Source: Candidatus Spongiihabitans sp. (lineage in GTDB: Bacteria; Pseudomonadota; Gammaproteobacteria; Arenicellales; Poriferihabitantaceae). Taken from it: 64,000 nucleotides of DNA. Shown one piece after another: positions 1-64,000 of the stretch. The notes below the pieces were generated by a model. That model did no database searches and was not told where the DNA came from. It saw nothing but the letters and a program-made list of their open reading frames with translations. The number at the start of each line of letters is the position of its first letter. The first letter of the stretch is position 1. Both the position numbers and the translations under genes were made by a program. The DNA lies in assembly GCF_965237845.1 (NCBI RefSeq), contig NZ_OZ250154.1, forward strand, positions 195,121 to 259,120. Direction: 5' to 3'.

Positions 1-378
1 GACCCACTGCGTGCTAAAGCGCTGCAAAAGGGGTTGACTCAACTCAGTGAAGAGGGGGCAACCCAGGTATTTCGCCCTTTTACCAGCAATGATTTAGTGC
101 TGGGTGCGGTGGGTATTCTTCAATTTGATGTTGTTGTCCATCGACTAAAAGCTGAATACAACGTGGAGTGCGTTTTTGATGCCGCACCGATCAGTACGGC
201 ACGTTGGATATATTTCAAGAATCCGGGCGATGAAACCGAATTTCGGAGAAGGAATGAGCAGAATTTGTCTCTGGATGCCTTGGATACGCTGACTTATCTT
301 GCGCCGAATCGTGCAAATTTACAGCTGGCCATAGAACGCTGGCCAGAGGTGGCGTTTCACGCCACCCGGGAGTTCTAG
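1..378 (+). CDS. prfC: Peptide chain release factor 3, C-terminal part (5' end lies outside the window)
   Basis: The frame is open from base 1. The translation [26 protein letters not shown]...[19 protein letters not shown] matches the conserved C-terminal region of RF3. Stop at 376-378. Confidence 0.85.
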
Positions 379-406
379 TTACTTTCAGTGAATTAATAAT
401 TGTCGA

Positions 407-1441
407 ATGAATAATCACGCGATGAATCCTGTTTTAGCTGAAGTTTACAGGAACAATGTTGTTGAATCCTGCCACCGGGGAAGCGCTGTTGTAGTCGATA
501 GCAAGGGCAAGACGGTACTGGCGATCGGCGATACCGATAGAAAAATTTACCCGCGGTCTTCGCTGAAATTGTTCCAGGCTATTCCGCTGTTGGAATCCGG
601 CGCAGCCGATCAATTCAAGCTGTCTGATAAAGAAATCGCATTGGCTTGCGCTTCTCACAACGCCGAGCAATTTCATATTGATGCCGTGCACAACTGGCTT
701 CATCGACTGGGTCTTGATACAGACGATTTGGAATGCGGCCCCGATTTTCCGATGTCCGATGCCCTGAATTCAACGAGCAAGCGTAAGCTATTGACAGACC
801 GGGGAGAACCGGCCCGAGTGTACCAAAATTGCTCGGGCAAGCATTGCGGCATGCTCACGCTCGCTCGGCATCTTGGCGTGCAGACTAACGGCTACAGCGA
901 GTACCAGCATCCCACCCAACAAGCCTGGATGAAAACTTTTTCCGAACTGGTCGGGATTGATGCAACAACACTGGATTGGGAAAGAGATGGTTGTGGATTG
1001 CCCGCAATTTGTGTGCCCATGGAGCGTGTCGCCTATGGTTGGGCGCTATTCGCTAATCCTGAAGTGGTGGGCGGCAGGCGCGGGCAGGCGATGTCAAGAA
1101 TAATGTCTTCCATTCAGGCGCATCCGCAAATGATTGCCGGAACCGGTCGTTGCTGTACTGATGTCATCAAGGCGACAGGCGGTTTTGTGGTGGTTAAAAC
1201 CGGCGCAGAAGGCGTTTACGCGGGTGTGCTGCCTGAACTGGGATTAGGATTGACTCTTAAAATCGACGACGGCGCAACTCGCGGCAGCGAGGTCGCTTTA
1301 GGCGGGTTGTTAATGAAACTGGGTGCAATTGACTCCGAGATTCGCGAGCAGCTTGGCCGCCATTTTGAGCCCATCATTTACAACACTCAAAAGAAAGCAA
1401 CCGGGAAAATTATGGCAGCTTCGATCTGGATGAGTGGTTGA
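407..1441 (+). CDS. Asparaginase II family protein (Rhizobium etli AnsA-type)
   Basis: 344-aa ORF with CHRGSAVVVD, PRSSLKLFQA and ACASHNAE motifs typical of this family. An alternative start exists at 422. Confidence 0.7.
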   Translation: MNNHAMNPVLAEVYRNNVVESCHRGSAVVVDSKGKTVLAIGDTDRKIYPRSSLKLFQAIPLLESGAADQFKLSDKEIALACASHNAEQFHIDAVHNWLHRLGLDTDDLECGPDFPMSDALNSTSKRKLLTDRGEPARVYQNCSGKHCGMLTLARHLGVQTNGYSEYQHPTQQAWMKTFSELVGIDATTLDWERDGCGLPAICVPMERVAYGWALFANPEVVGGRRGQAMSRIMSSIQAHPQMIAGTGRCCTDVIKATGGFVVVKTGAEGVYAGVLPELGLGLTLKIDDGATRGSEVALGGLLMKLGAIDSEIREQLGRHFEPIIYNTQKKATGKIMAASIWMSG

Positions 1442-1559
1442 ATATTCAACGGCAATGACGGTGGGTGGGATGTTGGCAACGAAACCGCCTTCCCCTCTCA
1501 ACCCTGTCACAATCTCAAAAAGTCGCAATCCAATCGCAAGCGATTTGAATGCGACATAA

Positions 1560-1596
1560 GGGGCAGTAATTTTCGGTGTAGCCGAAAAACTGCCCC
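1560..1596. terminator. Strong hairpin between convergent genes (possible bidirectional terminator)
   Basis: GGGGCAGTAATTTTCGG-TGTAG-CCGAAAAACTGCCCC forms a nearly perfect inverted repeat abutting the ltaE stop. No clear U-tract on either strand. Confidence 0.35.
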
Positions 1597-2618
1597 TAAT
1601 TAAAAAACCCGGACAATCGTTCAACCGCGATGTCGATGTGCTGTTTGGATAAATCCTTGTGGGTGACCATGCGTATGGGGTTTGGTCCGTTAAACAGAAC
1701 CCCGTTTTGCTTTCCGAAGCGGTGAAATTCATCGACGCTGCCGCGAGCTAAATTAAAAAAAACCATATTTGTGTTGGCCTGACCGTAGGCAAACTCGATA
1801 TCCTTGAATTGTTTCAATTGCCCGAACAAGTAGGTTGCCAGGGCATGATCGTCTTTTAATCTTTCAACATTGTTTTCCAGGGCAAACAGCCCCGCAGCCG
1901 CAAGCATGCCGCACTGTCGCATACCGCCACCGACGGTTTTCCGCCATCGTCTGGCTGTTTCCATGAACTCTTGAGAACCACAAAGCACCGACCCCACCGG
2001 CGCGCCCAAACCTTTGGACAGGCAAATCGAAACCGAATCGAAATGGCGGGTTATCTGCGATACATCGACACCGAGTGCCGCCGCCGCATTAAACACCCTG
2101 GCGCCATCGAGGTGAATATTTATTTTATGGGCGCGACAAAGTTCAGCGGCCTCGACGATATAGTCGACCACGACGGCCTGGCCTTCGGTGGTGGTGTTTT
2201 CCAATGCCAACAGGCGGGTTTTGGCGAAATGAATATCATCTTCTTTTATGACGGCTTCGATTTTTTCCAGCGCCAGGATGCCGTTTGGTTCGCGCTCGAT
2301 GGGTTGCGGCTGAATTCCGCCCAAAGCGGCCGCCCCACCCCCTTCAAACTTATAGGTATGCGCGTTTTGAGCGACGATATATTCATCACCGCGCTGGCAG
2401 TGACTGAGCAAGGCAACCAGGTTGCTCTGAGTCCCGGATGGAAAATACAATGCAGACTCGTGGCCAGCCATTTCAGCCATGCGCTCCTGCAATGCGGTCA
2501 CAGTCGGGTCTTCGCCGTAAACGTCATCACCTAATTGTGCAGCCAACATGGCCTGCTTCATGCCTTCGCAGGGCTGGGTGACGGTATCGCTTCTAAGGTC
2601 TATTATGGGCTCTGTCAT
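1596..2618 (-). CDS. ltaE: Low-specificity L-threonine aldolase
   Basis: The translation from MTEPIIDLRSDTVTQP...GDDVYGEDPTV... matches the PLP-dependent threonine aldolase family. The start was moved to the ATG at 2618, because the upstream ORF extension has no homology-like sequence. Confidence 0.85.
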   Translation of the reverse strand: MTEPIIDLRSDTVTQPCEGMKQAMLAAQLGDDVYGEDPTVTALQERMAEMAGHESALYFPSGTQSNLVALLSHCQRGDEYIVAQNAHTYKFEGGGAAALGGIQPQPIEREPNGILALEKIEAVIKEDDIHFAKTRLLALENTTTEGQAVVVDYIVEAAELCRAHKINIHLDGARVFNAAAALGVDVSQITRHFDSVSICLSKGLGAPVGSVLCGSQEFMETARRWRKTVGGGMRQCGMLAAAGLFALENNVERLKDDHALATYLFGQLKQFKDIEFAYGQANTNMVFFNLARGSVDEFHRFGKQNGVLFNGPNPIRMVTHKDLSKQHIDIAVERLSGFFN

Positions 2619-2908
2619 TGACGGGCTCCCTGGCGATTCTGGTGTTATTGGAGAATAAGCGCAACTATAATCCAGCACTATAATCCAACACGGAAATATT
2701 TCAATTGATTTTAACCTGTACGTTGTGCGCGGATTCAAGCCATGCCATGCCAATGACAGCCAAATGAATGCCCCGATTCATAAAGGCAACGATAAATCTG
2801 GACTTAATTCCGAGGCGTTGTTATAAGGCTTGCGAAATTCTCGGTTTTTATTAAATTCGCGCTCAATACTCGGCAATCCTTTTTTACAACTTTTCTGATA
2901 TTTTATAC

Positions 2909-4114
2909 ATGAGCATGCCCGACTTAATCACCATGCCCAATGGTGAAAAACCCCAGCCCACTTTTTCCGCAGACGAAATGGAAAGCCGTTTGTGCGGGCT
3001 CAGAATTGTCATGGCCGACCATAACATAGACGCTGTTCTGTTTACTTCCTACCACAACATCAATTATTACAGCGATTTTTTATATTGCTCTTTCGGGCGG
3101 CCATATGGATTGGTGGTTGATGAAAAAAATCAAACGTCTATTTCAGCCAATCTGGATGGCGGCCAGCCCTATCGCCGAACCTACGGGGATAATTTGATTT
3201 TCACCGACTGGCGGCAGGATAATTATTTTCGGGCAGTGCAAAAGCTGGTCGGCGGCGCAAAAACCGTGGGCATTGAATTCGACCACATCAATATTCAAAA
3301 CCTGGAGAAGTTGAAAGCGGCGCTGCCGGATTCAAAAATTGTGGATATCGCTGCACTCGCTACGCCGTTGCGGATGATCAAGTCCGAAGAAGAAATCGCG
3401 CATATCACCAAAATGACCGCCATCGCCGACCTCGGCGGCGCGGCCTGCGCACAAGCCGTAGGCGCGGGTGTTGCCGAGCATGAAGTGGCGCTGCATTCTA
3501 CCCAAACCATGGTTCGGGAAATCGCCAAAACCTGGCCCGATGGCGAATTGCTGGATACCTGGACCTGGTTTCAATCGGGGATTAATACCGATGGCGCGCA
3601 CAATCCGGTGACCTCCAGAAAGATTGAAAAGGGCGATATTCTCAGCCTGAATTGCTTTCCGATGGTGGCTGGTTACTATGTCGCGCTGGAGCGCACTTTG
3701 TTTTGTGAATCGGCAACCGATGAGCATATTCGACTATGGGAAATCAACTGCCAGGTGCACGATGCCGGCAAGGCATTGATAAAGCCCGGCGTGCGCTGCT
3801 GCGACATTGCCAATGCGTTGAACGAAATTTATGCCGAGCACAATTTATTGCAATACCGCACTTTTGGCTATGGTCATTCCTTTGGCGTGCTTTGTCATTA
3901 CTACGGCCGTGAAGCCGGATTGGAACTGCGCGAGGATATTGAAACCGTTCTGAAACCCCATATGGTGATTTCCATGGAACCGATGATCACGCTGCCCGAG
4001 GGCTTGCCCGGCGCCGGCGGCTATCGCGAGCATGACATTCTGGTTGTTACCGAACACGGCAATAGAAATATTACTGGATATCCATATGGCCCGACGCATA
4101 ATATAATCGAATAG
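2909..4114 (+). CDS. Creatinase (creatine amidinohydrolase), M24 peptidase fold
   Basis: 401 aa. The stretch FTSYHNINYYSDFLYCSFGRPYGLVV...ISANLDGGQPYRR is nearly collinear with Pseudomonas putida creatinase as I recall it. Confidence 0.8.
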   Translation: MSMPDLITMPNGEKPQPTFSADEMESRLCGLRIVMADHNIDAVLFTSYHNINYYSDFLYCSFGRPYGLVVDEKNQTSISANLDGGQPYRRTYGDNLIFTDWRQDNYFRAVQKLVGGAKTVGIEFDHINIQNLEKLKAALPDSKIVDIAALATPLRMIKSEEEIAHITKMTAIADLGGAACAQAVGAGVAEHEVALHSTQTMVREIAKTWPDGELLDTWTWFQSGINTDGAHNPVTSRKIEKGDILSLNCFPMVAGYYVALERTLFCESATDEHIRLWEINCQVHDAGKALIKPGVRCCDIANALNEIYAEHNLLQYRTFGYGHSFGVLCHYYGREAGLELREDIETVLKPHMVISMEPMITLPEGLPGAGGYREHDILVVTEHGNRNITGYPYGPTHNIIE

Positions 4115-4253
4115 CGGCGGGTTGTCTCGAACCGTGTTTTATCGCAGTCTGATGTTTGTCGTGGTCGAAGATACGGAGAAATTGTTCCTTTCAAACAAAG
4201 AGAAATTGATTTGAATTATTTTGAAGAAAGTCAACAAAACTTAAAAAACAACC

Positions 4254-7200
4254 ATGCACAACCTAACCTGCCTTGAACAATTGATAACAACCTTCGACCG
4301 TAATCGCGAAGCTTATCTATCCGGCAAGTTCAATGAAACGCAAGTCAGGGTGGAGTTCATCAACCCGTTGTTTGAACTGCTTGGCTGGGATGTTCATAAC
4401 AAGCGAGGCTACGCGGAATCTTATAAAGATGTTTACCATGAAGACGCCGTGCTTATTGAGGGGGCGAATAAAGGGGCGACCAAAGCTCCGGATTATGCGT
4501 TTCGCATCGGCGGCACACGAAAATTCTTTCTCGAAGCGAAAAAACCTTCCGTTAATATCAAGGGCGACCCGGGTCCGGCTTTTCAACTGCGGCGTTATGG
4601 CTGGTCAGCCAAACTGCCGCTGAGCATTCTCACCGATTTTGAGGAATTCGCGGTTTATGATTGCCGGGTGAAACCGGTAAAAAACGATAACGCCTCCAAA
4701 GCCAGAACCCTCTACTTCACCTACAATCAGTATCTGGATAAATGGGATGAAATCCATGCCGTTTTCTCCCGCGAAGCGGTGCTCAAAGGCTCATTCGATA
4801 AATACGCCGATTCGTATAAAACCAAGCGCGGCACCGCGCAAGTGGATGACGCTTTTCTCGCCGAGATAGAAGGCTGGCGCGGCAATTTGGCGCGCAACCT
4901 GGCTTTGCGAAATCCGGCTTTGACCCAGCGCGAACTCAATTTTTCCGTCTTGAGAATCATTGACCGGATAATTTTCCTGCGGATGTGCGAAGACCGGGAA
5001 ATCGAGCCCTACGGTCAATTACAAAATTTGCTTGATGGCACCGGAATTTATTCTCGTCTTACCCGATATTTCAAAAACGCGGATGATAAATACAATTCCG
5101 GCCTGTTTCATTTCAACAATGAAAAGGGCCGCCCGACGCAAGCGGATGAACTGACCCTGCAACTCAAAATAGACGACAAGGTTCTTAAGGACATCTTGAA
5201 AACCGTCTATTACCCGCAAAGCCCTTACGAGTTTTCGGTATTTCCCTCGGAAACTCTGGGCCAGGTTTATGAACAATTTTTGGGCAAGGTCATCACCCTT
5301 ACCCCAAAACATCAGGCAAGGATTATAGAAAAGCCGGAAGTCAAAAAAGCCGGCGGCGTTTATTACACGCCAAAATATATTGTCGATTACATCGTCGGGC
5401 AAACCGTTGGCAAGCTGCTCGCCGGTAAACGCCCGGCCGCGCCAGCGGTAAAAAATTTGAAGGTGCTGGATCCGGCCTGCGGCTCCGGTTCATTCCTGCT
5501 GGGCGCCTATCAATATATTCTCGCCTGGTATTGCGACCAATATGTGAAAGCCGGGGTTGATCAGCATAAAAAAGTGATCTATCAAACGCAAGGCGGGGAA
5601 TGGCGGCTGACCACAGCCGAGCGAAAGCGCATTCTCCTGCAGCATATTCATGGCGTGGACATCGATATTCAGGCGGTGGAAACCAGCAAGCTTTCCCTGT
5701 TGCTGCAAGTGCTTGAAGGCGAGTCCAGCGAAACTTTGAAACGGCAGCTGTCCCTGCTCAAAGAGCGGGCATTGCCGGATTTAGGCGACAACATCAAATG
5801 CGGCAATGCGCTGATCGCCGCGGATTTTTACGATAACCAGCAAACCGGCCTGTTTGATGAGGCTGAGCAATATCGGATTAACATCTTCGATTGGCGCGCC
5901 GAGTTCCCGGACATCATGCAAGCCGGCGGATTCGATGCGGTCATCGGCAACCCGCCTTATGTGCGGCAGGAAACTCTGGGCCGCGACAAAGCCTATTTTC
6001 AAAAGAAGTTCAAGGTCTATCACGGCATGGCCGACCTGTACGCCTATTTTATTGAGCAAGGTATCACGCTGACTAAGCAGGGCGGCTATTTTTCCTACAT
6101 CGTTTCCAACAAGTGGATGCGCGCTAATTACGGGAAGGGATTACGGCTGTATCTCCAGCAACAATGCATCGAAGAAATAGTGGATTTTGGCGATCTGCCG
6201 GTTTTCAAGACTGCCACTGCCTACCCTTGTATCCTTGGCGTCAGTAAAAATGCGCCAAAAAACACGCTGAACATCACCGAGGTGAAGACCCTGGCGTTCC
6301 AGGATTTAAGCGATTATGTACTGCAAAAACACCATGCCATCGACCGTAAATCCCTAAGCAAACAGGGTTGGCACTTGGCGAACAAGAAAACCCAATCTCT
6401 GTTGGTAAAATTAAAAACCCAAGGCACGCCTTTGAGAGATTATGTGAATGGGAAAATTTATTATGGAATAAAAACCGGCTTCAACAAAGCGTTTGTCATA
6501 GATGCCCAAACGCGAAACCGCTTAATCAAAGAAGACGCCAATAGCAAAGAATTGATCAAGCCATTTTTGGGTGGGCGGGATATAAAGCGTTATCAATGTC
6601 TCTCTAATGACAAGTTTTTGATCTTCGCCCGGCGCGGCATCAATATCAAAAACTACCCTACGGTTGAGAAATACTTGCAGCAGTTTAGAAAACAACTCAC
6701 GCCAAAACCCAAGAACTGGAGCGGAAGGAAGTGGGAAGGTCGTGCGTCGGGCGGTTATAAATGGTATGAACTGCAAAGTGCTGTGGATTATTATGCCGAA
6801 TTTGAAAAGCCTAAAATAATTATTCCGGCCATCGTTCAAAAGGCTTCTTATGCTTTTGACAAAGATGGATTTTTCTCCAACGATAAAACATCGATTATTT
6901 CAGCGGATGCCCCTTATTTGCTTGGCCTTTTAAATTCTAAAATTTCAGATTTTGTACTGCATTCTATTGCCTCTACCAAGCGGGGTGGTTATTTTGAATA
7001 TAAGCCTATGTATGTAGCACAACTACCTATCCGCAAAATTGACTTCTCCAACCCCGAAGAAAAAACCAGGCATAACCAGATGGTGGCGTTAGTCGAGCAA
7101 ATACAGGAGCTAAACAAAAAACTTGCCGCAACCAAAACCGCGCATGAAAAAACCGTCCTGCAACGTCAGATAGACGCCACCGACCGGCAAATTGATCAAC

Positions 7201-7265
7201 GGGTCTATGAACTTTATGATTTAACCAAAGCGGAAATCAAAATCATCGAAGACAGCGTAAACTGA
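4254..7265 (+). CDS. Type IIG restriction-modification enzyme (fused PD-(D/E)xK nuclease, gamma-class N6-adenine methyltransferase and TaqI-like target recognition domain)
   Basis: 1003 aa. N-terminal PDYAF...FLEAKKP nuclease motif. SAM motif VLDPACGSGSFLLGAY. Catalytic motif IGNPPYVRQE. C-terminal GIKTGFNKAFVID-type region. No separate M, S or R partner gene nearby. Confidence 0.8.
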   Translation: MHNLTCLEQLITTFDRNREAYLSGKFNETQVRVEFINPLFELLGWDVHNKRGYAESYKDVYHEDAVLIEGANKGATKAPDYAFRIGGTRKFFLEAKKPSVNIKGDPGPAFQLRRYGWSAKLPLSILTDFEEFAVYDCRVKPVKNDNASKARTLYFTYNQYLDKWDEIHAVFSREAVLKGSFDKYADSYKTKRGTAQVDDAFLAEIEGWRGNLARNLALRNPALTQRELNFSVLRIIDRIIFLRMCEDREIEPYGQLQNLLDGTGIYSRLTRYFKNADDKYNSGLFHFNNEKGRPTQADELTLQLKIDDKVLKDILKTVYYPQSPYEFSVFPSETLGQVYEQFLGKVITLTPKHQARIIEKPEVKKAGGVYYTPKYIVDYIVGQTVGKLLAGKRPAAPAVKNLKVLDPACGSGSFLLGAYQYILAWYCDQYVKAGVDQHKKVIYQTQGGEWRLTTAERKRILLQHIHGVDIDIQAVETSKLSLLLQVLEGESSETLKRQLSLLKERALPDLGDNIKCGNALIAADFYDNQQTGLFDEAEQYRINIFDWRAEFPDIMQAGGFDAVIGNPPYVRQETLGRDKAYFQKKFKVYHGMADLYAYFIEQGITLTKQGGYFSYIVSNKWMRANYGKGLRLYLQQQCIEEIVDFGDLPVFKTATAYPCILGVSKNAPKNTLNITEVKTLAFQDLSDYVLQKHHAIDRKSLSKQGWHLANKKTQSLLVKLKTQGTPLRDYVNGKIYYGIKTGFNKAFVIDAQTRNRLIKEDANSKELIKPFLGGRDIKRYQCLSNDKFLIFARRGINIKNYPTVEKYLQQFRKQLTPKPKNWSGRKWEGRASGGYKWYELQSAVDYYAEFEKPKIIIPAIVQKASYAFDKDGFFSNDKTSIISADAPYLLGLLNSKISDFVLHSIASTKRGGYFEYKPMYVAQLPIRKIDFSNPEEKTRHNQMVALVEQIQELNKKLAATKTAHEKTVLQRQIDATDRQIDQRVYELYDLTKAEIKIIEDSVN

Positions 7266-7355
7266 GCCGGGCCGAATGGCGCGCGCCGGCCGTGATGGCA
7301 TGAAAACAGGTGCGCGTATCTGCTAAAATCGAGCGCACAACCCGCTTTAGTTATC

Positions 7356-7580
7356 TTGAACCTTTTTGACAGGCAGACCGTGCGTTTACACATTCAAAAA
7401 TTGGTGCGCTATGTCGATGAAACTTATATCGAAGGCGGCAAACCAGCGCAACGACCTTGGGTCATGGGCGGGGTGGTCACTGCCAACCCTTGGGCCGGCA
7501 AGGGGTTTGTTGAAGATCTGCGAACCGATATTTTAGCTTTGGCGGCGCCGCTGGGAGAAAAAGGGCGCCGGCTTTGCTGA
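7356..7580 (+). pseudogene. 3'-truncated fragment of an 'amino acid synthesis' family (DUF1185/PF06684-like) gene
   Basis: 74-aa ORF IQKLVRYVDETYIEGGKPAQRPW...ANPWAGKGFVEDLRTDI matches only the N-terminal part of a family that is normally about 185-190 aa. It uses a TTG start and ends just before mrpE. Confidence 0.6.
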
Positions 7581-7631
7581 GATAGGCGACGCGAATATCG
7601 TGAAAGCCTGAAAACCCACCCAAAATATAAG

Positions 7632-8129
7632 ATGCCTAAGATGCCGCCCAAACCTTACCCCCGCCACCTTATTGCGCTTGTCGGCTTGGCCACGATATGG
7701 TGTTTGCTGTCCGGGCGCTACACCGCTCTATTATTATCTTTAGGGGCGTTGTCTTGCCTGGTTAGCTATGGGTTTTACCAAAAAATAGTCGGGCAGACCA
7801 AAATTGCCAGCCTAAGATTCCACCCCTGGAAGCAACTTATCTACACATTTTGGCTGATAGGAGAAATTGTGAAATCAAGCATAGCCGTGATTGGCGCGAT
7901 ATTTAATACCAAAAAATTAGCGCCGCAGTTTTTTGATGTTGAAGTCAGTGGTCTGGATGAGATGGGTCGGGTAATTTATGCTAACTCAATCACCCGCACA
8001 CCGGGAACCGTCAGCGTCGATGTGAGTGAAACAGAAATCCAGGTGCACGGGTTGCTGGCGCGTTCAAAAGCCGGTTTGATGGATAACAAAATGCTGGCAA
8101 AAGTGCGCCAACTGGCCGCCAACAGATAA
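7632..8129 (+). CDS. mrpE: Cation:proton antiporter subunit E (MrpE/MnhE)
   Basis: 165 aa with N-terminal TM helices and the YANSITRTPGTVSVDV...IQVHGL motif typical of MnhE. First gene of the cluster. Confidence 0.8.
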   Translation: MPKMPPKPYPRHLIALVGLATIWCLLSGRYTALLLSLGALSCLVSYGFYQKIVGQTKIASLRFHPWKQLIYTFWLIGEIVKSSIAVIGAIFNTKKLAPQFFDVEVSGLDEMGRVIYANSITRTPGTVSVDVSETEIQVHGLLARSKAGLMDNKMLAKVRQLAANR

Positions 8130-8152
8130 CCAACGGAAACGATTTATTTCCA

Positions 8153-8464
8153 ATGCAAAGCATTTATTTGTTGACGCTGATCATTCTTTTGGTTGCCAAC
8201 CTGTGTTCATTAATTCGAGCGGGGCTAGGTCCAACATTGTTTGATCGCATTCTGGCTGCCAACACATTTGGCAGCCAGACTATTTTATTGATTGCGATTT
8301 ATTTCTTTGCCACCGGGCATCCGCAGTACATCGATATTGCCTTGCTGTATGCCTTGATCCACTATGTCGGCAGCATTGCGTTAGTGGATTATTTTAATCG
8401 CCAAGATGAACCGATGGGCGCGCCAACGGATGGGTCGACAACCAATGGGACGGCGGATGATTGA
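8153..8464 (+). CDS. mrpF: Cation:proton antiporter subunit F (MrpF/MnhF)
   Basis: 103 aa, 3 TM, FDRILAANTFGSQT...DIALLYALIHYVGSIAL pattern. Confidence 0.75.
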   Translation: MQSIYLLTLIILLVANLCSLIRAGLGPTLFDRILAANTFGSQTILLIAIYFFATGHPQYIDIALLYALIHYVGSIALVDYFNRQDEPMGAPTDGSTTNGTADD

Positions 8465-8816
8465 AATTATTGGCGCGACGGTGTTACTTATTGGGGCCGG
8501 TATTGTGCTGATCGGCGCGATTGGATTATTGCGCTTCCCGGATTTTTACTGTCGCCTTCACAGTGCTGGCGTGATCGATACGCTGGGGTCGGGTATGACT
8601 CTGCTTGGTCTGCTGTTGTTGGCCGGATCTCTGGTCGTCGCCGCCAAGATTTTGATGGTTGGCATCCTTATATTTTTTCTTTCCCCGGTGGTCGCTCATG
8701 CGCTGGCAAAATCCGCGCGGCAATCTGGAATCGGCATTCAGCAAGCCGTAACAAAACAAGGCCGCAACAAACAAAACCGCAACAAACAAACGTGGTCGGG
8801 CAATTACCGTGATTAA
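8457..8816 (+). CDS. mrpG: Cation:proton antiporter subunit G (MrpG/MnhG)
   Basis: AIGLLRFPDFYCRLHSAGVIDTLG motif. The start was chosen at the ATG at 8457, which overlaps the mrpF stop (ATGATTGA). The Asn/Lys/Gln-rich tail contains a 15-bp duplication. Confidence 0.75.
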   Translation: MIEIIGATVLLIGAGIVLIGAIGLLRFPDFYCRLHSAGVIDTLGSGMTLLGLLLLAGSLVVAAKILMVGILIFFLSPVVAHALAKSARQSGIGIQQAVTKQGRNKQNRNKQTWSGNYRD

Positions 8817-9918
8817 TACGGTTGTTGACATTGGCTTGCTGGGCCTGTTGCTGGCAACGACACTATTGATAATGCGCAGCCAAAGTGCGTTGTCGATTAC
8901 CATTCTATCGTCAATTTACAGTTTAATACTCTGCGCCCTGTTTGTGGTGCTGGATGCGGTGGATGTGGCTTTTACTGAAGCCGCAGTGGGGGCGGGAATT
9001 TCATTGATATTGTTTGTTGCCGTCATCCGGCACAATGACGAGCCAAGCAATAACAAACCGGGCAATAACAAACCGGGCAATAACAAACCGGGCAATAACA
9101 AACTGGGCACTGACGCGCCAGGATTGAAGTCTGCCTGGCCCTCCGGGCTATCCATCTGCCTTGGATTGGCGCTCGGTATTTTGCTCATTTCAGGCACCAC
9201 AGACATGCCATTGTATGGCGATCCAGCGGCAGCCATCCACCATTATTTGGCGCCGCGCTTTCTTGGTCAGTCGGCCGCTGAGATCGGCATTCCAAACGTG
9301 GTAACCTCGGTGCTGGCTAGCTATCGAGGCTACGATACACTGGGAGAAGTGGTGGTGATTTTTACTGCTGGAATGGCGGTATTACTGTTGCTGGCGGAGG
9401 GGGCGGTTACAACTAAACCGCTCGGCAAACAGCCTGGGCTTTGGTCTCGGCGCGACCCGCTCATTTCAAACCCGGTGCTAAAAACAGTGTTGTTGCGATT
9501 TATCCCAATCGTGATTTTGTTTGCATTGTATGTGCAATTTCATGGTGACTATGGTCCCGGCGGCGGCTTCCAGGCCGGGGTCATTTTCGGTGCCGGACTG
9601 ATTACGTTTGGCCTGCTTACCGATTCGGAAAAATTGCAAAGCGTAATCAGCGAAAGAATAGTCATATCAGGCATGGCCTGCGGTGTTCTGCTATACGGCT
9701 CGGTGGGTGTGGCGGCGCTTTTTTTTGGCGGGGATTTTCTCGATTATTCTGTTTTTAATTACTCGGTGCTGTCTGAGTCGCAAACAGCCGGGCAACACCT
9801 AGGGGTTTTTCTGATTGAACTCGGAGTCGGCATCACGGTGGCATCGACCATAGTGTCGCTATTTATAAGTTTTAATCGGCGCCATTTTAATCAAAGCCAG
9901 GATGAATTTCCGGGATGA
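8809..9918 (+). CDS. Fused MbhD/MrpA-C-terminal-like (DUF4040) and MrpB/MnhB subunit
   Basis: 369 aa. The N-terminal 75 aa form a DUF4040-like membrane segment. A repeat linker follows, then an MnhB-type region (SYRGYDTLGEVVVIFTAGMAVLLLL). Confidence 0.7.
   Translation: MINTVVDIGLLGLLLATTLLIMRSQSALSITILSSIYSLILCALFVVLDAVDVAFTEAAVGAGISLILFVAVIRHNDEPSNNKPGNNKPGNNKPGNNKLGTDAPGLKSAWPSGLSICLGLALGILLISGTTDMPLYGDPAAAIHHYLAPRFLGQSAAEIGIPNVVTSVLASYRGYDTLGEVVVIFTAGMAVLLLLAEGAVTTKPLGKQPGLWSRRDPLISNPVLKTVLLRFIPIVILFALYVQFHGDYGPGGGFQAGVIFGAGLITFGLLTDSEKLQSVISERIVISGMACGVLLYGSVGVAALFFGGDFLDYSVFNYSVLSESQTAGQHLGVFLIELGVGITVASTIVSLFISFNRRHFNQSQDEFPG
9046..9105 (+). repeat. In-frame 15-bp tandem repeat x4 (GGCAATAACAAACCG) encoding (NNKPG)4
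   Basis: Read directly: agcaataacaaaccg ggcaataacaaaccg ggcaataacaaaccg ggcaataacaaactg. Confidence 0.95.
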
Positions 9919-10334
9919 GCGCCTTTGAAACTTTGTTCGGCGGCCTGCCCGGATTGCTCAATTACTGGATAGCGATCGCATTATTGGTCTGTGGATTGAT
10001 CATAGTCATGGATAGTCGCAATCTCATCAAAAAACTAATTGGACTTAACATTTTTCAATCTGCGGTATTTTTACTGTTTATCACCATGGGGAAAGTGAGC
10101 CAAGGCCATCCGCCCATCCTGCCGTCCATCATGCCCGCAGCGAATGTAGAAGGGGCGATTTCCAATTTCAGCAATCCTTTGCCGCATGCACTGATCCTTA
10201 CCGCTATTGTGGTCGGGGTGGCAACCACGGCCGTCGGCCTGGCGCTAATCGTTCGAATTCGTCGCGCCTATGGCACTGTTCACGAAGACCAGATAATGGA
10301 TAAACCGGAAGTGGAACCGGAAATCATGCCATGA
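9915..10334 (+). CDS. mrpC: Cation:proton antiporter subunit C (MrpC/MnhC, NuoK-like)
   Basis: 139 aa, 3 TM, LIGLNIFQSAVFLLFITMG motif. Its start overlaps the upstream stop. Confidence 0.8.
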   Translation: MSAFETLFGGLPGLLNYWIAIALLVCGLIIVMDSRNLIKKLIGLNIFQSAVFLLFITMGKVSQGHPPILPSIMPAANVEGAISNFSNPLPHALILTAIVVGVATTAVGLALIVRIRRAYGTVHEDQIMDKPEVEPEIMP

Positions 10335-11902
10335 CCGACCTCCTGAGTCGGCACCTACCCATTCTACAGGTCGTTGTTCCTCTGCTGATTTCGCCTTTTT
10401 GCGTTGTCCTGGGCAGTCGTAATTTGGCACGGATATTAATGGTATCGACCGCGGTTGTCATGTTTGCGATCAGCGCGATGCTGCTCGGCGGCGTATTCAA
10501 TGGCGAAGTTTATATCTATCATCTGGGTGGCTGGGCCGCGCCGTGGGGAATCGAATACCGGGTTGATCATTTAACCGCGTTTGTATTGTTCACCATCAAC
10601 CTGATCCATCTATTAGCGTCGATATTTTGTTTGGGCAGGACCGACGACAATATCGGCCACGCCGCCCGCCCGGTTTTTTACACGGCCTGGCTGCTCTGCA
10701 TTGCCGGGTTGAATGGCATGGTGGTGACCAACGATGCATTCAATGTTTTCGTATTTCTTGAAATCAGCTCGCTGGCTGCCTATATGCTGATCAGTTGCGG
10801 CCGCGACCCCAAAGCGATACTGGCCGCTTATCGTTATCTGATTGTAGGCGCAGTCGGGGCAACATTTGTGTTGCTGTCGATTGGTCTTTTGTATATGCAA
10901 ACCGGCACCCTGAATATTTCCGATCTCTCCCGAATCATCGCCGAACGCGGTGCCGACCGGACAATAATTATGGCGTTGTCATTTTTTATTATCGGAATCG
11001 GCATCAAGTGCGCGATATTTCCGTTGCATGACTGGCTGCCGAATGCATATAGTTTTGCACCGAATTCAGTCACCGTTCTTTTGTCCGGGACGGCCACAAA
11101 AGTAGCGCTCTACGTCATGCTGCGATTTTTGCATGACTTGTTTGGCGCGAATTTCAGTTTTACCGAAATGCCCCTGGATATCGTGTTAATACTCTGTGCG
11201 ATTTTGGGAATGTTGCTGGCGCCGATAGCCGCGTTGCGGGAATCAAACCTGAAACGCATGTTTGCTTGGTCAAGCGTGGCGCAGATTTCCTATATCGTCA
11301 TGGGCATTGGGATAGGCACTACCGCCGGAACGGCGGCCGCTTTGCTGCATTTGTTTAACCACTCGATTATCAAGGCGGCGATATTCATGGCGGTCGGCAT
11401 CGTCATCGCCCGCACCGGCACTGCCCGAATCAAGCTTTTGGGCGGCGTTGCCCACGGCCATCGGTTTGCCTGCTACGCCATGTTGTTCGGCGGGCTCGGC
11501 TTGATTGGCATTCCGGGCACGGTGGGTTTTGTCAGCAAATGGGTATTGGTGACGGCGGCGGTGGAGAAAGGCTGGTGGTGGTTAGCCATCCCTGTGCTTG
11601 CAGGATCATTAGTCAGTGCCGCCTATGTTTGGCGTATCGTCGAAACCCTGTGGACGAAACCGACCGCCATGGAAGGTGGGAGTGCAGATATTGCAAGGAG
11701 CAAATATCTGCCCGCGGCAATCAATCTCGGCCATATGCCAAACACAGGCGGCGCGCCGCTCCACATCGTTGAATGGTTGCCTTTAATGGTGTTGACCGGG
11801 TTGGCCCTGTGGTTCGGGCTTAATGCCTCATTCACAAGCGATCTTGCGATACGGGCAGCGGCCAGCCTGATTAACCCCGAATCCATGAGTCTAAGCCAAT
11901 GA
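10331..11902 (+). CDS. mrpD: MrpD/NuoN-family proton-translocating antiporter-like subunit (copy 1)
   Basis: 523 aa polytopic protein with the proton_antipo_M-type core (FLEISSLAAYMLI...WLPNAYSFAP...). ATGA overlap with mrpC. Confidence 0.8.
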   Translation: MTDLLSRHLPILQVVVPLLISPFCVVLGSRNLARILMVSTAVVMFAISAMLLGGVFNGEVYIYHLGGWAAPWGIEYRVDHLTAFVLFTINLIHLLASIFCLGRTDDNIGHAARPVFYTAWLLCIAGLNGMVVTNDAFNVFVFLEISSLAAYMLISCGRDPKAILAAYRYLIVGAVGATFVLLSIGLLYMQTGTLNISDLSRIIAERGADRTIIMALSFFIIGIGIKCAIFPLHDWLPNAYSFAPNSVTVLLSGTATKVALYVMLRFLHDLFGANFSFTEMPLDIVLILCAILGMLLAPIAALRESNLKRMFAWSSVAQISYIVMGIGIGTTAGTAAALLHLFNHSIIKAAIFMAVGIVIARTGTARIKLLGGVAHGHRFACYAMLFGGLGLIGIPGTVGFVSKWVLVTAAVEKGWWWLAIPVLAGSLVSAAYVWRIVETLWTKPTAMEGGSADIARSKYLPAAINLGHMPNTGGAPLHIVEWLPLMVLTGLALWFGLNASFTSDLAIRAAASLINPESMSLSQ

Positions 11903-13350
11903 CCCCGATTGGGCTGGCTGTGCTGATTCCTTTTATTGGCGCTTGCGGGGTTGTGGCGACGCGGAAATCTCCGCTGATTCGAAACTGTGTGCTGGTTATC
12001 TCAGGTTTGGTCAATCTTTTTCTGTTGGTTTATTTACTGCTGGGCCGAGAAAATTATGACTCGGTTCAGGTTTTATTCGAAACCCTGCCGGGATTAAGAA
12101 TTGCTTTTCATATTGAGCCTCTGGGATTGATATTCGCGTTAACCGCCGGGTCGCTGTGGCCGATTACATCGGTGTATGCCATCGGCTATTTAAATGCCGG
12201 TAACGACCCGCATCAAACCCGATTCCACGCCTTGTTTTGTGTCGCCATGGGCAGCGCCATGGGCATCGCTTTCGCAGAAAACTTGTTTACCCTGTTTCTG
12301 TTTTATGAAATCCTGACCTTTTCCACCTGGCCGCTGGTTACCCACAGCAGAACACCCAAAGCCATCGCCGCAGGTCGGGTCTATCTCGGCGTGCTGTTGA
12401 CCACCTCATTGATTTTGTTTTTACTGGCCATTGTTTTGGTCGGCAGCTACGGCAGCGGATTGTCATTTATTCCCGGTGGTGTGCTGTCAAATGTGTCGCC
12501 GACCCTTACCGCCGTATTGCTATTGCTGTTTCTGTTCGGGATTGGCAAGGCGGCAGTCATGCCTTTTCACCGCTGGCTGCCTAACGCCATGGTTGCGCCC
12601 GCACCGGTGAGCGCGTTGCTGCATGCCGTGGCCGTGGTAAAGGCAGGGGTTTTTTCGATCCTGAAGATCAGCGTCTATATTTTTGGGTTTGACGCGTTGT
12701 CGTCCCTGCGTCTGAACGATATTATGCTGCACGATATTATTTTGTGGATACCCGCAATCACTATTCTATTGGCATCGGTAATCGCGATGCGGCAGGACGA
12801 CATAAAAGCGCGCCTGGCTTACTCCACGGTCAGCCAACTCTCCTATATCGTGTTAGGAGCGCTGATGGCCAATCAGATGGGGATGATTGGCGGCGCAATT
12901 CACATCACCATGCACGCTTTTGGCAAAATCACGCTGTTTTTCTGTGCCGGTGCGATCATTGTTTTTTCGAGCAAGAACAAGGTCTCAGAAATGAACGGAT
13001 TGGGCCGATCAATGCCCTGGACATTCGTTGCATTTTTTATCGCCGCATTGTCCATCGCAGGTCTGCCGCCTACCGGCGGCGTTTGGAGCAAATGGTATCT
13101 CGCTTTGGCGACTCTGGAGACCGGGCAGTTTGGTTTGCTTGCGGTGCTGATGATCAGCTCGCTGTTAAACGTGTATTACCTGTTATCCATTCCGCTCAGG
13201 GCATTTTTCCTGCCGGCTGATGAGCCACCGCAGGCGTTGGAAAATCGTGCGTCCATGGTCGCGCCATTGACACTTACCGCAGCAGTTAGCCTGCTGCTTT
13301 TCTTCATCGCCGATGGGTTGGCGAGTTTCATTGGAGAAATTCAACCATGA
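11899..13350 (+). CDS. mrpD: MrpD/NuoN-family antiporter-like subunit (copy 2)
   Basis: 483 aa, FYEILTFSTWPLV...FHRWLPNAMVAPAPVSALLHAVAVVKAG motif. Overlapping start and stop with its neighbour. Confidence 0.8.
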   Translation: MTPIGLAVLIPFIGACGVVATRKSPLIRNCVLVISGLVNLFLLVYLLLGRENYDSVQVLFETLPGLRIAFHIEPLGLIFALTAGSLWPITSVYAIGYLNAGNDPHQTRFHALFCVAMGSAMGIAFAENLFTLFLFYEILTFSTWPLVTHSRTPKAIAAGRVYLGVLLTTSLILFLLAIVLVGSYGSGLSFIPGGVLSNVSPTLTAVLLLLFLFGIGKAAVMPFHRWLPNAMVAPAPVSALLHAVAVVKAGVFSILKISVYIFGFDALSSLRLNDIMLHDIILWIPAITILLASVIAMRQDDIKARLAYSTVSQLSYIVLGALMANQMGMIGGAIHITMHAFGKITLFFCAGAIIVFSSKNKVSEMNGLGRSMPWTFVAFFIAALSIAGLPPTGGVWSKWYLALATLETGQFGLLAVLMISSLLNVYYLLSIPLRAFFLPADEPPQALENRASMVAPLTLTAAVSLLLFFIADGLASFIGEIQP

Positions 13351-13595
13351 TGAAAAAATTTACTTCATTGTCGATAGGGCTGCAACGCGGCTTAAAAATA
13401 TTTTTCGTATTATGCGCGCTGGTGACCTTGCTCGATTTTATTGTTCTCGGTTTTATCGGCGCCGACCACAGTCAGCATTGGTGGAACTTTTTCGGCTTCC
13501 ACAGTTTGTACGGATTTGCCGCCTGCGTGGTGTTGGTGCTGGTTGCCACGGCGCTACGTCGCATCGTTATGCGGGATGAAGACTACTATGATTAA
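13347..13595 (+). CDS. Small two-TM membrane protein embedded in the mrp-like cluster
   Basis: 82-aa ORF, translationally coupled on both sides (ATGATG at 13347; the next ATG at 13588 lies inside its last codons). Hydrophobic helices. No recognisable family. Confidence 0.5.
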   Translation: MMKKFTSLSIGLQRGLKIFFVLCALVTLLDFIVLGFIGADHSQHWWNFFGFHSLYGFAACVVLVLVATALRRIVMRDEDYYD

Positions 13596-15285
13596 CGCAC
13601 CATTTTTAGTTTTCTTCATCGGCGCAGCTATCGTTCTGGCACTGCCGGGACGCTCAGAGCGATCCGGGCGATTACGAAAAATTGTGATGCTGGCAGTGCC
13701 GCTGGCAGGGTTAATCAATCTGCTGACCTTAGACCAGACCACGGTGTGGCAATTACAGTGGCTTGACCTTGACCTGGTGCTTTTCACCAGCGACCGATTA
13801 AGTTTTATTTTTGGCATACTGTTTCATATCGCCGCGATCATCGCCACAATCTATGCCTGGCATGTCAAAGACCGCCCCCAGCAAGCGGTCGCGCTATTGT
13901 ATCCCGGCAGTGCCCTTGGCATCGTTTTCGCCGGTGATTTTTTGACCCTGTTCGTATTTTGGGAATGCCTGGCGTTAACCTCGGTATTTTTTATCACCGC
14001 TAGGGCAACCCCGCGGGCAATTAAATCCGCGATCCGATATCTGGTGTTTCAGGTCGTGTCGGGCGTGCTCTTGTTGACCGGCAGCTTGTTGATGCTTCAC
14101 CAAACCGGCGGCATTGCGATTGGGCCGTTGGACATGACCGACCCCGGGGCGATATTTTTTCTGCTTGCTTTCGGCATAAAGGCGGCCTTCCCGATGTTGC
14201 ACAACTGGTTGACCGATGCCTATCCAGAAGCCACAGTCAGCGGCACAGTGTTTCTCGGCGCGTTCACCACCAAGGTCGCGGTCTACGTTTTAGCGCGAAC
14301 GTTCACGGGATTGGACGCATTGATTTACATCGGCATGGCGATGGCATGCTTCCCGATTTTCTACGCGGTCATCGAGAATGATTTAAGACGGGTGCTGAGT
14401 TACAGCATGATTAACCAGATTGGATTCATGGTTTGCGGCATCGGCATTGGCACCGAGCTGGCTGTGAACGGGGCCGTGGCGCATGCCTTCAACGATGTCA
14501 TTTTCAAGGGCTTGTTAATGATGTCTATGGGCGCAGTATTATTCCGAACCGGCGACATGCGCGCATCCAATCTTGGCGGGTTGTTCCGAACCATGCCAAA
14601 AACCACCGCGCTTTGTCTGGTCGGCGCAGCCTCGATTTCAGCGTTCCCGTTGTTTAGCGGATTCGTCAGCAAATCCATGGTGATGGCGGCGTTGCTGCTG
14701 CAACACCATGAATTCGTTTGGCTAGCCATGCTGTTTGCGTCTGCCGGGGTATTCCACCACGCCGGCATTAAAATTCCCTATTTCGCCTTCTTCGCCCACG
14801 ACTCCGGATTGCGTCCTGAAGAAGCCCCTCGGCACATGTTAATCGCCATGAGCATTGCCGCAGCGTTGTGTATTTTTGTCGGCAGTTTTCCGCAGTTGCT
14901 TTACCGCCACCTTCCATTTGCTGTGGACTATGCGCCTTTCGAGCTTCCGCATGTGGTTGAGCAGGTTCAACTGCTATTCTTTTCTGCCCTGGCCTTCATC
15001 TGGTTGCAGTTAAAAAACATCTACCCCGCGGAACTCAAATCCACCAACATCGACAGCGAATGGCTTTATCGAAAATTTTGGCCGGCGATTTATACTACAG
15101 CCTGTGCGATAGCGCAAAAACTGCACCTTGGAATTAACGGTTTCGCGTCAGCGACTGCGACGATGCTAACGCCGATGGCAAGAAAACAATCTTATGATTT
15201 GCTGATGCCCTGGTCGGTGCGCGCTATGCTCATGGTTGTCATGGCTTTCCTGGGTGTTGTGCTGGGGTTGTTTTACCTCGTCTAG
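13588..15285 (+). CDS. MrpD/MrpA/NuoL-family antiporter-like subunit (copy 3)
   Basis: The start was set at the ATG at 13588 (MINAPFLVFFIG...). The upstream 49 codons of the computed ORF overlap the 82-aa gene. Core motifs FWECLALTSVFFI and HNWLTDAYPEATVSGTVFL. Confidence 0.8.
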   Translation: MINAPFLVFFIGAAIVLALPGRSERSGRLRKIVMLAVPLAGLINLLTLDQTTVWQLQWLDLDLVLFTSDRLSFIFGILFHIAAIIATIYAWHVKDRPQQAVALLYPGSALGIVFAGDFLTLFVFWECLALTSVFFITARATPRAIKSAIRYLVFQVVSGVLLLTGSLLMLHQTGGIAIGPLDMTDPGAIFFLLAFGIKAAFPMLHNWLTDAYPEATVSGTVFLGAFTTKVAVYVLARTFTGLDALIYIGMAMACFPIFYAVIENDLRRVLSYSMINQIGFMVCGIGIGTELAVNGAVAHAFNDVIFKGLLMMSMGAVLFRTGDMRASNLGGLFRTMPKTTALCLVGAASISAFPLFSGFVSKSMVMAALLLQHHEFVWLAMLFASAGVFHHAGIKIPYFAFFAHDSGLRPEEAPRHMLIAMSIAAALCIFVGSFPQLLYRHLPFAVDYAPFELPHVVEQVQLLFFSALAFIWLQLKNIYPAELKSTNIDSEWLYRKFWPAIYTTACAIAQKLHLGINGFASATATMLTPMARKQSYDLLMPWSVRAMLMVVMAFLGVVLGLFYLV

Positions 15286-15316
15286 TTATTCTTAGAACGT
15301 GGCATCGAGTATAGAT
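15284..15316 (-). repeat. Copy of a dispersed intergenic repeat (CTATACTCGATGCCACGTTCTAAGAATAACTA on the minus strand)
   Basis: The same core GATGCCACGTTCT...AAGAAT is seen at 24110-24144, 28109-28180 and 28251-28322. Confidence 0.7.
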
Positions 15317-15427
15317 TTAATAAACTAATGTATTTTAATTCAGGCTCGTGGCCGTTCCTTGAAAATATTAGGGTTGCAACGTTGAGCTACTTGTCAGGGC
15401 ATTTGTAAATTATTGCAGCATCAATAG

Positions 15428-15492
15428 GGTTGACAATATAACCAATAAGGTTGACAATATTATTCTTTAAGGTTGACAATCAAGGTATTGAC
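15428..15492 (+). promoter_or_regulatory. Array of phased direct repeats (3 x GGTTGACAAT plus a degenerate 4th, AAGGTATTGAC) directly upstream of the wHTH gene
   Basis: Repeats at 15428-15437, 15449-15458 and 15471-15480, spaced 21-22 bp. A degenerate copy lies at 15482-15492, and the ATG is at 15495. Each box contains a TTGACA -35-like hexamer. Confidence 0.6.
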
Positions 15493-15494
15493 TT

Positions 15495-16526
15495 ATGGTA
15501 GGTATTCGTAAAAGAGGTGAAGATATCCGCCAATTTATATTAAATAATGTTGAGCATAACCCGAAAGATATAGTTGCTCTTACATCTCGTGCATACGATA
15601 TATCCAGACAGGCAGTAAACAAGCACATTAAACGTCTTGTTGAAAAAAACGCACTTTTAGAGCGTGGCGCAACCAGGAATAAGCGTTATATTTTGCATCC
15701 ATTAGTTAAATGGGAACACATCTATACTTTAAATGGCACTTTGGCAGAGGATGCGGTTTGGCGCGGAGATATTTCTGAGTTTATAAATGACTTGCCAGAT
15801 AACGTCATTGATATTTGGCACTATGGTTTTACTGAAATACTTAACAATGCAATTGACCACTCATCTGGCACGCAAGTACATATACAGATTACAAAAACTG
15901 CTACTACAACTGAAATCGTAATATATGACGATGGCGAAGGTATCTTTAAGAAAATTCAGCGCGAATTAGAATTGAGTGATGAGCGCCATTCAGTTTTAGA
16001 GCTGGCTAAAGGTAAATTAACAACTGACCCAGACAATCACACTGGTGAAGGGATTTTCTTTAGCTCACGTATGTTTGATGATTTTGCAATATTGTCTGGC
16101 AGTGTATGTTTTTCACACAAACATGATCAAGTTGAAGATTGGATTTTAGAGCGTCAAAAATTTCAATCTGGTACGGGTGTATTTATGGTGTTATTCAATA
16201 ACACAGCAAGAACACCAAAATCTGTCTTTGATAAGTTTACATCTGGAGATGATTACGGCTTTACCAAAACTGTCGTCCCAGTCCGATTAACACAGTACGG
16301 CCATGATAATCTGGTTTCTCGCTCTCAAGCTAAAAGACTGTTAGCGGGGGTTGAGAAATTTGAAACTGTTATTTTTGATTTTGATAATGTTGAAACGATT
16401 GGGCAAGCGTTTGCTGATGAAATATTTCGTGTTTTCAAATTGCAGCAACCAGATATGGAATTAATTTACTTGAATTCCAACGAGCAAGTAACACAAATGA
16501 TTACACGAGCCTTGTCGCGAGAGTAG
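15495..16526 (+). CDS. wHTH - GHKL/HATPase_c-like ATPase - STAS-like (DUF4325-type) protein
   Basis: 343 aa. N-terminal ArsR/MarR-like wHTH (ISRQAVNKHIKRLVEKNALL). GHKL N-box ILNNAIDHS, G1 box YDDGEGIF and G2 box HTGEGIFF. C-terminal VIFDFDNVETIGQAFADEIF resembles a STAS-like/DUF4325 domain. Confidence 0.65.
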   Translation: MVGIRKRGEDIRQFILNNVEHNPKDIVALTSRAYDISRQAVNKHIKRLVEKNALLERGATRNKRYILHPLVKWEHIYTLNGTLAEDAVWRGDISEFINDLPDNVIDIWHYGFTEILNNAIDHSSGTQVHIQITKTATTTEIVIYDDGEGIFKKIQRELELSDERHSVLELAKGKLTTDPDNHTGEGIFFSSRMFDDFAILSGSVCFSHKHDQVEDWILERQKFQSGTGVFMVLFNNTARTPKSVFDKFTSGDDYGFTKTVVPVRLTQYGHDNLVSRSQAKRLLAGVEKFETVIFDFDNVETIGQAFADEIFRVFKLQQPDMELIYLNSNEQVTQMITRALSRE

Positions 16527-16630
16527 CCCTAACGCTTCGCATCACAGATAGCAAAAAGTGGGGCGGCTGGAGCGTAGCGGAAGCCGCGGTGCTTTATGAT
16601 GCCCACTCCATTTGTAACTTGCGATAAAGA

Positions 16631-16650
16631 TGGGCCTTAACTGTAAGACC
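16631..16650. repeat. Palindromic motif copy (GGGCCTTAACTGTAAGACCC)
   Basis: An imperfect copy of the 22-bp palindrome GGGTCTTAACTAGTCAAGACCC found at 35836-35857 and, in part, at 18080-18101. The flanking GATGGG and CCCTTAT/CCCTAGAT are also similar. Confidence 0.75.
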
Positions 16651-16657
16651 CTTATCG

Positions 16658-16735
16658 ACAGTTTTCCGCAGTTACTTTACCGCCTCCTTTCATTTGCTGT
16701 GGGCTATGCGCCTTTCGAGCTTCCCTATGCTTGTA
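16658..16735 (+). pseudogene. Partial diverged copy (left arm plus core) of an internal segment of the last mrp gene
   Basis: CAGTTTTCCGCAGTTACTTTACCGCCTCCTTTCATTTGCTGTGGGCTATGCGCCTTTCGAGCTTCC aligns to 14883-14948 with a few mismatches. It encodes SFPQLLYRLLSFAVGYAPFELP versus SFPQLLYRHLPFAVDYAPFELP. Confidence 0.8.
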
Positions 16736-17331
16736 GCATCAAACGGTGTTTTATAAAGCTCATTTACTTGCCACAAACCACTTTTTACGATTTTTTCTTT
16801 TGGCGAACTATTGCCAAGCCAATCATTTGACGGTTTACATTCATCACACCTTGAGATTGTAGCGATTAGTTTTGATTCAATATCCAGCCGCTCTTCCTTG
16901 TTTTTTACTTCAAAGGTAGCGAACGAGAAATTGCCCTGGATGTACTGGCTAACCTGGTTTTCAATATTCTTTTGGTAATCAAAATCGATCAGCGAAGAGT
17001 ATTTATCTTTTGCCTTTTTTGTGACGAGATTACGCTCCCAGTATTTTAAAAAAGGATCATTGTGCTGGCTAAGTAAAGCCCTGCCAATATTCTTTCTGAA
17101 AATACTTCGATCTTTATTCTCGTTAAGGAAATGTTCCTCCAATCTTAAACGAAGTCGACTCTCTCCCGTGTGCGTACCTATTCTCACAATTCTTTCCTTC
17201 TGGTGCCCATACTCGCCTTTTTGAAACAAAACATAGATGCCATTCAATGGAATATTTGATGCCTCAAAGGGAAATTTATGCCTCTCAAGTTCATTGGCAA
17301 GTCTATGAACTGAAGAACATTCACTACTCAT
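16690..17331 (-). CDS. GIY-YIG-like nuclease-family protein (tentative)
   Basis: 213 aa. NGIYVLFQKGE...IVRIGTHTGESRLRLRLEEHF...IFRKNIGRAL resembles a GIY-YIG core. The C-terminal part contains CDECKPSNDWLGNSS...SGLWQVNEL. Its ATG overlaps the stop of the upstream gene (ATGA at 17328-17331). Confidence 0.5.
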   Translation of the reverse strand: MSSECSSVHRLANELERHKFPFEASNIPLNGIYVLFQKGEYGHQKERIVRIGTHTGESRLRLRLEEHFLNENKDRSIFRKNIGRALLSQHNDPFLKYWERNLVTKKAKDKYSSLIDFDYQKNIENQVSQYIQGNFSFATFEVKNKEERLDIESKLIATISRCDECKPSNDWLGNSSPKEKIVKSGLWQVNELYKTPFDATSIGKLERRIAHSK

Positions 17332-17807
17332 GTAACCAACCCCTTGAGCCTTTGTAGCTGCTCTCCAATACGCAGACCCTCAAGTGGTATTTGTGCATTC
17401 TTGATATGCGGCAACAAATACTTCCTATATTTATCTCCGGCTAGAAACGTAAACTCCGTTTCATTAATAGAGCAAACTTGCTTTATTTGATCAAGTACTC
17501 TACTTGCCCATTGTTTGATTTCATTTGAACGCATATTGTTCAGAGTTTGCTCATACGGCTCAATTTCCTGACCTAAAGGCAACAACCCATACTTTGCGGA
17601 AAGAATAAAGATTTTATCGGGTTCCAGTTTTTTTGCGTATTTCAGATTGAGTTTAAAGAGTGTACTGATGTACAGGTCCTTTGCCTTCGCACTGCGCGAA
17701 AGTTTTTTACTTACACATGAAATTAGAACTATCCGTTTTGGCATAACTTTTCTTTTGTGTGTCCGCTGAATGCTTTTGTTAGATTTATTTTCGAGTAATG
17801 CCCTCAA
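17328..17807 (-). CDS. DUF6884-like protein (tentative); the real start is probably the ATG at 17744
   Basis: The 159-aa ORF contains RIVLISCVSKK...AKDLYISTLF...IFILSAKYGLL...IEPYEQTL...FLAGDKYRKYL...PLEGLRIGEQLQRL, the pattern I associate with DUF6884. The N-terminal 21 codons overlap a gene fragment. Confidence 0.5.
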   Translation of the reverse strand: MRALLENKSNKSIQRTHKRKVMPKRIVLISCVSKKLSRSAKAKDLYISTLFKLNLKYAKKLEPDKIFILSAKYGLLPLGQEIEPYEQTLNNMRSNEIKQWASRVLDQIKQVCSINETEFTFLAGDKYRKYLLPHIKNAQIPLEGLRIGEQLQRLKGLVT

Positions 17808-17988
17808 TAGAACTCACAGGTCCCATCGCAGATATTTGTACTCTGAGTTCGTTCTTTAGGATGAAGCCACCGTTTTCTTCACTTGTTTTCAACAACTCCC
17901 AACGCACAAAATCAGTTCTAAGTTTCTCTTTTGCAGTTTGGATTGCCTGAGCCAGTGCCTCATCAAAACTTCCATTTTGAGAAACACC
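17785..17988 (-). pseudogene. Start-less dodecin-like fragment
   Basis: An open frame GVSQNGSFDEALAQAIQTAKEKLRTDFVRWELLKTSEENGGFILKNELRVQISA resembles the dodecin fold consensus (GsS..SfedA...A..tlrn..w.ev.e.rG....G). It has no start codon and a stop immediately upstream. Confidence 0.3.
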
Positions 17989-18055
17989 TTAAAACCTCTC
18001 TAAATTTCTTCTCCGTAATTCGGGAACGATTGTAATACTTGTTTTTCCTTTTCAT
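17963..18055 (-). pseudogene. 30-codon ORF resembling the N-terminus of a small transposase-like protein (IS1595-type?)
   Basis: MKRKNKYYNRSRITEKKFREVLRCF... resembles N-termini I recall from IS-associated proteins. It runs out of frame into the dodecin-like fragment. Very tentative. Confidence 0.2.
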
Positions 18056-18079
18056 AACTAGTACTTTAAGCAATTTTTA

Positions 18080-18101
18080 GTTGCTTAACTAGTCAAGACC
18101 C
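18080..18101. repeat. Palindromic motif copy (GTTGCTTAACTAGTCAAGACCC) exactly at the truncation point of intI
   Basis: 18 of 22 nt (CTTAACTAGTCAAGACCC) are identical to 35840-35857. IntI homology starts at 18102. Confidence 0.8.
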
Positions 18102-18839
18102 TTGGTATTTATGTATAAGCAGGTGTTGGATATGAAGCCACCCTGGGTAACCGATGTGGTTCGTGCCAAGCCTAAGAAAAATATCCCTGTGGTATTAACG
18201 CGTGCTGAGGTGGTACGGGTGTTGTCGCATCTAAAAGGGCGTTATTATTTAATGGGACAACTGCTTTATGGCGCGGGGCTGCGGTTAATGGAGGTGGTGC
18301 GGTTGCGCGTTAAGGATATTGATTTTGGTTATAAATCGATTATTGTGCGTGATGGCAAGGGCAATAAAGATCGAGTAGTGATGTTGCCTGGTAAATTGAT
18401 TAAACCTTTACAAAGCGTTTTAAAAGAGCGCAAGCAGGTGTTTGATCAAGATTTAGCGAATGGTGTAGGCAGTGTTTATCTGCCTAATGCCCTGGCTAAA
18501 AAATATCCCAATGCTCAGAATGAGTGGATTTGGCAATTTGTATTTGCCTCACCGAATCTGTCAGCAGACCCGCGTACCGGTGTTGTGCGCCGTCATCATA
18601 TTTATGATCAATCTATTCAAAGAATGATTAAGCAGGCAACGCGTGATGGGCGCATTAGCAAAAAAGTCAGCCCGCATACTTTACGGCATTCTTTTGCTAC
18701 GCATTTATTAGAAACCGGTTATGATATTCGCACTATTCAAGAATTACTTGGGCATAAACATGTTGAGACTACGATGATTTACACGCATGTATTAAAACAA
18801 GGTGGGCAAGGGGTGCAAAGTCCATTAGATGTCTTATGA
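18102..18839 (+). pseudogene. intI: Integron integrase IntI, 5'-truncated (about 85-90 N-terminal residues missing)
   Basis: 245 aa collinear with the C-terminal three quarters of IntI1. It includes the integron-specific insertion [42 protein letters not shown] and the catalytic R...K...HTLRHSFAT...LLGH...MIYTHV. The frame is closed by TAG at 18090. Confidence 0.85.
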
Positions 18840-18950
18840 GTTATATGGGATGGATTTAGTTATGCTTCCCGGCTTGAGGCGGAAATACGGGACACCTACA
18901 AAATATTGACTCATGTCAGGCGACCGATAAGCCGGATGTTTCGTGGATGT

Positions 18951-19009
18951 CCTGTGGACTATGCGCCTTTCGATCTTTCCCATGTGGTCAAGCAGGTTCA
19001 ACTGCTGTT
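18951..19009 (+). pseudogene. Partial diverged copy (core plus right arm) of the same internal mrp segment
   Basis: CTGTGGACTATGCGCCTTTCGATCTTTCCCATGTGGTCAAGCAGGTTCAACTGCTGTTC aligns to 14921-14979. Confidence 0.8.
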
Positions 19010-19040
19010 CCCATTAGAGCAATGACTGAGATTTTCGACA

Positions 19041-20180
19041 ATGTCTGTAGAGTACATTAAGCAGGCGCTTAATACGGTGAAGCATCCGGTTTCGTCATCG
19101 CTAAGCCTGCCCCCCGCTTGTTACCATGATGAGGAGTGGTGGCGCCATGAGACCGTCTGTTTGTTCGGCAATGGCTGGTTCTGTATTGGGCGCGCTGATC
19201 AGTGGCAGGCACCCGGGGATTTCGAAGCGATCAATGTGGCCAATATTCCGGTCGTGATCATCATGGGCAAAGACCATAAATTACGCGCCATGTCCAATAC
19301 ATGTTTGCATCGCTCGAGTCAGATCATGTCTGGCAGTGGAAATTGTCGCGCCATGGTATGCCCATTCCATGGCTGGAGCTACGATGCCACAGGCCAGCTG
19401 ATTGCTGCGCCGAGGATGGAAACGGCAGAATGCTTTTCGGAAAATGAACATCAATTAAAACCGTTTAATGTGGCGCTCCAGGATGGTTTCGTATTCTTGA
19501 GTTTGCAAGATAATCCAGAGCCGTTGCATCAGTGGTTAGGAGATTTTTCGGACTTGCACCGCGCCTGGTCATTTAATGACTTGGCGACCAGCCGGCGGCG
19601 AAGTTTTGAGGTCGGCTGCAACTGGAAATTATTCATCGAAGTATTCAATGAATACTATCACCTGCCCCATGTACACCCGGATTCCATCAACGGGTTGTAT
19701 CCAGAGCCGGACTCGGCGGATGATGTCATCGGCCAATACACCAGCCAGTTTGGTCGAACCTCGGGCAATGCGGCCTTGCTTGAGATTGCACAACAGCAGG
19801 GCCGGTCCCTGCCGGTTATAAAATCACTGGATGAGACCCAGCGAACGGGCATGCGCTATACCTGGGTTTATCCGAATATGACCTTTGCCGCGAGTTCAGA
19901 CTGTTTATGGATGTATCATGTTTATCCATTGAGCGGCGCAAGCACCCGGGTAGTGCAAACCGTTTGTTTCCCCGCAGACACCGCTAAACTGAACGACTTC
20001 AATGCCAAGTCGGCCGAGTACTACAAGCGTTTTGATTTGGCCATAGACGAAGATATTCCGGCGCTGGAAAAACAACAGACTGGAATGCAGTCTCCGTACG
20101 CGGTTCAAGGGCGTTTTTCCGCGCTGGAGCCGAGCGTCGGCAACTTCGCCTGTTGGTATTCCGAAGCCACTCGTAAGTAA
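19041..20180 (+). CDS. Rieske [2Fe-2S] aromatic-ring-hydroxylating oxygenase alpha-subunit-like protein
   Basis: 379 aa with the Rieske motif CLHRSSQ...CPFHGWSY and a C-terminal catalytic-domain pattern (NEYYHLPHVHP). Confidence 0.8.
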   Translation: MSVEYIKQALNTVKHPVSSSLSLPPACYHDEEWWRHETVCLFGNGWFCIGRADQWQAPGDFEAINVANIPVVIIMGKDHKLRAMSNTCLHRSSQIMSGSGNCRAMVCPFHGWSYDATGQLIAAPRMETAECFSENEHQLKPFNVALQDGFVFLSLQDNPEPLHQWLGDFSDLHRAWSFNDLATSRRRSFEVGCNWKLFIEVFNEYYHLPHVHPDSINGLYPEPDSADDVIGQYTSQFGRTSGNAALLEIAQQQGRSLPVIKSLDETQRTGMRYTWVYPNMTFAASSDCLWMYHVYPLSGASTRVVQTVCFPADTAKLNDFNAKSAEYYKRFDLAIDEDIPALEKQQTGMQSPYAVQGRFSALEPSVGNFACWYSEATRK

Positions 20181-20250
20181 TGCCGCCGCGTTTTTTGTCG
20201 TGCAGCGTTTTGCTCTGGTTATGATGCCCACGACATCAGGATTTACGTCA

Positions 20251-20787
20251 TCAGGATTTACGCAATATCAGCATGAGGGCGAGCGTGGTTAAAACCGCCA
20301 GCCAAATCAAACTCCAGCCGGGCATGGAAATTCCAAACCAGGTCCAGGAAACTTCAGCGCATTCTCCTGCGCCTTTGAATACGGTTTCAAGCACTTTGCT
20401 GAACGGAAAAACCTCAAGCATATAATCAAGCCCAGGACCGCATTCGGGAACCTGATCCGCGGGCAGGCTTTGCAGCCACACGTGGCGGGCGGCAATGCCA
20501 AGACCCAGCACTCCGCAAACGCTGGCTAGAAATCCGTATAGCTTGCGGCCAACGTTGGTTGGGTTGTGTAAAAAACTTGCCAGAAACACAACCCCCATGC
20601 TGGTAAATGCGACGCGCTGGAAAATACATAACGGGCAAGGGTCTAAACCTTCGATATATTGAAAATAAAGAGCGATGGCAATCAGCAGCGCGCAGGCGAT
20701 AAACCCGATGAAAGAAAGTGATCGCGAAGAAATTGAAGGTGATGTCATAATGAATGAGGCGCTAATCGATTCTGCCTGATTGAACAT
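20251..20787 (-). CDS. dsbB: Disulfide bond formation protein B
   Basis: 178 aa, 4 TM, CPLCIFQR first Cys pair and a periplasmic-loop Cys pair (PECGPG...GECAEV). The start may be the internal Met 13 codons downstream. Confidence 0.8.
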   Translation of the reverse strand: MFNQAESISASFIMTSPSISSRSLSFIGFIACALLIAIALYFQYIEGLDPCPLCIFQRVAFTSMGVVFLASFLHNPTNVGRKLYGFLASVCGVLGLGIAARHVWLQSLPADQVPECGPGLDYMLEVFPFSKVLETVFKGAGECAEVSWTWFGISMPGWSLIWLAVLTTLALMLILRKS

Positions 20788-20800
20788 GCTTCATTTCCAC

Positions 20801-21022
20801 GCCTCGAGTGGTTATCTCTGGTTCGGGCGCGAGTGTGCTTTGTAAGAAGAACAGGGTCAAATGCTGGAAGGCTCGGTACTCGTTCCTGAAAAATATTCAT
20901 GCCCGAAGTGCGCCTCGAGTGGTTATCTCTGGTTCGGGCGCGAGTGTGCTTTGTAAGAAGAACGGGGTCAAATGCTGGAAGGCTCGGTACTCGTTCCTGA
21001 AAAATATTCATGCCCGAAGTGC
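20801..21022. repeat. Intergenic tandem duplication, 2 x 111 bp (1 mismatch)
   Basis: Unit gcctcgagtggttatctctggttcgggcgcgagtgtgctttgtaagaagaac(a/g)gggtcaaatgctggaaggctcggtactcgttcctgaaaaatattcatgcccgaagtgc occupies 20801-20911 and 20912-21022. Confidence 0.95.
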
Positions 21023-21037
21023 GCCGGTTTTGAATCG

Positions 21038-21781
21038 CTAAGGCGATATGCTGCGCCCGCCATCCACATTGATTACCTGTCCGGTGATATAGTTCGAATT
21101 TGCCAGTAAAAAATGGATGGTTTTGGCGATGTCTTCGGGTTCGCCGGCGCGCTTTAACGGGGTTTTTGAAATCATTCTTTGATGGGAAATTTCGTCGGTG
21201 TCGTTTTCAGGCCAAAGAATAGCGCCCGGGGCTATGGCATTGACTCGTATTTCAGGCCCCAGCTCATTGGCCAGGGATTTGGTTAACGATACCAGTCCGG
21301 CTTTTGATGCCGAATATATTGCGTAGTCTAAAAGGGGACGCTGCGCGTAGATGTCGGTAATGTTAATTATGCAACCATTTTGTTTCTTTAAATAGGGCGC
21401 TACCGCCTGTGAAAGAAAGTACGGGGCTTTGAGATTGGTATCCATGATGGTTTGCCATTGGCTTTCCTTGGACGAGGCAATCGGGGTGGGGAAAAATGCC
21501 GATGCATTGTTAACCAATGCATCGAGTTGGCCGAGCGCATTAACCGCTTCGCGGATGAGATATTTTACTTTGGCAATATCTCCAAGGTTTCCCTGGATCA
21601 ATCTCACCGAATCAGGTCGTATTTCGCAAAGCTCCGACCGAATTTGCTCGGCATCAACCGCACTATTGTTAAAATGAATAATGATACGCATGTCATGTTG
21701 GTGTAAATACCTGGCCGTGCAAGCGCCAATCCGGCGGCAGCCACCGGTTATTAACACAACTTTATTTTCAAGGTGATTCAT
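21038..21781 (-). CDS. folM: Short-chain dehydrogenase/reductase, pteridine reductase / dihydromonapterin reductase-like
   Basis: 247 aa with VVLITGGCRRIG Rossmann motif and YSASKAG catalytic motif. The gene symbol is tentative. Confidence 0.65.
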   Translation of the reverse strand: MNHLENKVVLITGGCRRIGACTARYLHQHDMRIIIHFNNSAVDAEQIRSELCEIRPDSVRLIQGNLGDIAKVKYLIREAVNALGQLDALVNNASAFFPTPIASSKESQWQTIMDTNLKAPYFLSQAVAPYLKKQNGCIINITDIYAQRPLLDYAIYSASKAGLVSLTKSLANELGPEIRVNAIAPGAILWPENDTDEISHQRMISKTPLKRAGEPEDIAKTIHFLLANSNYITGQVINVDGGRSISP

Positions 21782-22027
21782 ATTAAATGCATTTATAGAG
21801 TGCTATGACTGAAAAAAAGATAACCGAAAAATGATAGCATGGCTGGTCGAATTTTACCGAGTTAATCTCGGCTTTGGCATCCTCGGCAATTGCTCCTGCA
21901 TTGCTCTAATAAACTACGTCCATGTAGCGATGCGTCTCTCTACCTCCTGCATCCATGCAGTCGCCGGTTTTTCATTGTCGAATACGAAATTGCTATTTTA
22001 AGCGGATAACTAAACATCGTCATCGGT

Positions 22028-23242
22028 ATGATAAGCCCGCCAAACAAAATTCAACCAAACAAAATTCAAACTGAGCGCTCCGCTGCACTTTCAAATGTTA
22101 TCAGAGAATGTATTGAGCAGAATGACGGATGGATAAGTTTTGAACAATTCATGGGGTTGGCGTTGTATGCGCCGGGTTTAGGATACTATAGCGCGCGGTC
22201 GGAAAAAATTGGGGCGGACGGCGACTTCATTACTGCGCCATTGCTAGGTAAGCAATTTGCAGGATGCCTGGCCAGACAATGCAATGAAATTATTAAAAAT
22301 TTGGCGGCGGATCAACTGACTACGATTACTGAATTCGGTGCTGGCACTGGCCAGTTTGCGCTGGATTTCTTGATTCATCTGGATTCGCTGGGTCGGCTTC
22401 CGGACCGGTATCTAATTATTGAAACCAGTGCTGATTTAAAACAACGGCAAAAACAATTAATTGAAACCAGCGGCACCGAATATCTCGATATTATTAAATG
22501 GGCTCACGCGATTCCCGAAACCGGGATTAGCGGCGTTATTATCGCCAATGAGTTGCTCGATGCATTGCCGGTCATGCGATTTCAAATTGATGGCAGCGGA
22601 CAGGCAAAAGAACTTGGGGTGTCGATAATCGACGACCGGTTCGATTGGAAAGTTTCAACCCATTCAATCCCTGAAGTGTTGCAACAACGATTAAGCCAAT
22701 ATTCGCTGCCTCCAGGCTACCAGAGCGAAATTGGCAGGCAGGCCGAGGGCTGGGTTCGAACGATCGGTGAAAAGCTGATTTCAGGGGTTATGATTTTGAT
22801 TGACTATGGTTTCCCTCAGGCGGAGTTCTATCACTGGGATAGAGACCAGGGCACGTTAATGTGTCACTACCAACACATCGCCCATGACAATCCGTTTTAT
22901 TTTCCGGGCATCCAGGATATTACCTCTCATGTGGATTTTAGTGCTATTACCGCCGCCGGGCATGATGCGGACCTGCAAGTAATGGGTTATTGTGGTCAGG
23001 GCGGATTTTTGCTGTCGCTGGGGTTGCTGGAGAATTTTGAGGCCATACAAAATAATGCAACACAAAATAACACAGCGGCCAACCCGCATTCGATTTCGCG
23101 ATCACATACGCTGGCACAGGAAATAAAAAAACTAACCCTGCCTCACCAGATGGGTGAGTTATTCAAGGTTATCGCATTGGCAAAGAATTATCCCGGCCAA
23201 CTAAGCGGTTTTACCATGCAGAATCATAGCGGTCGGTTGTAA
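22028..23242 (+). CDS. Class I SAM-dependent methyltransferase, MidA/NDUFAF7 (DUF185) family
   Basis: 404 aa, FEQFMGLALYAPGLGYY...GDFITAP...EFGAGTG...ANELLDALPV pattern. The N-terminus contains an in-frame 15-bp duplication (PNKIQ x2). Confidence 0.75.
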   Translation: MISPPNKIQPNKIQTERSAALSNVIRECIEQNDGWISFEQFMGLALYAPGLGYYSARSEKIGADGDFITAPLLGKQFAGCLARQCNEIIKNLAADQLTTITEFGAGTGQFALDFLIHLDSLGRLPDRYLIIETSADLKQRQKQLIETSGTEYLDIIKWAHAIPETGISGVIIANELLDALPVMRFQIDGSGQAKELGVSIIDDRFDWKVSTHSIPEVLQQRLSQYSLPPGYQSEIGRQAEGWVRTIGEKLISGVMILIDYGFPQAEFYHWDRDQGTLMCHYQHIAHDNPFYFPGIQDITSHVDFSAITAAGHDADLQVMGYCGQGGFLLSLGLLENFEAIQNNATQNNTAANPHSISRSHTLAQEIKKLTLPHQMGELFKVIALAKNYPGQLSGFTMQNHSGRL

Positions 23243-24039
23243 TGGAGTGGACTCAGGCGTTGTGGCTGTCGGCTATCCAGGGCCTCACCGAATTTTTGCC
23301 GATATCCAGTTCAGGGCATCTCGCATTAGCGCCGGCGTTATTCAATTGGCCCGATCAGGGGCTGGCATTTGATGTTGCGGTGCATGTGGGGACATTGATT
23401 GCAGTTTTAATCTATTTTCACAAGGACATTGGTTTGATTATTGGCGACTGGATTGGTTCGCTGACCGGCGGGCCGGTCACTATTTACAGTAAGTTGGCGT
23501 GGTCCATCGCCTTTGCCACGGTACTCGTTGGCATCGCCGGTATTTTGCTCGAACATATTGTCAGTACGGTGCTGAGAAATCCGTTGTCCATTGCCGGCGC
23601 CACCATCGCCTTTGGGATTATTCTGGGGTTGACCGACAAATTTGGGGCAAAGCAACGGCGCATCGAATCAATCTCATGGAAAGATGTGTTGGTCATCGGC
23701 GGCGCGCAAGTGTTGGCGTTGATACCGGGCACATCGCGCTCGGGGATAACGATTTCCGCGGGCTTAATGATGGGATTGACCCGCGAGGCAGCAGCGCGAT
23801 TTTCATTTTTGATGGCTATACCGGTAATTACCCTGGCCGGCATTTGGCTGGGAAAAGGGTTGGTTGCTCAGGTGCAACCGGTGCAATGGTCAATTTTGGT
23901 TTTTGCAACCGCGGTATCCGCCATTGTTGCGATACTTTGCATTCATTATTTTTTACGCTATTTACAGCGATTCAGTTTGTTGCCCTTTATGATTTACCGA
24001 TTAATTCTGGGCGTGATTTTGCTTGTGGTCTTCCTGTAA
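23242..24039 (+). CDS. uppP: Undecaprenyl-diphosphate phosphatase
   Basis: 265 aa with EFLPISSSGHL and PGTSRSGITI motifs. The ATG overlaps the upstream stop. Confidence 0.9.
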   Translation: MEWTQALWLSAIQGLTEFLPISSSGHLALAPALFNWPDQGLAFDVAVHVGTLIAVLIYFHKDIGLIIGDWIGSLTGGPVTIYSKLAWSIAFATVLVGIAGILLEHIVSTVLRNPLSIAGATIAFGIILGLTDKFGAKQRRIESISWKDVLVIGGAQVLALIPGTSRSGITISAGLMMGLTREAAARFSFLMAIPVITLAGIWLGKGLVAQVQPVQWSILVFATAVSAIVAILCIHYFLRYLQRFSLLPFMIYRLILGVILLVVFL

Positions 24040-24109
24040 AATCCGGATTCAAATTTGTACTGCTCCAATTTGGTGAAATGATTTGATGTACTCCGCACCC
24101 CTAATATTT

Positions 24110-24144
24110 TTGATGCCACGTTCTAAGAATTTATAAACAAGGTG
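24110..24144 (+). repeat. Copy of the dispersed intergenic repeat (TTGATGCCACGTTCTAAGAATTTATAAACAAGGTG)
   Basis: Shares GATGCCACGTTCT and AAGAATTTATAAAC(A/G)AGGTG with the zapE upstream repeat units. It ends at the GTG start of the next gene. Confidence 0.7.
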
Positions 24145-24978
24145 AAAAAGACCGCCCAACAATTCAGGCAATGGCCAAACAAAGCGATTACCCTGCTGGG
24201 AATGTCCGGGGTGGGCAAGACAACGTTATCCACCAGGTTGCCGCGCGAGTCCTGGTTCCATTATTCCGGAGATTATCGAATAGGCACCAAATACCTTGAC
24301 GAGCCAATTTTGGATGACATTAAAACCAGAGTCATGGAAAATCAATCGATTAAAGAGTTGCTGCGCAGCGATTCAATATATATCCGCAATAATATAACCA
24401 TCGATCATCTGCATCCACTGTCATGCTTTTTGAGCAAGATCGGAAATCCTGATCTCGGCGGGTTAAATGTGGACGAATTCAAGCGTCGCCAAAACTTGTT
24501 TTTCGCTGCAGAAATTAACGCCATGGCGGATGTTCGTGAGTTCATGGAAAAAGCCCGGAAAATTTATAGTTATCCGCATTTCATCAATGATGCCGGGGGC
24601 AGTATATGTTACCTGACTGACCAGGAATGTTGGAACAACCTGAATGAATTGACCGTGGTTTTATATTTGCGTGCCAGCGATGATATGGAGAAAACATTGG
24701 TTGAGCGCGCCGGGAAAAACCCCAAGCCTTTGTTTTATGAAGAAAATTTTTTGGATCAACATTTGGCCAGATACCTGGAAGAAAACAATTTAAAATCGAC
24801 AGATGAAATGGTGCCGGATGAATTCGTGCAATGGGTTTTCCCCAAATTGATTAACTATCGCAAACCCCGGTACGAACGCCTGGCAGAAAAATATGGTCAT
24901 ACCATAGAGGCGGAAAAGATTTTTAAATTGCCGGAAGATGCGGACATTATCGATTTGGTTTGCGAAAGCATGTCATAG
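24142..24978 (+). CDS. P-loop NTPase (shikimate-kinase-like fold), function unknown
   Basis: 278 aa, GTG start, Walker A GMSGVGKTT. Confidence 0.6.
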   Translation: MKKTAQQFRQWPNKAITLLGMSGVGKTTLSTRLPRESWFHYSGDYRIGTKYLDEPILDDIKTRVMENQSIKELLRSDSIYIRNNITIDHLHPLSCFLSKIGNPDLGGLNVDEFKRRQNLFFAAEINAMADVREFMEKARKIYSYPHFINDAGGSICYLTDQECWNNLNELTVVLYLRASDDMEKTLVERAGKNPKPLFYEENFLDQHLARYLEENNLKSTDEMVPDEFVQWVFPKLINYRKPRYERLAEKYGHTIEAEKIFKLPEDADIIDLVCESMS

Positions 24979-25027
24979 CAGCCTGGATATTACCCGCCCT
25001 GATCATCTACCCTGCCCGCCTGCTCTT

Positions 25028-26134
25028 ATGCCACTGGTTGCCGATACAGATTTGCCCAATTTCGAACGACTTCGACAAGAGGGCCAGGAAGTTCTGGCTC
25101 TTGGTCGAGCGCAGAAACAGGATATCAGGGAATTGCATATTGGATTGTTAAATATGATGCCGGATGCCGCGTTGCAGGCTACCGAACGGCAATTTTTGCG
25201 ACTGGTGGGTTCTTGTAATCGAATAGCGCAGTTTTATGTGCATCCGTTCACCTTCGCGGAAATCCCGCGGCTGCCAGACACGCAGGCGCATATTGACAAG
25301 TACTACAGTCGCTTCGAAGATCTCAAAGAACAGGGCTTGGATGCGCTTATCCTGTCTGGCGCAAATCCTGCAAATAGCGATATCACCACCGAGCCCTTTT
25401 GGCAGCCATTGGCAAAAGTGGTGGATTGGGCCAAGGATAATGTTTGCTCGGTGATGTGTTCGTGCCTGGCAACGCATGCCATCGTGCAACAGCTTTGGGG
25501 AGTCGAACGGTATCCGCTGCCACAGAAGCGTTGGGGGGTGTATTCAAATAGAGTAACCGACCAATATCATCCATTGACGGTAAATATCGATAGCCGGTTT
25601 TATGCCCCGCACTCCCATGTTCATGAAGTTAACGCACAACAGTTTCGTGAAGCAGGCCTCATCGTTTTGGCGGAAAGCACGGAGTCGGGGCTACACCTTG
25701 GCGTGAGCCCCGACGGCCTTCGGTTTGTATTTTTCCAGGGTCATCCAGAATACGATGCGGTTAGTTTGCTGAAGGAGTACAAACGGGAAGTCATGCGATT
25801 TATTGAAGGCGTTCGTTCCAACTATCCGCCCTATCCAGAAAACTATTTTTTTGGTGAAGCCCGTGAGGTTCTGGATTCTTTCGAGAAAGAGATAGCCGCG
25901 TGTTCCGGAAACTTCGATAATCTACGCCCATTTCCTGATCAGGAGTTATCAAAAACCATCGATATCACCTGGTCTGATACTGGCAAGGCAATGGTCAATA
26001 ACTGGCTAGGGCTGGTTTACCAGGTTGCCAACAAAGACCGAGGAAAAGTATTCATGGACGGGGTCGATCCTGCAGACCCACTTGGATTGGTTTCGGGCAG
26101 AAGACAGGCCGACAAAAAGATGTGCCAGGAATAA
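25028..26134 (+). CDS. metA: Homoserine O-acyltransferase, MetA family
   Basis: LHIGLLNMMPDAALQATERQF...GHPEYD pattern. The start was set at the ATG at 25028 (MPLVADTDLPNFERL). Confidence 0.85.
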   Translation: MPLVADTDLPNFERLRQEGQEVLALGRAQKQDIRELHIGLLNMMPDAALQATERQFLRLVGSCNRIAQFYVHPFTFAEIPRLPDTQAHIDKYYSRFEDLKEQGLDALILSGANPANSDITTEPFWQPLAKVVDWAKDNVCSVMCSCLATHAIVQQLWGVERYPLPQKRWGVYSNRVTDQYHPLTVNIDSRFYAPHSHVHEVNAQQFREAGLIVLAESTESGLHLGVSPDGLRFVFFQGHPEYDAVSLLKEYKREVMRFIEGVRSNYPPYPENYFFGEAREVLDSFEKEIAACSGNFDNLRPFPDQELSKTIDITWSDTGKAMVNNWLGLVYQVANKDRGKVFMDGVDPADPLGLVSGRRQADKKMCQE

Positions 26135-26396
26135 TCGGCGCCTCTTAATCGGAATGTGATGCGGTTCGCACAAGCACGTTGACACCCTTGTCAACGCCTT
26201 CTACTGCGTTCGGCCCGGTCGCCGATTATGACATCCTGCCAGTTATGATGAACGCTGTTGTTTATTTCCTTGTCCATCTCCTTGATTTTGGCAACAGTCT
26301 CGTGCAAACCACACCCATTCCTTACGGCAATCAGGCGTTAACCCGCCAAAACTCGACTGCCCACTTGACTACCCACTCGTTTGATTCTGGTTAGAA

Positions 26397-26783
26397 TCAG
26401 TTGTGGTCACTATTTTTGCTCGGAGGGTTGTCCCGCATTTCCTGGCTAATTTTAGAAACACCGCCATTGAGGGTTGCGTATTTCTTTACATCTTCCAGAG
26501 TCTTTACACCAATTCCGCGAACTTCAAGTAGATCTTCAAAACTTTTAAATCCACCATTTTGTTGACGAAGTTTGATGATATCCGTCGCCTTGCCGGGACC
26601 AATTCCAGGGATGTACTCCAGCGTTTCGGCATCCGCCAGGTTAAGATTCACTTTTTCAGCCGCGCCGGCAATGGAAAACACTCCAATCGCCATTACCATT
26701 ACCGCATACTGAAAAAACCGCATAAAAAACCTGATGCCACTTTGCCCAGTGCGGGCCCTTTGTCTAATTGTTTGCATAATCAA
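26397..26783 (-). CDS. comEA: ComEA-type helix-hairpin-helix DNA-binding protein
   Basis: 128 aa with a signal/TM segment, then LNLADAETLEYIPGIGPGKATDII...LEVRGIGVKTLE (two HhH motifs). Confidence 0.75.
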   Translation of the reverse strand: MIMQTIRQRARTGQSGIRFFMRFFQYAVMVMAIGVFSIAGAAEKVNLNLADAETLEYIPGIGPGKATDIIKLRQQNGGFKSFEDLLEVRGIGVKTLEDVKKYATLNGGVSKISQEMRDNPPSKNSDHN

Positions 26784-26941
26784 TTCTCCTTGATTGTCTT
26801 GTTAATAAATGGCCCGTTGCAAAACCAAATAACGTGTTTTCACGCAGGGCAAACAGAATTTATCCAATTCAAATATTAAAAGATGTGATATAAGTCACAA
26901 ATAGGCGGTTTTTTGCCAATGAGAACACGTTGAGCATTGCC

Positions 26942-28054
26942 TCAGGACAAATGAGGTTTTGAGAGGTATTCACGAGAACTCATCTCAGTCAGACGGCTGG
27001 CGGTGCGTTTAAATGGCTCAGCCAGTCTTTTCCCGGTATATATATTTTCTGGCGGATGAGCGGAAGATACGATCAAGTTGACGTTACGGTCATACAACTC
27101 ATCAACCAATTCCACGAATCTTCTGGCCGCATCATCGCGCGTGGCATCTAATCGCGGAATGTTGGAAAGCAGGATGGTATGGCACTGCTTGGCGATTTCG
27201 ATGTAATCAGATTTGGATCGATTGGTCTGGCACAAGGATTGGAATTCGAGCCAGACAACCCCGGAACCGGCGGCCACAATCGCGATGTCCCTGCCAAGAA
27301 TCGTCATTACTTTTACGCTGTTTACATTGGCCGGCACGCTCTCATCGACCGTGCCTGCCAATTGATTGAAGCATTTGGCCAGTTCCGAATCCGCCTGTTG
27401 CCCCGGCGGTATATGAAAAATGGCATGCCCCTGCAAATACGCCATGCGATAGTCGTTGCCGCTATCGACATGTATCGCAACGGTATGCTTTTTGAGCAGG
27501 GCAATAGCCGGCAAGAACCGAGGCCGTTGGAAACCATCCCGGTAAAGATTATTTATCTCGGTATTCGATGTCGTTACTAACACCACGCCTTGTCTGAAAA
27601 AGTGATCAAGCAATCCAGACAAAATCATGGCATCGGTGATATCCGTTACAGAAAATTCATCAAGGCACAGGACTTTTATCCTGGACGCGAAACTTGCTGC
27701 GACCATGCCGAGAGGATCCTGGCGGTCTGTGATTTGATTTTTCCGGTCGTGGACCGATTGCATGAAACGATGGAAATGAATGCGTTGGCTTAATCCTTCT
27801 GGCAAAGATTGATAGAACATATCCATAAGTATCGTCTTGCCGGTTCCAACGCCGCCCCAGAAGTAATAGCCCTGGACCGGCTCTTTGGTCGGTTTGAATA
27901 GGCGTTGAAACCAGTTTCCTTTGTCTTGATTCGAGACCAGTTTATGGAACAGCGCATCAAGATGCCTGATTGCATTGAGTTGCGCCGAATCAGGGTTCAA
28001 TTCTCCCTGTTCAATGCTGCGTTGATAAATTGTCAAGGGTGTACTTCGCATCAT
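26942..28054 (-). CDS. zapE: Cell division protein ZapE (AFG1-like ATPase)
   Basis: 370 aa with Walker A WGGVGTGKT and Walker B VLCLDEF. AFG1/YhcM family pattern. Confidence 0.85.
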   Translation of the reverse strand: MMRSTPLTIYQRSIEQGELNPDSAQLNAIRHLDALFHKLVSNQDKGNWFQRLFKPTKEPVQGYYFWGGVGTGKTILMDMFYQSLPEGLSQRIHFHRFMQSVHDRKNQITDRQDPLGMVAASFASRIKVLCLDEFSVTDITDAMILSGLLDHFFRQGVVLVTTSNTEINNLYRDGFQRPRFLPAIALLKKHTVAIHVDSGNDYRMAYLQGHAIFHIPPGQQADSELAKCFNQLAGTVDESVPANVNSVKVMTILGRDIAIVAAGSGVVWLEFQSLCQTNRSKSDYIEIAKQCHTILLSNIPRLDATRDDAARRFVELVDELYDRNVNLIVSSAHPPENIYTGKRLAEPFKRTASRLTEMSSREYLSKPHLS

Positions 28055-28322
28055 ATGATTTTAAAGGAACGAGCACGAGCATGAATTCAAGAGCAAACTT
28101 AAACATAACCTATACTCGATGCCATGCTCTGCTATGCCCGATCAAAGATTTAGACCGAGGTGCAAGAATTTATAAACGAGGTGTACTTCGCATCATATGA
28201 TTTTAAAGGAACGAGCACGAGCATGAATTCAAGAGCAAACTTAAACATAACCTATACTTGATGCCACGTTCTGCTATGCCCGATCAAAGATTTAGACCGA
28301 GGTTCAAGAATAACTAAACGAG
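28039..28322. repeat. Tandem duplication, 2 x 142 bp (about 95 percent identical), including the first 16 nt of zapE and its upstream region
   Basis: Copies at 28039-28180 and 28181-28322. Both start gtgtacttcgcatcatatgattttaaaggaacgagcacgagc... I counted 7 mismatches by eye. Confidence 0.95.
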
Positions 28323-28637
28323 GCAATTTTGAGTGGTCACCGGATCTTCCAACAATATTCTGTGTTACCCATTAAATCAGGTTTATGATTCAGTATCAAA
28401 CTGCTTGCAGTTTATGCGGGTAAAGCGATAGATTGTCAACACGATGGATGTACGAGCTAGTACTCGCCCGCTCATGATGGAGCAGGATTCGAACGATGGT
28501 GGTATTATCAACCAATCACTCAAACTGCCTGATTTTGTCTCATAATGTGGTGAACTCGGACAGATAGTTGACCTTATGACCAACAACGAGTAGTCTGTGC
28601 GCCCGATTTCTCATTACAAACCAACAAAGAGTCTGCC

Positions 28638-30793
<2,156 letters not shown>

Positions 30794-30950
30794 CAAATTC
30801 CCGACTTACTCAGGCTACTCAGGCGCCAGCCCGATAATACCGTTATCTTGCCAGTCAATGCCTGTTGTTCGGAATTGACAGGACAATCCGCATCCGCAAT
30901 TTCGCGTAAAATATAAGATTCACACTATTCTTTGTATTAGTATTGCTATC

Positions 30951-31313
30951 ATGAGCAAACACGTTCCCACCGAAATAAATTTAAATCGGCGCACTAGAAT
31001 ATTGACGGTGACGTTTGATGACGAATCATTTGATTTAAGTTGCGAGTATCTGAGAGTGCATTCTCCATCCGCCGAAGTGAAAGGCCATGGGCCTGGACAG
31101 GAAGTGCTGCAAATTGGTAAGGAACACGTCAACATTGATGCCATTGAGCCGGTTGGAAATTATGCGATCAAGCCGGTATTCGATGATGGTCACGACACCG
31201 GCATTTTTTCCTGGGAAACGCTGTATGAGCTAGGCAAGCATCAGGCGGAAAACTGGGCCATTTATACGCAAAGATTGGATGCGGCCGGCCATTCCAGAAA
31301 ATTGGACGCATAA
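30951..31313 (+). CDS. DUF971 family protein
   Basis: 120 aa, LRVHSPSAEVKGHGPGQ...I.PVGNYAIKPVFDDGHDTGIFSW pattern. Confidence 0.75.
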   Translation: MSKHVPTEINLNRRTRILTVTFDDESFDLSCEYLRVHSPSAEVKGHGPGQEVLQIGKEHVNIDAIEPVGNYAIKPVFDDGHDTGIFSWETLYELGKHQAENWAIYTQRLDAAGHSRKLDA

Positions 31314-31350
31314 TTAATTTGGTTAGGTTGGACCGCCTTATTTAAATTCG

Positions 31351-32136
31351 ATGAGCAAAAACCCCCAAGGCCATTCATCCGGGCAAGCGCACGCCGAAAA
31401 TCAAACCCATTTTGGTTTTCGCTCGGTGGATGAATCGGCAAAGGAAAAGTTGGTCGGCGCTGTTTTCAGTTCGGTGGCATCGAAATATGACATCATGAAC
31501 GATTTCATGTCGTTTGGCGTGCATCGATTATGGAAGCGATTTGCGGTTTCCCAAAGTGGATTAAGGCCGGGCGGGCATGTTTTAGAGGTTGCTGGCGGCA
31601 GCGGCGACCTGGCCCGTCACTTTGCAAGGCAGGTTGGACAAAGCGGAAAAGTCCTGTTGACCGATATCAATACCGACATGCTTGCACAAGGCAAGGCAAA
31701 AATGATCGATGCGGGTTTAGCGGGTAATATCGAATACGCCATTGTCGACGCGGAAAATCTGGAGTTTGAAGAAGATCAATTCGATTGCGTTGCTATTTCA
31801 TTTGGATTACGCAATGTCACGCGCAAGGACAAAGCATTGGAATCAATGTATCGGGTGCTAAAGCCAGGCGGTCGAATGATGGTGCTGGAATTCTCAAAAC
31901 CAGTGATTCCCATGCTCAGTAAAATTTATGACTATTATTCGTTCAACGCAATTCCAAAAATAGGAAAATGGGTGGCCAATGATCAGAAAAGTTATCAGTA
32001 TCTGGTTGAATCCATACGCCAACACCCGGATCAGGAGACATTGCGGAAAATGATGCTGGAAGCAGGTTTTGACGAGGTTAAATATCACAACCTGAGTGCC
32101 GGGATCGTGGCGCTTCACCTGGGTTTTAAGTTTTAG
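31351..32136 (+). CDS. ubiE: Ubiquinone/menaquinone biosynthesis C-methyltransferase
   Basis: 261 aa, [18 protein letters not shown]...[12 protein letters not shown]...ISFGLRNVT. Confidence 0.9.
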
Positions 32137-32193
32137 CCCGGATTTTAAATTTTCAATTCACCTGCGGCCGTCGCCAATTTTCAGATTCCCAGA

Positions 32194-32832
32194 ATGAGCG
32201 CATTCTTCGATTTTTTAAACCGAACTTCCGAGGTTCTTTTGAGCGTTGATCCTGATGGCCAGGAAAAACTCGCCAAGCTTGAAGGCAAGGTTCTGTGCAT
32301 TGAAATCACTATTCCACAATTAACATTATATATGAGTCCCTCGAGAGAGGGTTTGAAAATCAAGCAGCAATGTGATTCTGAAGCAGATGTCACTTTAACC
32401 GGATCGGCCATGGGGTTTGTCAAACTCGGTGCAGCGGGAATAGGCAGCGGGGTCTTGTCTGACGGACGGGTAACGATGCAAGGTGATACCGAAACCGGCC
32501 AGGCTTTTCAGAAAATATTGTCGCAGCTGGATATTGACTGGGAGGAATTACTATCTCGATATATTGGCGACACACCAGCAAGGAAAGCAGGAAATGCTGT
32601 CCGAAATTTCGGCTTCTGGGCTTCGCAGTCGCTGGATTTATCCCGGCACAATACAGGAGAATTCTTGCAAGAAGAAAAGCGAGTGTTAGTCACTAACCTG
32701 GCTATGGAACGATTCCAGGATTCGGTGGATAAGTTGCGCGCTGACACGGATCGCCTGGAACAAAGAATTTCGCGCCTAAAGAAAAACTTGCAGAAAAATC
32801 TGCATCCTAAAGCCCGACCAATCCTTGACTAA
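32194..32832 (+). CDS. ubiJ: Ubiquinone biosynthesis accessory factor UbiJ (SCP2 domain)
   Basis: 212 aa lying between ubiE and ubiB, with an SCP2-like N-terminal part. Confidence 0.7.
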   Translation: MSAFFDFLNRTSEVLLSVDPDGQEKLAKLEGKVLCIEITIPQLTLYMSPSREGLKIKQQCDSEADVTLTGSAMGFVKLGAAGIGSGVLSDGRVTMQGDTETGQAFQKILSQLDIDWEELLSRYIGDTPARKAGNAVRNFGFWASQSLDLSRHNTGEFLQEEKRVLVTNLAMERFQDSVDKLRADTDRLEQRISRLKKNLQKNLHPKARPILD

Positions 32833-34486
32833 AAACTTTTTCCACTTGCTGAGAATCGCTCGAGTCCTGACTAGGCATGGTTTGGACGAATTCGTATCTG
32901 CATTGCATTTATTTAGACCCTACACTTTTCTATTCAAACTAATCCCGGTGCGTAGGCGGCGTGAGTTGCCGAGAGGAGACCGACTGCGAATGGCATTGGA
33001 GGAATTGGGGCCGGTATTTGTAAAGTTCGGCCAGGTGCTTTCCACCCGTCCGGATTTGTTGCCGGCGGATATCGCTCAGTCTCTTGTCAAACTTCAAGAT
33101 CAGGTGCCGCCTTTCCCGGGGGATGAAGCGGTCAAGATTATTGAAGCGGCTTATGGCGACAAACTGGAAAATCATTTTAAGACCTTTGAAAAAGAATCCA
33201 CCGCTTCAGCGTCGGTTGCCCAAGTACACTATGCACAATTACACGATGGTTCTGATGTCGTGGTTAAAGTTTTACGCCCTGACGTTGAACCTATTATCAA
33301 ACGGGATCTTGAATTGCTGTATGTCCTGGCAGATTTGGCGGATCGTTATTGGTCTCAGGGAAAACGTTTGAAGCCAAAGGAAATAGTTTCCGACTACGAC
33401 AAAACCATCCACGATGAATTGGACATGATGCGAGAGGCGGCCAGTGCCAGTCAGCTAAAAGTTAATTTCGAAAATTCCGATTTAATCTATATTCCACAAG
33501 TTTATTGGGAACATACCAATCGCAATGTATTGGTAATGGAAAGAATCCACGGCATCCCCATTCGCGATGTGCAACGACTGAAGGGCGCGGGAATCGACAT
33601 GAAAAAGTTAGCCCATGCCGGAGTGGAGATTTTTTTCACCCAAGCCTTTCGAGACGGTTTCTTTCATGCGGATATGCATCCGGGCAATATTTTCGTATCC
33701 GAGGATGGGCAATACCGGGCCGTTGATTTTGGCATTATGGGCACGTTGAGTACTGCTGATAAACGTTACCTGGCGGAAAATTTACTGGCGTTTTTCAATA
33801 GAGATTATCACCGTGTCGCCGATGCACATATTCGAGCAGGGTGGGTTCCGCCAGGCACCAATACGGAAGATTTTGAAGGCGCAATACGCACCGTGTGCGA
33901 GCCGATATTTTCGCGTCCGATTAGCGAAATTTCATTCGGCACATTTTTAGTGGATTTGTTTCGTGTTGCGCGGCGATTTAATATGCCGGTGCAACCCCAG
34001 TTGGTGTTGCTGCAGAAGACGCTGTTGAATATCGAGGGTTTGGGTCGACAGCTTTACCCGCAGCTTGATCTTTGGGAAACCGCCAAGCCATTTCTTGAAA
34101 AGTGGACGAAAGAACAAATTGGACCGCGAGCGGCGATAAGAACAATTAAGCGTGAATTGCCGAATCTTTTTACCCTGGCGCCGGAATTGCCGGGGCTGGC
34201 ACATCAACTGATGCATCGATTGAAAAACGATGAAATGATAATACGCACCCAGGATCGGGAAGTCGAGAAGTTGAAAAATCAAATTGCCTGGCAGCATAAG
34301 AGAACAATTAAAATAGTGTTGGGCGTTGGATTGATCATCATCGCTTTCATTGCGCTTCCTGATCCTCAGCAACTTTCGTCAATGCCGCTAATCGGCTGGC
34401 TGGCATTCGCCGGCGGCATGCTAATGTTACTGCTCGCGAAAATGTCAAAACTGGACCGCCGCAACAATTACTCCAGAAATAAATGA
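32825..34486 (+). CDS. ubiB: Ubiquinone biosynthesis regulatory kinase-like protein UbiB (ABC1 family)
   Basis: 553 aa with [26 protein letters not shown] and [10 protein letters not shown] motifs and C-terminal TM helices. TTG start overlapping ubiJ. Confidence 0.9.
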
Positions 34487-35685
34487 TGGCGACCGCACCG
34501 TTTCCCCCTCAATTTCCCCCTCCGTTTCAATGGCAAGACCCATTCGATTTTGATTCCCAACTTGGCGAGGATGAGCGCATGGTGCGCGATAGCGTTCGGG
34601 AGTTTTGTGACCATGCACTAATGCCTGGAATCGTGGAGGCCAACCGCTTTGAGAATTTTGATCCAAACATTATGCGACAGTTTGGCGCGCTCGGCATGTT
34701 GGGCAGCACGCTTCCAGAGCAATACGGCTGCGCCGGCCTGAATCATGTTTGTTATGGTCTCATCGCCCGGGAAGTTGAGCGCGTGGATAGTGGTTATCGC
34801 TCGGCAATGAGTGTGCAATCATCTTTGGTGATGCATCCGATATATGCTTATGGCAGCGAACCACAAAAACAGAAATACCTGCCCGAATTAGCAACCGGCG
34901 AACTAATTGGTTGTTTCGGCCTGACCGAACCCGATCACGGTTCCGACCCCGGCAGCATGAAAACACGGGCCGGGAAAGTTGATGGCGGCTATCAATTGAA
35001 CGGCAGTAAAATGTGGATCAGCAATTCACCGATTGCCGACATTGCCATAGTTTGGGGGAAACTCGATGGGGTCATTCGTGGTTTCATTCTCGAACGCGAC
35101 ATGGATGGTTTTAGCACGCCAAAGATTGAAGGCAAGATGAGTCTGCGCGCTTCGGTTACCGGTGAAATAGTGATGCAGGATGTGTTTGTGCCGGAAGACA
35201 ATATTTTGCCCGGGGCGGAAGGGCTAAAAGGGCCTTTCGGATGTTTGAACAAGGCGCGCTATGGCATCGCCTGGGGGGTCTTGGGCGCAGCTGAATTTTG
35301 CTGGCACGCGGCCCGCAACTACGCGCTGGCGCGCACACAGTTTGGACGACCGCTGGCGCAAAACCAACTGATTCAGAAAAAATTGGTCGATATGCAAACC
35401 GAAATCACCTTAGGCTTGCAGGCCTGTTTACGCGTCGGGCGGCTAATGGACGACAATGCCTGTGCGGTCGAAAATGTTTCTATGATCAAACGAAATAACT
35501 GCGGAAAAGCGCTGGATATTGCCAGGCAGGCCCGGGATATTCATGGCGGGAATGGCATATCCGATGAATACCACGTTATTCGCCATATGTGCAATCTCGA
35601 ATCGGTAAACACCTACGAAGGCACTCACGATATCCATGCGTTGATTCTGGGTCGCGCGCAAACCGGATTGCAAGCCTTTTTCTAA
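34483..35685 (+). CDS. gcdH: Glutaryl-CoA dehydrogenase (acyl-CoA dehydrogenase family)
   Basis: 400 aa, [14 protein letters not shown]...[10 protein letters not shown]...[14 protein letters not shown]. Confidence 0.8.
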
Positions 35686-35835
35686 TCTTGCAATGCGACT
35701 ACAGGTTAGCGTTATCGGTTATTATTTGTTGATTATCAATCAGGTTTTTTCTCATCGCTCGATCGTTAGTTTCGAGTAATGTAGAGTAACTAGACGCTCG
35801 CTGAATTCAAGCGTTAAGCCGCTTCAATAAATGAT

Positions 35836-35857
35836 GGGTCTTAACTAGTCAAGACCC
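35836..35857. repeat. Perfect-armed 22-bp palindrome GGGTCTTAACTAGTCAAGACCC
   Basis: The 7-bp arms GGGTCTT/AAGACCC flank AACTAGTC. Related copies occur at 16631-16650 and 18080-18101. Confidence 0.85.
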
Positions 35858-36028
35858 TAGATATTTATCACTTAATGTTTGATTTTTCAAAAAATTTAGG
35901 AGATTCAGATACTTAACCTTACAAACACAAATATACCAACGACTAGGATAAATCCATCCAACCTGCTAAGAATAGGGAGCAGTCATACACATAACTTATG
36001 CTACAATACACATTTTAAGGAGTTAAAA

Positions 36029-36274
36029 ATGCTAAACACCGCCCACAGAACCAACATCGTTTTAGATGAATCTATCGTCCAGGAAGCCCTAAAACTCAGC
36101 AAACTAAAAACTAAGCGAGCTTTGATAGATACTGCCTTGAGGGAGTTTATCAGCAACCATAAACCCAAAAATAGCATGGCGGCATTATTAAAATCATTGA
36201 ATGGCGAAAGCCCTTTTTATGATGACTACGATTATAAGGCGATGCGTGTTAATCCACACCTACCCAAAGGCTAA
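36029..36274 (+). CDS. vapB: Type II antitoxin, VapB family
   Basis: 81 aa, RTNIVLDESIVQEALKLSKLKTKRALIDTALREFI. Lies immediately upstream of a PIN gene. Confidence 0.8.
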   Translation: MLNTAHRTNIVLDESIVQEALKLSKLKTKRALIDTALREFISNHKPKNSMAALLKSLNGESPFYDDYDYKAMRVNPHLPKG

Positions 36275-36277
36275 CCT

Positions 36278-36670
36278 ATGTATCTGGCTGATACCTCAAT
36301 CTGGATTGACATACTCAATAATAACGCAAGTAATAACAACAAAGAATTATTTGCATCTGGAAAATTGGGGCTAACTTCCACGATTTATCTTGAAGTGTTG
36401 CAAGGCTCTAAAAATACAGTGCTATTCAAGAAAATCAAACAGGTGCTACTTGAGCAAAAATTTTATTACCTCAAAGACCAAAAAGAAAGCTACGAACAAG
36501 CCGCCCTCATCTACTCAAAATGCCGTAAAAAAGGCATCACCATCCGCGCCAGCATCGATTGCCTCATCGCCCAATGTGCCATCGAAAACGACTTGATTTT
36601 ATTACACAACGATCAAGATTTTGAGCGCATTGCCAGCGTTATCCCAGAATTTAACCAAACAATATGCTAG
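36278..36670 (+). CDS. vapC: PIN-domain ribonuclease toxin VapC
   Basis: 130 aa, MYLADTSIWID (first acidic residue)...EVLQG...IDCLIAQCAI...LLHNDQDFERI. Confidence 0.8.
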   Translation: MYLADTSIWIDILNNNASNNNKELFASGKLGLTSTIYLEVLQGSKNTVLFKKIKQVLLEQKFYYLKDQKESYEQAALIYSKCRKKGITIRASIDCLIAQCAIENDLILLHNDQDFERIASVIPEFNQTIC

Positions 36671-36978
36671 CCACCATCATTTTTAATGCCGATAAAATAA
36701 AATTTGGAAAATAAAATGCTAACACTTGATAATGTGCATGATACTGATTTTGATAAACTAAAGATTGATGAGCAATGGAATTATGAATATGAGATAGAGC
36801 ATAGAATGCACCATATTCATGAAAATGTTTTATAAATTTTATTCAGGTGGGTTTATTCGTTAGACTGCATCAATATAGTTTGTTCTCGTTTCCGTCGTTC
36901 TGGTTCATCGTTACTCCAGTGCGGTAATATCGCTAACTTTCATAGCAAATCCCCATTATCGACCTAATCATCCTGCAA

Positions 36979-39888
36979 ATGAACCCGGAAATAAACTTGA
37001 ACAAATCCTATAACCCCGGCGATATCGAATCGCGCTGGTATCGCCACTGGGAGGAACGAGGCTACTTCTCCCCGGGCCCCCCTGATCCGCACAAGCCATC
37101 CTACTGCATCATGATACCGCCGCCTAATGTTACCGGTAGTTTGCATATGGGGCATGCGTTTCAGGACACCATCATGGATGCATTAACCCGATATCATCGG
37201 ATGAAGGGTTGCCGCACCTTGTGGCAGCCGGGCATGGATCATGCGGGAATAGCGACTCAGATGGTGGTCGAGCGATTGATCAATGCACAAGGACAAAACC
37301 GCCACGACTACGGTCGCGACCGCTTCATCGAAAAAGTCTGGCAATGGAAATCCGAATCCGGCGGCATGATTACGCAACAACTGCGTCGTCTGGGCGCTTC
37401 GCCCGACTGGGAAAATGAAAGGTTTACTATGGATGACGGGTTAAGCGAAGCGGTTAACGAAGTGTTTGTTACGCTGTTTGATGAAGGAATTATTTATCGC
37501 GGCAAACGACTGGTTAATTGGGATCCGGTTCTGCATACCGCGCTATCCGACCTTGAAGTCTTATCGGAGGAAGAAAAAGGCAGTCTGTGGCATTTGCGTT
37601 ACCCGCTGATGGATGGCGAGGGCTATTTAACCGTCGCTACCACGCGGCCGGAGACGATGTTGGGGGATAGCGCGGTAGCGGTACACCCGGGCGATCAGCG
37701 ATTTGCACATCTAGTTGGCAAATTTGTCGAGCTGCCGCTGACTAATCGCAGGCTGCCCATAATCGCAGACGAATATGTCGATCCTGAATTTGGCTCCGGT
37801 TGTGTGAAGATTACCCCGGCCCACGACTATAACGATTATCAGGTTTGGCTGCGTCATCGCCACAATAAAGCAATGCTGGATCAGATTCACGGCGGCTTGA
37901 TCAACGTGTTTACCGATGATGCGGCCATCCGGGGTAATGTAAATGATGAAGATATCGATGAAGGGGAACTGATGCCTGATGCGTATATCGGACTTGACCG
38001 TTTTGAAGCACGTAAAAAGATTGTGGTTGATTTACAAGCGCAAGGATTGTTAGAGCGAATTGACGTTCATAAGCTGATGATTCCCAGAGGAGATCGAAGT
38101 GGAGCGGTGATCGAGCCCTATTTGACCGACCAATGGTACGTCGATCTAACCCGTGACAAACTTGAAGACGGACGCCCGGGCGGCAAAGCGAAAATCACCG
38201 ACCCGGCTATTGAGGCGGTAAAAAACGGTTCAATCGAATTTGTGCCAGCCAATTGGCGCAAGATCTATTTTCAATGGCTGGAGAATATCGAAGATTGGTG
38301 TATTTCCAGGCAAATTTGGTGGGGACACCGCATTCCGGCCTGGTATGACCAACCAGGCAATATTTATGTCGGCAAAACTGAAGCGCATGTCAGGCATAAA
38401 TATGCCATTGGCGACGAGGTCGGATTACGCCAGGACGACGATGTGCTCGATACTTGGTTCAGCTCTGCATTGTGGCCGTTTTCCACTCTGGGCTGGCCGG
38501 AAAAAACCGAACGGCTGAACACTTTTTATCCTACCAGTGTTTTGGTAACCGGGTTTGATATTATATTTTTCTGGGTCGCCAGGATGATTATGATGGGCAC
38601 AAAGTTTATCGGGCAAGTGCCATTTCGACAGGTTTATATTCATGGATTGATTCGTGACGCGCATGGCCAAAAGATGTCCAAGTCAAAAGGCAACGTGCTG
38701 GACCCGATTGATTTAATTGACGGCATTGAACTGGAGGCGCTGGTCGACAAGCGTGTCAAAGGCATGATGCAGCCGCACCTGGCTTCAAGCATCGCCAAAC
38801 AAACCCGCAACGATTATCCCGATGGCATCCCTGGTTTTGGCGCCGACGCGCTGCGTTTCACTTTTGCCGCACTGGCATCAAATGGGCGGAATATTAATTT
38901 TGATTTGGGGCGCATCAAAGGATATCGTAATTTCTGCAACAAAATCTGGAATGCCGCGCGCTTTGTGTTGATCAATACCGAAGGCAAGGACTGCGGACAG
39001 GATTCAATTGAATTTGGGTCAACTGAATTTGAGCTTTCGAACGCGGATAAATGGATGGTTTCACAGCTACAGCGCAGCGAATTAAAAATAGAAAAAGCGA
39101 TAAATAAATATCGATTCGATTTGGTGGCCCAGGAAATTTATGACTTAGTCTGGAATAAATATTGCGATTGGTATTTGGAGCTATGCAAGCCGGCGCTTAA
39201 CAGTCAGGATAGCAGCGAGGCTTTACAGGTCGGAAGCAGACGAACTCTGGTCGCGGTATTAGAAACCATATTGCGGCTCGCCCACCCTATCATGCCGTTT
39301 ATAACGGAAGAAATTTGGCAGCGTATTTCATTGCTTGCGGCTAAACATGGCGAGACCATCATGACCCAGCCCTATCCACAATTTGACTTAAACAAAGTTG
39401 ACGACCAGGCTGAACGAGAAATGGAATGGGTCATGCAATTTATTCTTGGTATCAGAAAAATCAAGGGAGAACTGGATATCGCGCCGGGGAAACGCGTTCC
39501 CGTATTGCTCGCCGATGCGTCAACTGTCGATCTGGAACGGCTAAAGCGCAATAACTCCTACCTTGACGTTGTCGGAAAAACCGAATCCATTGGTATCCTG
39601 GATGATGGCGATGAACCGCCGGAGTGTTCTATCGCCATGGTTGGAAATATGAAACTATTGATTCCGATTGCCGGATTGATCGACAAGGATGCGGAGCTGG
39701 ACCGACTGAGCAAATTGGCAAACAAGACCCGGGATGAACTCGACAAAATCACTAAAAAGTTAGCCAATCCGGGGTTTGTTTCCAAAGCGCCGAAAGCAGT
39801 GGTGGAGAATGAAAAGAAGAAGCTGGCCGATCTTGAGGTAAAAATATCCGGGGTTGCCGAGCAGATCGAGAAAATTTCAGCGCTGTAA
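36979..39888 (+). CDS. valS: Valine--tRNA ligase
   Basis: 969 aa with HIGH-type [21 protein letters not shown] and a C-terminal coiled coil. Confidence 0.95.
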
Positions 39889-39925
39889 GCTCGAATTTCT
39901 TAACAGTATTCTTATTCGATTCCGA

Positions 39926-41296
39926 TTAGGCATGAATGATAGTGTCGATCTGGAACTTCGCGTATCGGCCACGGGTATCGACAATTAGCCTGGCGTGGTT
40001 TTGGATCATCTGGTAATCAAAACAATCATGATCCGTGATTATCAATACCGCATCAAATTGCTCAAGATTCTGTTGCTTTATTGGTACGGTCGCTAAATCA
40101 AAATAATGATTCCGCAAGCGTGGAAAAACCGGCACATAGGGGTCGCAATAGGCGATTTCCGAACCGGCATTTTCCAGCAACGCCATGATCGCAACCGCAG
40201 GCGACTCGCGCATATCATCAATGTTCTTCTTGTAAGCTATGCCCAGGATTAGAACTTTAGCGCCAGCCAAGGTTTTATCGAAACGTTCAAGGCCCTGCGA
40301 GAGTTTTTCAACCACCCAATTTGGCATCGCCGTATTAACTTCCCCGGCCAGCTCAATGAAGCGGGTATCGACCCCGTGTTTTTTCGCTTTCCAGCTTAGA
40401 TAAAACGGGTCGATGGGGATGCAATGACCACCGAGCCCGGGGCCCGGATAGAACGCTGTAAAGCCAAAAGGTTTGGTTTTCGCGGCCTCGATAACTTCGT
40501 AAATGTTGATGCCCATATGATCAGCCACAATTTTCATTTCGTTGACCATGCCAATGTTCACCGCCCGATAAATGTTTTCAAGCAGCTTTGTCATTTCGGC
40601 AACTTTAATCGAGCTGACCGGGACAACCACATCAATCGCCTTCTCGTACAGGGCTAGTCCTACCTGCAGACATCGGTCGGTATAGCCGCCGCAAATTTTC
40701 GGGATTTTACGGGCGTCAAAATCAAGGTTGCCGGGATCTTCTCTTTCAGGCGAGTAAACCAGAAATATTTGTTCGCCCACAGTTAAACCGCCGGCGCTAA
40801 TCCGCGGATAAAGTTCCTCCTCAGTCGTTCCCGGATAAGTTGTGCTTTCAAGGGAGATAACTTGCCCTTCGTGCAAGTGCGGACAGATCGCCTCGGTTGT
40901 TTGGATAACAAAAGACAGGTCGGGCTGCCGATTTGAAGTCAGCGGCGTCGGCACACAAAGAATGATGCCGTCAACATCCTTGATTCGCGCAAAATTTGCA
41001 GTGGCGGTGAAACCGTTATTTATTGCCTGCTGCACACGGCAGGAATCTATATGGCTGATATAACTTATGCCTGAGTTTAATTGGTGCGTTTTTGATGGAT
41101 CGGTGTCAAATCCGATGACATCGTACCCGGCCGCATTAAATCGCAAAGACAGCGGGAGACCAACATAGCCGAGTCCAATGACCCCTATGGTCGCCTGGGT
41201 ATCATTGAGTTTCTTGATCAGCTTTGCCTTGGTGTTGTTCAAGTCGTATTCAATCTTTGATCTTATAATAATCTTTATACCAAGCGGTAAATTCAC
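39926..41296 (-). CDS. Nucleotide-sugar 6-dehydrogenase (UDP-GlcNAc/UDP-ManNAc dehydrogenase-like, TviB/WecC family)
   Basis: [14 protein letters not shown] Rossmann motif and GGHCIPIDP catalytic Cys motif. The real start may be the TTG at 41242, just after the upstream stop. Confidence 0.8.
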
Positions 41297-42263
41297 CTAA
41301 ACCTTCCACGATATCCGTGGTTGGCTTGAAATTAAAATGCTCGCTCATTCGCTGCATATCGGCGCTGGTCGCCTCCACATCCCCGGCCTGCATGGGCATC
41401 ATTTGGTATTGCGCTTTTATCCCTAATGCCTGTTCAAGGGCGTGAATATAGTCCATTAAATTAACCTGACTGCCGTTGCCGATGTTAAAAATCCGGTGCC
41501 GCGCAACGCTGCTTTCTGGGGTTGGGTTGGAGCGGTCGAAGTCGGGGTCTGCACTGGCTGGCAGGTCGATCACTCGCACGACGCCTTCGACAACATCGTC
41601 GATATAGGTAAAGTCTCTGGTCAGTTTTCCGTTATTGAATATCGGTATTTTTTCTCCGTTCAGCATCAATCGAGTGAACTTGAAAAACGCCATATCTGGT
41701 CGTCCCCAAGGACCATAAACGGTAAAAAACCGCAGTCCAGTACAAGGTAAATCGTATAAATGCGCATAACTATGCGCCATTAATTCATTGGCTTTTTTGG
41801 TCGCGCCGTAAAGCGATACAGGATGGTCAACCGAGTGGTTTTCTTTAAACGGCAGTTTGCTGTTGCCACCATAGACCGAGCTGCTGGAGGCATACACCAG
41901 ATGCCCGGCCTTGCCCTGCCGACATCCTTCCAATATGTTTGCAAAACCAACCAGATTTGAGTCGATATATGCCGCCGGGTTTTCTATTGAGTACCGCACC
42001 CCGGCCTGGGCGGCCAGGTTAGCGACCGCGTCAAACTGATGTGCCGCAAATAAATCATGCATCGCACCGCGGTCAGCAATATCCAGTTGCAAAAATGAAA
42101 AATTGTTGTTTAACGATAAATTATTCAGGCGCGCCTGTTTCAGACTGACATCGTAATAGTCACTCATGTTATCGATCGCAACAACCGTGTCTCCGCGCTC
42201 AAGCAGTCGGCAACCCAGTGCCGCGCCGATAAATCCGGCTCCCCCGGTAATCAGTATTTTCAT
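41250..42263 (-). CDS. NAD-dependent epimerase (UDP-glucuronate / UDP-GlcNAcA 4-epimerase-like)
   Basis: 337 aa, [13 protein letters not shown]...[11 protein letters not shown]...SSSVYG...YGATKKANE. Confidence 0.8.
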
Positions 42264-42307
42264 TTGCTTGATTTTAACTCAGGCAAGCGGATTCTGGTTG
42301 CCATTAA

Positions 42308-45300
42308 TTACTGCTGCGCTAATACGATTTGCCAACTATCGTCTCTGAGGGTTCGGTTCACCTGAAACCGGTGGTCAAGCTTGCTTGCCACCTCGGCAGC
42401 GGGTTTTTCTTGTGGGCTAGATAATTCCAGTGCCAGGGTTTCGGTCATTATATATTTACGGTGCTGTTGCAATGCTTCCAGGACTCGGGCGGTGCCGGTG
42501 ATTTCGAGCGCAATGCGATCCGAGATTTCCAGACCGGCGGATTTACGCGCGTCTTGCACAGTGCGCACCAGTTCGCGTGCCAAGCCTTCGATAATCAAGG
42601 CATGGTCAAGAGACGTATCCAAAGCAACCAGACAACCGTCGGCGCTACTTGAGACATAGCCTTCAGCCGATGTGGTTTGCACCTGGATATCTTCAGGCTC
42701 AAATTCTATGCATCGTCCATCAATTTCAAGTTCAACATTCCGGTTCTGCTGCACCTGCCTGGCAATTACGGCACTGTCTGCGCTTGCCAGCGCGGCTTTG
42801 ATGGCGGGCATGAGTTTTCCGTGGCGCCGGCCCAATCGGGGGAAGTTTGGAGCGACTGTGAAGCTTACCACTTCGGCGTCGGATTCAATGAACTCCACCG
42901 TCTTGACATTCAACTCTTCACGGATTTGGTGAATATGCTTGTGTGCAGCACGCTTCATGGATTTACCCTGCAGGCACTTCGCATCGGTAACGCATACCAG
43001 GATACGAGACAATGGTTGACGCACTCTGACTCGGCTTTGTTCGCGAGCAGAACGCCCCAATCCAACGATGGTTTGCACAACATCCATCTCGAACACCAAT
43101 GCATCGTTAAGACGGACCGGATCAAATTCTGGCCATGGTGTCAGGTGCACACTTGGTTTTGCCTGGTCATCGCACTTGCACAGATTTTGATAAATCGCCT
43201 CGCTCAGGAAAGGCATAAAGGGCGCGACGATACGTTGCGCTATATTCAAGCACTCGTACAGGGTCAGGTAAGCCGATTGTTTGTCATCGCCGTCATCGCT
43301 CTTCCAGAATCGCCGGCGATTTCTTCGCACATACCAGTTGCTAAGCTGGTCTATCAGTTTCTCGATAGCCTGCCCGGCAGCAAAAGCATCGTAGTTGTCC
43401 AACGTTTCTGTTACGGTTTTTACGGTTTGATGTGCCAGGGCTAAAATCCATTGATCGATTTCCGGTCGGGAATCGCAGGCAACCTCTCTTTTCAGGTCAA
43501 CCGAATCCAGCCGCGCATAAAGCACGAAAAACGAATAGGTATTCCAAAGCGTGTTAACGAAGGTGGCGGCGACTTCTCTGACAATATCTATCGATATTCT
43601 TTTTTGCGCGTCCGGCGCGGTGCGCGCCAGAAACAACCAACGCAATGCATCCACGCCGACGCTGTCAAAAACATCATATGGATTAACGATATTTCCCTGC
43701 GACTTTGACATCTTCCTGCCGTGTTCGTCAACAATATGGCTAAGGCAAACACAGTTTTTGTATGCCACGCTGTCATCAACCAAGGCAGCAATGGCGTGCA
43801 GCGTATAAAACCATCCGCGGGTTTGGTCAATTGCCTCACAAATATAATCGGCCGGGAAATGCTTCTCGAATATTTCCTGATTCTCAAACGGGTAATGCCA
43901 CTGCGCGTAGGTCATGGCGCCGGAATCAAACCAGCAATCAATCACTTCCGGTACCCGGCAGTACTCGCGCCCCTTTTTTGTAAATTTTATCTGATCGATT
44001 TGAGGGCGGTGTAAATCCACATCGGTTAGCGATTGGCCGGTTAGCGTCTCTAATTCCTGTACTGAGCCAACGCAAACAAAATCGCCTTCTCCGTCGCTCC
44101 ACAGCGGCAGTGGCGTACCCCAAAAACGCTCCCGGGACAGCGCCCAATCGATATTGTTTTCCAGCCAGTTTCCAAAACGCCCATCGCGAATAGTTTCGGG
44201 AACCCAGTTTATGGTTTTGTTAAGGGCAACCATTCGCTCTTTAATAGCGGTGGTTTTGATATACCAGGCTTCCTTGGCGTAGTAGATCAGCGGATCGCCG
44301 GTGCGCCAACCGAAAGGGTAGCTGTGCCAGGTTTTTTCTTCGCGAAACATCAAGCCGCGTTCGGTTAGCAGCTTGTTGATAATCGGGTCGGCGTTCTTGA
44401 AAAATAATCCGGCAACCGGCGTAACTTCTGCCACAAAGCAACCGTCCAGGCCGACGCCGTGAAGCACGGGCAAGCCTTCGCGTTCAGCCAATTCCAGGTC
44501 ATCGACGCCGTAGGCAGGCGCAGTGTGAACGATGCCGGTGCCCTCTTCGGTGCTAACGAAATCCGCGGCAACCACACGGAAGCAGTCATCAGATTCCACC
44601 GTCAAGTAATCAAAAAGACGGTGATAGCGCCTGCCGACCAGCGCCGAGCCTTTCACGGTTTTTACGATTTCATATGACGCTTCAGCAAAATATGCCTGCG
44701 CTCGGGACTGTGCCAGAACGAGCGTTTCATTATTGCAGCGAACATAGGCGTAGTCGATGTCAGAACCAACGGCAACCAGCAGATTGGATGGCAGTGTCCA
44801 GGGTGTCGTGGTCCAGACTAAAAGCGCAGCAGGCCCCTCATTTTCCATGCCGTCTTCCAGGAGAAAGCGCACCGTAATTGAAGGATCTTCAACTTCCTTG
44901 TAGCCCTGCGCCACTTCGTGGGATGACAGCGTGGCGCCAATTCGCGGATCATATGGCACCACTTTATAGCCTTTGTATATCAAACCCTGGTCCCAAATTC
45001 GCTTTAACAAATTCCAGGTTGACTCGATGTATTGGTTGTCCAGCGTATAGTAGGCTTGGTCGAGGTTCACCCAATATCCCATGCGCCGCGTCATCTGCTC
45101 CCATTCGCCGATGTAAGTCATTACCGATTCCCGACAACGCCGGTTAAATTCAGCAACGCCGACCCGGCGTTCGATTTCTTTCTTGTCAAAAATGCCGAGT
45201 TGCTTTTCTATTTCATGCTCCACCGGCAACCCGTGGGTATCCCAGCCGCCCTTGCGCGGCGCATAGTAGCCGCGCATGGTTTTGTAGCGGGGATAAATGT

Positions 45301-45529
45301 CCTTGAACGCGCGCGCCAGCACATGATGGATTCCCGGCTTGCCATTTGCGGTGGGCGGGCCTTCGTTGAAACTAAACCGTGGTTTGTCCGCGCTTTGCTC
45401 AAGGGATTTTTCAAAAATCGAATGCTCTTCCCAAAACCTGAGTATGCGCTGTTCCAGTTCCGGCCCGTTGTAGCGGCCTTGCACTTCATCAAAAACCGGC
45501 GCTTCAACAATGTTTTTTTCGTCAGACAT
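42308..45529 (-). CDS. ileS: Isoleucine--tRNA ligase, type 2 (long, eukaryote/actinobacterial-like form)
   Basis: 1073 aa with FNEGPPTANGKPGIHHVLAR and KMSKSQGN. The length and N-terminal signature fit IleS2 rather than the roughly 940-aa IleS1. Confidence 0.9.
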   Translation of the reverse strand: MSDEKNIVEAPVFDEVQGRYNGPELEQRILRFWEEHSIFEKSLEQSADKPRFSFNEGPPTANGKPGIHHVLARAFKDIYPRYKTMRGYYAPRKGGWDTHGLPVEHEIEKQLGIFDKKEIERRVGVAEFNRRCRESVMTYIGEWEQMTRRMGYWVNLDQAYYTLDNQYIESTWNLLKRIWDQGLIYKGYKVVPYDPRIGATLSSHEVAQGYKEVEDPSITVRFLLEDGMENEGPAALLVWTTTPWTLPSNLLVAVGSDIDYAYVRCNNETLVLAQSRAQAYFAEASYEIVKTVKGSALVGRRYHRLFDYLTVESDDCFRVVAADFVSTEEGTGIVHTAPAYGVDDLELAEREGLPVLHGVGLDGCFVAEVTPVAGLFFKNADPIINKLLTERGLMFREEKTWHSYPFGWRTGDPLIYYAKEAWYIKTTAIKERMVALNKTINWVPETIRDGRFGNWLENNIDWALSRERFWGTPLPLWSDGEGDFVCVGSVQELETLTGQSLTDVDLHRPQIDQIKFTKKGREYCRVPEVIDCWFDSGAMTYAQWHYPFENQEIFEKHFPADYICEAIDQTRGWFYTLHAIAALVDDSVAYKNCVCLSHIVDEHGRKMSKSQGNIVNPYDVFDSVGVDALRWLFLARTAPDAQKRISIDIVREVAATFVNTLWNTYSFFVLYARLDSVDLKREVACDSRPEIDQWILALAHQTVKTVTETLDNYDAFAAGQAIEKLIDQLSNWYVRRNRRRFWKSDDGDDKQSAYLTLYECLNIAQRIVAPFMPFLSEAIYQNLCKCDDQAKPSVHLTPWPEFDPVRLNDALVFEMDVVQTIVGLGRSAREQSRVRVRQPLSRILVCVTDAKCLQGKSMKRAAHKHIHQIREELNVKTVEFIESDAEVVSFTVAPNFPRLGRRHGKLMPAIKAALASADSAVIARQVQQNRNVELEIDGRCIEFEPEDIQVQTTSAEGYVSSSADGCLVALDTSLDHALIIEGLARELVRTVQDARKSAGLEISDRIALEITGTARVLEALQQHRKYIMTETLALELSSPQEKPAAEVASKLDHRFQVNRTLRDDSWQIVLAQQ

Positions 45530-45679
45530 GAATCAAATACTTTTCTTTATCCAAACTTCAATACTGCCTGATATTTAATCCCTCTGGCACCTTTTTGCAC
45601 TCGATATGGGAATGTCCCTTGGTGCCTTAAAGCAGGCAGGAAATGAGAACCGGCTGGGCGGGGGATTTAGCCAAAACGG

Positions 45680-46540
45680 TCATTGCGAAACGAGTTGCTC
45701 GATCAAACGTCGATGTTGCGGTTTGATGTGCATGCGCTCGTGAAAGGGCTTCTTCTTATGGCATACGCAACAAAGCGGTTCTAAGTTGTTCGACTCATTG
45801 TTGCCACGGTTGCCATCTATATGGTGGACATGGAGCAGGTTGTGGTGGTCTGACAAATCAACGAGGCAGTCTTTGCATTTCCAGTTTGCTCTAATACGCA
45901 AGTCCTCAGATATGCGTGCCCAATCTGATGTGTAATTGCCCTCTGGAAAATTGTCTGGGTTGTAGAGCGGACGGCATTGGAAAACGGGCTCATAATTCTT
46001 GAAGAACAATTGGATGTCGAAATCGTTCTGAATCAACTTTCGCTCTGAAAGTGTCTTTTCTTCAAAACCGTCATAGTTCAGAAACTTTAGACAGTTCTGA
46101 CATGGGGCGAGTTTGGATATCATTTCGTCCCCCCTCGTCTGTGTTTCACGATCCCAAGGCTCAACCCGGAAATCACCATCTGCCTCAGCAGTGGAGACAT
46201 ATCGATCGAAACGGCCTCTCTGCCGCATTTCATTAAGCGTCAGACAATCAGCAACGTGGTATCGGGGCGCAGAGGTAGGAATTTGCTGTAAGTCGTCAAG
46301 GGACACAAAAGGCTGGAAAATGTGAAGAGTAATTTGTGTATTTCCAATGGCGGCAATACCAGCAGGGAAACGCAAAACCTCATCTAGTTCCTCTCCAGAC
46401 AAAATCAGGGAACCCTGCTCCAAAATTGTAATTTCAATTGGACTGCGACCCGTGATTCTAATGTTATCGACTTTAGCTTTCGAAGCGTTGATGGACTCCA
46501 TAGCCCGTTCAAGGCGCTGAAAATTGATGTCCAGTTTCAT
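45680..46540 (-). CDS. zorE: ZorE-like HNH endonuclease (type II Zorya effector)
   Basis: 286 aa with a C-terminal HNH motif, HVHHIDGNRGNNESNNLEPLCCVCHKK. Its start overlaps the zorB stop. Confidence 0.7.
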   Translation of the reverse strand: MKLDINFQRLERAMESINASKAKVDNIRITGRSPIEITILEQGSLILSGEELDEVLRFPAGIAAIGNTQITLHIFQPFVSLDDLQQIPTSAPRYHVADCLTLNEMRQRGRFDRYVSTAEADGDFRVEPWDRETQTRGDEMISKLAPCQNCLKFLNYDGFEEKTLSERKLIQNDFDIQLFFKNYEPVFQCRPLYNPDNFPEGNYTSDWARISEDLRIRANWKCKDCLVDLSDHHNLLHVHHIDGNRGNNESNNLEPLCCVCHKKKPFHERMHIKPQHRRLIEQLVSQ

Positions 46541-47286
46541 CAGATCCTCTTCTCGATTGCAGGTGCTACCCTGTCCAAAATCTGAAACATCGCCTCTTTC
46601 GTCTTGGTTCGGATCGTAAATTCAACGCGACGAGACCGCTTTTTGTTCTCGATATTATCCTTAATTATCAATTGAGCAGAGGAGAGACCATTCGCGCTAA
46701 CAGTTTTCCTCATCCACGGATTGAGAGGCTTCAGATCCAGAATATCCATTGAAAATCTCAGAACCGTTCGCGTCCGCTCTTGCGACAGTCCCATATTTCG
46801 AATGAATGCTTCGGTTGCACTCACGCTGCTTGACCACTCTGATGATGTATGCCCTTCAATTCTGACCTCTTTAATTTCATCGATGAAATTGTCGTGAAGC
46901 AACTTGATGTAACGAGGCATAAAATCAAGAAGTATTTCCTGAAATCGTTGTTCCAGATCGGATCTTCCTGCATGGAAAAGAACCTCGGGAGAGAGAAACC
47001 GAATGGTCAGTGTCTCTTTCTCAATTTCGGCATTCCATTTTGGCAAGTCATCTTCAAATTCGTTTTTCAAGGCGAAGTAGATAGCGAGCTCGGAATCCTG
47101 CCACTCGGTCACAATCTCGGTGACGTTTTTCGCCCGCTGATTTGCATCTTTAGCGTAAATAACCGCGATAAGAAGGAAGATCATCATCAAGCCAGCCATT
47201 AAATCTGAGACTGAAATCCAGCTGTCCTTATCGTCCCCTTGTGGTGACGAGAAGATATTATTCATTGCGGTTGGACTTTTTCCCAA
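46540..47286 (-). CDS. zorB: ZorB-like MotB/OmpA-family stator protein
   Basis: TM helix with the conserved Asp (SVSDLMAGLMMIFLL). OmpA-like C-terminus (IRIEGHTSSEW...LSQERTRTV...RRVEFTIR). The real start is probably the ATG at 47265, overlapping the zorA end. Confidence 0.75.
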   Translation of the reverse strand: MGKSPTAMNNIFSSPQGDDKDSWISVSDLMAGLMMIFLLIAVIYAKDANQRAKNVTEIVTEWQDSELAIYFALKNEFEDDLPKWNAEIEKETLTIRFLSPEVLFHAGRSDLEQRFQEILLDFMPRYIKLLHDNFIDEIKEVRIEGHTSSEWSSSVSATEAFIRNMGLSQERTRTVLRFSMDILDLKPLNPWMRKTVSANGLSSAQLIIKDNIENKKRSRRVEFTIRTKTKEAMFQILDRVAPAIEKRI

Positions 47287-48838
47287 TTTCTACAATCCGA
47301 CGGGTCGCATCCAAAAGCGGCGTATAGTCAGCAACGAATTTCTCGGTAATCCCGGACAAACTCTCAGCCATTGCGCGAATCACACTCTCAATTTCATCTT
47401 GCATCGCCTCGTCAAGTTGGACTATGGTTTCGTTCATTTGGCTAGTGGCATTCGAAATTGTCTCGTTGAAAGATGTTTGAAGACCACCAAGCATTTCGCG
47501 TTGAACGGTTCTCTGATCAGCAATTGTCGTTTCTAGATGTTCTGTTATTCCGGCAGAAGCATTTGTCACAGATGCGGATAGTTCTTGAGAAATTTTGATG
47601 ACTTCCGCATGAAGATATTGGCCAGCAGTTGATAGCTCTGAAACGAGATCCTTGCTTATTTGATCAACGTCGCTTTGAAGACTGAGAGTTGTCTCGGATG
47701 TCGTGGAACGTAATTCCTCGAAACCTTGTAACAATTTCTCGTTAGATTCTTTTTGTAGAGAGACCAGGCTTTCACAATTTGCAGCAATCTCTTTCACGAC
47801 ACCTGTTTGATGCTCAACTGTAGAGCTTAGATTAACTGTGATGTCTTCAATATTTTTCTCTATTTCAGGAAACGCATGGATCGCTTTATCTCTCATCTCT
47901 GCGAAACCACCCAAAGACTCCTCTATTTTCTCGATTTGAGAATTTAGGGCGCTGTTAGCTTGTTCCATTTTGGTCAAGTGATCTGGTAACTTTGACGCAG
48001 ACACTTCGATGTCCCCGAGTGCTTTTTTGCTCTCCTGGATGCCTTCAACTGCGTTGTCTAGGGCGATTTTAAGTTCTGACATTTGTTGTCTATATTCATC
48101 TTGCCAATCGACAAGACGGCCAACAGCTACATTGAGTTGCTTGAAGTTCTCTCCAAACTGCTCAGAAAGTGTTTCATTGAACTCTCGAATTACGGCTTGA
48201 AGTTCTTCTATAATGGCCTTGGAAAAAGCTTCTGACATATGCTCGGCAAAGACTTTAAACTCTTTGACCTGATCCTCAAATCCGTGGCGGGTAGTGCTCT
48301 CAAGGTCGCCGACGTTAGTGCGTAATCTTTGTAGTTGGCCGACAATGCTACTGTCTTTGTCATCAGTTAGAGCGTTTCGTAGATTCTCAAAACCCGCGCT
48401 ATTTGCTTCTGCCGCCTTATTGATTGAAGCATCAAGTTGAATCAGCTGATCAACAATGTCTTTCGCGGACGCATCCTCTCTGCCTACGCTCTCCCGGGTA
48501 ATTACAGGGCTGACCAAACGGAAGGAAACCGCCGCGAATAGACCGAGAATAGAAGTTCCAAATGCAACCTTAAGTCCCTCTAAGAGCATGGGAACAGATC
48601 GGTTGATAGTCCGGATGTCGAAATCCAGGAGGCCAAGAAAGATGCCGACAAATGTGCCTAGGATGCCTAGAGAAGTCAGGGTGCCGGGTGCATTTGATAC
48701 CAGCGCCCTTATCTTTGTGTTGGTGGAGTTAACCAGGAGTAAGGCAAATACAAAGTAAACAGCTATGACTATTGAGAATAATTGGCTGAAGTCATTCGCC
48801 CACAATGCAACAAGCATCCTTCCAATCGAATCAAACAT
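47258..48838 (-). CDS. zorA: ZorA-like MotA/ExbB-family channel protein with a long helical tail
   Basis: 526 aa. N-terminal TM helices with LGILGTFVGIFLGL and LKVAFGTSILGLF (MotA/ExbB signature), followed by about 400 aa of heptad-like, charged helical sequence. Confidence 0.75.
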   Translation of the reverse strand: MFDSIGRMLVALWANDFSQLFSIVIAVYFVFALLLVNSTNTKIRALVSNAPGTLTSLGILGTFVGIFLGLLDFDIRTINRSVPMLLEGLKVAFGTSILGLFAAVSFRLVSPVITRESVGREDASAKDIVDQLIQLDASINKAAEANSAGFENLRNALTDDKDSSIVGQLQRLRTNVGDLESTTRHGFEDQVKEFKVFAEHMSEAFSKAIIEELQAVIREFNETLSEQFGENFKQLNVAVGRLVDWQDEYRQQMSELKIALDNAVEGIQESKKALGDIEVSASKLPDHLTKMEQANSALNSQIEKIEESLGGFAEMRDKAIHAFPEIEKNIEDITVNLSSTVEHQTGVVKEIAANCESLVSLQKESNEKLLQGFEELRSTTSETTLSLQSDVDQISKDLVSELSTAGQYLHAEVIKISQELSASVTNASAGITEHLETTIADQRTVQREMLGGLQTSFNETISNATSQMNETIVQLDEAMQDEIESVIRAMAESLSGITEKFVADYTPLLDATRRIVEIGKKSNRNE

Positions 48839-48945
48839 CTACACCGCCCATTATAAGTTATAAATAGTATACATTAACTGTCCTGACTCAACCCTATCGA
48901 CCTCATGATGGGATTGTCCGGGCTCAGAGACATACGAGACTATAG

Positions 48946-49059
48946 GGCGGGATATCCAACTCAATTTCCCCAATATCAATGCAATTTCGCGGTTGCCCGC
49001 ACCACACCCGATACGATTAACGCATGGCCATCCCGCTCAGCATGCCTGCGGTATGGGCG
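48946..49059 (-). pseudogene. Orphan copy of the 3' end of the rhomboid protease gene plus about 30 bp downstream
   Basis: Aligns to 55591-55704 at roughly 80-85 percent identity by eye. It encodes ...ALIVSGVVRATAKLH versus ...ALIVSGVVRVTAKLH. Confidence 0.8.
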
Positions 49060-49096
49060 CATCTGGCGGCGGGCGGTTTTTTCGCCGGGTAAATTT

Positions 49097-49798
49097 TTAT
49101 TTCTTGCGCGGCGGCGCGTAGGCGCCGATTTTGCTGGTGGAAAGCCCGGCGCCGACAATCGCCTCGCACATTTTCAGCGCACAGACAACGCCGTCTATCA
49201 CCGGAACGCCGCATTTTTGTGTCAGTTCCGTCGCCAAATCGGCCATGCCGGCGCATCCTAAAATCACCGCTTCGCAACGGTCCTCGGCGATGGCGCGCCG
49301 CGTCTCTTGTTCAATTTTTTTCGCCGCTGCGCCGCTGTCTTCCTGCTCCAGAGCCAGCACCGGTATTTCCGCCGCGCGCACGTTCTTGCACAGATGCGCC
49401 ATGCCGTAGCGTCGCGCGGCCTGTTCAATAATCGGTGTGGAACGCCCCAGCGTGGTCACTACGGAAAACGACGTCGCCAAAGTCGCCGCGATGTGCATCG
49501 CCGCCTCGCAAATGCCCAGCACCGGGCCGGTCACAATCTCCCGGCAGGCGCCCAGCCCCGGGTCGTCAAAACAAGCGACGACATAAGCGTCCGCGCCCCA
49601 CCTTTGAGCCTTTTTTATCTCGCGCAGCAAGCCGGCTAGAGATGCCGCTTCGTCGTAGTGCCCCTCAATGCTGGGCGGTGCGTCTGCCGGGTTCGCCGCT
49701 AAAATTTCCGTGCCGGGCGCGGCGGCTTTGCGCGCCGCCTGCCGCACTTTGTCAGTCATTGACGCGGTGGAATTCGGGTTAATAAGGGCTATTTTCAT
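49097..49798 (-). CDS. Asp/Glu/hydantoin racemase family protein
   Basis: 233 aa, MKIALINPNST...VVACFDDPGL...ILGCAGM pattern (two catalytic Cys regions). GC-rich. Confidence 0.75.
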   Translation of the reverse strand: MKIALINPNSTASMTDKVRQAARKAAAPGTEILAANPADAPPSIEGHYDEAASLAGLLREIKKAQRWGADAYVVACFDDPGLGACREIVTGPVLGICEAAMHIAATLATSFSVVTTLGRSTPIIEQAARRYGMAHLCKNVRAAEIPVLALEQEDSGAAAKKIEQETRRAIAEDRCEAVILGCAGMADLATELTQKCGVPVIDGVVCALKMCEAIVGAGLSTSKIGAYAPPRKK

Positions 49799-50406
49799 GC
49801 CGTGTCTCCTCCGAGATATAATTTGCGAATGCGATCATCGTTCTGCAGATCCGCCGAATTGCCGCTGATAACAATCTCGCCGGTTGTCAGCGCGTAAGTC
49901 CGGTGGGAAATTCTCATCGCCATGCGCGAGTTTTGTTCCACCAAAATCACCGATACATGATCATCCCGATTGATGGCGACAATGGAACGGGCGATACTTT
50001 GCACAAGTTTGGGCGCGATCCCTAAAGACGGCTCGTCCAGCAGCAGCACTTTCGGACGCGACATCAGTGCTCGTCCGATAACCATCATTTGTTGCTCGCC
50101 GCCGCTCAGCGTCGATGCCGACTGGTGAAACCGCTCCCTCAGCCGCGGAAATTTTTCCAGCACTTTGTGCAGATCTTCGGCGATTCCCGCCTTGTCCTTG
50201 CGTGTAAACGCGCCCATCAACAGATTATCTTTCACACTCATATACGGAAACACGTGCCGCCCCTCCGGGGCCATGGAAATGCCGGCGCCGTTCGCGCCGA
50301 TGAGGGCGATTGTCTCGCCCTCGTCCAGATGCAAAGACACATCGCGCAGGGCATGGACGTGGTCGTAAAACAGCGACACGTTTTTTAGGGACAGCAATTC
50401 AGACAT
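49795..50406 (-). CDS. livF: LivF-type ABC ATPase with an internal in-frame deletion removing the Walker A lysine (probably inactive)
   Basis: LIGANGAGISMAPEGRHVF. In E. coli LivF about 37 residues (KTTLL...AIV) lie between GANGAG and PEGR. The signature LSGGEQQ and Walker B LLLLDEPS are retained. Confidence 0.7.
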   Translation of the reverse strand: MSELLSLKNVSLFYDHVHALRDVSLHLDEGETIALIGANGAGISMAPEGRHVFPYMSVKDNLLMGAFTRKDKAGIAEDLHKVLEKFPRLRERFHQSASTLSGGEQQMMVIGRALMSRPKVLLLDEPSLGIAPKLVQSIARSIVAINRDDHVSVILVEQNSRMAMRISHRTYALTTGEIVISGNSADLQNDDRIRKLYLGGDTA

Positions 50407-50408
50407 GC

Positions 50409-51188
50409 TTAGATCCCGGTCTCGTCGTCTTCCGCGCCGAGATACGCCTCTATCACTTTCGGATTTTCCTGAATTTCGGCCGGTGCGCCTTCGGCGATTT
50501 TCTCGCCGAAGTTCAACACGACAATGCGGTCGGAAATGCTCATCACCGCCCGCATGTCGTGTTCCACCAGCAACACGGTCACGCCGCGGTTGCGCACCTC
50601 GCGCACCATGTTCAAAGCCCGTCCGGTCTCGTCGTGGTTCATCCCGGCAAAAGGCTCGTCCAATAGCAGCACCGATGGATTCGTGGCCAAGCCGATGGCG
50701 ATGCCCAAGGCGCGCAGATGCCCGTGTGGCAGCGTGCTGGCGATTTCGTTTTTAATGCTGTCCAAGCCCAAAAAATCCAAAATCCCGTCGGCGGATTCGC
50801 CGAACGCGGCCTCGTCCTTGGATGCTCGCCGCGAGTGCAGATAAAAACCCAGCAAACTCGCCTGGGAGCGCAGATGATGCGCGATAATCACATTGTCGCG
50901 CGCCGTCATGTTGCGGAATATCGTCGTCTCTTGAAAAGTACGCACCACTCCCATCCGCGCGACAGTATGTGGCTTCAAGCCGGAAATCCGCCTGCCGCGC
51001 AACAGCACTTCGCCTCGCGTCGGGCGCAAAAAAGAGGAGATGAGCTTAAATAACGTGGATTTGCCGGCGCCATTCGGGCCGATAACGGACAATATCTCGC
51101 CCTCCAGTGTGTGAAAACTGACGTTATTTACCGCCAGCAATCCGCCAAAGCGGCGCGTTAATCCCCTGATTTCCAGCAATTCGGGCAT
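50409..51188 (-). CDS. livG: LivG-type branched-chain amino acid ABC transporter ATPase
   Basis: 259 aa with GPNGAGKST, LPHGHLRALGIA and LLLLDEPFAGM. Confidence 0.85.
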   Translation of the reverse strand: MPELLEIRGLTRRFGGLLAVNNVSFHTLEGEILSVIGPNGAGKSTLFKLISSFLRPTRGEVLLRGRRISGLKPHTVARMGVVRTFQETTIFRNMTARDNVIIAHHLRSQASLLGFYLHSRRASKDEAAFGESADGILDFLGLDSIKNEIASTLPHGHLRALGIAIGLATNPSVLLLDEPFAGMNHDETGRALNMVREVRNRGVTVLLVEHDMRAVMSISDRIVVLNFGEKIAEGAPAEIQENPKVIEAYLGAEDDETGI

Positions 51189-51206
51189 GCTCTGTTTTCC
51201 TTGTGG

Positions 51207-52178
51207 CTATTTTCTCCGCGGCAGACGCAAACTCAACAAGCCGTTCGGCAAAAACAGTATCAGCGCAATCAGCGCCGACGAAAAAATCAACAGTTGATAG
51301 GCGCCCGTCTTAAACAGAAAATCCCAGCCCATATACAGCACCAGCGTCCCCAGCATCGGCCCAAACACATAATTGAGTCCGCCCAGAAAACAGTAAAGCA
51401 TGAAATTCACCGACTCCTGAATCTGAAAAGTGGCGGGATAAATAGACTGCACAATCGCGGCAAAAATCGCCCCGCCGACTCCCCCGAGAAAAGAGGAAAT
51501 CGCGTATGCCAAGATACGCAAATAGGCGACATTAACGCCGATGGAAGATGCCAGCTCCTCGTTTTGCTGTAGCGAACGGCATAAAACCCCCAGCCGCGAA
51601 TTGACCAGCCGCCACATGGCGGCGAAGCACAAAATCATCAGCACCACGGCCAGATAATAAAAACCGAGGCGCAGGTTTCCCAATTCCGCAAAATCGGGAA
51701 TCAGCGTCAGCCCAAAAAGTTCCACGCCGCCAGGCGGCGGAATGTTGGTGATGCCCCGCGGGCCGTTGGTGATCGATAGCGCCTGCGCTAAAAGACGCGC
51801 CACCTCGGTCAGCGTCAGCGTCACCATCGCAAAATACACGCCGCGCAAGCGCAAAATGGGCAGGCCGATCAGTACGCTCGCACCAGCGCAAAAAAGCCCG
51901 GCAAGCGGCAACGTCCACCAAAACAGCACGCCGTATTTGACCACCAAAATCGCCGACACATAGCCGCCCATCAGCGCGTAGGCGCCCTGCCCGATATTGA
52001 TTCGCCCGATGAAAAAAGTCAGCCACACGCCGGCACTGATGACGCTCAACAGTGCCACCGATGTCAGCACGCTGATTAAATCGCCGCGCTCGGTTTGAAT
52101 CAACAGCCACGGCACAGCCGCCAGTACCGCGAAAAGAAAAACACCGGTGCCGATAGCGGTTTTTATGTTATTCGTCAT
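51207..52178 (-). CDS. livM: LivM-type ABC transporter permease
   Basis: 323 aa polytopic protein in the conserved position between livH and livG. Confidence 0.8.
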   Translation of the reverse strand: MTNNIKTAIGTGVFLFAVLAAVPWLLIQTERGDLISVLTSVALLSVISAGVWLTFFIGRINIGQGAYALMGGYVSAILVVKYGVLFWWTLPLAGLFCAGASVLIGLPILRLRGVYFAMVTLTLTEVARLLAQALSITNGPRGITNIPPPGGVELFGLTLIPDFAELGNLRLGFYYLAVVLMILCFAAMWRLVNSRLGVLCRSLQQNEELASSIGVNVAYLRILAYAISSFLGGVGGAIFAAIVQSIYPATFQIQESVNFMLYCFLGGLNYVFGPMLGTLVLYMGWDFLFKTGAYQLLIFSSALIALILFLPNGLLSLRLPRRK

Positions 52179-52182
52179 GCCG

Positions 52183-53055
52183 TCAGCCCCATGGCTTACC
52201 CATCAGTCCATGTGGACGTATGCTGAGAAACACCATCAGGCTAGCGAAAATCACCAAATAAGTAATGTCGCCGTAAGCGCGCAGATAAGACAGCCCGAAA
52301 GACTCCATTATGCCCAAGATAAAGCCGCCAGCGATGGCGCCGGGCACCACGCCGGCACCGCCGATCATCACCATCAAAAACGCCTTGATGGAGACCGAAC
52401 CGCCGATGCCGGAACTGACCCCGGTAATGGCGACCAACAGTCCGCCGGCAATGCCGGCCAGCATCGCGCCCAGTGCAAAGCCCAACATTCCGTATCGATC
52501 GGTCGACACGCCCATCAGTTGCGCCGCGGTGCGGTCTTGCGCCAGCGCCCGCATCGCGCGCCCGGGCTTGGTGTATTGCATGAAGAGGATGAAGGTGACA
52601 ATCAGTAGTGCGGTACACACGCCGATCACGATTTTATCATTGGGGGTGACCACAGTAAAATCGCCCCAGTTTTGCACGCCTTCCATAGTTTTCGGTACGC
52701 CGTGCTGTTTTTGCCCGAACAGCAGCAAAATGACGCTGTCAAAGAAAAAAGCCAGCCCGGCCGCCAGCAACATCGAACTTTCTTCGCGCACGCTTTTTTT
52801 CAGTACCGGGCGGAACAAAAACTTCTCCACCACCGCGCCCACCGCCAACAAAGTCAGCGCCGACGTCGCCAGCCCGAGCGCAAAGGGCATCCCCAGCTTT
52901 GCGTAAACAAGATACGTCATATAGCCACCCAGCACATACATTTGTCCGTGCGCGAAGTTGAGCACGTTCATCAGCGCGAAAATAAGTGTTAATCCGAGCG
53001 CGATCAGCGCGTATTGCGCGCCCAGATACAGCCCGGTGACGAGAATTTGCTCCAT
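52183..53055 (-). CDS. livH: LivH-type ABC transporter permease
   Basis: 290 aa, LNFAHGQMYVLGGY motif. Confidence 0.8.
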   Translation of the reverse strand: MEQILVTGLYLGAQYALIALGLTLIFALMNVLNFAHGQMYVLGGYMTYLVYAKLGMPFALGLATSALTLLAVGAVVEKFLFRPVLKKSVREESSMLLAAGLAFFFDSVILLLFGQKQHGVPKTMEGVQNWGDFTVVTPNDKIVIGVCTALLIVTFILFMQYTKPGRAMRALAQDRTAAQLMGVSTDRYGMLGFALGAMLAGIAGGLLVAITGVSSGIGGSVSIKAFLMVMIGGAGVVPGAIAGGFILGIMESFGLSYLRAYGDITYLVIFASLMVFLSIRPHGLMGKPWG

Positions 53056-53121
53056 AACCGGAAAACCGCGAGTTAAACAAAGAAAAAGCCCGCCATGCGG
53101 GCTTTTCCTGTGCGTCGAGGA

Positions 53122-54261
53122 CTAATCGACGTTAGTCACAAACAGGGTTTGGAATTCGCCATCGCGATATTCGTTCACCACCATCGGGATGCCAACCTGC
53201 CGTTTCTGCCCGAAAGACGTGGAACCGACATACACCAATTTTTCGTTGCCTTTCATATACGGATTCGGCACGGAAAGCGTGTCCATCGTTTTTTGGAACT
53301 CTGTCACGTCATCAATGGCTTTCGGATTGGCTTTGAGCGTTTCCAAAATATATTCCATGGCATACACCTTGGTGTTGGACTCGTCGTCATACTGCCCGTG
53401 ATCCTGGGTGTAGCGGCGGATGAATTCCTCCATCCTTTCGGAGCGAATCTCCGGCGTGGACGCGCCGCCGACTGAAATAAAGCCATTCGCTAGATCGCCA
53501 GCGCCTTCTTTCAGCTGCGTGGCATCCTGTGCGGTTTCAGAGGACATCAGCCCGGTGTAGCCCAGCTCCCTGGCGGCGCGGATGATCAGCGGCGCGGTGC
53601 CGCCGGCGACGCCGGAGAGAACCAGCAAATCAGGCTTGAGTTTGACGATCTGGGTGACCGCTGGCGCGAAGTCTCGGGTGTCGCTTTGATAAGCGTCCTG
53701 CGCCAGCACTTTCAAATCAAGTGCTTGGGCGGCTTGCACACCGCCTTCGCGCTGGCTCAGCGCGTCCGATTCATTTGCCGCCAAAAAAGCGATGGATTTG
53801 ATGCCTTTGTTTTCTTTCAGGTATTTGTAGATCGCCGGCCCGGATTGGTAGTTGGCGATCATCCCCAAAATGGCGTTGGAAGCCGGCTTGGAATACAACT
53901 CCTTGGGAAAAGCGTAGGGAAAATACATCACGCCGTCTCTTTCCGCCACCGGGCGCACCGCCGCGGCGGTGGGGTCGGTGTTCGGGCCGATGACATAATG
54001 AATGCCCTCTTGCACCATTTTTTCCATGCCCTCGCGAGCGCGGGTGGTGTTGTCCTGGGTATCCCAGGTCACGATTTCGATATCGTAAGTGGTGCCGCCG
54101 ATTTTGATGCCGCCTTCATCGTTCACCCACTTGGCGCGCGTTTGCATGCAGCGGACATTGGAAATGCCCCATGCGGCCTTCGCGCCGCTGGTGATGCCGA
54201 CAAAACCGATTTTGAGCGTTTCATTGGCGTTGGCGACAGGCGCAAGCCCTAGGGACAACAT
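53122..54261 (-). CDS. LIV-type periplasmic substrate-binding protein; the signal peptide region appears frameshifted
   Basis: The 379-aa ORF begins in the middle of a signal peptide (MLSLGLAPVANA/NETLKIGF). Upstream in frame is ...KYQKLTFAFGIAS with no start. An ATG at 54296 is out of frame by one base in an A-run. Confidence 0.7.
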   Translation of the reverse strand: MLSLGLAPVANANETLKIGFVGITSGAKAAWGISNVRCMQTRAKWVNDEGGIKIGGTTYDIEIVTWDTQDNTTRAREGMEKMVQEGIHYVIGPNTDPTAAAVRPVAERDGVMYFPYAFPKELYSKPASNAILGMIANYQSGPAIYKYLKENKGIKSIAFLAANESDALSQREGGVQAAQALDLKVLAQDAYQSDTRDFAPAVTQIVKLKPDLLVLSGVAGGTAPLIIRAARELGYTGLMSSETAQDATQLKEGAGDLANGFISVGGASTPEIRSERMEEFIRRYTQDHGQYDDESNTKVYAMEYILETLKANPKAIDDVTEFQKTMDTLSVPNPYMKGNEKLVYVGSTSFGQKRQVGIPMVVNEYRDGEFQTLFVTNVD

Positions 54262-54433
54262 TGAGGCTATGCCAAAAGCGAACGTCAGTTTTTGATATTT
54301 TGCATTTTATTTGACTCCTATGAATTGATTTATGAATTGAGAGGGGTAGCGCACGCGAATGCGCCCTCCTCCATATCATGGATTATAAACGAAAATCGTT
54401 AAAGATGGTAATTTAATGTATAGGTCTGTGGAT

Positions 54434-54800
54434 TCAACCCTGAAGTGCAACAGAGGGTGGTATGCCGAATAGCGCTTGATTTGGCGTTTTCAGTCCAAGA
54501 CATTTGCGTGGTCGGTTGTTGAGTTGCGCACCACCCGCGCCAGTTGCGAGGTCTTGATGGTCGCAAGATCATTAGTCTTGGGAAAGCGCTGCCGTATCAG
54601 TCCATTGGTATTCTCATTGGCGCCGCGCTGCCAAGGTGCACAGGGATGGGCGAAGTGAAAATCGCTTTTCAGGACACCGGCAACCGCCTCATGATCGGTG
54701 AATTCGCTGCCATAGTCCGAGGTCAACGTGAGAACCTGATGTTTGATGGGGGCAGGATTTCCGACCAACGACCGCCTACCACACGCGCTGTTCCATTGGG
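54434..54800 (-). mobile_element. IS30-family transposase remnant (C-terminal third, frameshifted)
   Basis: TSDYGSEFTDHEAVAGVLKSDFHFAHPCAPWQRGANENTNGLIRQRFPK, then in another frame LNNRPRKCLGLKTPNQALF. The N-terminal two thirds are absent. Confidence 0.75.
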
Positions 54801-54804
54801 CAGC

Positions 54805-55340
54805 AGCTGCTCAGGCAAAGGCAAAGCGCGAGCATGGGTCAATAAAGGTGAACACATAGCGACGGATGCCGTCGCGCAGCCGCTCCACGGTGCCGCAGGC
54901 GAACAGATCCAGCGGGGCGGCGTGTTTTGCGGGTTTGGCGTAGCGGTTTGCGCCGTCCGCGGGTGTCAAGGCGTAGTAGGGCGCAGCGCATTTTATCGGG
55001 GGCGGCTTTGGATGATGCGGCCGATGGCGGAGATGCCCGGCGGTGTCATCCCCCGCTCTTCCACCGCCTGATGAGCGCCGACAGGGGCAGCTTGCCGAGG
55101 TTCGGATAGACCCCGCGCAAGTGCCGCACCTGGCCCGCCAGTTCGGGCGGCCAAGTCGCATGGCGGCGGCGTTTGAGCGCTCTTGAGGGGGGGGGGCTAC
55201 GCCGGGGTATGGGGGTTCGTTTGCGGGTCTAGCGCCAGCGGCGCAAGGTTCTGCGACTGACCTTGAATGCATCACAGGCGGCGGCGTAGGCTTGCTGAAA
55301 GCGAAGGGCGTTGATTCGGGATTGGGCAGGGTCGTTCATC
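54805..55340 (-). mobile_element. Degraded rve/DDE transposase remnant (IS481-like), multiple frameshifts, 3'-truncated by the IS30 remnant
   Basis: Pieces in different frames: MNDPAQSRINALRFQQAYAAACDAFKVSRRTLRRWR, WPPELAGQVRHLRGVYPNLGK, and GTVERLRDGIRRYVFTFIDPCSRFAFA (first D region). G10 run at 55187-55196. Confidence 0.6.
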
Positions 55341-55619
55341 TCCGAACGATGCCCGAGCCCGGCAACGCGGTAAAACCCCTGATACGGTGGCCTATATGCT
55401 GGATTTGCAAGGTCTCACCTCATGGGTGGAGGTGTGCCATATGTTTCTGAGCTTATGCAATTAACGCCTCCCCTTATTTTTGCTCGTCAAATTATTCCAT
55501 GTATTGAACCCTGTTGACAAAGGGACAATCAGCGTTCCAACGGTGCAGGTCTATTTCCAGGGGAAGTGTTAGGTGTATGAACTAACTGCAGGGCAGGATA
55601 TCCAACACAATTTTCCTGC

Positions 55620-56237
55620 TCAATGCAATTTTGCGGTTACCCGCACCACACCGGATACGATTAACGCGATTGCTATTCCGCTCAGCAGACCTGCGGTATG
55701 GGCGGTATTGGCCACAACCAGCCCGAATAGTTTTTCGAGTATTCCCGACCAGCAAATTAAAAACAAGCCCAACATCAATTTAACGATCACCGGGTTTAGA
55801 CGTATTCCGAACCCCGGGTTGGTCAGGCTTTGTATCCAGACATATCCAAAATAACCGTAAATAACCCCGGACATGCCACCAAAAAAGGGCCCCGACACAA
55901 AATACTGCGCCAAATTGGAGACCACGCTGACCGCCAATGTCAGCGCACCCAATACCCCCATTCCCTGGCGCCATTCAATCAGTCGGCCGAGTTCCCAGGT
56001 CCACAGCATGTTAAAAACGATGTGAAAAATACCGGAGTGCAAAAACACAGGGGTAACCAAACGCCAGTATTGGCCGCCGAAGATTTCAGGCAGCGTCGGT
56101 TTGATGGATTCGGAAATGAGCAACGGCGTAGCGATAGTGTGCTGGTTAATCACGTTCATCAACAAATAAACCATAACGGATATCGTTACCATAGCGATAG
56201 TAAGCGGCGGATGCTTGGGAATCATGCCGGGAATCAC
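55620..56237 (-). CDS. Rhomboid family intramembrane serine protease
   Basis: 205 aa with HSGIFHIVFNM and GGMSGVIYG (catalytic Ser) ...HTAG (His) motifs. Confidence 0.85.
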   Translation of the reverse strand: MIPGMIPKHPPLTIAMVTISVMVYLLMNVINQHTIATPLLISESIKPTLPEIFGGQYWRLVTPVFLHSGIFHIVFNMLWTWELGRLIEWRQGMGVLGALTLAVSVVSNLAQYFVSGPFFGGMSGVIYGYFGYVWIQSLTNPGFGIRLNPVIVKLMLGLFLICWSGILEKLFGLVVANTAHTAGLLSGIAIALIVSGVVRVTAKLH

Positions 56238-56638
56238 GGCGCCATCTCGATACGATCACTTCCGCCCAACGTAACCTGTCTGCCATCCAGGGTAACGAAA
56301 TGCCTGCCTTTGATGGACTTTTGTTTGGCTTGATAGAGCGTGCTCATGCTGTCTTCGGCAATCACCCGAATATTGATTATCTTGTTATCGGACTGATAGC
56401 TAACGATAAAAACGGTGATGGATATAGCCATCAATGCCGCCAAAATACAATAAGCCACAGTGCGTGTGGACAATGCTCCTGGCTCACTGGTTTTGCGACT
56501 GGGTTGCCGGCTGTTTTGCTCAGGGGTTTTCCTGGTCGATTGATGCGCTTTATCGCCGTGTCTCTGGTTGCGTCTCTGGCGAAAAACCAACGCAACCACG
56601 ATGATCACCGTCAGCGTGAATAAAATCTTTGTGATCAT
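56234..56638 (-). CDS. Membrane protein of unknown function (two TM helices, basic linker)
   Basis: 134-aa ORF, translationally coupled to ycgL upstream (ATGA) and to the rhomboid gene downstream. Confidence 0.55.
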   Translation of the reverse strand: MITKILFTLTVIIVVALVFRQRRNQRHGDKAHQSTRKTPEQNSRQPSRKTSEPGALSTRTVAYCILAALMAISITVFIVSYQSDNKIINIRVIAEDSMSTLYQAKQKSIKGRHFVTLDGRQVTLGGSDRIEMAP

Positions 56639-56909
56639 ATTCTTTCGGGTATTCTTTCTGGTTCATGATCTCCCGGCGGCAATAGTAAATAATAGCCCCC
56701 GATTGCGAGTTGACGAAGCGCTTCATCGACCTCGGCCTGTGCCAGGCGACGCTGTTTAGTGAGCTTTATATCCCGCACGAAGTCGAATTCGCCAAACAAC
56801 CCTAAAAGGACCAAGTGATTTTGTGGGGGACACGCTCAAAATTGTCTTTGGCGGTAATGTAAAGGTAGGTATTTTCCTTACGGCGGCCTTTGTATATCCA
56901 AGTGTGCAT
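56635..56909 (-). pseudogene. ycgL: YcgL-domain (DUF709) gene with a frameshift in a C5 homopolymer
   Basis: MHTWIYKGRRKENTYLYITAKDNFERVP then, in the +1 frame, PQNHLVLLGLFGEFDFVRDIKLTKQRRLAQAEVDEALRQLAIGGYYLLLPP. The two parts together match the YcgL consensus. The run lies at 56825-56829. Confidence 0.65.
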
Positions 56910-57191
56910 GGCGTGATTCTACCTTAGAACCGATGCGCTGCGTGGTCCGAGCGCGCGTAGCTCAAGCAGGGAATTGCGTTCAGTGTTAGAAAAAAGCATG
57001 TATTGCTAGCCCCCGAGAAACTTTTCTGAGAAACTTTGGGAATATACCAATGAAAGAGGCGCTATGATTGATCGCCTAGCCACTTCGATATGCAATGGCA
57101 TCCTAACTTGCTAAAATTCCCGCTTTGCGATAGGCATCAATATACAAACCGACAATATGCAAACAGGCCGTATATCGAACAGTTGATATAA

Positions 57192-57830
57192 ATGATGTTG
57201 TTTGAAATTTCCACACTGCTGGCTTTTTCTTTAGTGGCATTCATGCTGGTGATTACGCCTGGGCCCGATACCATGCTGATTCTCCATCGTAGCACGGCAG
57301 GCGGCATATCTTTGGGCATGGCAACAGTAGCAGGCGTTCAAGTTGGGCTTGTTTGCCATACTCTATTGGCGATATTCGGACTTTCCGCGCTGATTGCTTC
57401 CTCGCCATTGATGTTCAAAGGGGTTGCGTTGGCAGGTTCTTTGTATCTGATTTGGTTAGCGATTCAAAACATGCGCGGAAGCAAAAAAGCAGGGGTTTTG
57501 ATAAAGGATTCTGATAAGAGTCTGCTTAATGCATTCCGTGATTCTATGCTATGCAACATTTTGAATCCAAAAGTTATCTTAATATACCTCGCGCTTATGC
57601 CAAACTTTGTGATCTTGGAATTTGGAAATGTGAAATCTCAACTCCTGATTCTCGGCGCTTTGCTGATACTAATAAACACTGTTTGGCAAGTACCGCTGTG
57701 TCTGGCTGCATTTTCAGCAAATAAATACCTTAAAAACCCAACAGTGCAAAAATATATTGACTGGAGCGCGGGATGTATTTTAATGATGTTTGCTGTGGCC
57801 ATGTTTTATGAAAATATAATACAAAGATAA
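57192..57830 (+). CDS. LysE/RhtB family amino acid exporter
   Basis: 212 aa, 6 TM, ITPGPDTMLIL motif. Confidence 0.8.
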   Translation: MMLFEISTLLAFSLVAFMLVITPGPDTMLILHRSTAGGISLGMATVAGVQVGLVCHTLLAIFGLSALIASSPLMFKGVALAGSLYLIWLAIQNMRGSKKAGVLIKDSDKSLLNAFRDSMLCNILNPKVILIYLALMPNFVILEFGNVKSQLLILGALLILINTVWQVPLCLAAFSANKYLKNPTVQKYIDWSAGCILMMFAVAMFYENIIQR

Positions 57831-57909
57831 AATACGCGATTGAGTTGGTAAGAATATCTTCGTGATTTCTTCCGTTCTGCGTGGAACAGGGCGTGATTCG
57901 CTATGCCGC

Positions 57910-59283
57910 CTATTTGCCTTTCCACAACCACGACCAGCTGGTTTTCTTTTCGGTGTGGCCGCGTTTATCGATTGGAACATAGCGTCGTTTAGTCTCCCCC
58001 ATATACAGCTGACGCGGCCGACCGATTTTTTGCTCATCGTCCACCAGCATTTCCTTCCAATGCGATATCCAGCCCACGGTTCTGCCAATGGCGAACATTA
58101 CGGTGAACATCGAGGTCGGAAAGCCCATGGCTTTCAGGATTATTCCCGAATAGAAATCCACGTTGGGATACAGTTTCTTGTCGATGAAATACGCATCCTT
58201 CAACGCCATTTCCTCGAGTTTCATGGCCAGTTCAAGTTGCGGATTATTAATCCCTAAAACTTTGAGCACTTCATGGCAAGTGTTGCGCATGACGGTTGCC
58301 CGCGGGTCGTAATTCTTATAAACGCGATGCCCGAAGCCCATCAGCCGGAATTTGTCGTTTTTGTCCTGCGCCTTTTTGACATATTTATCGATTTGATCGG
58401 CCGAGCCGATTTCATCCAGCATTTTCAACACCGCTTCGTTGGCGCCGCCATGCGCCGGGCCCCATAACGAAGCAATCCCCGAGGCGATGCAGGCATAAGG
58501 ATTCGCGCCGGAAGAGCCAGCCAGCCGTACCGTGGAAGTCGATGCGTTTTGCTCGTGGTCGGCATGCAGAATCAGAATTTTGTCGATCGCCTTGACCAGC
58601 ACCGGATTGAGCTTGTAGTCCTCGGCCGGATTGGAGAACATCATTTGCAATACATTCTCCGAATAGGACAATTCATTGCGCGGCGTGGGAAAGGGCAAGC
58701 CCAGGGAATACTTGAATGCGCACGCGCCGATGGTTGGCATTTTGGCGATCAGCCGATGCGCCGCCAGGCGCCGTTGCTCAATATCGGTTATATCGATGCT
58801 GTCGTGATAAAACGCCGATAGCGCACCGACTACGCCGACCATGATCGCCATCGGATGGGCGCTGCGCATAAAGCCGGAATAAAACCGCGCCAACTGTTCG
58901 TGAATCAGGGTATGATTTCTGATGTCTGCGTCAAAAGACGCTTTTTGCTCCGGGGTAGGGAGTTCGCCGTATAGCAGCAGGTAGCAGGTTTCCATAAAAT
59001 CGCTTTTCGCGGCCAATTCATCGATGGAATAGCCTCTGTGCAATAGCACGCCCTCGACGCCGTTGATAAAGGTAATGCTTGATTTACATGAAGCCGTCGA
59101 GGTAAAACCCGGATCATAGGTTAAAACGCCAGTTTCGCCATATAATGCCTTGATATCAATCAAGCGGTTGCCCATGGCCCCAACCCGGGAAGGTAATCGC
59201 CAGGATTCACCGGTGCTGTTGTCGGTCAGGGTGAATGAATCGGTGGTGTTGGCCTGGTCAGCTGGATTTTGCTTGTCGCTCAT
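57910..59283 (-). CDS. gltA: Citrate synthase
   Basis: [16 protein letters not shown] and [14 protein letters not shown] motifs. The start was set at the ATG at 59283 ([10 protein letters not shown]...). Confidence 0.9.
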
Positions 59284-59478
59284 TAAAGTCTCCATCATAA
59301 TCAATTTTTCAGAATCGCACTTTTTCAGAATCAAATGCCCAGCATTGAAAAATTCAATGCTAATATTTAAAACGCTTATTTTTGTCCATATACAATAATA
59401 GAATTCCGCTGGAATAACAAACTTGTTTTAACCCCGGTATCACGCAAGGTCCAGAAACCCCCATTAAATGACCGAAAG

Positions 59479-60363
59479 ATGACTGAAAAAGAAATCGCAT
59501 TATCGGGGTTGACCGGCCAGGTCATTGCCCTGGATCTAGGAGCCGCAGACGGTGTCCCGATGGTCGCGTTGCACGGCTGGCGGGATAATGCCGCGAGTTT
59601 TATTCCCCTGGCTCAGCGCCTTGAAAAATTTCGCTGGATTTGCATCGATATGCCAGGGCATGGCAAATCGGCTCATCGGCCGGCCGGGTGTATCTATCAT
59701 TTCACCGACTATGTTGCGGATATCCATGCCATCGTGCGGGGATTGGCGCAGGAATTTGACCAGGAATTTAATCCTGGGGAATGTAATTTAGTTGGGCACT
59801 CCTTAGGCGCCGGGGTGGCGGCGATGTTCGCGGCGGCGTTCCCCGACAAAGTAAATCGGCTGGTGCTGATTGATGGCATCGGACCTATCGCCGGAGACGA
59901 TGACGATGGTTTGACTCAATTCCGCAAGTCCATGAAATTTCTTGATCAAGCGCCGCCGGATAACGTGGGTAACTCATACGGATACGCCACCTGGGAGGAA
60001 TTAAAAAGCGCGCGCATGCGCACAGGGGCAATTGATCAGAGTAGCGTGGAATGTTTACTGAGACGTGGCGCGAATTGGGTGGGCGACCGGTTTGTTGTCC
60101 ACAGCGATAAAAGATTGAAGCAACATTCTCCAATTTACCTGAGTCAGAAAAAAGTTCTTGCCCTATTAAGCGGCATTGAAGCGCCGACGCTGCTGGTCAT
60201 GGCCAACAAAGGTCAAATTATAGCAAAAAAATCAACCGCAAAAAGAATAGCGGCGATCAAGAACATAACTACCGCGACCGTCGAAGGATATCATCATGTG
60301 CATATGGACAACCCGGAATTGGTGGCGCTGGAGATTGAAAACTTTGTGGCACGGGAGATTTAA
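59479..60363 (+). CDS. Alpha/beta hydrolase
   Basis: 294 aa with VALHGW and the nucleophile elbow LVGHSLGAG. Confidence 0.75.
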   Translation: MTEKEIALSGLTGQVIALDLGAADGVPMVALHGWRDNAASFIPLAQRLEKFRWICIDMPGHGKSAHRPAGCIYHFTDYVADIHAIVRGLAQEFDQEFNPGECNLVGHSLGAGVAAMFAAAFPDKVNRLVLIDGIGPIAGDDDDGLTQFRKSMKFLDQAPPDNVGNSYGYATWEELKSARMRTGAIDQSSVECLLRRGANWVGDRFVVHSDKRLKQHSPIYLSQKKVLALLSGIEAPTLLVMANKGQIIAKKSTAKRIAAIKNITTATVEGYHHVHMDNPELVALEIENFVAREI

Positions 60364-60365
60364 TA

Positions 60366-60427
60366 CAGGATGATTTAATCCAGGATGATTTAATCTAAGG
60401 GTGATTTAATCTAAGGGTGATTCGATA
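60366..60427 (+). repeat. Four tandem 15-16 bp repeats (CAGGATGATTTAATC x2, TAAGGGTGATTTAATC, TAAGGGTGATTCGATA)
   Basis: Read directly after the hydrolase stop codon, in the convergent intergenic region with dacB. Confidence 0.9.
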
Positions 60428-60542
60428 AATAGACAGGTCCGGGCAGTTGCCCTGTTAATTGCCAGTGCGCCGGGATTTGTTTTGTGATTCTTTGGCCCGA
60501 ACGTTCTGATCTTCTGATCGAGCGTTGCCAGAAATCCAGGGC

Positions 60543-62093
60543 TTAACGATTGTAGATCCACTCCAAAACAGCGTCCTGAATAACATTGCCATTCCCAAAG
60601 CCTACGTTTTTTGATTCAATCATCATGGCCACAGAGTAATGTTTATTGTTACTGGCGTTCACAAATCCGGCCATGCTGCGCACGCTGTTGATCAGCCCGG
60701 TCTTTATTCGCGCTCTTCCCGTCAACGCACTGCCGCGCAATCTTTTTTTCATGGTGCCATCAAGGGCGGCCAGGGGAAATGACGACAGGAATTCGGCACG
60801 GTAATTGCTGCGCCAGCCATGTTGTAATAGATTAGTCAGGTTTGCCGTGGTGATGCGGGTTTTTCTGGAAAGCCCGGCGCCATTGTCGATGATCAACCTG
60901 GGCATAATGCCTGCATTCTCCGACAGCCAATTCTTTATTGCCGCATGCCCTCCTGCTATAGTTGCTGGCCGATCTTGACCTTGTGCGTCGAGGCTAAGCA
61001 TTAATTGGCGGGCCATGACGTTGTTGCTGTACTTGTTGATGCTGGTGATAACGTCCGCTAAGGGTTCCGAAGGGTAACTGATGATCGCGATGGCATGGTC
61101 GGGGGTAACCGCCATTCGATAACCGCCGTCAAAGGTCCCACCACTATTGCTCCATAAGTATTTGAATAAACGATAAGTGTATTCGCGGTTGGAAAACAGC
61201 GACCTGGTGATCGAATGTTGACCGCAGCGGCTGCGATACTTGCCGTCGAATCTGGCGATGACTTTGTCGCCCTTTTTGTGTAACTCATAGGACCAACCAT
61301 GATTACGACCGTTATTACGATTAGGGCATTTTCCTGACTGCGGTTTTATATTATTTTCCACCACAAGATCCGCAACCGGCGGATCGGCAAAAACCGCTAT
61401 GCGAGTTCCCCCGTTAGTTTGCATGGGCTGAATAATAAATCGCGTTGCTGAAAAATTAACCAACGCCGAGTCCGGCTCGACGTTATAAAGTCGTGACGGC
61501 TGGCCATCGAATTGTGCGCGGTCGTGGTCGGCGACATCAAACAAGGAATTGTCAATCACCAGGCTGCCGGTGATGGTGTGAATCCCGCGTTGCCGTATGG
61601 ACAGTACTTGATGCAAAAATTTATCCACCGTAAGAAACGGGTCACCGCCGCCTTGCAGCACAAGATCGCCTGTCAATACGCCATCGGTAATGGTGCCGTC
61701 AGCCCAATACCGGGTGTGCCATTGGTAGTCTGGACCAAGAATCTCAAGCGCTGACAGTGTGGTAACCAATTTGATCACCGAAGCCGGGTTTCTTGGCGCA
61801 TTGCTGTTTAAACTTACCAGCGTGGATTGTGACTCTGCTTCTTGAATATCCAGGCTAACCGCGCTCAATGAGATGCCATATTTTTTTAACAGAATAGCCA
61901 CGCTGTCCGGTAGCTGTTGCGGCAGATTTTTGCTCCCGGCAAAATCTGCACTTCCACCATCCCTGGCGGTCGCGCTGAGTGTATCGGGGAACAGGCAAGC
62001 CAGGCTAACCAGGAGCGCCAGGATATGAGCGTAATTACGGCAAGAACCCATTAGTGTTTTTGAAGAAATGATATAATCAACGGTGATTCGCAT
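60543..62093 (-). CDS. dacB: D-alanyl-D-alanine carboxypeptidase/endopeptidase (PBP4)
   Basis: 516 aa with PASVIKL (SxxK) and RIKTGL (KTG) motifs. PBP4-type length. The start may be the internal Met at 62051. Confidence 0.85.
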   Translation of the reverse strand: MRITVDYIISSKTLMGSCRNYAHILALLVSLACLFPDTLSATARDGGSADFAGSKNLPQQLPDSVAILLKKYGISLSAVSLDIQEAESQSTLVSLNSNAPRNPASVIKLVTTLSALEILGPDYQWHTRYWADGTITDGVLTGDLVLQGGGDPFLTVDKFLHQVLSIRQRGIHTITGSLVIDNSLFDVADHDRAQFDGQPSRLYNVEPDSALVNFSATRFIIQPMQTNGGTRIAVFADPPVADLVVENNIKPQSGKCPNRNNGRNHGWSYELHKKGDKVIARFDGKYRSRCGQHSITRSLFSNREYTYRLFKYLWSNSGGTFDGGYRMAVTPDHAIAIISYPSEPLADVITSINKYSNNVMARQLMLSLDAQGQDRPATIAGGHAAIKNWLSENAGIMPRLIIDNGAGLSRKTRITTANLTNLLQHGWRSNYRAEFLSSFPLAALDGTMKKRLRGSALTGRARIKTGLINSVRSMAGFVNASNNKHYSVAMMIESKNVGFGNGNVIQDAVLEWIYNR

Positions 62094-62106
62094 TTTATGT
62101 CAGCAT

Positions 62107-62460
62107 ATGAACAAGAAGACCATGAACAACAAGAAAGGCATTTACAAAATTCAGTTTCACAATCAGGGGAAGTTGTATGAACTATATGCCAGGCAAGTTA
62201 CCCAAAGCAATATGTACGCTTTTATCGAGGTTGCGGATATTATATTTGGCGAGAAAACAAAGCTTGTGGTTGACCCGTCCGAAGAACGCTTGAAACAGGA
62301 ATTCAGCTCGGTCAAGCGAACCTATATCCCGCTGCATTCAGTGGTCAGAATTGATGAAGTTGACAAGGAAGGCATCAATAAAATTATCGATAGTTCGGCA
62401 GACAAAGACGGCAGCAACGTGGCTGCGTTTCCCATGCCGCCGCTACAACCGCCAATCTGA
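62107..62460 (+). CDS. DUF1820 family protein
   Basis: YKIQFHNQGKLYELYARQV...FIEVADIIFGE...VKRTYIPLHSVVRIDEV pattern. The start is uncertain (62083, 62107 or 62122). Confidence 0.7.
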   Translation: MNKKTMNNKKGIYKIQFHNQGKLYELYARQVTQSNMYAFIEVADIIFGEKTKLVVDPSEERLKQEFSSVKRTYIPLHSVVRIDEVDKEGINKIIDSSADKDGSNVAAFPMPPLQPPI

Positions 62461-62512
62461 AACTGCGGCTAGACCGCCGATCTGAAACAGCGGCCGATCT
62501 CGCTATTAATCC

Positions 62513-63145
62513 CTAAGCGCAGCGAACGCCGGTCCCACCCAGCCCGCAATATCCACCAGGATTCTTTGCAAGATACTGTTGATGATAGTCCTCGGCGTAG
62601 TAAAATTCCGCGGCCGGCATTATCTCAGTGGTGATACCCCCATAACCGGCGCTTTTTAAGTTCTGTTCAAAGGTGATTTTGGATTCCATCGCCAGGTTTA
62701 ACTGCTCATCCCCATAGGTATAAATAACCGACCGATATTGGCTGCCTTGGTCATTGCCCTGGCGCATACCCTGAGTAGGGTTGTGGGACTCCCAGAAAAG
62801 GCTTAACAAGGTTGAATAGGATACCTTGGTCGGATCGAAAATCACCAACACGACTTCGGCATGACCCGATAAACCGCTGCAAACATCTTCATAATTCGGG
62901 TTTTTCGTGTCGCCGCCGGCATACCCCGTCGCAGTGGTGAACACGCCATCGAACTCCCAGAATTTTTTCTCAGCGCCCCAAAAACAACCGAGACCAAATA
63001 CGGCGGTTTCCAGGTGACTGTCGAATGGCCGCAAAATCGGATGGCCATTGACATAATGCTTGTTGGTGACCGGCATTACCTCCTCTCTATCGGGTAACGA
63101 CTCGAATTGATGCGGCAGTGTTGCGGATCTTAAAAATGAAAGCAT
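62513..63145 (-). CDS. msrA: Peptide-methionine (S)-S-oxide reductase
   Basis: 210 aa with the GCFWGAE active-site motif and GYAGG...NPNYEDVC. Confidence 0.9.
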
Positions 63146-63175
63146 AACTGGATAGCAATAAACTTCGCCGAGGAG

Positions 63176-63670
63176 TTAAAACGGCAAGCCGTGACCATAG
63201 CCGACCATACACATAATCATCGGGATGGACAGCATGGTGTTCGTTCGAGATGCCATTAATGCGATGTATTTTGCTTTAGTAATTTCTTCCGCGCTTGCCG
63301 TAACCAGGCCCAAAATTTTCTTCTGGTTCGGCCAAATCAACACCCAAACATTAAACAGCATAATTGTGCCGAGCCAAGCACCGAGGCCGATTACGGTGAT
63401 GCCGTCGGTGGCGAAAAAGTGCGTGACGAAGCCGCCGACGTAGGCCAGCACCAGCGCACCGGTAATCCAGGTTGCCAATGCGCTCCACCGGAACCATAGA
63501 AGCGCCCGCGGCGCCACATATTTGGAAATCGCAGCGGGGCCAGGGCCCTCCGAATCCCCAGCGGCTTCGGCTACCGCCGGCACCTGAACGAAATTGAAAT
63601 AATACAGCAGACCGATCCAGGTGATACCTGCAAGTACGTGCAACCAAACAATCAAAGACCAAGTATTCAT
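63176..63670 (-). CDS. Integral membrane protein (resembles the membrane domain of PuuD-type urate hydroxylase proteins)
   Basis: 164 aa, 4 TM, WLHVLAGITWIGLLYYFNFVQVP motif. The function is not established. Confidence 0.5.
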   Translation of the reverse strand: MNTWSLIVWLHVLAGITWIGLLYYFNFVQVPAVAEAAGDSEGPGPAAISKYVAPRALLWFRWSALATWITGALVLAYVGGFVTHFFATDGITVIGLGAWLGTIMLFNVWVLIWPNQKKILGLVTASAEEITKAKYIALMASRTNTMLSIPMIMCMVGYGHGLPF

Positions 63671-63706
63671 AATAACTAAACCTCCTAACTATAATTTTAA
63701 TAAGTA

Positions 63707-63815
63707 GAGACCTTTGCATAATTCAAAATACTATCGGAAGTGGGACTTTAGTCCCGCCATCGGCAATCATCTTGCGCGGCTAAAGCCGCACTTCCGGTAA
63801 TTATGCAAAGGTCTC
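63707..63815. repeat. 109-bp nested palindromic element (MITE/REP-like or structured RNA)
   Basis: The outer 17-bp arms GAGACCTTTGCATAATT / AATTATGCAAAGGTCTC enclose CGGAAGTG...CACTTCCG. Those in turn enclose two small hairpins, GGGACTTTAGTCCC and GCGGCTAAAGCCGC. Confidence 0.85.
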
Positions 63816-64000
63816 AAGTAATCTGTAGCGGTGATACACGTGACGATTGGCGGCTACAAAATAAGGGCGATAATGATGGCGATGACAAAGCCGGTTACAA
63901 TAGTGCCAGTGATGCTTTTAAGTGGGTTCATATTTTAAGCTCCGGAAGATTGGGTTGAAAGTCAATGCAACCTGAATTAACGGTAAGGGTGCCGTCTGTG

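Follow-up and report, generated by a model that had tools for sequence, protein, structure and literature searches.

The window analysed here, a stretch of 64,000 nucleotides from Candidatus Spongiihabitans sp. (contig NZ_OZ250154.1), contains an AT-rich island between the Na+/H+ antiporter gene mrpD and a Rieske oxygenase gene. The GC content of the island (15377-19012) is 0.401, against 0.525 for mrpD and 0.518 for the Rieske gene, and the values per kilobase lie at 0.39–0.43 across 15001-19000 and at 0.51–0.54 on either side, which agrees with the switch to AT-rich sequence (about 0.40 versus about 0.52 in the flanking genes) that a preliminary description had placed after the mrp cluster. 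Directly 3' of the mrpD stop lies a REP/MITE-like repeat of about 85–95 nt (15286-15382), with further copies at 28058-28130 and 28200-28272 (reverse strand) and a short form at 24112-24147. This repeat is host sequence outside the foreign DNA, and hence the latter begins at about 15377; the left edge proposed earlier is foreign from that point onwards, while its first ~90 nt belong to the host repeat. An attC stub on the minus strand (15377-15399; boxes GTTGAGC at 15381-15387 and GTCAGGG at 15393-15399) marks where the cassette array ends on its outer side, and the block common to the window and a related array (L088), in which the equivalent reads GTTAAGC...GTTAGGG, begins at the same position. 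In five related species (L001-L004 and L007) the island is absent and the distance from the mrpD stop to the Rieske start is 38–200 nt; moreover, no homologues of the integrase, the M57 genes or the wHTH gene described below were found within 10 kb of mrpD in 80 related loci. As mrpD and the Rieske gene are adjacent in these species, and no homologues of the island genes lie near mrpD, the island is an insertion between the two. An Rfam search of the island gave no useful match.

The integron integrase gene, intI, occupies the right part of the island (18102-18839, plus strand), where it lacks codons 1-79 and its remaining frame is open. Its product reaches 375 bits against the model TIGR02249 'integron integrase' (cut-off 265; model positions 72-315), is 84.9% identical to residues 80-324 of its closest full-length relative (P0002), and aligns with residues 76-318 of VchIntIA (2a3v) at E 4.6e-66, continuously through the IntI-specific segment. 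An integron-type tyrosine recombinase with the family-specific extra domain is present, with its N-terminal 79 residues gone; the description of a decapitated integron integrase was correct as to the family, and the missing length is about 79 codons, not 85–90. Activity of such a protein is very unlikely. Codon 80 abuts a terminal inverted repeat of the IS1595 family, and no attI is found next to the intI start in the window. The IS stub (17999-18101, minus strand) is the left end of the element, comprising the inverted repeat (18084-18101), a leader and the first ~22 transposase codons. Its assignment to IS1595 is based on one terminal repeat and 22–26 N-terminal residues, the DDE domain having been deleted along with the second repeat: over its first 26 residues, the peptide shares 65% identity with an annotated IS1595 transposase, and the repeat, AGGGTCTTGACTAGTTAAG, resembles AGGGTCATGACTAGAACAG of the IS1595 element in T. 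lovleyi pIAE1. Peptide and repeat together substantiate the transposase-like N-terminus noticed before, and the sequence said to have replaced attI and the 5' end of intI is this IS1595-family left end. The motif CTTAACTAGTCAAGACCC was also considered as an attI-like simple site, being similar to the attI junction seen in relatives, and was rejected, since the motif and the adjoining peptide match an IS1595-family element. The window keeps 103 nt of this one element and bare repeat stubs of two other copies, and neither the window nor any of the retrieved loci contains a complete copy.

The contig of a sister strain (L084) follows the window colinearly (97.7% identity), save for one replaced segment: where the window has the 103 nt of 17999-18101, L084 lacks the IS stub and has 1933 nt containing the attI junction, the 5' end of intI and three cassettes extra to the window. 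The attI junction reads CCTAAC followed, beyond the junction point, by TATAGTAGACATCC, and is of the same type in the relatives L081 and L082. In L084, attI immediately precedes intI, which reads toward the Rieske gene, and a short array extends back toward mrpD, in which the two minus-strand genes of the window form the fourth cassette and are read away from intI, as the preliminary description had expected of them. L084 is a long-read contig with 2x coverage whose intI reads in three frames; this integrase may itself be broken, and the attC sites of L084 are likewise eroded. Cassette content varies among close relatives, as the first cassettes differ between L086 and L087, and L084 has three more than the window. 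The comparison with relatives that had been proposed as a check of the locus therefore does reveal variability, with five species empty and L084 richer by three cassettes. A metagenome scan with IntI yielded only relatives at 53–59% identity, none of them at the mrpD locus.

Next to the IS stub, cassette 3 is reduced to its last 67 codons (17785-17998, minus strand); the gene is intact in L084 and encodes a protein of at least 307 aa. The piece had been taken for a start-less dodecin-like fragment; it is a fragment indeed, and the label 'dodecin-like' fails, as a Pfam search of 17785-17998 gave no family match. The two minus-strand genes that follow, predicted previously as an overlapping GIY-YIG-like/DUF6884-like pair, were verified as such (PF21818 at 2.8e-46, the partner in PF26468). 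The first, PDC-M57A (17328-17744), encodes a 138-aa DUF6884 protein with a YaaA-like DNA-binding fold, which keeps the CxxxK and LSAxxG motifs as described in PMC11701544 and matches PADLOC PDLC04712 nearly end to end at 5.7e-60. The second, PDC-M57B (16730-17331), which overlaps it by 4 nt, encodes a putative GIY-YIG-type nuclease that matches PADLOC PDLC04713 nearly end to end (E 2.9e-95). The family PF26468 (GIY_YIG_3) is taken from precomputed Pfam assignments, the local Pfam copy giving no match; the sequence reads GIY...RIG, with invariant G31, Y33, R47, R50 and G52. Its AlphaFold model has a pLDDT of 92, and a Foldseek search of the PDB had no hit below E 1, with T4 EndoII only at E 7.6. 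The native part of M57B lacks the last ~8 codons relative to its homologues (211 aa, 65–83% identical), and its last 12 codons and stop come from a fragment of mrpD treated below, while the homologues end differently.

Both M57 genes also occur adjacent to each other in six other loci (L090-L095), one of which, L090, adjoins SIR2 and TIR genes as defence-island neighbours, a circumstantial pointer to defence. M57A follows a GTTAGCC box in L092 and L094, where a GGGCTAAC box contains the stop of M57B, and the M57 attC of L092 (87 nt) folds at -23.2 kcal/mol with a z of -5.0; elsewhere, the pair is thus a proper cassette. The window has both genes of PADLOC PDC-M57 (A, DUF6884; B, GIY_YIG_3) in this arrangement, yet it differs from the standard system in that M57B is ~8 residues short and runs into an mrpD-derived tail, and in that the cassette lacks a Pc-proximal context. 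PDC-M57 may act against phage, abnormal DNA being recognised by the DUF6884 protein and then cut by the GIY-YIG protein. A literature search, limited to the library used, found no paper mentioning PDC-M57. The occurrence of PDC-M57 among integron cassettes fits recent work on chromosomal integrons storing anti-phage systems.

Antisense to the array, at its end remote from intI, a gene on the plus strand (15495-16526) encodes a 343-aa protein composed of a wHTH, a SpoIIAB/RsbW-like GHKL kinase and a STAS-like (DUF4325) domain. Pfam (HATPase_c_2 at 3e-8, DUF4325 'STAS-like' at 7.5e-14) and an AlphaFold model (pLDDT 78) matched by Foldseek to SpoIIAB (1l0o; E 7.6e-5, TM 0.76), as well as to RsbW, STAS domains and a Z-alpha wHTH, uphold the wHTH-ATPase-STAS-like gene of the preliminary description. 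Upstream of it (15428-15494, plus strand), three GGTTGACAAT repeats and a GGTATTGAC variant accompany two sigma-70-like matches; the direct repeats (family D20) are kept in L088 and L089, and this region is likely the gene's own promoter and operator. The family is 70–92% identical across many metagenomes, and boxes of the core-site type bound the cassette in each of three independent contexts. Within L088 the cassette lies inside a toxin-antitoxin-rich array, antisense again; in L089 the gene is solitary; and in the window it is convergent with M57. The protein might act as a partner-switch regulator contained in one chain, repressing its own promoter. Its nearest studied analogues, by building blocks and not by sequence comparison, appear to be CapK/CapS, which, like VapKSC, control immune operons by means of an anti-sigma-factor-like kinase and a STAS-domain substrate (PMC13373217). 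The (w)HTH, the SpoIIAB/RsbW-like GHKL kinase and the STAS-type domain are all found in the window protein, and the genes likewise lie on mobile, defence-rich DNA. However, the window protein is a single wHTH-kinase-STAS chain, whereas in CapK the order is HTH-STAS-kinase and CapS is a separate STAS-wHTH protein, and in place of the two-gene arrangement upstream of an immune operon, the window has neither a partner gene nor a downstream immune operon. A literature search on DUF4325 found no functional work. Thus, of the cargo that had been called uncharacterised, the M57 pair is already a PADLOC candidate, and the wHTH gene is indeed without published function. Widespread and unusually conserved, and sharing its building blocks with the recently described CapK/CapS damage-sensing regulators, this cassette is a candidate for a cheap test.

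Two further attC remnants lie within the array, both on the minus strand. A 44-nt stub, TCTAAC...GTTATGC (17741-17784), between the cassette-3 remnant and M57A, is the top match (E 0.022) of an attC sequence model and is the same in L084; its DNA fold (z +0.7) is no better than that of shuffles. The decayed attC of the PDC-M57 cassette (16527-16618), with its R' box GTTAGGG kept, is homologous to the L092 M57 attC, the 3' half of which is retained in the window, and is 78% identical over 68 nt to an attC of the L087 array, but its fold has a z of +0.5 versus -5.0 for the L092 homologue. A second, small AT-rich island on the plus strand (35690-36975, GC 0.37) carries a toxin-antitoxin pair of VapB (Pfam 2.2e-14) and PIN (8.6e-13), an attC half-site at 35797-35819 (attC model E 0.09) and a solo IS1595 inverted repeat at ~35836-35858. 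The attC sequence model, which was derived from relatives, has its two best matches in these two AT-rich islands. The best hit of a structure-aware attC model in the window had an E of 2.2, the model being narrow and missing most attC sites of independent integrons; its structure was given by hand, the RNAalifold-derived structure having contained no pairs, and it recovered no more than 3 sites across six other loci. A generic box-plus-hairpin scan recovered only some known sites, and no negative claim is based on it. With the attC models built here, remnants are found in both islands by the sequence model, and no functional attC (best E 2.2; z +0.5 and +0.7); every attC in the window appears to be a dead stub. 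The alternative label of a CALIN, which had been offered for the locus, was rejected, as intI persists in the form of a pseudogene and no foldable attC turned up; 'degraded complete integron' describes the locus better.

Taken together, it is very likely that 15377-19012 is an inactivated sedentary chromosomal integron between mrpD and the Rieske oxygenase gene; the earlier reading as a decayed chromosomal integron is supported by attI, the intI 5' end and the cassettes of L084, by the M57 cassette elsewhere and by the empty related loci. An IS1595-family element would have inserted into intI at about codon 80, and a deletion would then have taken most of the IS, intI codons 1-79, attI, the first two cassettes and most of cassette 3, presumably along with the cassette promoter, leaving the 103-nt IS stub. 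On the minus strand there remain, in order, the cassette-3 stub, a dead attC and the two-gene PDC-M57 cassette, followed by an insert of mrpD fragment and IS-repeat stub, the decayed M57 attC and the opposite-facing wHTH cassette with its own promoter. The array can no longer gain, lose or shuffle cassettes, since there is no complete integrase, attI or foldable attC.

Sedentary chromosomal integrons with anti-phage cassettes have been described (Darracq et al., bioRxiv 10.1101/2024.07.02.601686), and the locus resembles them in its chromosomal intI of the integron-integrase family, in attI and an array leading away from intI (in L084), and in small cassettes of defence-type and toxin-antitoxin-type content. 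Unlike these, the array in the window is very short with eroded attC sites, and it is frozen, the integrase 5' end, attI and, probably, the cassette promoter having been deleted via the IS1595 insertion. The locus is an ordinary decayed integron whose PDC-M57 pair is catalogued as a candidate, and it leaves the understanding of integrons unchanged; its value lies in integron decay caught between strains, one of which keeps attI and the integrase 5' end, while the other has lost both, its cassettes frozen.

Decayed fragments of mrpD and IS repeats at several junctions bear on other explanations of the locus. Segment A of the live mrpD (14876-14979, plus strand), found as repeat families D2 and D3 in a repeat search and by blastn, is the source of two copies on the same strand: fragment B (16652-16729; 70 of 78 bases matching mrpD 14876-14953) and fragment C (18947-19010; 56 of 64 bases matching mrpD 14916-14979), which lies 107 nt past the intI stop and 30 nt ahead of the Rieske gene and retains the ancestral GAT and CTG states of mrpD orthologues. 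Fragment B is abutted by a degenerate IS1595-family terminal repeat stub, GGGCCTTAACTGTAAGACCC (16632-16653, minus strand), which, by eye, differs from the repeats at 18084-18101 and ~35836-35857 by two missing bases and one substitution, and which was also found as a hairpin. IS1595 repeat stubs are thus present at three junctions, namely beside B (16632-16653), at the intI break (18084-18101) and at the edge of the second island (35836-35858), which would suit a locus built, and supplied with cargo, by IS1595 composite transposition or IS-mediated recombination, with the integron parts as passengers. This is nevertheless highly improbable, as the cassette boundaries are at integron core sites rather than IS ends, the window is without a complete IS copy, and the IS at the intI break is missing from the sister strain, so that it arrived after the integron.

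The fragments could also be taken as attachment sites of a site-specific integrative element, its tyrosine recombinase acting on an att site inside mrpD, with A, B and C as attL, hybrid and attR of two tandem elements. A 38-nt core is repeated directly three times (14916-14953, 16692-16729 and 18947-18984) with the recombinase gene beside the last, and the L082 integron is also flanked by a repeated host-gene end, the 3' 67 nt of leuS (91% identical). This reading was rejected as extremely improbable: mrpD is complete and of native length, matches its family model NF009310 ('Na+/H+ antiporter subunit D') from end to end at 659 bits, and has a 3' GC of 0.49; the recombinase is typical of integron integrases, and L084 has attI and cassettes; B, rather than an element boundary, is an insert in the M57 cassette beside an IS stub and truncates M57B; and the core bases common to B and C number 32 of 38. 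The decayed integron, as preferred here, appears to explain the origin of B and C only partly, as a simple integron model does not predict them. There is a small chance that the 'sedentary' integrons of this symbiont clade are transferred or relocated as whole units, by recombination that is anchored on a short host-gene piece and leaves this piece directly repeated on both sides. In the window, the integron is framed by fragment C past intI and by the live mrpD at the other end of its array, L083 has a flank repeat of 482 nt, and L081 and L082, on different contigs of one assembly, share an attI-intI module of 1142 nt that is 100% identical. Flank repeats occur in three of the six testable loci of the clade versus none of 19 distant integrons.

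The DNA that follows the mrp genes is AT-rich, as the preliminary description had it: GC content per kb is 0.39–0.43 across 15001-19000 against 0.51–0.54 around it, and returns to that level at 19001; by segment, 15377-19012 is at 0.401, with mrpD at 0.525 and the Rieske gene at 0.518. All the open reading frames listed in that description are present, and three are confirmed with Pfam and NCBIfam, namely an HATPase_c_2 plus DUF4325 (STAS-like) protein (15495-16526), a DUF6884 protein (17328-17807) and an integron integrase fragment (18102-18839; a 375-bit match to positions 72-315 of model TIGR02249). The nearest genomes, with MrpD identities of 73–80%, are MAGs that carry the label Arenicellales or Candidatus Poriferihabitaceae. 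In five of them the mrpD stop is followed after 38–200 nt by the Rieske gene and then by dsbB, the dsbB order being the same as in the window, and homologues of IntI, of the M57 proteins described below or of the winged-helix (wHTH) gene at 15495-16526 are absent within 10 kb at all 80 related loci. Judged from these sequence comparisons, the island is an insertion between mrpD and the Rieske gene. The first ~90 nt past the mrpD stop (15286-15382) belong to a host intergenic repeat family of ~85–95 nt, with further copies near 24.1, 28.06 and 28.2 kb (24112-24147, 28058-28130 and 28200-28272), and therefore the foreign DNA starts at about 15377. The family sequence reads AGAACGTGGCATC...GCTCGTG..CGTTCCTT.AAAAT.TTAGGG, the 24.1-kb copy is without the middle part, and the repeats look like REP or MITE elements. 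Just upstream of dsbB, a 111-nt unit is found twice in tandem (20800-21021, 99% identical), part of which resembles the 3' part of this family.

The claim of a truncated IntI is upheld by the TIGR02249 match and by two alignments: the frame at 18102-18839 corresponds to residues 80-324 of P0002, the closest full-length relative (84.9% identity), and to 76-318 of VchIntIA, whose structure is solved, with the HxxR and terminal Tyr motifs included. The truncated gene retains an open frame of 245 codons, and its DNA is 43% GC. Its relatives at 74–84% identity lie at other loci in ordinary small chromosomal integrons, each with attI and minus-strand cassettes upstream of intI. Searched as a protein, the GIY-YIG-like gene led to a contig of a sister strain, L084 (ENA ERZ25072730; 10.5 kb, 2x coverage), which is colinear with window positions 11052-17998 and 18102-19671 at 97.7% identity. 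In place of 103 nt of the window (17999-18101), L084 has 1933 nt, comprising an attI junction, CCTAAC|TATAGTAGACATCC, of the type seen in the integron loci L081 and L082 of relatives, the 5' end of intI, and three cassettes, whose products are a secreted-type protein of 85 aa, a GIY-YIG protein of 93 aa and a third protein of 307 aa or more. Of the third cassette, the window retains no more than the final 67 codons, which are the start-less fragment previously called dodecin-like, a label that finds no Pfam support. The L084 intI spans three frames, which at 2x coverage may reflect sequencing error or real decay.

The 103-nt filler encodes, on the minus strand, the peptide MKRKNKYYNRSRITEKKFREVL, which shares 65% identity with the N-terminal end of a transposase annotated as IS1595 family, and the terminal repeats of that element, AGGGTCATGACTAGAACAG, match window AGGGTCTTGACTAGTTAAG (the reverse complement of 18084-18102). 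The suspected transposase N-terminus is thus assigned to the IS1595 family by both peptide and terminal repeat, and the sequence said to have replaced attI and the intI 5' end is IS1595-family filler. A degenerate repeat of the same type was read by eye from the sequence at 16632-16653. An IS1595-family element would have inserted into intI near codon 80, and a deletion from within the IS back into cassette 3 would have followed; a recent truncation fits, since the IS is missing from the 97.7% identical sister strain. Comparison with close relatives, which had been proposed as a check, shows variability, as L084 differs in cassettes and attI and five related species are without the island. With attI and the intI 5' end present in L084, and the M57 pair a cassette elsewhere, the locus is an ordinary, well-explained decayed chromosomal integron, and the preliminary description was right on nearly every point. 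Sedentary chromosomal integrons can carry defence-type cassettes (bioRxiv 10.1101/2024.07.02.601686), a picture that the locus fits, but in degraded form. Its cargo is classified, with defence function a candidate only, and the locus matters mainly for these cargo genes and for the unexplained host-gene repeats.

The overlapping minus-strand pair, described earlier as GIY-YIG-like and DUF6884-like, matches both Pfam families and the PADLOC candidate defence system PDC-M57 (M57A, E 5.7e-60; M57B, E 2.9e-95). The pair is catalogued as a candidate system, and a literature search on PDC-M57 found no paper. M57B is Pfam PF26468 (GIY_YIG_3), a 211-aa family 65–83% identical across phyla, and the window copy has lost ~8 C-terminal codons. 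For DUF6884, a DNA-binding fold resembling YaaA and the motifs CxxxK and LSAxxG have been described (PMC11701544); both motifs are kept in the window M57A. The two genes stay adjacent, overlapping by 4 nt, at six other loci, and at one of them SIR2 and TIR genes lie next to the pair. At two of the six, L092 and L094, the pair forms a textbook cassette, with a GTTAGCC box before M57A, the M57B stop within GGGCTAAC, and an attC of 87 nt that folds at -23.2 kcal/mol (z -5.0). Window positions 16527-16618 are homologous to the 3' half of that attC and also resemble an attC in the relative integron L087, but no longer fold (z +0.5); the 44-nt stub preceding M57A shows no fold (z +0.7). When 13 attC sites from relatives were made into a sequence model and this was searched across the window, the two best matches fell in the two AT-rich islands, at 17761-17784 (E 0.022) and 35797-35816 (E 0.09), and a structured model, which is narrow, gave nothing significant in the window. 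By our own attC models, only dead attC stubs remain in the window. The second island, which separates an acyl-CoA dehydrogenase gene from valS, spans 35690-36975 at GC 0.37. Its VapB-PIN toxin-antitoxin pair is accompanied by an attC half-site (35797-35819) and a solitary IS1595-type terminal repeat (35836-35858), and the island is probably a stranded toxin-antitoxin integron cassette.

The proposed wHTH-ATPase-STAS architecture of the gene at 15495-16526 (plus strand) is corroborated by its Pfam domains and by structure prediction: the AlphaFold model (pLDDT 78) matches SpoIIAB and RsbW (E 7.6e-5, TM 0.76-0.81) as well as STAS and winged-helix domains, and the family shows no variation in the GHKL N, G1 and G2 boxes. 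The conserved block of the gene is flanked by core-site boxes in three contexts; homologues lie antisense in a toxin-antitoxin-rich array (L088) and solitary among housekeeping genes (L089). Upstream of the start codon are three GGTTGACAAT repeats (15428-15494), conserved in both of these contexts, which are likely to be an operator array for autoregulation. Each repeat contains a perfect -35 hexamer. The nearest studied analogues, CapK/CapS and VapKSC (PMC13373217), share the kinds of domain, but here these form one chain in another order, without a partner gene or downstream operon.

Two decayed fragments of mrpD lie within the island. Relative to segment A of the live gene (14876-14979), B (16652-16729) is identical at 70 of 78 positions and C (18947-19010) at 56 of 64, and 32 of the 38 bases in the overlap of B and C agree. 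Orthologues in other species are only 70–76% identical to A, so B and C derive from this lineage or from one near to it. A and B have derived states in common, C retains ancestral GAT and CTG, and the spacer after C resembles by eye the native mrpD-Rieske spacer of a related genome (L001). As B interrupts the M57 cassette, with truncated M57B on one side and the attC on the other, and adjoins an IS repeat stub, it appears to be a secondary, IS-associated insert. As a working inference, the integron came with, or made, an additional mrpD 3' region, since decayed to C. Host repeats likewise flank the L082 integron (67 nt of the leuS 3' end, 91% identical, 7222-7288 versus 10974-11040) and that of L083 (a 482-nt direct repeat, 97.7% identical, 6570-7051 versus 11024-11505), and none were found in 19 distant integrons examined. 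L083 also holds a second, internally deleted attI-intI copy. The L081 and L082 integrons, which occupy separate housekeeping loci on two contigs from one assembly, have a 100% identical attI-intI module of 1142 nt (9842-10983 in each) with different cassettes and flanks, and this is either a recently copied platform or the product of gene conversion between the two. Directly past the intI stop in L086 (6021-6197) and L087 (4888-5064) lies a 58-aa DUF2442 gene, and one of the cassettes in the L086 array is a DUF2442 gene of 78 aa; here too, related sequence may flank an integron on both sides.

Follow-up and report, generated by a model that had tools for sequence, protein, structure and literature searches.

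To our knowledge, partner switches composed of a GHKL-type kinase and a STAS protein were long known solely as controls of sigma factors. The kinases SpoIIAB and RsbW share their loci with genes for the cognate sigma factor and for a STAS antagonist made as a separate protein, and often also with a gene for a PP2C phosphatase. Control of immune operons and of a toxin-antitoxin system by such switches was shown in 2026 (Chambers et al., EMBO J 2026, PMC13373217). CapK and CapS control adjacent immune operons, CapK having the domain order HTH-STAS-GHKL and always being followed by capS, whereas in VapKSC, a tested anti-phage system, VapK phosphorylates the antitoxin VapS on Ser48 (PMC13373217; PDB 9Z7O).

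We describe here a gene from a 64-kb stretch of DNA (the window) that encodes a winged helix-turn-helix (wHTH), a GHKL, and a STAS-like domain. We rate it as a new, single-chain variant of the GHKL/STAS systems, the closest of which are CapK/CapS, VapKSC, and SpoIIAB/SpoIIAA. It would represent a third layout of these switches, with all parts in one chain, a dead acceptor site, and an operator doubling as promoter. Our search of open-access PubMed Central and bioRxiv returned no publication on the wHTH-GHKL-STAS family and only three papers naming DUF4325.

Comparison with Described Systems

The GHKL domain has its best structural matches in the SpoIIAB-SpoIIAA and RsbW-RsbV systems, with which it shares the ExxxNAxxH, DxGxG, and GxG motifs and the presence of a STAS-fold partner. 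In contrast to these systems, both parts are fused here, a DNA-binding domain has been added, the acceptor serine of the STAS domain is absent, and genes for a sigma factor and PP2C are not among the most frequent neighbors.

The protein has the HTH, GHKL, and STAS domains that CapK and CapS possess between them, both systems are mobile and accessory, and the repression of its own promoter via repeated sites by the STAS-linked wHTH of CapS has a predicted counterpart here. Nonetheless, a single wHTH-GHKL-STAS chain replaces an HTH-STAS-GHKL protein plus a separate STAS-wHTH protein, direct repeats every 21-22 bp replace palindromic operators, and both the conserved serine and a controlled downstream operon are absent. 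In hhalign comparisons, neither protein gave a significant match over a whole domain: CapK was matched with a probability of 11% in the N/G1 box region only, and nothing in common was found with CapS; nor is CapS recognized as DUF4325 by the Pfam model. Given the different domain order, the convergent downstream gene, and an hhalign similarity at the motif level only, membership in the CapK/CapS group is not claimed.

With VapK/VapS the protein shares the DUF4325 domain, common to VapS (63.7 bits on the DUF4325 model) and the C-terminal domain studied here, as well as its pairing with an anti-sigma-type GHKL domain. The hhalign match to VapS aligns one strand (VILDFSNV/VIFDFDNV) and covers 14 columns only. 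The differences lie in the fusion of the kinase-like and STAS domains into one chain behind a wHTH, whereas VapK has the order STAS-GHKL without a DNA-binding head (PMC13373217), in the absence of a VapC/PIN toxin, and in the loss of the acceptor, since VapS Ser48 corresponds to the invariant Gln304.

Gene and Domain Architecture

An ORF check placed the gene at 15495..16526 on the plus strand, with an ATG start and a product of 343 aa. The open reading frame, its three domains, and the complete ATP-binding motifs read from the sequence in the first-pass annotation were borne out by Pfam, an alignment of 47 sequences, an AlphaFold model of the 343-aa protein (pLDDT 84.5), and Foldseek. This confirmed a real stand-alone gene, whose product has a head that binds DNA, a core of the anti-sigma type that binds ATP, and a STAS tail resembling VapS (Table 1). 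As also noted at first pass, it is solitary on the plus strand and lies in an accessory island; no other plus-strand gene is located between 15286 and 18100, and the GC content of the island is ~40% versus ~50% in the flanks. The neighboring genes in the window encode mrp subunits, the candidate defense pair PDC-M57A/B, which adjoins the gene, and an integron integrase; the next gene downstream is convergent. The intI gene (18102-18839) is 5'-truncated, lacking its first ~71 codons, and has no attI.

Table 1. Features of the wHTH-GHKL-STAS locus (coordinates within the window)
Feature	Position	Strand	Remarks
GTCAGGGC, degenerate integron core-site-like motif	15391..15398	+	Left end of the block common to the closest relatives
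Box 1, GGTTGACAAT	15428..15437	+	Exact copy; TTGACA 15430-15435 is the predicted -35 of P1
Box 2, GGTTGACAAT	15449..15458	+	Exact copy; GACAAT 15453-15458 is the predicted P1 -10, TTGACA 15451-15456 the predicted P2 -35
Box 3, GGTTGACAAT	15471..15480	+	Predicted -10 of P2 and/or operator just past the P1 start
AAGGTATTGACTT, Shine-Dalgarno-like AAGG plus degenerate fourth half-box	15482..15494	+	Close relatives only
Winged helix-turn-helix domain, residues 1-78	15495..15728	+	Alignment, AlphaFold model, weak MarR/ArsR-type matches
GHKL ATP-binding domain, anti-sigma-factor kinase type, residues ~85-250	15747..16244	+	Pfam, motifs, Foldseek
STAS-like domain (DUF4325), residues ~256-343	16260..16523	+	Pfam, domain model matches, alignment
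GCCCTAAC, integron R''-like motif directly past the stop codon	16527..16534	+	Right end of the shared block
Region with an imperfect 109-nt hairpin, perhaps a decayed attC	16527..16635	+	z-score only -0.84

The N-terminal wHTH gave a weak profile match and weakly resembles MarR/ArsR-type wHTH proteins; R38, Q39, and H44 of its recognition helix (ISRQAVNKHI) are invariant. The GHKL domain was matched by HATPase_c_2 of Pfam (34.1 bits against a cutoff of 27.4, residues 98-199). The predicted ATPase residues are still present after proper alignment: E114 and N118 of the N box, D145xG147xG149 of G1, G184xG186 of G2, and T227 of G3 are invariant among the 47 sequences. The domain thus has the fold of anti-sigma-factor serine kinases, a GHKL domain with N, G1, and G2 boxes. 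Its best Foldseek matches are to SpoIIAB (1til, 1l0o, and 1tid; E 2e-5), followed by RsbW and UsfX, with target-normalized TM-scores between 0.62 and 0.81 (0.76-0.78 for the SpoIIAB chains). A sequence search of the PDB returned only marginal histidine-kinase and MarR matches.

The C-terminal domain was assigned to DUF4325 by Pfam (51.6 bits, E 7.5e-14, gathering threshold 23, residues 278-332), and the domain model of this part matches the STAS domains of RsbS and prestin. The conserved Ser/Thr acceptor with which STAS helix 2 begins in kinase substrates of the VapS type (S48 in VapS, S54 in CapS) is missing. The invariant Q304 occupies the position of the phospho-acceptor serine; the residue after it is A305 in at least 90% of the 47 aligned sequences, whereas in more distant members position 305 is G, S, or A. 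VapS Ser48 falls on Q304 when the short hhalign match is extended gap-free. Since the acceptor serine is replaced by Gln304-Ala305, the STAS-like domain looks like an unphosphorylatable pseudo-substrate. The self-contained partner-switching device suggested at first pass is therefore not an intact classical switch.

Box Array and Overlapping Predicted Promoters

The three exact boxes reported at first pass are present upstream of the gene, with box-to-box spacings of 21 and 22 bp. No further exact copies of GGTTGACAAT were found in the window; with both strands counted (128 kb), a given 10-mer should occur only about 0.1 times, so three copies within 53 bp are far beyond chance. A degenerate fourth element, AAGGTATTGAC (15482-15492), also exists, although it is kept only among close relatives and ends 2 nt ahead of the ATG, not 3 nt as first described. 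The remainder of the 64-kb window contains no further box arrays; two single-mismatch boxes at 28432 and 28504 were dismissed, as they are 72 bp apart and form no array.

A promoter scan identified TTGACA-17-GACAAT (P1) and TTGACA-18-GACAAT (P2), each matching the consensus in 10 of 12 positions. The boxes are thus predicted to form two tandem sigma-70 promoters, in which each box provides the -35 element for the -10 element of the following box. The T at box position 7 is conserved in 98% of the sequences in box 2, where it would be the -7 base of P1; the values for boxes 1 and 3 are 75 and 45%. From these box statistics, transcription from P1 is predicted to start near 15465, leaving a leader of ~30 nt, which does not favor a leaderless start for the gene, although such a start may occur from P2, for which the predicted start is near 15487. 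The public sequencing runs containing the locus consist of assembled contigs of unrecorded library type and show no transcript ends. An operator overlapping its own -35 and -10 elements is also characteristic of autoregulated repressors of the ArsR/MarR type. Unlike in those repressors, the presumed operator here consists of three direct repeats two helical turns apart that are the promoter hexamers themselves, and the predicted repressor also bears an ATPase and a STAS module.

Conservation and Covariation with the Recognition Helix

Nearly all relatives of the gene, which come from Gammaproteobacteria, Cyanobacteria, Desulfobacterota, Planctomycetes, Paceibacterota, and viral contigs, have phased boxes ahead of them, with differing spacers between the boxes. 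An 8-mer repeated at 20-23 bp was present in at least two copies in 81 of 84 loci and in at least three copies in 60 of 84, compared with 13 and 1% of shuffled sequences and 21 and 1% of control windows, respectively. The distance within the arrays of relatives is 21 bp in 48 pairs of boxes and 22 bp in another 48.

The box sequence covaries with the recognition helix. Phased TT[GT]AC[AG] boxes precede 71 of the 78 genes with an [ST]RQ[AGS] helix, whereas only one of the six loci with other helices has them (Fisher p = 1.4e-4, a statistic that ignores kinship and includes just these 6 non-canonical loci). Relatives with altered helices have boxes of their own: CCTTTAAGAAAA occurs twice at 22 bp in L067 (helix ITPQAVNNH), TAATTAAC three times at 22 bp in L101 (IKTSSAGNH), and TTTATAA boxes are found in L077 (LTRPGVHRH). 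As the array is kept while the spacers vary, and altered helices are accompanied by equally phased boxes of other sequence, the array is best interpreted as a set of operators of the adjacent gene's own product, which almost certainly binds all three predicted sites. Phylogenetic footprinting and the covariation thus agree with the earlier suggestion of cooperative autoregulatory sites. In part, the boxes could instead be conserved as promoter elements.

Family and Genomic Context

The protein belongs to a very large family: matches at E below 1e-30 fall into more than 850 clusters at 50% identity, and at 90% identity the clusters number in the thousands. The architecture and the length of ~343 aa are constant across 851 clusters at 50% identity. 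Family members cross phyla at 60-90% identity, and the family is spreading horizontally. Relatives are located between housekeeping genes, in islands, in prophages, and in a few integron cassettes. Twenty-five IMG/VR contigs carry them beside lysis, tail-fiber, and repressor genes, often near contig ends in a moron-like position, and a split version adjoins cI and an integrase gene in a Francisella prophage (PMC7924643). Tblastn yielded no matches in 72,556 plasmid (PLSDB) and 50,697 cultured-phage (INPHARED) records. Like phage morons and self-promoted integron cassettes, the gene forms a transcription unit complete in itself and travels as a single piece.

An all-against-all BLAST of 478 flanking ORFs revealed no conserved partner gene, and a two-gene system at the locus was rejected on these grounds. 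Among 113 flanking ORFs of 64 loci, assigned to 145 Pfam families, no neighbor family recurred more than three times. The 25 most frequent of these families include no sigma factor, STAS antagonist, or PP2C; the homologs at the 64 loci are thus not embedded in sigma-factor partner-switching operons, an arrangement that would have placed them in a known regulatory pathway. Of 55 loci, 35, the window among them, are followed by a convergent gene.

Proposed Mechanism and Alternatives

We consider the gene to be an autonomous, horizontally mobile one-gene module that represses itself through promoter/operator boxes and contains an intramolecular GHKL-STAS switch, with a rough probability of 60%. 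In this model, three TAAGGTTGACAAT boxes two helical turns apart would serve at once as the gene's own sigma-70 promoter and as its operators. The N-terminal winged helix would bind them, and cooperative binding along the same side of the helix would keep RNA polymerase off, resulting in negative autoregulation. The STAS domain would dock on the GHKL domain as a pseudo-substrate that cannot be phosphorylated, and the nucleotide state, or an external trigger displacing the STAS domain, would decide whether the protein stays on the DNA as a repressor or is released. Once released, the freed kinase-like domain would act on some target. A gene serving only to regulate itself would bring no evident advantage, so this model lacks an essential element, namely the output of the switch.

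One such output is possible, though we hold it to be less probable: a single-gene anti-phage or stress sensor of the abortive-infection type, which would extend the self-repressing module without contradicting it. An infection or DNA-damage cue would free the protein from its operator, much as ssDNA releases CapK and VapK, and the protein would then sequester a sigma factor or phosphorylate host or phage proteins. The adjoining PDC-M57A/B pair, the moron-like placement on viral contigs, the split version in the Francisella prophage, and the participation of VapS, the DUF4325 counterpart, in a tested anti-phage system (PMC13373217) are circumstantial evidence for this role; in addition, a few relatives flank JetD, AbiEi, DRT, BrxH, PsyrT, PDC, or R-M genes. 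Nonetheless, many copies are located between housekeeping genes, the protein lacks an effector domain, the cultured-phage and plasmid records contain no match, and a search of PADLOC-DB v2 gave no significant match, with only a marginal one to the wHTH of SoFic (E 0.0054, 14 bits). We treat a role in defense as a hypothesis.

A bolder and rather doubtful version would make the family a self-contained switch for immunity or stress that mimics a promoter and shuts down sigma-70 transcription when triggered; a single protein would then suffice for abortive infection or dormancy. Its operator may be the consensus of -35/-10 elements (TTGACA.AT), which is nearly universal, set at intervals of two turns, and this would let the cassette be both expressed and silenced by its own product in nearly every bacterial host. 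On exposure to a trigger, for instance phage DNA, ssDNA, or an altered ATP level, the pseudo-substrate STAS domain may leave the GHKL domain, and the accumulating protein may capture the sigma factor or occupy consensus -35 elements. Such a unit may move via the integron-type core sites at both of its ends (GTTAGGGC ... GCCCTAAC) without a full attC.

It is unlikely that the boxes are only tandem strong sigma-70 promoters for expression in any host, with the wHTH binding elsewhere or not at all. Their hexamers do fit the -35/-10 elements at 17-18 bp spacing, and such a promoter would function in many phyla. However, conservation reaches beyond the hexamers into the TAAGG flank, three copies are maintained where two would suffice, and relatives with altered helices have CCTTTAAGAAAA, TAATTAAC, and GTTAGGTAA at the same 22-bp phasing, none of which is a promoter hexamer. 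Still less convincing is a controller of adjacent cargo, which, similarly to CapK/CapS, would regulate whichever gene or cassette lies downstream. The shared domain set, the strong outward-facing predicted promoter, and the copies in integron cassettes would fit it, but the downstream gene is mostly convergent, no downstream family is conserved, and the window has no box arrays elsewhere. Finally, the plasmid- or phage-like iterons considered at first pass, with the protein as a replication initiator or centromere-binding ATPase at a replicon or partition site, are very improbable: direct, helically phased repeats do lie beside a gene for a DNA-binding ATPase, but this ATPase is of the anti-sigma-kinase type rather than Rep or ParA, each copy is a lone gene in a chromosome, flanked by housekeeping genes, plasmid and cultured-phage records have no matches, and the boxes coincide with -35/-10 hexamers.

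Boundaries of the Presumed Mobile Unit

Homology between the window and loci L001, L003, and L019 begins exactly at the GTCAGGGC motif, the counterpart of which in the relatives is GTTAGGGC; GTTAGG[CGT] is located 30-50 nt 5' of box 1 in several other clades. At the right end, the sequence of a related strain diverges after 16533. A strict R''/R' pattern with a folding filter, a search too crude for decayed attC sites, found no complete attC in the window, and no intI was found within 6 kb of the gene in the related loci L001-L076. The gene points toward intI, opposite to the orientation expected for a cassette, and does not form a canonical array beside intI/attI. The description as an accessory unit that is sometimes an integron cassette is upheld by a few relatives (L015, L016, and L034), in which the same strict pattern search found attC sites. 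Of 63 loci, 15 have YYYAAC at the stop codon, compared with a background of 3.4%.

Domain architecture of the protein

The gene and the upstream box array of the first-pass annotation are both present: three exact GGTTGACAAT boxes precede a 343-aa ORF. Pfam places HATPase_c_2 at residues 98-199 and the STAS-like domain DUF4325 at residues 278-332, with a weak wHTH signal at the N-terminus; NCBIfam histidine-kinase models match at the N-box level only, and PADLOC returned no significant match for the protein. Its homologs comprise more than 8,000 proteins of nearly equal length, with identity of up to 92%. When 1.84 billion cluster representatives were scanned in full with HMMER, 851 clusters were obtained at E <=1e-30, nearly all of them 340-360 aa long.

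In an alignment of 47 sequences (52-92% identity), the invariant positions include R38, Q39, and H44 of the recognition helix, the GHKL boxes N (E114, N118), G1 (D145xG147xG149), G2 (G184xG186), and G3 (T227), the ATP-lid segment KGKLTTDP, and, in the last domain, SRSQAKR (275-281), DF (295-296), and GQ.F.D (303-308). In the AlphaFold2 model (pLDDT 84.5, pTM 0.77), the middle domain was matched by Foldseek to SpoIIAB (1til, 1l0o, 1tid; E 2e-5, target TM-score 0.78), as well as to RsbW and UsfX, and the C-terminal domain modelled alone is structurally most similar to RsbS, stressosome, and SLC26/prestin STAS domains. Based on these domain assignments, invariant motifs, and structural matches, the protein does consist of the three proposed domains, and its GHKL domain has an ATP site that looks functional.

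Conserved box array and helix covariation

No further exact GGTTGACAAT copies were found in the window. The weaker fourth element (AAGGTATTGAC) is also present, ending 2 nt before the ATG rather than the 3 nt given previously. Two minus-strand boxes with one mismatch each, located 72 bp apart, were set aside as an array because their phasing is unlike that of the array; these are probably chance matches or ordinary -35 elements.

The 130-nt upstream regions of 74 loci were compared, using contigs from one genome per species. The hosts are sulfur-oxidizing and methanotrophic Gammaproteobacteria, Cyanobacteria, Desulfobacterota, one Planctomycete, Paceibacterota, and Nitrospirae. Three copies of (T)AAGGTTGACAAT separated by unrelated spacers are almost always present. 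At least two boxes occur in 60/62 loci and at least three in 50/62, the spacing of neighboring boxes being 21 bp in 48 cases and 22 bp in another 48. With viral and distant loci included, an 8-mer repeat at 20-23 bp had two or more copies in 81/84 loci and three or more in 60/84, compared with 13 and 1% for shuffled controls and 21 and 1% for windows 600 bp upstream.

Members with an altered recognition helix have other repeats with the phasing kept (11/21-22 bp in the homologous loci L067, L077, L101, and L107). Phased TT[GT]AC[AG] boxes were observed in 71/78 loci with the [ST]RQ[AGS] helix versus 1/6 of those in which the helix differs (Fisher p = 1.4e-4, uncorrected for phylogeny). This covariation is the strongest computational evidence here for the wHTH reading the boxes, and it is highly probable that the protein binds them. 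The repeats of the above four loci form a natural series of wHTH specificities.

Features of the window and helix/repeat pairs of homologous loci
Feature	Position	Strand	Remarks
Repeat A	14876-14979		segment within the last mrp gene (Na+/H+ antiporter subunit D-like)
Boxes 1, 2, 3	15428, 15449, 15471		GGTTGACAAT
Gene under study	15495-16526	+	343 aa
Terminator-like hairpin	16651-16632	-	at the PDC-M57 pair
Repeat B	16652-16729		direct copy of the left part of A, 90% identical
PDC-M57B	16690-17331	-	213 aa, E 2.9e-95; downstream of and convergent with the gene under study
PDC-M57A (DUF6884)	17328-17807	-	159 aa, E 5.7e-60; convergent with the gene under study
Open frame	17785-17988	-	67 codons, no usable start codon; between PDC-M57A and intI
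Integron integrase gene (intI)	18102-18839	+	TIGR02249 positions 72-315; first ~71 codons and attI missing
Repeat C	18947-19010		direct copy of the right part of A, 88% identical
One-mismatch boxes	28432-28441, 28504-28513	-	TGTTGACAAT, GGTTGATAAT
Locus L067	L067:1160-1215		helix ITPQAVNNH; CCTTTAAGAAAA twice at 22 bp
Locus L077			helix LTRPGVHRH; TTTATAA at 11/21 bp
Locus L083			helix ISRQSANNH; ATTTACAATAA
Locus L101			helix IKTSSAGNH; TAATTAAC three times at 22 bp
Locus L107			helix ITKSAVAKH; GTTAGGTAA twice at 22 bp

Predicted promoter and proposed autoregulation

The consensus scan revealed two promoter-like matches, TTGACA(15430)-17-GACAAT(15458) and TTGACA(15451)-18-GACAAT(15480), each agreeing at 10/12 positions. 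Since these matches share boxes, each box is the predicted -35 element for the -10 element of the next box. Among 55 three-box loci, a T at the would-be -7 base was found in 98% for box 2, 75% for box 1, and 45% for box 3, and its conservation in box 2 favors the box 1/box 2 pair as the predicted main promoter. Transcription would start near 15465, giving a leader of ~30 nt with box 3 and AAGG. Protein bound to the boxes would occlude RNA polymerase and thus exert negative autoregulation. The proposal that the boxes are autoregulatory sites is well supported by array conservation and helix/box covariation; we assign the model as a whole a probability of about 0.6.

Acceptor site of the STAS domain

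A partner switch had also been suggested. In the GHKL/STAS systems described by Chambers et al. (PMC13373217), Ser54 of the repressor CapS (STAS-wHTH) is the phosphorylation target of CapK (HTH-STAS-GHKL); the equivalent conserved serine of VapS, the antitoxin of VapKSC, is Ser48, which is placed for VapK phosphorylation in a predicted complex and is required for phage protection. The CapK, CapS, and VapS sequences were taken from the source data of that study. VapS is a clear member of DUF4325 (63.7 bits), and CapS is not recognized by this model. Using hhalign, VILDFSNVKMF of VapS was aligned with VIFDFDNVETI of the studied protein; in the extended register, Ser48 lies opposite the invariant Gln304, and when CapS is aligned on the following Phe, Ser54 lies opposite Ala305. 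Position 305 is G, S, or A in more distant members, and no conserved hydroxyl residue was found in the acceptor loop among the aligned sequences. The domain is therefore predicted to be of the VapS type and not phosphorylatable at the canonical site. The partner-switch proposal has to be modified accordingly, with the STAS domain as a probable pseudo-substrate. CapK shares only the N/G1 region with the studied protein (hhalign) and differs in domain order.

Neighbors and carriers of relatives

When 478 ORFs located up to 4 kb away were compared with one another by BLAST, no conserved partner cluster of real breadth emerged. The 113 nearest ORFs represent 145 Pfam families, each in at most three loci; many are housekeeping genes (e.g., aconitase, transketolase, and methionine synthase), and the downstream gene is convergent in 35/55 loci. 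In a Candidatus Spongiihabitans chromosome (L075:5330-7160), the unit stands alone, flanked by a Rieske-protein gene and sucCD, with no recombinase, attC, or other foreign gene around it. A handful of defense genes (JetD, AbiEi, DRT, BrxH, PsyrT, and PDC families) occur next to relatives, one of which is part of an R-M island; a defense role of the gene is hypothetical. A PIN classification paper (PMC5499597) noted DUF4325 genes that are coupled to VapC-like ones. Plasmid or phage iterons are unlikely, as tblastn of the protein gave no match in plasmid or cultured-phage records. Relatives were found in 25 IMG/VR contigs, often close to contig ends, with endolysin, tail-fiber, tape-measure, repressor, and HNH genes in the flanks. 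A Francisella prophage has a 112-aa DUF4325 gene after an uncharacterized 293-aa gene, beside cI and integrase (PMC7924643); this pair may be a split version of the protein.

Mobility and the surrounding island

Most copies of the family are solitary. The block common to the closest relatives extends from GTTAGGGC (at 15391, where the window has GTCAGGGC) exactly to GCCCTAAC, 3' of the stop codon; homology stops at this R''-like motif rather than at the end of an attC. YYYAAC was observed at the stop codon in 15/63 loci versus a 3.4% background, and complete sites resembling attC occur in a few relatives. These features indicate that some members of the family travel as integron cassettes; within 6 kb of relatives (loci L001-L076), no intI was detected.

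The GC content of the 15.3-18.9 kb region is ~40% versus ~50% around it. PDC-M57B and PDC-M57A (16690-17807, minus strand) form a candidate two-gene defense system, and the adjacent open frame is possibly a gene remnant. The intact intI junction, ASTQNQALSA followed by LVFMY, spans 18102 in contigs of another organism (run X7); several sequences, all different, abut 18101/18102 in other runs. Among direct repeats A, B, and C, one pair brackets the mrp tail and the gene under study, and another the PDC-M57/intI segment; the repeats look like nested recombination (or single-crossover) scars. The mrp-segment copy that precedes the Rieske gene would close a shorter reading frame (...QLLFPLEQ*).

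Multi-copy short repeats occur at both island edges (15275-15314 and 17982-18101), where four runs show a 2- to 9-fold jump in assembler depth and separate short contigs terminate. Other strains have alternative sequence after ~15314 (loose ends GCTGTATTTAAGTTGGCTC...); thus, the cargo behind mrp varies among strains, and the repeats and alternative sequences identify this site as a hot spot of variation.

Follow-up and report, generated by a model that had tools for sequence, protein, structure and literature searches.

Introduction

The PDC systems are 145 candidates that were predicted from their embedding in BREX, DISARM or type I restriction-modification (RM) loci, and that were put into PADLOC for future study (Payne et al. 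2024, bioRxiv 10.1101/2024.01.29.577857). One of them, PDC-M57, was predicted from embedding in restriction and BREX loci and has two components, PDC-M57A and PDC-M57B. A full-text literature search with 'PDC-M57' found no paper.

For both components there are described relatives. The Pfam family paper on DUF6884 defines the family by two motifs, CxxxK and LSAxxG, and states its kinship to YaaA. In the same paper, an AlphaFold3 model of the Bacillus subtilis DUF6884 protein YfjM shows a base flipped into a conserved pocket, and in a B. subtilis proteomic screen YfjM was enriched on DNA baits with abasic sites and ribonucleotides. The second component is compared below with the GIY-YIG nucleases, represented by the N-terminal domain of UvrC, I-TevI and Eco29kI. 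As for vehicles, integrons are described as stores of defence systems (Kieffer et al. 2025; Darracq et al. 2025; Getz et al. 2025; via bioRxiv 10.64898/2026.03.17.712381), and none of these papers mentions the gene pair studied here.

The window analysed here is a 64,000-nucleotide stretch of DNA from Candidatus Spongiihabitans sp. An initial annotation of it had pointed out two small genes, here called A and B, as a DUF6884-like and GIY-YIG-like pair in cassette orientation, and knew of no assigned function for them. A check against PADLOC identifies the products as PDC-M57A and PDC-M57B. The pair is thus already catalogued, an outcome that the initial annotation had itself named as counting against its reading, albeit as a candidate that is uncharacterised, and what is new here is its carriage by an integron and the local rearrangements around it.

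Results

The gene pair matches PDC-M57

Three features define the pair:

17328..17744, minus strand: gene A, 138-residue DUF6884 protein corresponding to PADLOC PDC-M57A (Pfam, PADLOC, AlphaFold2 and Foldseek)
17328..17331, minus strand: ATGA stop/start overlap of A and B (sequence; overlaps conserved in relatives)
16690..17331, minus strand: gene B, 213-residue GIY_YIG_3 protein corresponding to PADLOC PDC-M57B (PADLOC, precomputed PF26468 label, alignments and AlphaFold2)

According to the open reading frames, gene A runs from 17744 to 17328 and gene B from 17331 to 16690. The frame of gene A is open upstream as far as a TTG at 17807; all of the 120 homologues listed are about 138 residues long and align from the ATG at 17744, and the product is therefore taken to comprise 138 residues from that ATG.

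Judged by its matches to both PADLOC models over their full length, and by the same gene order and strand, the pair is the candidate system PDC-M57. Gene A matched the PDC-M57A model with an E value of 3.6e-60 (residues 3-135 on profile positions 2-134 of 138), and gene B matched the PDC-M57B model with an E value of 2.9e-95 (residues 1-208 of 211). While PDC-M57 was predicted from embedding in BREX, DISARM or type I RM loci, the pair in the window lies in an integron remnant, outside any RM system. The peptides quoted in the initial annotation are all present, namely RIVLISC, LSAKYGLL, PY, AGDKYR and PLEGLRIGEQL in A, and GIYVLF and CDECKPSNDWLG...SGLWQ in B.

Gene A encodes a DUF6884 protein with a predicted YaaA-like fold

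The DUF6884 call for the upstream gene was confirmed by Pfam (PF21818; E 1.8e-46, 158.1 bits, gathering cut-off 30). Both motifs of the family are found in gene A, CxxxK as C10-VSK-K14 and LSAxxG as L48-SAKY-G53; among 24 homologues C10, K14, L48, S49 and A50 were invariant and G53 nearly so.

The AlphaFold2 model of gene A (pLDDT 92) had E. coli YaaA (5CAJ) as top match and sole significant neighbour in a Foldseek search of the PDB (E 6.6e-4, probability 1.0, TM 0.54), which agrees with the kinship given in the Pfam paper. Gene A is clearly a DUF6884 protein, with a predicted YaaA-like alpha/beta fold. Likeness to DpdC was also indicated, by weak matches to the PADLOC DpdC models (E 2e-4). 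YaaA and DpdC are both about twice as large as gene A, which differs further from the stand-alone gene yfjM in being coupled to a nuclease-like gene. Neither dpdA nor dpdB was found beside gene A in the islet that surrounds it, as the Dpd 7-deazaguanine system would require.

Genes related to A occur without B in 33 phage records (PHROG 5935). The closest phage homologue, from Fusobacterium phage phiFN37, is 50% identical to gene A and is flanked by a queuine-tRNA-ribosyltransferase-like gene and a queuosine-precursor transporter. This context is an exception, since neighbours of the DpdA or queuosine type were absent from the other six of the seven phage contexts examined.

Gene B is predicted to be a divergent GIY-YIG-like nuclease

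The GIY-YIG call for the downstream gene stood at the superfamily level only. The protein collection labels the family as PF26468 GIY_YIG_3 in its precomputed annotation, while gene B of the window matched no local Pfam or NCBIfam model, and a search of PDB sequences with gene B alone or with a 36-member profile returned nothing relevant. When 36 diverse members of the family were scanned singly, DUF123 was matched by 11, GIY_YIG_2 by 8 and GIY-YIG by 7. The best E values to these families, 2e-4 to 6e-4, were sub-threshold, and the GIY-YIG clan was the only source of families that recurred among the 36 members.

The AlphaFold2 model of gene B (pLDDT 91) has a beta-hairpin at residues 31-52, followed by two helices, an insert, a strand at 135-141 and a helix, an order that fits the GIY-YIG core. 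The predicted hairpin, formed by strands 31-42 and 45-52, carries both signature motifs: GIY at residues 31-33, in which Y33 is not invariant, and R50-I-G52 in place of YIG. In the family alignments R63 of the R63xxxH67 motif is invariant and H67 nearly so; we take the R-x3-H spacing to resemble that of I-TevI. Among acidic residues that might serve as a metal ligand, E124 is nearly invariant, and E152 is invariant in the close subfamily only.

Gene B thus has in common with the GIY-YIG nucleases named above the beta-beta-alpha-alpha...beta-alpha order, the GIY motif and R63/H67, and differs from them by RIG instead of YIG, by the large insert and by the C-terminal module rich in Cys and Trp. 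It is not significantly like any solved structure or any predicted viral one. A Foldseek search of the PDB with the model returned no GIY-YIG structure and no match with E < 1, and a search of BFVD gave no significant neighbour, with the weak top matches named intron-associated or GIY-YIG endonucleases at E > 0.3. An hhalign comparison of the B family with the shallow family of a mini GIY-YIG protein, encoded on a sister contig described below, gave a probability of 1.6%, with only the RLxxH helix aligned.

The Cys-containing C-terminal module noted in the initial annotation is real and specific to the family. It comprises C162xxC165, W171 and G185-L-W187; W171 is invariant, and S168, G173, G185, L186 and W187 are nearly so. 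Every member of the close subfamily has C5, H9, C162 and C165, some distant members being without them, and from this pattern the four residues could form a zinc site. Taken together, these data support, at the superfamily level and short of proof, a prediction of gene B as a divergent GIY-YIG-like nuclease. The exchange of the second motif tyrosine for arginine and the lack of a significant Foldseek match speak against a nuclease step.

A and B are linked by overlap, synteny and fusion

The stop codon of gene A (TGA, 17330-17328) and the start codon of gene B (ATG, 17331-17329) share the sequence ATGA, as the initial annotation had reported. Among relatives, most of 66 loci show an overlap of 1-38 nt, and in 22 of the 66 it is exactly 4 nt (ATGA). 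The overlap is more than expected by chance, and an ATGA arrangement is of the type implying that A and B are translationally coupled.

Co-occurrence of the two families, a check proposed in the initial annotation, was examined in the best 80 of 374 species loci with relatives of B. Gene A immediately preceded B, in the same orientation, in 70 of these loci; in five of the other ten the gene upstream of B was of the YaaA or DUF6884 type, giving 75/80 in total. The pairwise identity matrices of A and B were correlated across 63 loci (r = 0.55; maximum after shuffling 0.18).

An exhaustive search for B matched 1,256 cluster representatives. About one third of the best 150 are longer proteins in which the B domain begins only at residue ~120-270. 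Of ten representatives scanned, nine were of this longer kind, and all nine have DUF6884 just N-terminal to B, i.e. they are A-B fusions. Some fusions carry in addition DUF7662 at the C-terminus, a PIF1-type helicase at the N-terminus, or TPR repeats. Synteny, overlap, identity correlation and fusions together argue that the DUF6884 and B families are one functional unit.

The toxin-immunity option raised in the initial annotation is disfavoured by the same observations. If B were a toxic nuclease and A its antitoxin, they could form a type II toxin-antitoxin pair that stabilises an integron array; this would suit the small size and the overlap of the two genes, and toxin-antitoxin cassettes are common in integrons. 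A separable, labile antitoxin is incompatible with the fusions found in 9/9 scanned longer representatives; moreover, A has a conserved pocket resembling that of an enzyme, and phages carry it on its own. On the strength of the frequent fusion seen in the sequences we have rejected this explanation, which we regard as very improbable.

The pair is widespread, patchy and horizontally mobile

Relatives of B were found in 374 of ~185,579 species genomes (one genome per species), a lower bound from a pattern-based scan. The best 80 of these 374 loci, with 54-73% identity to gene B, are divided between archaea (41) and bacteria (39), the hosts including Desulfobacteraceae, Spirulina, Marinomonas, Shewanella, Nitrospirales, Methanosarcina, Woesearchaeota, Pacearchaeota and CPR bacteria. 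Between gammaproteobacteria and DPANN archaea the pair is 56-90% identical, which is unusually high for a defence gene and speaks against a defence role. In 64 of 71 loci the pair had a lower GC content than its flanks, the mean difference being 5.7 points, and a tRNA gene was found within 300 bp of the pair in 7-8 of 60 loci, all of them in small archaeal or CPR genomes. The A-B pair is thus an accessory unit that has spread horizontally across bacteria and archaea. Being common to proteobacteria, cyanobacteria, CPR bacteria, methanogens and DPANN archaea, it is among the most conserved and most widely transferred of the uncharacterised two-gene modules.

The genes next to the pair are for the most part housekeeping genes, hardly any two loci have the same ones, and no conserved third partner was found among the loci compared. 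A minority are defence or repair genes, namely type I S and R subunits, McrBC, GmrSD, MADS, UvrD-like, HhH-GPD and MGMT genes, and one close relative of the pair sits among SIR2_2, CAP12-PCTIR_TIR and HIRAN genes. That housekeeping genes prevail, with defence genes a small minority, is another observation that speaks against defence. B was absent from 50,697 phage records, and in IMG/VR it was found on 3 of 2.9 million contigs, from one prophage-like element that carries A too.

The pair lies in the remnant of an integron

Two features in the window connect the pair to an integron:

18102..18839, plus strand: integron integrase pseudogene without its first ~71 residues, divergent from the pair (TIGR02249)
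16527..16618, minus strand: degenerate attC-like site in cassette orientation (homology to a Thioalkalivibrio nitratireducens hairpin)

The integrase matched TIGR02249 with an E value of 3.3e-112 over profile positions 72-315 only; since the match begins at position 72, the N-terminal domain is missing. A longer integrase N-terminus is present in the sister contig L081 and in public runs X5 and X6. The attC-like site of 92 nt was detected only through homology to the Thioalkalivibrio hairpin, with which it shares the arm CTTTTTGC..GTGATGCG..GTTA (alignment A9). Its R'' box is degenerate, its fold is no better than that of shuffled sequences (z -0.5), and foreign DNA keeps it apart from gene B. 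Strict scans for RYYYAAC...GTTRRRY with a stem found no attC in the window, in L081 or in another contig, L082, and no attI was found at the window integron. An attC candidate at 2523-2610 of L081 does not fold and was discarded.

A better preserved arrangement is seen in T. nitratireducens (CP003989.2; locus L097), where the pair is the first unit beside a divergent, split integron integrase that is 58% identical to that of the window. The attC-like sequence that follows the pair there folds as a TAAC...GTTA hairpin (z -3.0), and further on are a group II intron reverse transcriptase gene and then a druA gene. Integrons carry, or have carried, the pair in at least two lineages of gammaproteobacteria, and with a truncated intI, a degenerate attC and no attI found, the window integron is dead. 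The truncated intI, the attC-like remnant and the Thioalkalivibrio layout make cassette orientation a fair, if only partly confirmed, description of the pair.

Like the integron-borne defence cassettes, the pair is a small promoter-poor unit beside intI with an attC-like site; the window integron differs from theirs in being dead. Integron carriage adds a vehicle for the spread of the pair and fits the role of integrons as stores of defence genes, and is in itself a modest new element.

The pair lies in a rearranged low-GC islet

The initial annotation had placed the pair in a mobile or defence-rich context. The pair lies in an islet of 3.7 kb (~15,300-19,000), with a GC content of 0.39-0.43 (0.39-0.41 for the pair itself) as compared with ~0.50 in the region. 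This islet is bordered by a Mrp/Mnh-type antiporter operon on one side and a Rieske oxygenase gene on the other. It is a low-GC islet and not a defence-rich island. Further features in and around it are:

15495..16526, plus strand: gene for a wHTH + HATPase_c + DUF4325 (STAS-like) protein, opposite to the pair (Pfam)
16632..16651, minus strand: terminator-like hairpin, 38 nt past the gene B stop (fold z -2.8)
16652..16724, plus strand: mnhD-like gene fragment (equal to 14876-14948 at 92%), the antisense of which gives the last 10 codons and stop of gene B
17785..17998, minus strand: 3' remnant, the last ~70 codons of a 307-residue gene that is intact in sister contig L081
17999..18101, no strand: 103-bp segment ending in a 22-bp near-palindrome, replacing 1.9 kb of relatives
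18952..19010, plus strand: second mnhD-like gene fragment (equal to 14921-14979 at 90%)

The gene at 15495..16526 was ruled out as part of the module, as it lies on the opposite strand, has no PADLOC match and is not a recurrent neighbour of the pair elsewhere. The hairpin at 16632..16651 is one of three copies of the 22-bp near-palindrome in the window.

Both mnhD-like fragments derive from the antiporter region, and that at 16652-16724 (73 bp) has changed gene B itself: the last 10 codons (16722-16693) are non-native and are read in antisense of the antiporter gene fragment. The second fragment, at 18952..19010, forms a direct repeat of 28-38 bp with 16692-16729.

On the other side of the pair, the sister contig L081 is 97.8% identical to the window; in it A and intI lie 1.9 kb further apart, with a longer intI, an 85-residue ORF, a 93-residue mini GIY-YIG gene and the 307-residue gene. 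Forms with and without the 1.9 kb were both seen in related strains (contigs of public runs), so that the pair here is in strain-variable accessory DNA. In the source strain the segment 17982-18101 is present at about twice the depth of its surroundings (public run contigs), which indicates a dispersed repeat.

No clear promoter was found upstream of gene A. Because of this and of the foreign C-terminal tail of B, the activity of A-B in the source strain is uncertain; the same two features speak against a defence function at this locus.

Discussion

We tentatively propose, at somewhat less than even probability, that A and B form a horizontally mobile module of a reader and a nuclease that defends against foreign DNA. 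In architecture, a small putative base-flipping reader or enzyme is tied one-to-one to a predicted nuclease with a single active site. Gene A, with its predicted YaaA/DpdC-like fold, would bind duplex DNA and flip a nucleotide into the pocket that the conserved Cys-x3-Lys and LSAxxG motifs line, thus acting as the specificity or sensor subunit. The ATGA overlap, or fusion to A in other organisms, would match the synthesis of gene B to that of A, and as a divergent GIY-YIG-type nuclease B may cut near the site that A recognises. The target would be foreign DNA with a feature missing from the DNA of the host, e.g. an unusual or modified base. In the present genome the pair would be carried as cargo of the decayed chromosomal integron in the 3.7-kb low-GC islet. 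The defence reading draws on the basis on which PDC-M57 was predicted, the patchy AT-rich horizontal distribution, carriage in integron and islet, the defence genes that neighbour some loci, the absence of B from viruses, and fusions that add a helicase or TPR repeats.

The strongest competing explanation is a DNA repair module, in which A would read a universal lesion (an abasic site, a ribonucleotide or a damaged base) by base flipping and B would incise in a manner like the GIY-YIG domain of UvrC in nucleotide excision repair. We consider repair possible, though on balance unlikely. The pull-down of YfjM on abasic and ribonucleotide lesions in B. subtilis points to repair rather than defence; the AlphaFold3 model in the Pfam paper with a base flipped into the conserved pocket, and the fact that YaaA, the closest solved fold to A, is a DNA-binding stress protein, fit it as well. 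So do the very high conservation of the pair across bacteria and archaea, and the few HhH-GPD, MGMT and UvrD neighbours. A repair function is, on the other hand, hard to combine with a pair that is rare and patchy, AT-rich relative to its host in 64/71 loci and, in the present genome, part of strain-variable accessory DNA, and that is found in islets or beside integrases, integron remnants or tRNAs and not in repair operons. High conservation combined with very wide horizontal spread would also be expected of a selfish mobile cassette, with B as a homing-type GIY-YIG endonuclease and A as an accessory factor, spreading through its own cleavage. Homing endonucleases do occur among the GIY-YIG enzymes, the weak top matches in BFVD bear the names of intron-associated or GIY-YIG endonucleases (E > 0.3), and the unit is compact and has a tRNA nearby in some loci (7-8/60). 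This explanation appears improbable to us: the pair is not set in an intron or intein, its flanks share no conserved target, the neighbours vary, phages, in which homing GIY-YIG genes abound, practically lack B, and in two lineages the integron machinery explains the movement.

A more specific form of the defence reading is modification-dependent restriction. PDC-M57 might be such a system, in which DUF6884 would flip and read a 7-deazaguanine-type or other hypermodified phage base and thereby license the cut by the GIY-YIG protein, and in which the stand-alone DUF6884 genes of phages would be writer-side or decoy counterparts. We regard this version as highly speculative and improbable. The six other phage contexts, without genes of the queuosine type, argue against it, and in its favour are the queuosine-type gene context in phiFN37 and the weak matches of A to DpdC.

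Gene fragments and repeats around the pair

The DUF6884 gene (17328-17744, minus strand), the GIY_YIG_3 gene (16690-17331, minus strand) and the 5'-truncated integron integrase remnant (intI; 18102-18839, plus strand) are flanked on both sides by fragments of an mnhD-like antiporter gene, and a short near-palindrome recurs at accessory-DNA junctions.

16652-16724 and 18952-19010: two overlapping mnhD-like gene fragments in direct orientation (source, 14876-14979)
16632-16651, 18080-18101 and 35836-35857: 22-bp near-palindrome, GGGYCTTAAC..GTCAAGACCC, at three accessory-DNA junctions

The last 10 codons of the GIY_YIG_3 gene are the antisense of the first mnhD-like fragment. The attC-like site (16527-16618, minus strand) sits outside the two fragments, and no model was found that accounts for it and them at once. 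One copy of the near-palindrome is placed after the GIY_YIG_3 gene, another ends the 103-bp replacement (17999-18101) and adjoins intI, and the third lies ahead of a low-GC VapB/VapC pair; the element may be a terminator, a MITE end or a recombination site. Segment 17982-18101 was assigned as a dispersed repeat because its depth in the source run was ~2x.

Related loci elsewhere

L081:2235-2516: mini GIY-YIG gene (93 aa), between intI and the pair in the sister strain
CP003989.2, 1064337-1078972: pair locus of Thioalkalivibrio nitratireducens

The mini GIY-YIG family comprises at least 425 clusters of proteins of ~90 aa with 70-90% identity, mainly from short metagenome contigs, and looks like cassette cargo. 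In T. nitratireducens the pair takes the first position after a split integron integrase. Behind the pair comes an attC-like hairpin, with a group II intron reverse transcriptase directly after it; further on are a metallo-beta-lactamase-fold gene, which matches Anti-Pycsar weakly, and then a DruA gene. In another relative (GCA_004196315.1, SDBT01001746.1) the pair is surrounded by SIR2_2, CAP12-PCTIR_TIR, HIRAN and DUF4357 genes, spaced by repeated intergenic modules of ~450 bp (copies 86-91% identical) that are not classical attC sites. Stand-alone DUF6884 genes also occur in phage records; one example, Microbacterium phage Naby (MN234191.1; 17.4 kb), retains such a gene although it has just 26 genes in all, and it has neither a nuclease partner for it nor deazaguanine genes.

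Other features of the window

15425-15480: three direct repeats of 21-22 bp, TAAGGTTGACAAT, each with a TTGACA box
20745-21041: ORF with a ~37-residue unit, MNIFQERVPSLPAFDPVLLTKHTRARTRDNHSRR, present twice, downstream of dsbB
36029-36670: VapB antitoxin (81 aa) and PIN-domain VapC (130 aa) in a low-GC (0.37) islet

The islet is flanked by an acyl-CoA dehydrogenase gene and valS. Lying immediately 5' of a wHTH-HATPase_c-DUF4325 gene (15495-16526), the TAAGGTTGACAAT repeats look like an operator or promoter array. In the ORF downstream of dsbB, the twofold occurrence of the unit indicates a tandem duplication of ~110 bp.

What the first reader, a model, noticed from the sequence alone, without database searches (positions are those of the whole stretch)
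45680..48838. Three-gene ZorA-ZorB-ZorE operon (type II Zorya-like anti-phage system)
Three overlapping, co-directional genes are present:
- The first encodes a MotA/ExbB-like channel protein with a roughly 400-aa helical tail.
- The second encodes a MotB-like protein with the TM aspartate and an OmpA-like peptidoglycan-binding domain.
- The third encodes a protein ending in an HNH nuclease motif.
This is the architecture described for type II Zorya (Doron et al. 2018). The N-terminal roughly 200 aa of the ZorE-like protein have no domain I can recognise. The locus lies between ileS and an island integration hotspot.
Basis: partly seen in the sequence, partly recalled or inferred. Interest (0 to 1): 0.7.

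Follow-up and report, generated by a model that had tools for sequence, protein, structure and literature searches.

The report
Type II Zorya anti-phage operon (zorABE)
These three genes are an intact but divergent copy of an already characterised bacterial anti-virus system, type II Zorya (a membrane ion-driven motor plus a DNA-nicking enzyme), sitting on a small horizontally acquired insert next to the ileS gene.

Summary
Three translationally coupled minus-strand ORFs fill 45680-48838: zorA (526 aa), zorB (241 aa from ATG 47265) and zorE (286 aa).

- **Classification.** PADLOC profiles call them ZorA2, ZorB2 and ZorE2 (E 3e-91, 1e-84, 6e-70). ZorA and ZorB match the solved type II ZorA5B2 complex 8VVI (E 1e-40, 3e-43).
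- **Residues.** The tested ZorB Asp, three tested peptidoglycan-binding residues, and 10 of 12 mutated ZorE residues are identical. One further residue is a conservative K-to-R change.
- **Synteny.** zorA-zorB-zorE order recurs in 74 of 80 genomes.
- **ZorE N-terminus.** The "unrecognised" N-terminal region is DUF8245 (PF26739), which has a conserved His/Cys3 zinc site. This ZorE is the short form without the C-terminal extension.
- **Context.** Two related genomes have rhomboid followed directly by ileS, so Zorya lies on a 3.4 kb insert (45548-48959). A 6.6 kb island flanked by 120-nt repeats lies beside it.
- **Mobility.** A near-identical strain carries a much more divergent allele (dS 0.4-0.7 against 0.04-0.07 in the flanks; dN/dS about 0.2). 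A Halieaceae MAG carries the cassette with an ileS fragment between IS elements.

This is a new, divergent member of a known system, and of modest interest. No defence phenotype was tested.

The parts
47258..48838 (-). zorA (ZorA2-type), 526 aa. It has three N-terminal transmembrane segments forming the MotA/ExbB-like channel, followed by a ~410-aa helical cytoplasmic tail.
   Evidence: PADLOC ZorA2 E 3.1e-91 and 1.4e-89, the latter full length. NCBIfam best hit is ZorA2 at E 8e-58. PDB 8vvi chain F E 1.4e-40. 27% identity over the full length to an annotated E. coli ZorA2. Hydropathy. Helical secondary structure (low-confidence model).
46540..47265 (-). zorB (ZorB2-type), 241 aa from the ATG (an alternative TTG start lies at 47286). 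It has a single transmembrane helix with Asp21 and a C-terminal OmpA-like peptidoglycan-binding domain.
   Evidence: PADLOC ZorB2 E 1.4e-84. PDB 8vvi chain A E 3.1e-43, with the Asp aligned to D21. 44% identity to E. coli ZorB2, with D24=D21, H141=H139, S143=S141 and R215=R212 conserved (residues tested in PMC11890865).
45680..46540 (-). zorE, 286 aa, short form. It has an N-terminal DUF8245 with a putative Zn site (H95, C99, C147, C150) and a C-terminal HNH nuclease (H240, N252, H261, H267; Zn CxxC at 222/225 and 257/260). It has no C-terminal extension.
   Evidence: PADLOC ZorE2 E 6.2e-70. PF26739 annotated on all close homologs, and named DUF8245. Invariant columns in alignment A1. Residue map to E. 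coli ZorE. AF2 model pLDDT 86.6.
45548..48959 (.). A 3412-nt accessory insert carrying zorABE, defined relative to the empty rhomboid-ileS junction in a related genome.
   Evidence: blastn of L084 against the window: L084 13793|13794 correspond to window 48960|45547. L084 and L085 have rhomboid followed directly by ileS. GC is 43-46% here, against 49-53% (ileS) and 55-59% (ABC island).
48839..48959 (-). Region upstream of zorA inside the insert. It contains a TATAAT hexamer at 48855-48850, 11 nt before the ATG, that is conserved in the Halieaceae cassette.
   Evidence: Sequences. The homology with L001 starts at 48862. The consensus scan called no sigma-70 promoter here, so promoter function is only an inference.
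48939..49059 (.). Direct-repeat copy of the rhomboid 3' end. Its partner is at 55585-55704. Together they bracket the neighbouring 6.6 kb ABC-transporter/racemase island.
   Evidence: the repeat finder families D1, D3 and D5, spacing about 6645 nt, 84-94% identity. Alignment A2.

Best explanation
This is a complete, probably functional type II Zorya anti-phage system.

The following mechanism is inferred from the characterised E. coli and S. kujiense systems:
- ZorA and ZorB assemble into an inner-membrane ZorA5B2 ion-driven motor.
- ZorB is anchored to peptidoglycan through its OmpA-like domain and conducts ions through Asp21.
- The five ZorA C-termini bundle into a long cytoplasmic helical tail.
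- On phage attack, the activated motor signals through the tail and brings the soluble ZorE to the membrane.
- ZorE is built from DUF8245 plus HNH and is a Mg/Mn-dependent nickase. Its locally concentrated nicking of DNA stops phage propagation.

Shown here: family membership, conserved key residues, operon architecture, purifying selection, and the accessory and mobile nature of the cassette.

Inferred only: complex stoichiometry, nickase activity, recruitment, and the defence phenotype in this organism.
For: - **Profile matches.** PADLOC ZorA2, ZorB2 and ZorE2 at E 3e-91, 1.4e-84 and 6e-70. The best NCBIfam hits are the three type II Zorya equivalogs, at E 8e-58, 3e-59 and 1.5e-46.
- **Solved structure.** The type II ZorAB complex 8vvi matches at E 1.4e-40 and 3.1e-43, with the Asp aligned.
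- **Annotated reference.** Pairwise identity to an annotated E. coli zorA2/zorB2/zorE operon is 27%, 44% and 33%.
- **Tested residues.** ZorB D, H, S and R are conserved. In ZorE, H90, E99, Y109, Y189, H226, N234, N238, L239, H247 and H253 are conserved, and K231 becomes R (mutagenesis in PMC11890865 and PMC13192584).
- **Synteny.** zorA-zorB-zorE order holds in 74 of 80 ZorE-encoding genome loci. Three of the six exceptions are cut by a contig end.
- **Translational coupling.** The genes overlap by 8 nt and 1 nt.
- **Selection.** dN/dS is 0.15-0.24 for zorA and zorB and 0.23-0.52 for zorE across three alleles.
- **Mechanism in the literature.** PMC11890865 describes ZorA5B2, the requirement for peptidoglycan binding and the tail, and the ZorE nickase recruited to the membrane on infection. 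PMC11946911 covers tail signalling in type I.
Against: - Scores are far below NCBIfam's curated equivalog cutoffs (196/700, 200/400, 159/600). The system is therefore divergent from the tested E. coli one.
- ZorE lacks the ~90-aa C-terminal extension of E. coli ZorE. E. coli H235 is E249 here.
- No consensus promoter or terminator delimits the operon.
- A near-identical strain (L082) carries an in-frame stop in zorE. That contig has only 3x coverage.
- No phenotype data exist for this organism, which is an uncultured gammaproteobacterium.
Confidence: 0.88

Rival explanations
1. It is a type II Zorya by descent but works differently from the E. coli model. The short ZorE lacks the C-terminal nuclease-like extension and has a highly variable first ~60 residues. 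It could therefore be recruited or regulated differently, or have a different substrate preference. It would act as a stand-alone system with no Druantia III coupling.
For: - ZorE lengths are bimodal in 77 genome loci: about 264-313 aa against 339-402 aa. This one belongs to the short third.
- The extension is enriched in Druantia III-associated ZorE (PMC13192584, section read).
- No ORF in the window is long enough to be DruE; the largest are 1073, 1003 and 969 aa.
- ZorE residues 1-60 are only 57% identical between otherwise ~99% identical strains.
Against: - All residues that were essential for stand-alone Zorya II defence in E. coli are retained.
- PADLOC already has ZorE2 models for the short form (PDLC00642, 283 positions, E 1.2e-60).
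- The high divergence comes with high dS, so it is not evidence of adaptive change.
Confidence: 0.25
2. It is a decaying or inactive remnant of a Zorya II cassette that no longer defends.
For: - Scores lie below the NCBIfam equivalog cutoffs.
- zorE in the near-identical strain L082 is interrupted by a stop at the position of W220.
- The adjacent livF-like gene has suffered an in-frame deletion, so some decay is occurring in this region.
Against: - All three ORFs are full length. Their lengths fall inside the family ranges: ZorA median 555, ZorB 237, with a recognised short ZorE class.
- Catalytic, ion-conducting and peptidoglycan-binding residues are intact.
- dN/dS of about 0.2 indicates ongoing purifying selection.
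- The L082 stop sits in a 3x-coverage contig and may be a sequencing error.
Confidence: 0.07
3. It is not a defence system. It would be a MotAB, ExbBD or TolQR-type stator paralog serving motility, uptake or envelope functions, with an unrelated HNH gene next to it. Alternatively, it is a type I or type III Zorya.
For: There is distant homology to MotA/ExbB (Pfam MotA_ExbB E 0.0018, below cutoff) and to MotB/OmpA families (E 1e-4 to 4e-6). There are also weaker hits to ZorA1, ZorA3, ZorB1 and ZorB3.
Against: - The Zorya II profiles win by 40-75 orders of magnitude.
- ZorA has a ~410-aa C-terminal tail that MotA, ExbB and TolQ lack.
- HNH/DUF8245 ZorE is fused into the operon by a 1-nt overlap and co-occurs with ZorAB in 74 of 80 genomes.
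- The neighbours are ileS and a racemase, not flagellar, Ton/Tol, ZorC/D or ZorF/G genes.
Confidence: 0.02

Closest known systems
Type II Zorya of Escherichia coli (ATCC 8739-type zorA2-zorB2-zorE; annotated copy on plasmid NZ_CP127005, locus L081)
   Same: - It has the same three genes in the same order.
- ZorB is 44% identical, ZorE 33% and ZorA 27% over the full length.
- The ZorB Asp and the peptidoglycan-binding His/Ser/Arg are conserved.
- The ZorE N-terminal Zn-site His and the HNH catalytic residues are conserved.
   Different: - ZorE is 286 aa here against 367 aa, with no C-terminal nuclease-like extension.
- K231 becomes R and H235 becomes E.
- ZorA is 526 aa against 550 aa.
- Scores fall below the NCBIfam equivalog cutoffs.
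- There is no neighbouring Druantia III or ARMADA island. The cassette stands alone next to ileS.
Sulfuricurvum kujiense type II ZorA5B2 complex (PDB 8VVI; PMC11890865)
   Same: - ZorB aligns over residues 19-238 with the Asp at the same position, D21.
- The ZorA transmembrane core, the start of the tail and the last ~60 residues all align.
   Different: The S. kujiense ZorA is only 378 aa. The window's tail carries about 120-150 extra residues in the middle (query 338-460 is unaligned).
Zorya II cassette in a Halieaceae MAG (L001 = CBDFGK010000002.1; the same arrangement is seen in L083)
   Same: It is 90.5% identical at the nucleotide level over window 45310-48862. ZorA, ZorB and ZorE are 91%, 87% and 79% identical.
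   Different: It sits in an unrelated genomic context, between a split IS256-family transposase and an IS91-type Y2 transposase. It drags along only the first 73 codons of ileS.
Type I Zorya (ZorABCD; PMC11946911) and flagellar MotAB stators
   Same: They share the 5:2 ion-driven motor ancestry, the transmembrane Asp in the B subunit, an OmpA-like peptidoglycan anchor and, for type I, a long ZorA tail.
   Different: - There is no ZorC or ZorD here.
- ZorA lacks the large membrane-proximal elaboration of type I. PADLOC ZorA1 reaches only E 1e-16, and 8qyh-type chains only E 8e-5.
- The effector is an HNH nickase rather than a ZorD helicase-nuclease.

Membership tests
Type II Zorya (ZorA2-ZorB2-ZorE) | A ZorA of the type II family: a MotA/ExbB-like channel with a long C-terminal helical tail. 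| tested here: met
   PADLOC ZorA2 E 3.1e-91 and 1.4e-89, full length, against ZorA1 at 1e-16 and ZorA3 at 2e-12. 8vvi ZorA E 1.4e-40. About 410 tail residues predicted helical (low confidence).
Type II Zorya (ZorA2-ZorB2-ZorE) | A ZorB of the type II family with the ion-conducting transmembrane Asp and a peptidoglycan-binding domain. | tested here: met
   PADLOC ZorB2 E 1.4e-84. D21 aligns to D21 of 8vvi and D24 of E. coli. H139, S141 and R212 equal the tested H141, S143 and R215. E. coli R230 lies outside the alignment and was not assessed.
Type II Zorya (ZorA2-ZorB2-ZorE) | A ZorE effector made of DUF8245 plus an HNH nuclease with intact catalytic and zinc ligands. | tested here: met
   PADLOC ZorE2 E 6.2e-70. 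PF26739/DUF8245 on homologs. H240, N252, H261 and H267, the Cys pairs, and H95/C99/C147/C150 are invariant or nearly invariant in 35 sequences. Residues mapped to E. coli mutants.
Type II Zorya (ZorA2-ZorB2-ZorE) | The three genes are adjacent, co-directional and in the order A-B-E, without ZorC/D or ZorF/G. | tested here: met
   One search gives the coordinates. Overlaps of 8 nt and 1 nt. The neighbours are ileS and a racemase. The same order holds in 74 of 80 genome loci.
Type II Zorya (ZorA2-ZorB2-ZorE) | ZorA5B2 stoichiometry, ZorE nickase activity, and protection against phage. | not testable with these tools
   These need biochemistry, cryo-EM and phage challenge. They are known for the E. 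coli and S. kujiense systems (PMC11890865).
NCBIfam equivalogs NF041792 (ZorA2), NF041787 (ZorB2) and NF041791 (ZorE) | A whole-protein score at or above the curated cutoff. | tested here: not met
   196.2/700, 200.5/400 and 158.9/600 bits. These models are the best hits in the library, but the proteins are too divergent from the E. coli-centred seeds to be auto-named. This is an annotation threshold, not a defining feature of the system.
Flagellar MotAB, ExbBD or TolQR stators | Profile membership and a matching genomic context (flagellar, Ton or Tol genes), with no long C-terminal tail on the A subunit. | tested here: not met
   Pfam MotA_ExbB 18.5 bits, below the 22.9 cutoff. ExbB TIGR02805 E 0.056. 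MotB models reach 22-26 bits against cutoffs of 259-300. The context is ileS, a racemase and an ABC transporter.
Type I or type III Zorya | Presence of ZorC plus ZorD (type I) or ZorF plus ZorG (type III) next to ZorAB. | tested here: not met
   The only third gene is ZorE. The flanking genes are ileS and an Asp/Glu racemase. ZorA1, ZorA3, ZorB1 and ZorB3 profiles score far lower.

The most novel reading that the evidence does not exclude
The cassette may be an exchangeable 'allele' at a fixed chromosomal site. Under this reading, strains of one marine gammaproteobacterial population swap divergent zorABE versions by homologous recombination through ileS and the rhomboid-side flank. The most variable part, the first ~60 residues of the short-form ZorE together with the distal ZorA tail, would be a specificity or anti-defence-evasion module. 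This would imply a matched ZorA-tail/ZorE-N-terminus recognition code that has not yet been described.
Probability: 0.12. Interest if true: 0.45.

Novelty: new member of a known kind. Interest (0 to 1): 0.22.

Why it matters
The result confirms that a tool-free reading correctly spotted a defence system. It adds a divergent, short-ZorE type II Zorya from an uncultured marine gammaproteobacterium.

Two modest points go beyond annotation:

1. Three independent contexts for the same cassette give a clear natural example of how a small defence operon moves. These are an insert in the rhomboid-ileS spacer, a divergent allele at the same site in a ~99% identical strain, and an IS-flanked copy in a Halieaceae MAG that still carries 73 codons of ileS. 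The movement appears to involve both homologous replacement and IS-mediated capture.

2. The short ZorE class makes up about one third of genome loci. It retains every residue needed for stand-alone defence but lacks the extension linked to Druantia III synergy. It is therefore a natural minimal ZorE for structural or biochemical work.

None of this changes the understanding of Zorya.

Tried and rejected
- **tRNA and Rfam scans** of the whole window found nothing. There is no tRNA-type attachment site and no known RNA element at the locus.
- **Promoter and terminator scan** of 45200-49300 gave counts no higher than shuffled sequence. It called nothing in the two intergenic regions on the minus strand.
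- **Exact look-up of ZorE** in public assemblies found no record. The source genome could not be named. gltA homologs only place it among uncultured Gammaproteobacteria, with some relatives labelled Arenicellales.
- **Foldseek of the ZorE model** (pLDDT 86.6) against the PDB and the viral BFVD library gave no match with E <= 0.001. Named matches were mostly HNH nucleases, and the low-rmsd alignments covered only 40-100 columns. DUF8245 therefore has no detectable structural relative there.
- **PDB sequence search with ZorE** gave only a marginal ZRANB3 HNH hit, E 0.21.
- **blastn of the cassette against phage genomes** gave no match.
- **Single-sequence AF2 of ZorA** was low confidence (pLDDT 46). 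Only its secondary structure is used, and no tail length in nm is claimed.
- **Positive selection** as the cause of the high divergence between the window and L082 was considered and rejected. dS is raised 5-15-fold along with dN, and dN/dS stays at about 0.2.
- **Target-site duplication.** An apparent short direct repeat at the insert ends (ATTGAGTTGGATA / ATTGAAGTTTGGATA) was considered as a target-site duplication. One copy lies inside the 120-nt repeat that also follows the intact rhomboid gene. It may therefore be ancestral flank, and no claim is made.
Full report
**1. Observation**

One search lists three minus-strand ORFs that together occupy exactly 45680-48838:
- 47258-48838 (526 aa)
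- 46540-47286 (248 aa from a TTG)
- 45680-46540 (286 aa)

Reading the junctions directly shows that the zorA stop (TAA, 47260-47258) overlaps an in-frame zorB ATG at 47265 by 8 nt. The zorB stop (TGA, 46542-46540) shares its last base with the zorE ATG. This is a translationally coupled operon.

I prefer the ATG at 47265 as the zorB start, giving 241 aa. The ortholog in L082 was called at that length. This start also puts the transmembrane Asp at residue 21, as in the solved S. kujiense ZorB.

**2. Classification**

All three proteins were scanned against three profile libraries.

| Protein | PADLOC | NCBIfam best hit | NCBIfam score / cutoff |
|---|---|---|---|
| ZorA | ZorA2, E 3.1e-91 and 1.4e-89 (full length) | ZorA2, E 8e-58 | 196 / 700 |
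| ZorB | ZorB2, E 1.4e-84 | ZorB2, E 3e-59 | 200 / 400 |
| ZorE | ZorE2, E 6.2e-70 | ZorE, E 1.5e-46 | 159 / 600 |

The type I and III Zorya models, and the MotB, ExbB and TolQ models, score tens of orders of magnitude worse. All NCBIfam scores are well under the curated cutoffs, so this is a divergent member that PGAP would not auto-name.

Pfam sees only sub-threshold MotA_ExbB, OmpA and HNH signals.

The PDB sequence search finds the type II ZorA5B2 cryo-EM structure 8VVI, at E 1.4e-40 for ZorA and 3.1e-43 for ZorB.

**3. Functional residues**

I fetched an annotated E. coli zorA2-zorB2-zorE operon (plasmid NZ_CP127005, L081) and aligned each protein.

- **ZorB** is 44% identical. E. coli D24, H141, S143 and R215 are all required for defence or peptidoglycan binding (PMC11890865). 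They correspond to D21, H139, S141 and R212 here.
- **ZorE** is 33% identical. Of the residues mutated in PMC13192584, the following are identical:

| E. coli ZorE | This ZorE |
|---|---|
| H90 | H95 |
| E99 | E104 |
| Y109 | Y114 |
| Y189 | Y203 |
| H226 | H240 |
| N234 | N248 |
| N238 / L239 | N252 / L253 |
| H247 | H261 |
| H253 | H267 |

  K231 is R245 here, and H235 is E249.
- **ZorA** is 27% identical over its full length. It has a near-identical LGILGTFVGI motif in TM2.

In a 35-sequence ZorE alignment these columns are invariant or nearly invariant:
- H95, C99, C147 and C150, the N-terminal zinc site
- C222, C225, C257 and C260, the HNH zinc finger
- H237, H239, H240, N252, H261 and H267

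**4. The ZorE N-terminus**

Every close homolog carries PF26739, which is named DUF8245 and in PMC13192584.

An alignment-based AF2 model is confident (pLDDT 86.6). Foldseek finds no match with E <= 0.001 in the PDB or the viral library, and the named matches are mostly HNH nucleases. The fold therefore remains without a solved relative, although the family itself has a name.

This ZorE is the short form. In 77 genome loci, lengths are bimodal at about 264-313 aa and 339-402 aa. The long form's C-terminal nuclease-like extension is associated with Druantia III synergy. The window has no ORF of DruE size.

**5. ZorA anatomy**

Three hydrophobic segments lie within roughly residues 9-114. The remaining ~410 residues are predicted almost wholly helical. 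That model has pLDDT 46, so only the secondary structure is used.

The length of 526 aa lies inside the family range, where the median is 555. Compared with the 378-aa S. kujiense protein, residues about 338-460 are extra.

**6. Conservation of the system**

A scan of one genome per species returned 80 ZorE-encoding loci from many phyla. tblastn shows ZorA and ZorB immediately upstream of ZorE in 74 of them. Three of the six exceptions are cut by a contig end.

**7. Genomic context**

There is no tRNA, no Rfam hit, and no integrase next to the locus.

Two related genomes have the rhomboid gene followed directly by ileS, with nothing between them. Their gltA genes are 94% and 89% identical to the window's, and the spacers are 35 nt and 360 nt (L084, L085).

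blastn maps L084 13793|13794 to window 48960|45547. Zorya therefore sits on a 3412-nt insert, 45548-48959. Its GC content is 43-46%, against about 50% in ileS.

Immediately beside it lies a 6.6 kb island of 55-59% GC. This island carries a Liv-type ABC transporter and a racemase. It is bracketed by ~120-nt direct repeats (48939-49059 and 55585-55704) that duplicate the rhomboid 3' end.

**8. Mobility**

L082 and L086 come from a metagenome strain whose flanks are 98-99.5% identical to the window. That strain has the same arrangement, but its zorA, zorB and zorE are only 82-93%, 82-88% and 70-85% identical.

Nei-Gojobori estimates:

| Gene | dS (window vs L082) |
|---|---|
| zorA | 0.40 |
| zorB | 0.52 |
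| zorE | 0.69 |
| racemase (flank) | 0.04 |
| ileS (flank) | 0.07 |

dN/dS is 0.18-0.23. The excess divergence is therefore old variation brought in by recombination (allelic replacement), not positive selection. All alleles are under purifying selection.

Separately, a Halieaceae MAG (L001/L083) carries a copy 90.5% identical over window 45310-48862. That copy:
- ends after the first 73 codons of ileS
- is flanked by a split IS256-family transposase and an IS91-type transposase
- sits in otherwise unrelated DNA

The cassette was therefore captured from a genome where it already lay next to ileS.

**9. Mechanism**

This section is inferred from the literature. ZorA5B2 is a peptidoglycan-anchored, ion-driven 5:2 motor with a pentameric cytoplasmic tail. 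Ion flow, peptidoglycan binding and the tail are all required for defence. ZorE is a Mg/Mn-dependent nickase that moves to the membrane only during infection (PMC11890865; the tail-signalling concept comes from PMC11946911). Nothing in this locus contradicts that model, but none of it was tested here.

**10. Verdict**

It is a new, divergent member of a known and mechanistically characterised system, so interest is low to moderate. The added value is the defined insert boundaries, the evidence for cassette exchange and capture, and the assignment of ZorE to the short DUF8245-HNH class.

Noticed in passing
window 49795-50406 (minus strand): The livF-like ABC ATPase is 203 aa here and reads '...GANGAGISMAPEGRH...'. 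The orthologs in L082 and L086 are 241 aa. Relative to them the window lacks 105 nt in frame, removing the Walker A lysine and the following segment. The gene is probably inactivated.
   Followed up: partly
window 48939-49059 and 55585-55704, enclosing 49060-55584: A 6.6 kb high-GC (55-59%) island encodes a Liv-type ABC transporter and an Asp/Glu/hydantoin racemase. It is bracketed by ~120-nt direct repeats that duplicate the 3' end of the rhomboid gene. It is absent from the related genomes L084 and L085. No integrase was seen inside it.
   Followed up: partly
window 16690-17807 (minus strand), with 15495-16526 and 18102-18839: A low-GC (39-43%) islet carries strong matches to the PADLOC candidate defence pair PDC-M57B (E 3e-95) and PDC-M57A (E 6e-60; Pfam DUF6884). 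Beside them lie an HATPase plus DUF4325 (STAS-like) gene and a phage-integrase-family gene.
   Followed up: partly
window 4254-7265 (plus strand): A 1003-aa ORF matches a type IIG restriction enzyme-methyltransferase over its full length (PADLOC REase_MTase_IIG, E 2.9e-222). This is a separate defence gene about 40 kb from the Zorya locus.
   Followed up: no
L082 4612-5478: In the near-identical metagenome strain, zorE has an in-frame stop where the window has W220 (...RIRAN*KCKDC...). This is either a real pseudogene or an error in a 3x-coverage contig.
   Followed up: partly
L001 4377-5478 and 9027-10164 (same in L083): The Halieaceae MAG copy of the cassette is flanked by a frameshifted IS256-family (Transposase_mut) gene and an IS91-type Y2 transposase. 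It retains a 73-codon ileS fragment that ends in a new stop.
   Followed up: yes
window 63707-63823; L086 12313-12423 and 13331-13447: A ~115-nt sequence at window 63.7 kb occurs twice (97% identity) in the rhomboid-to-ABC-island region of the sister strain L086, but not at that place in the window. It may be a small mobile repeat.
   Followed up: no
window 42308-45529 (minus strand): IleS is the long form at 1073 aa. Its orthologs in L084 and L085 carry a C-terminal DUF5915 domain. Because of the Zorya insert, its original upstream region now lies 3.4 kb away. ileS must therefore be transcribed from within or through the insert.
   Followed up: no
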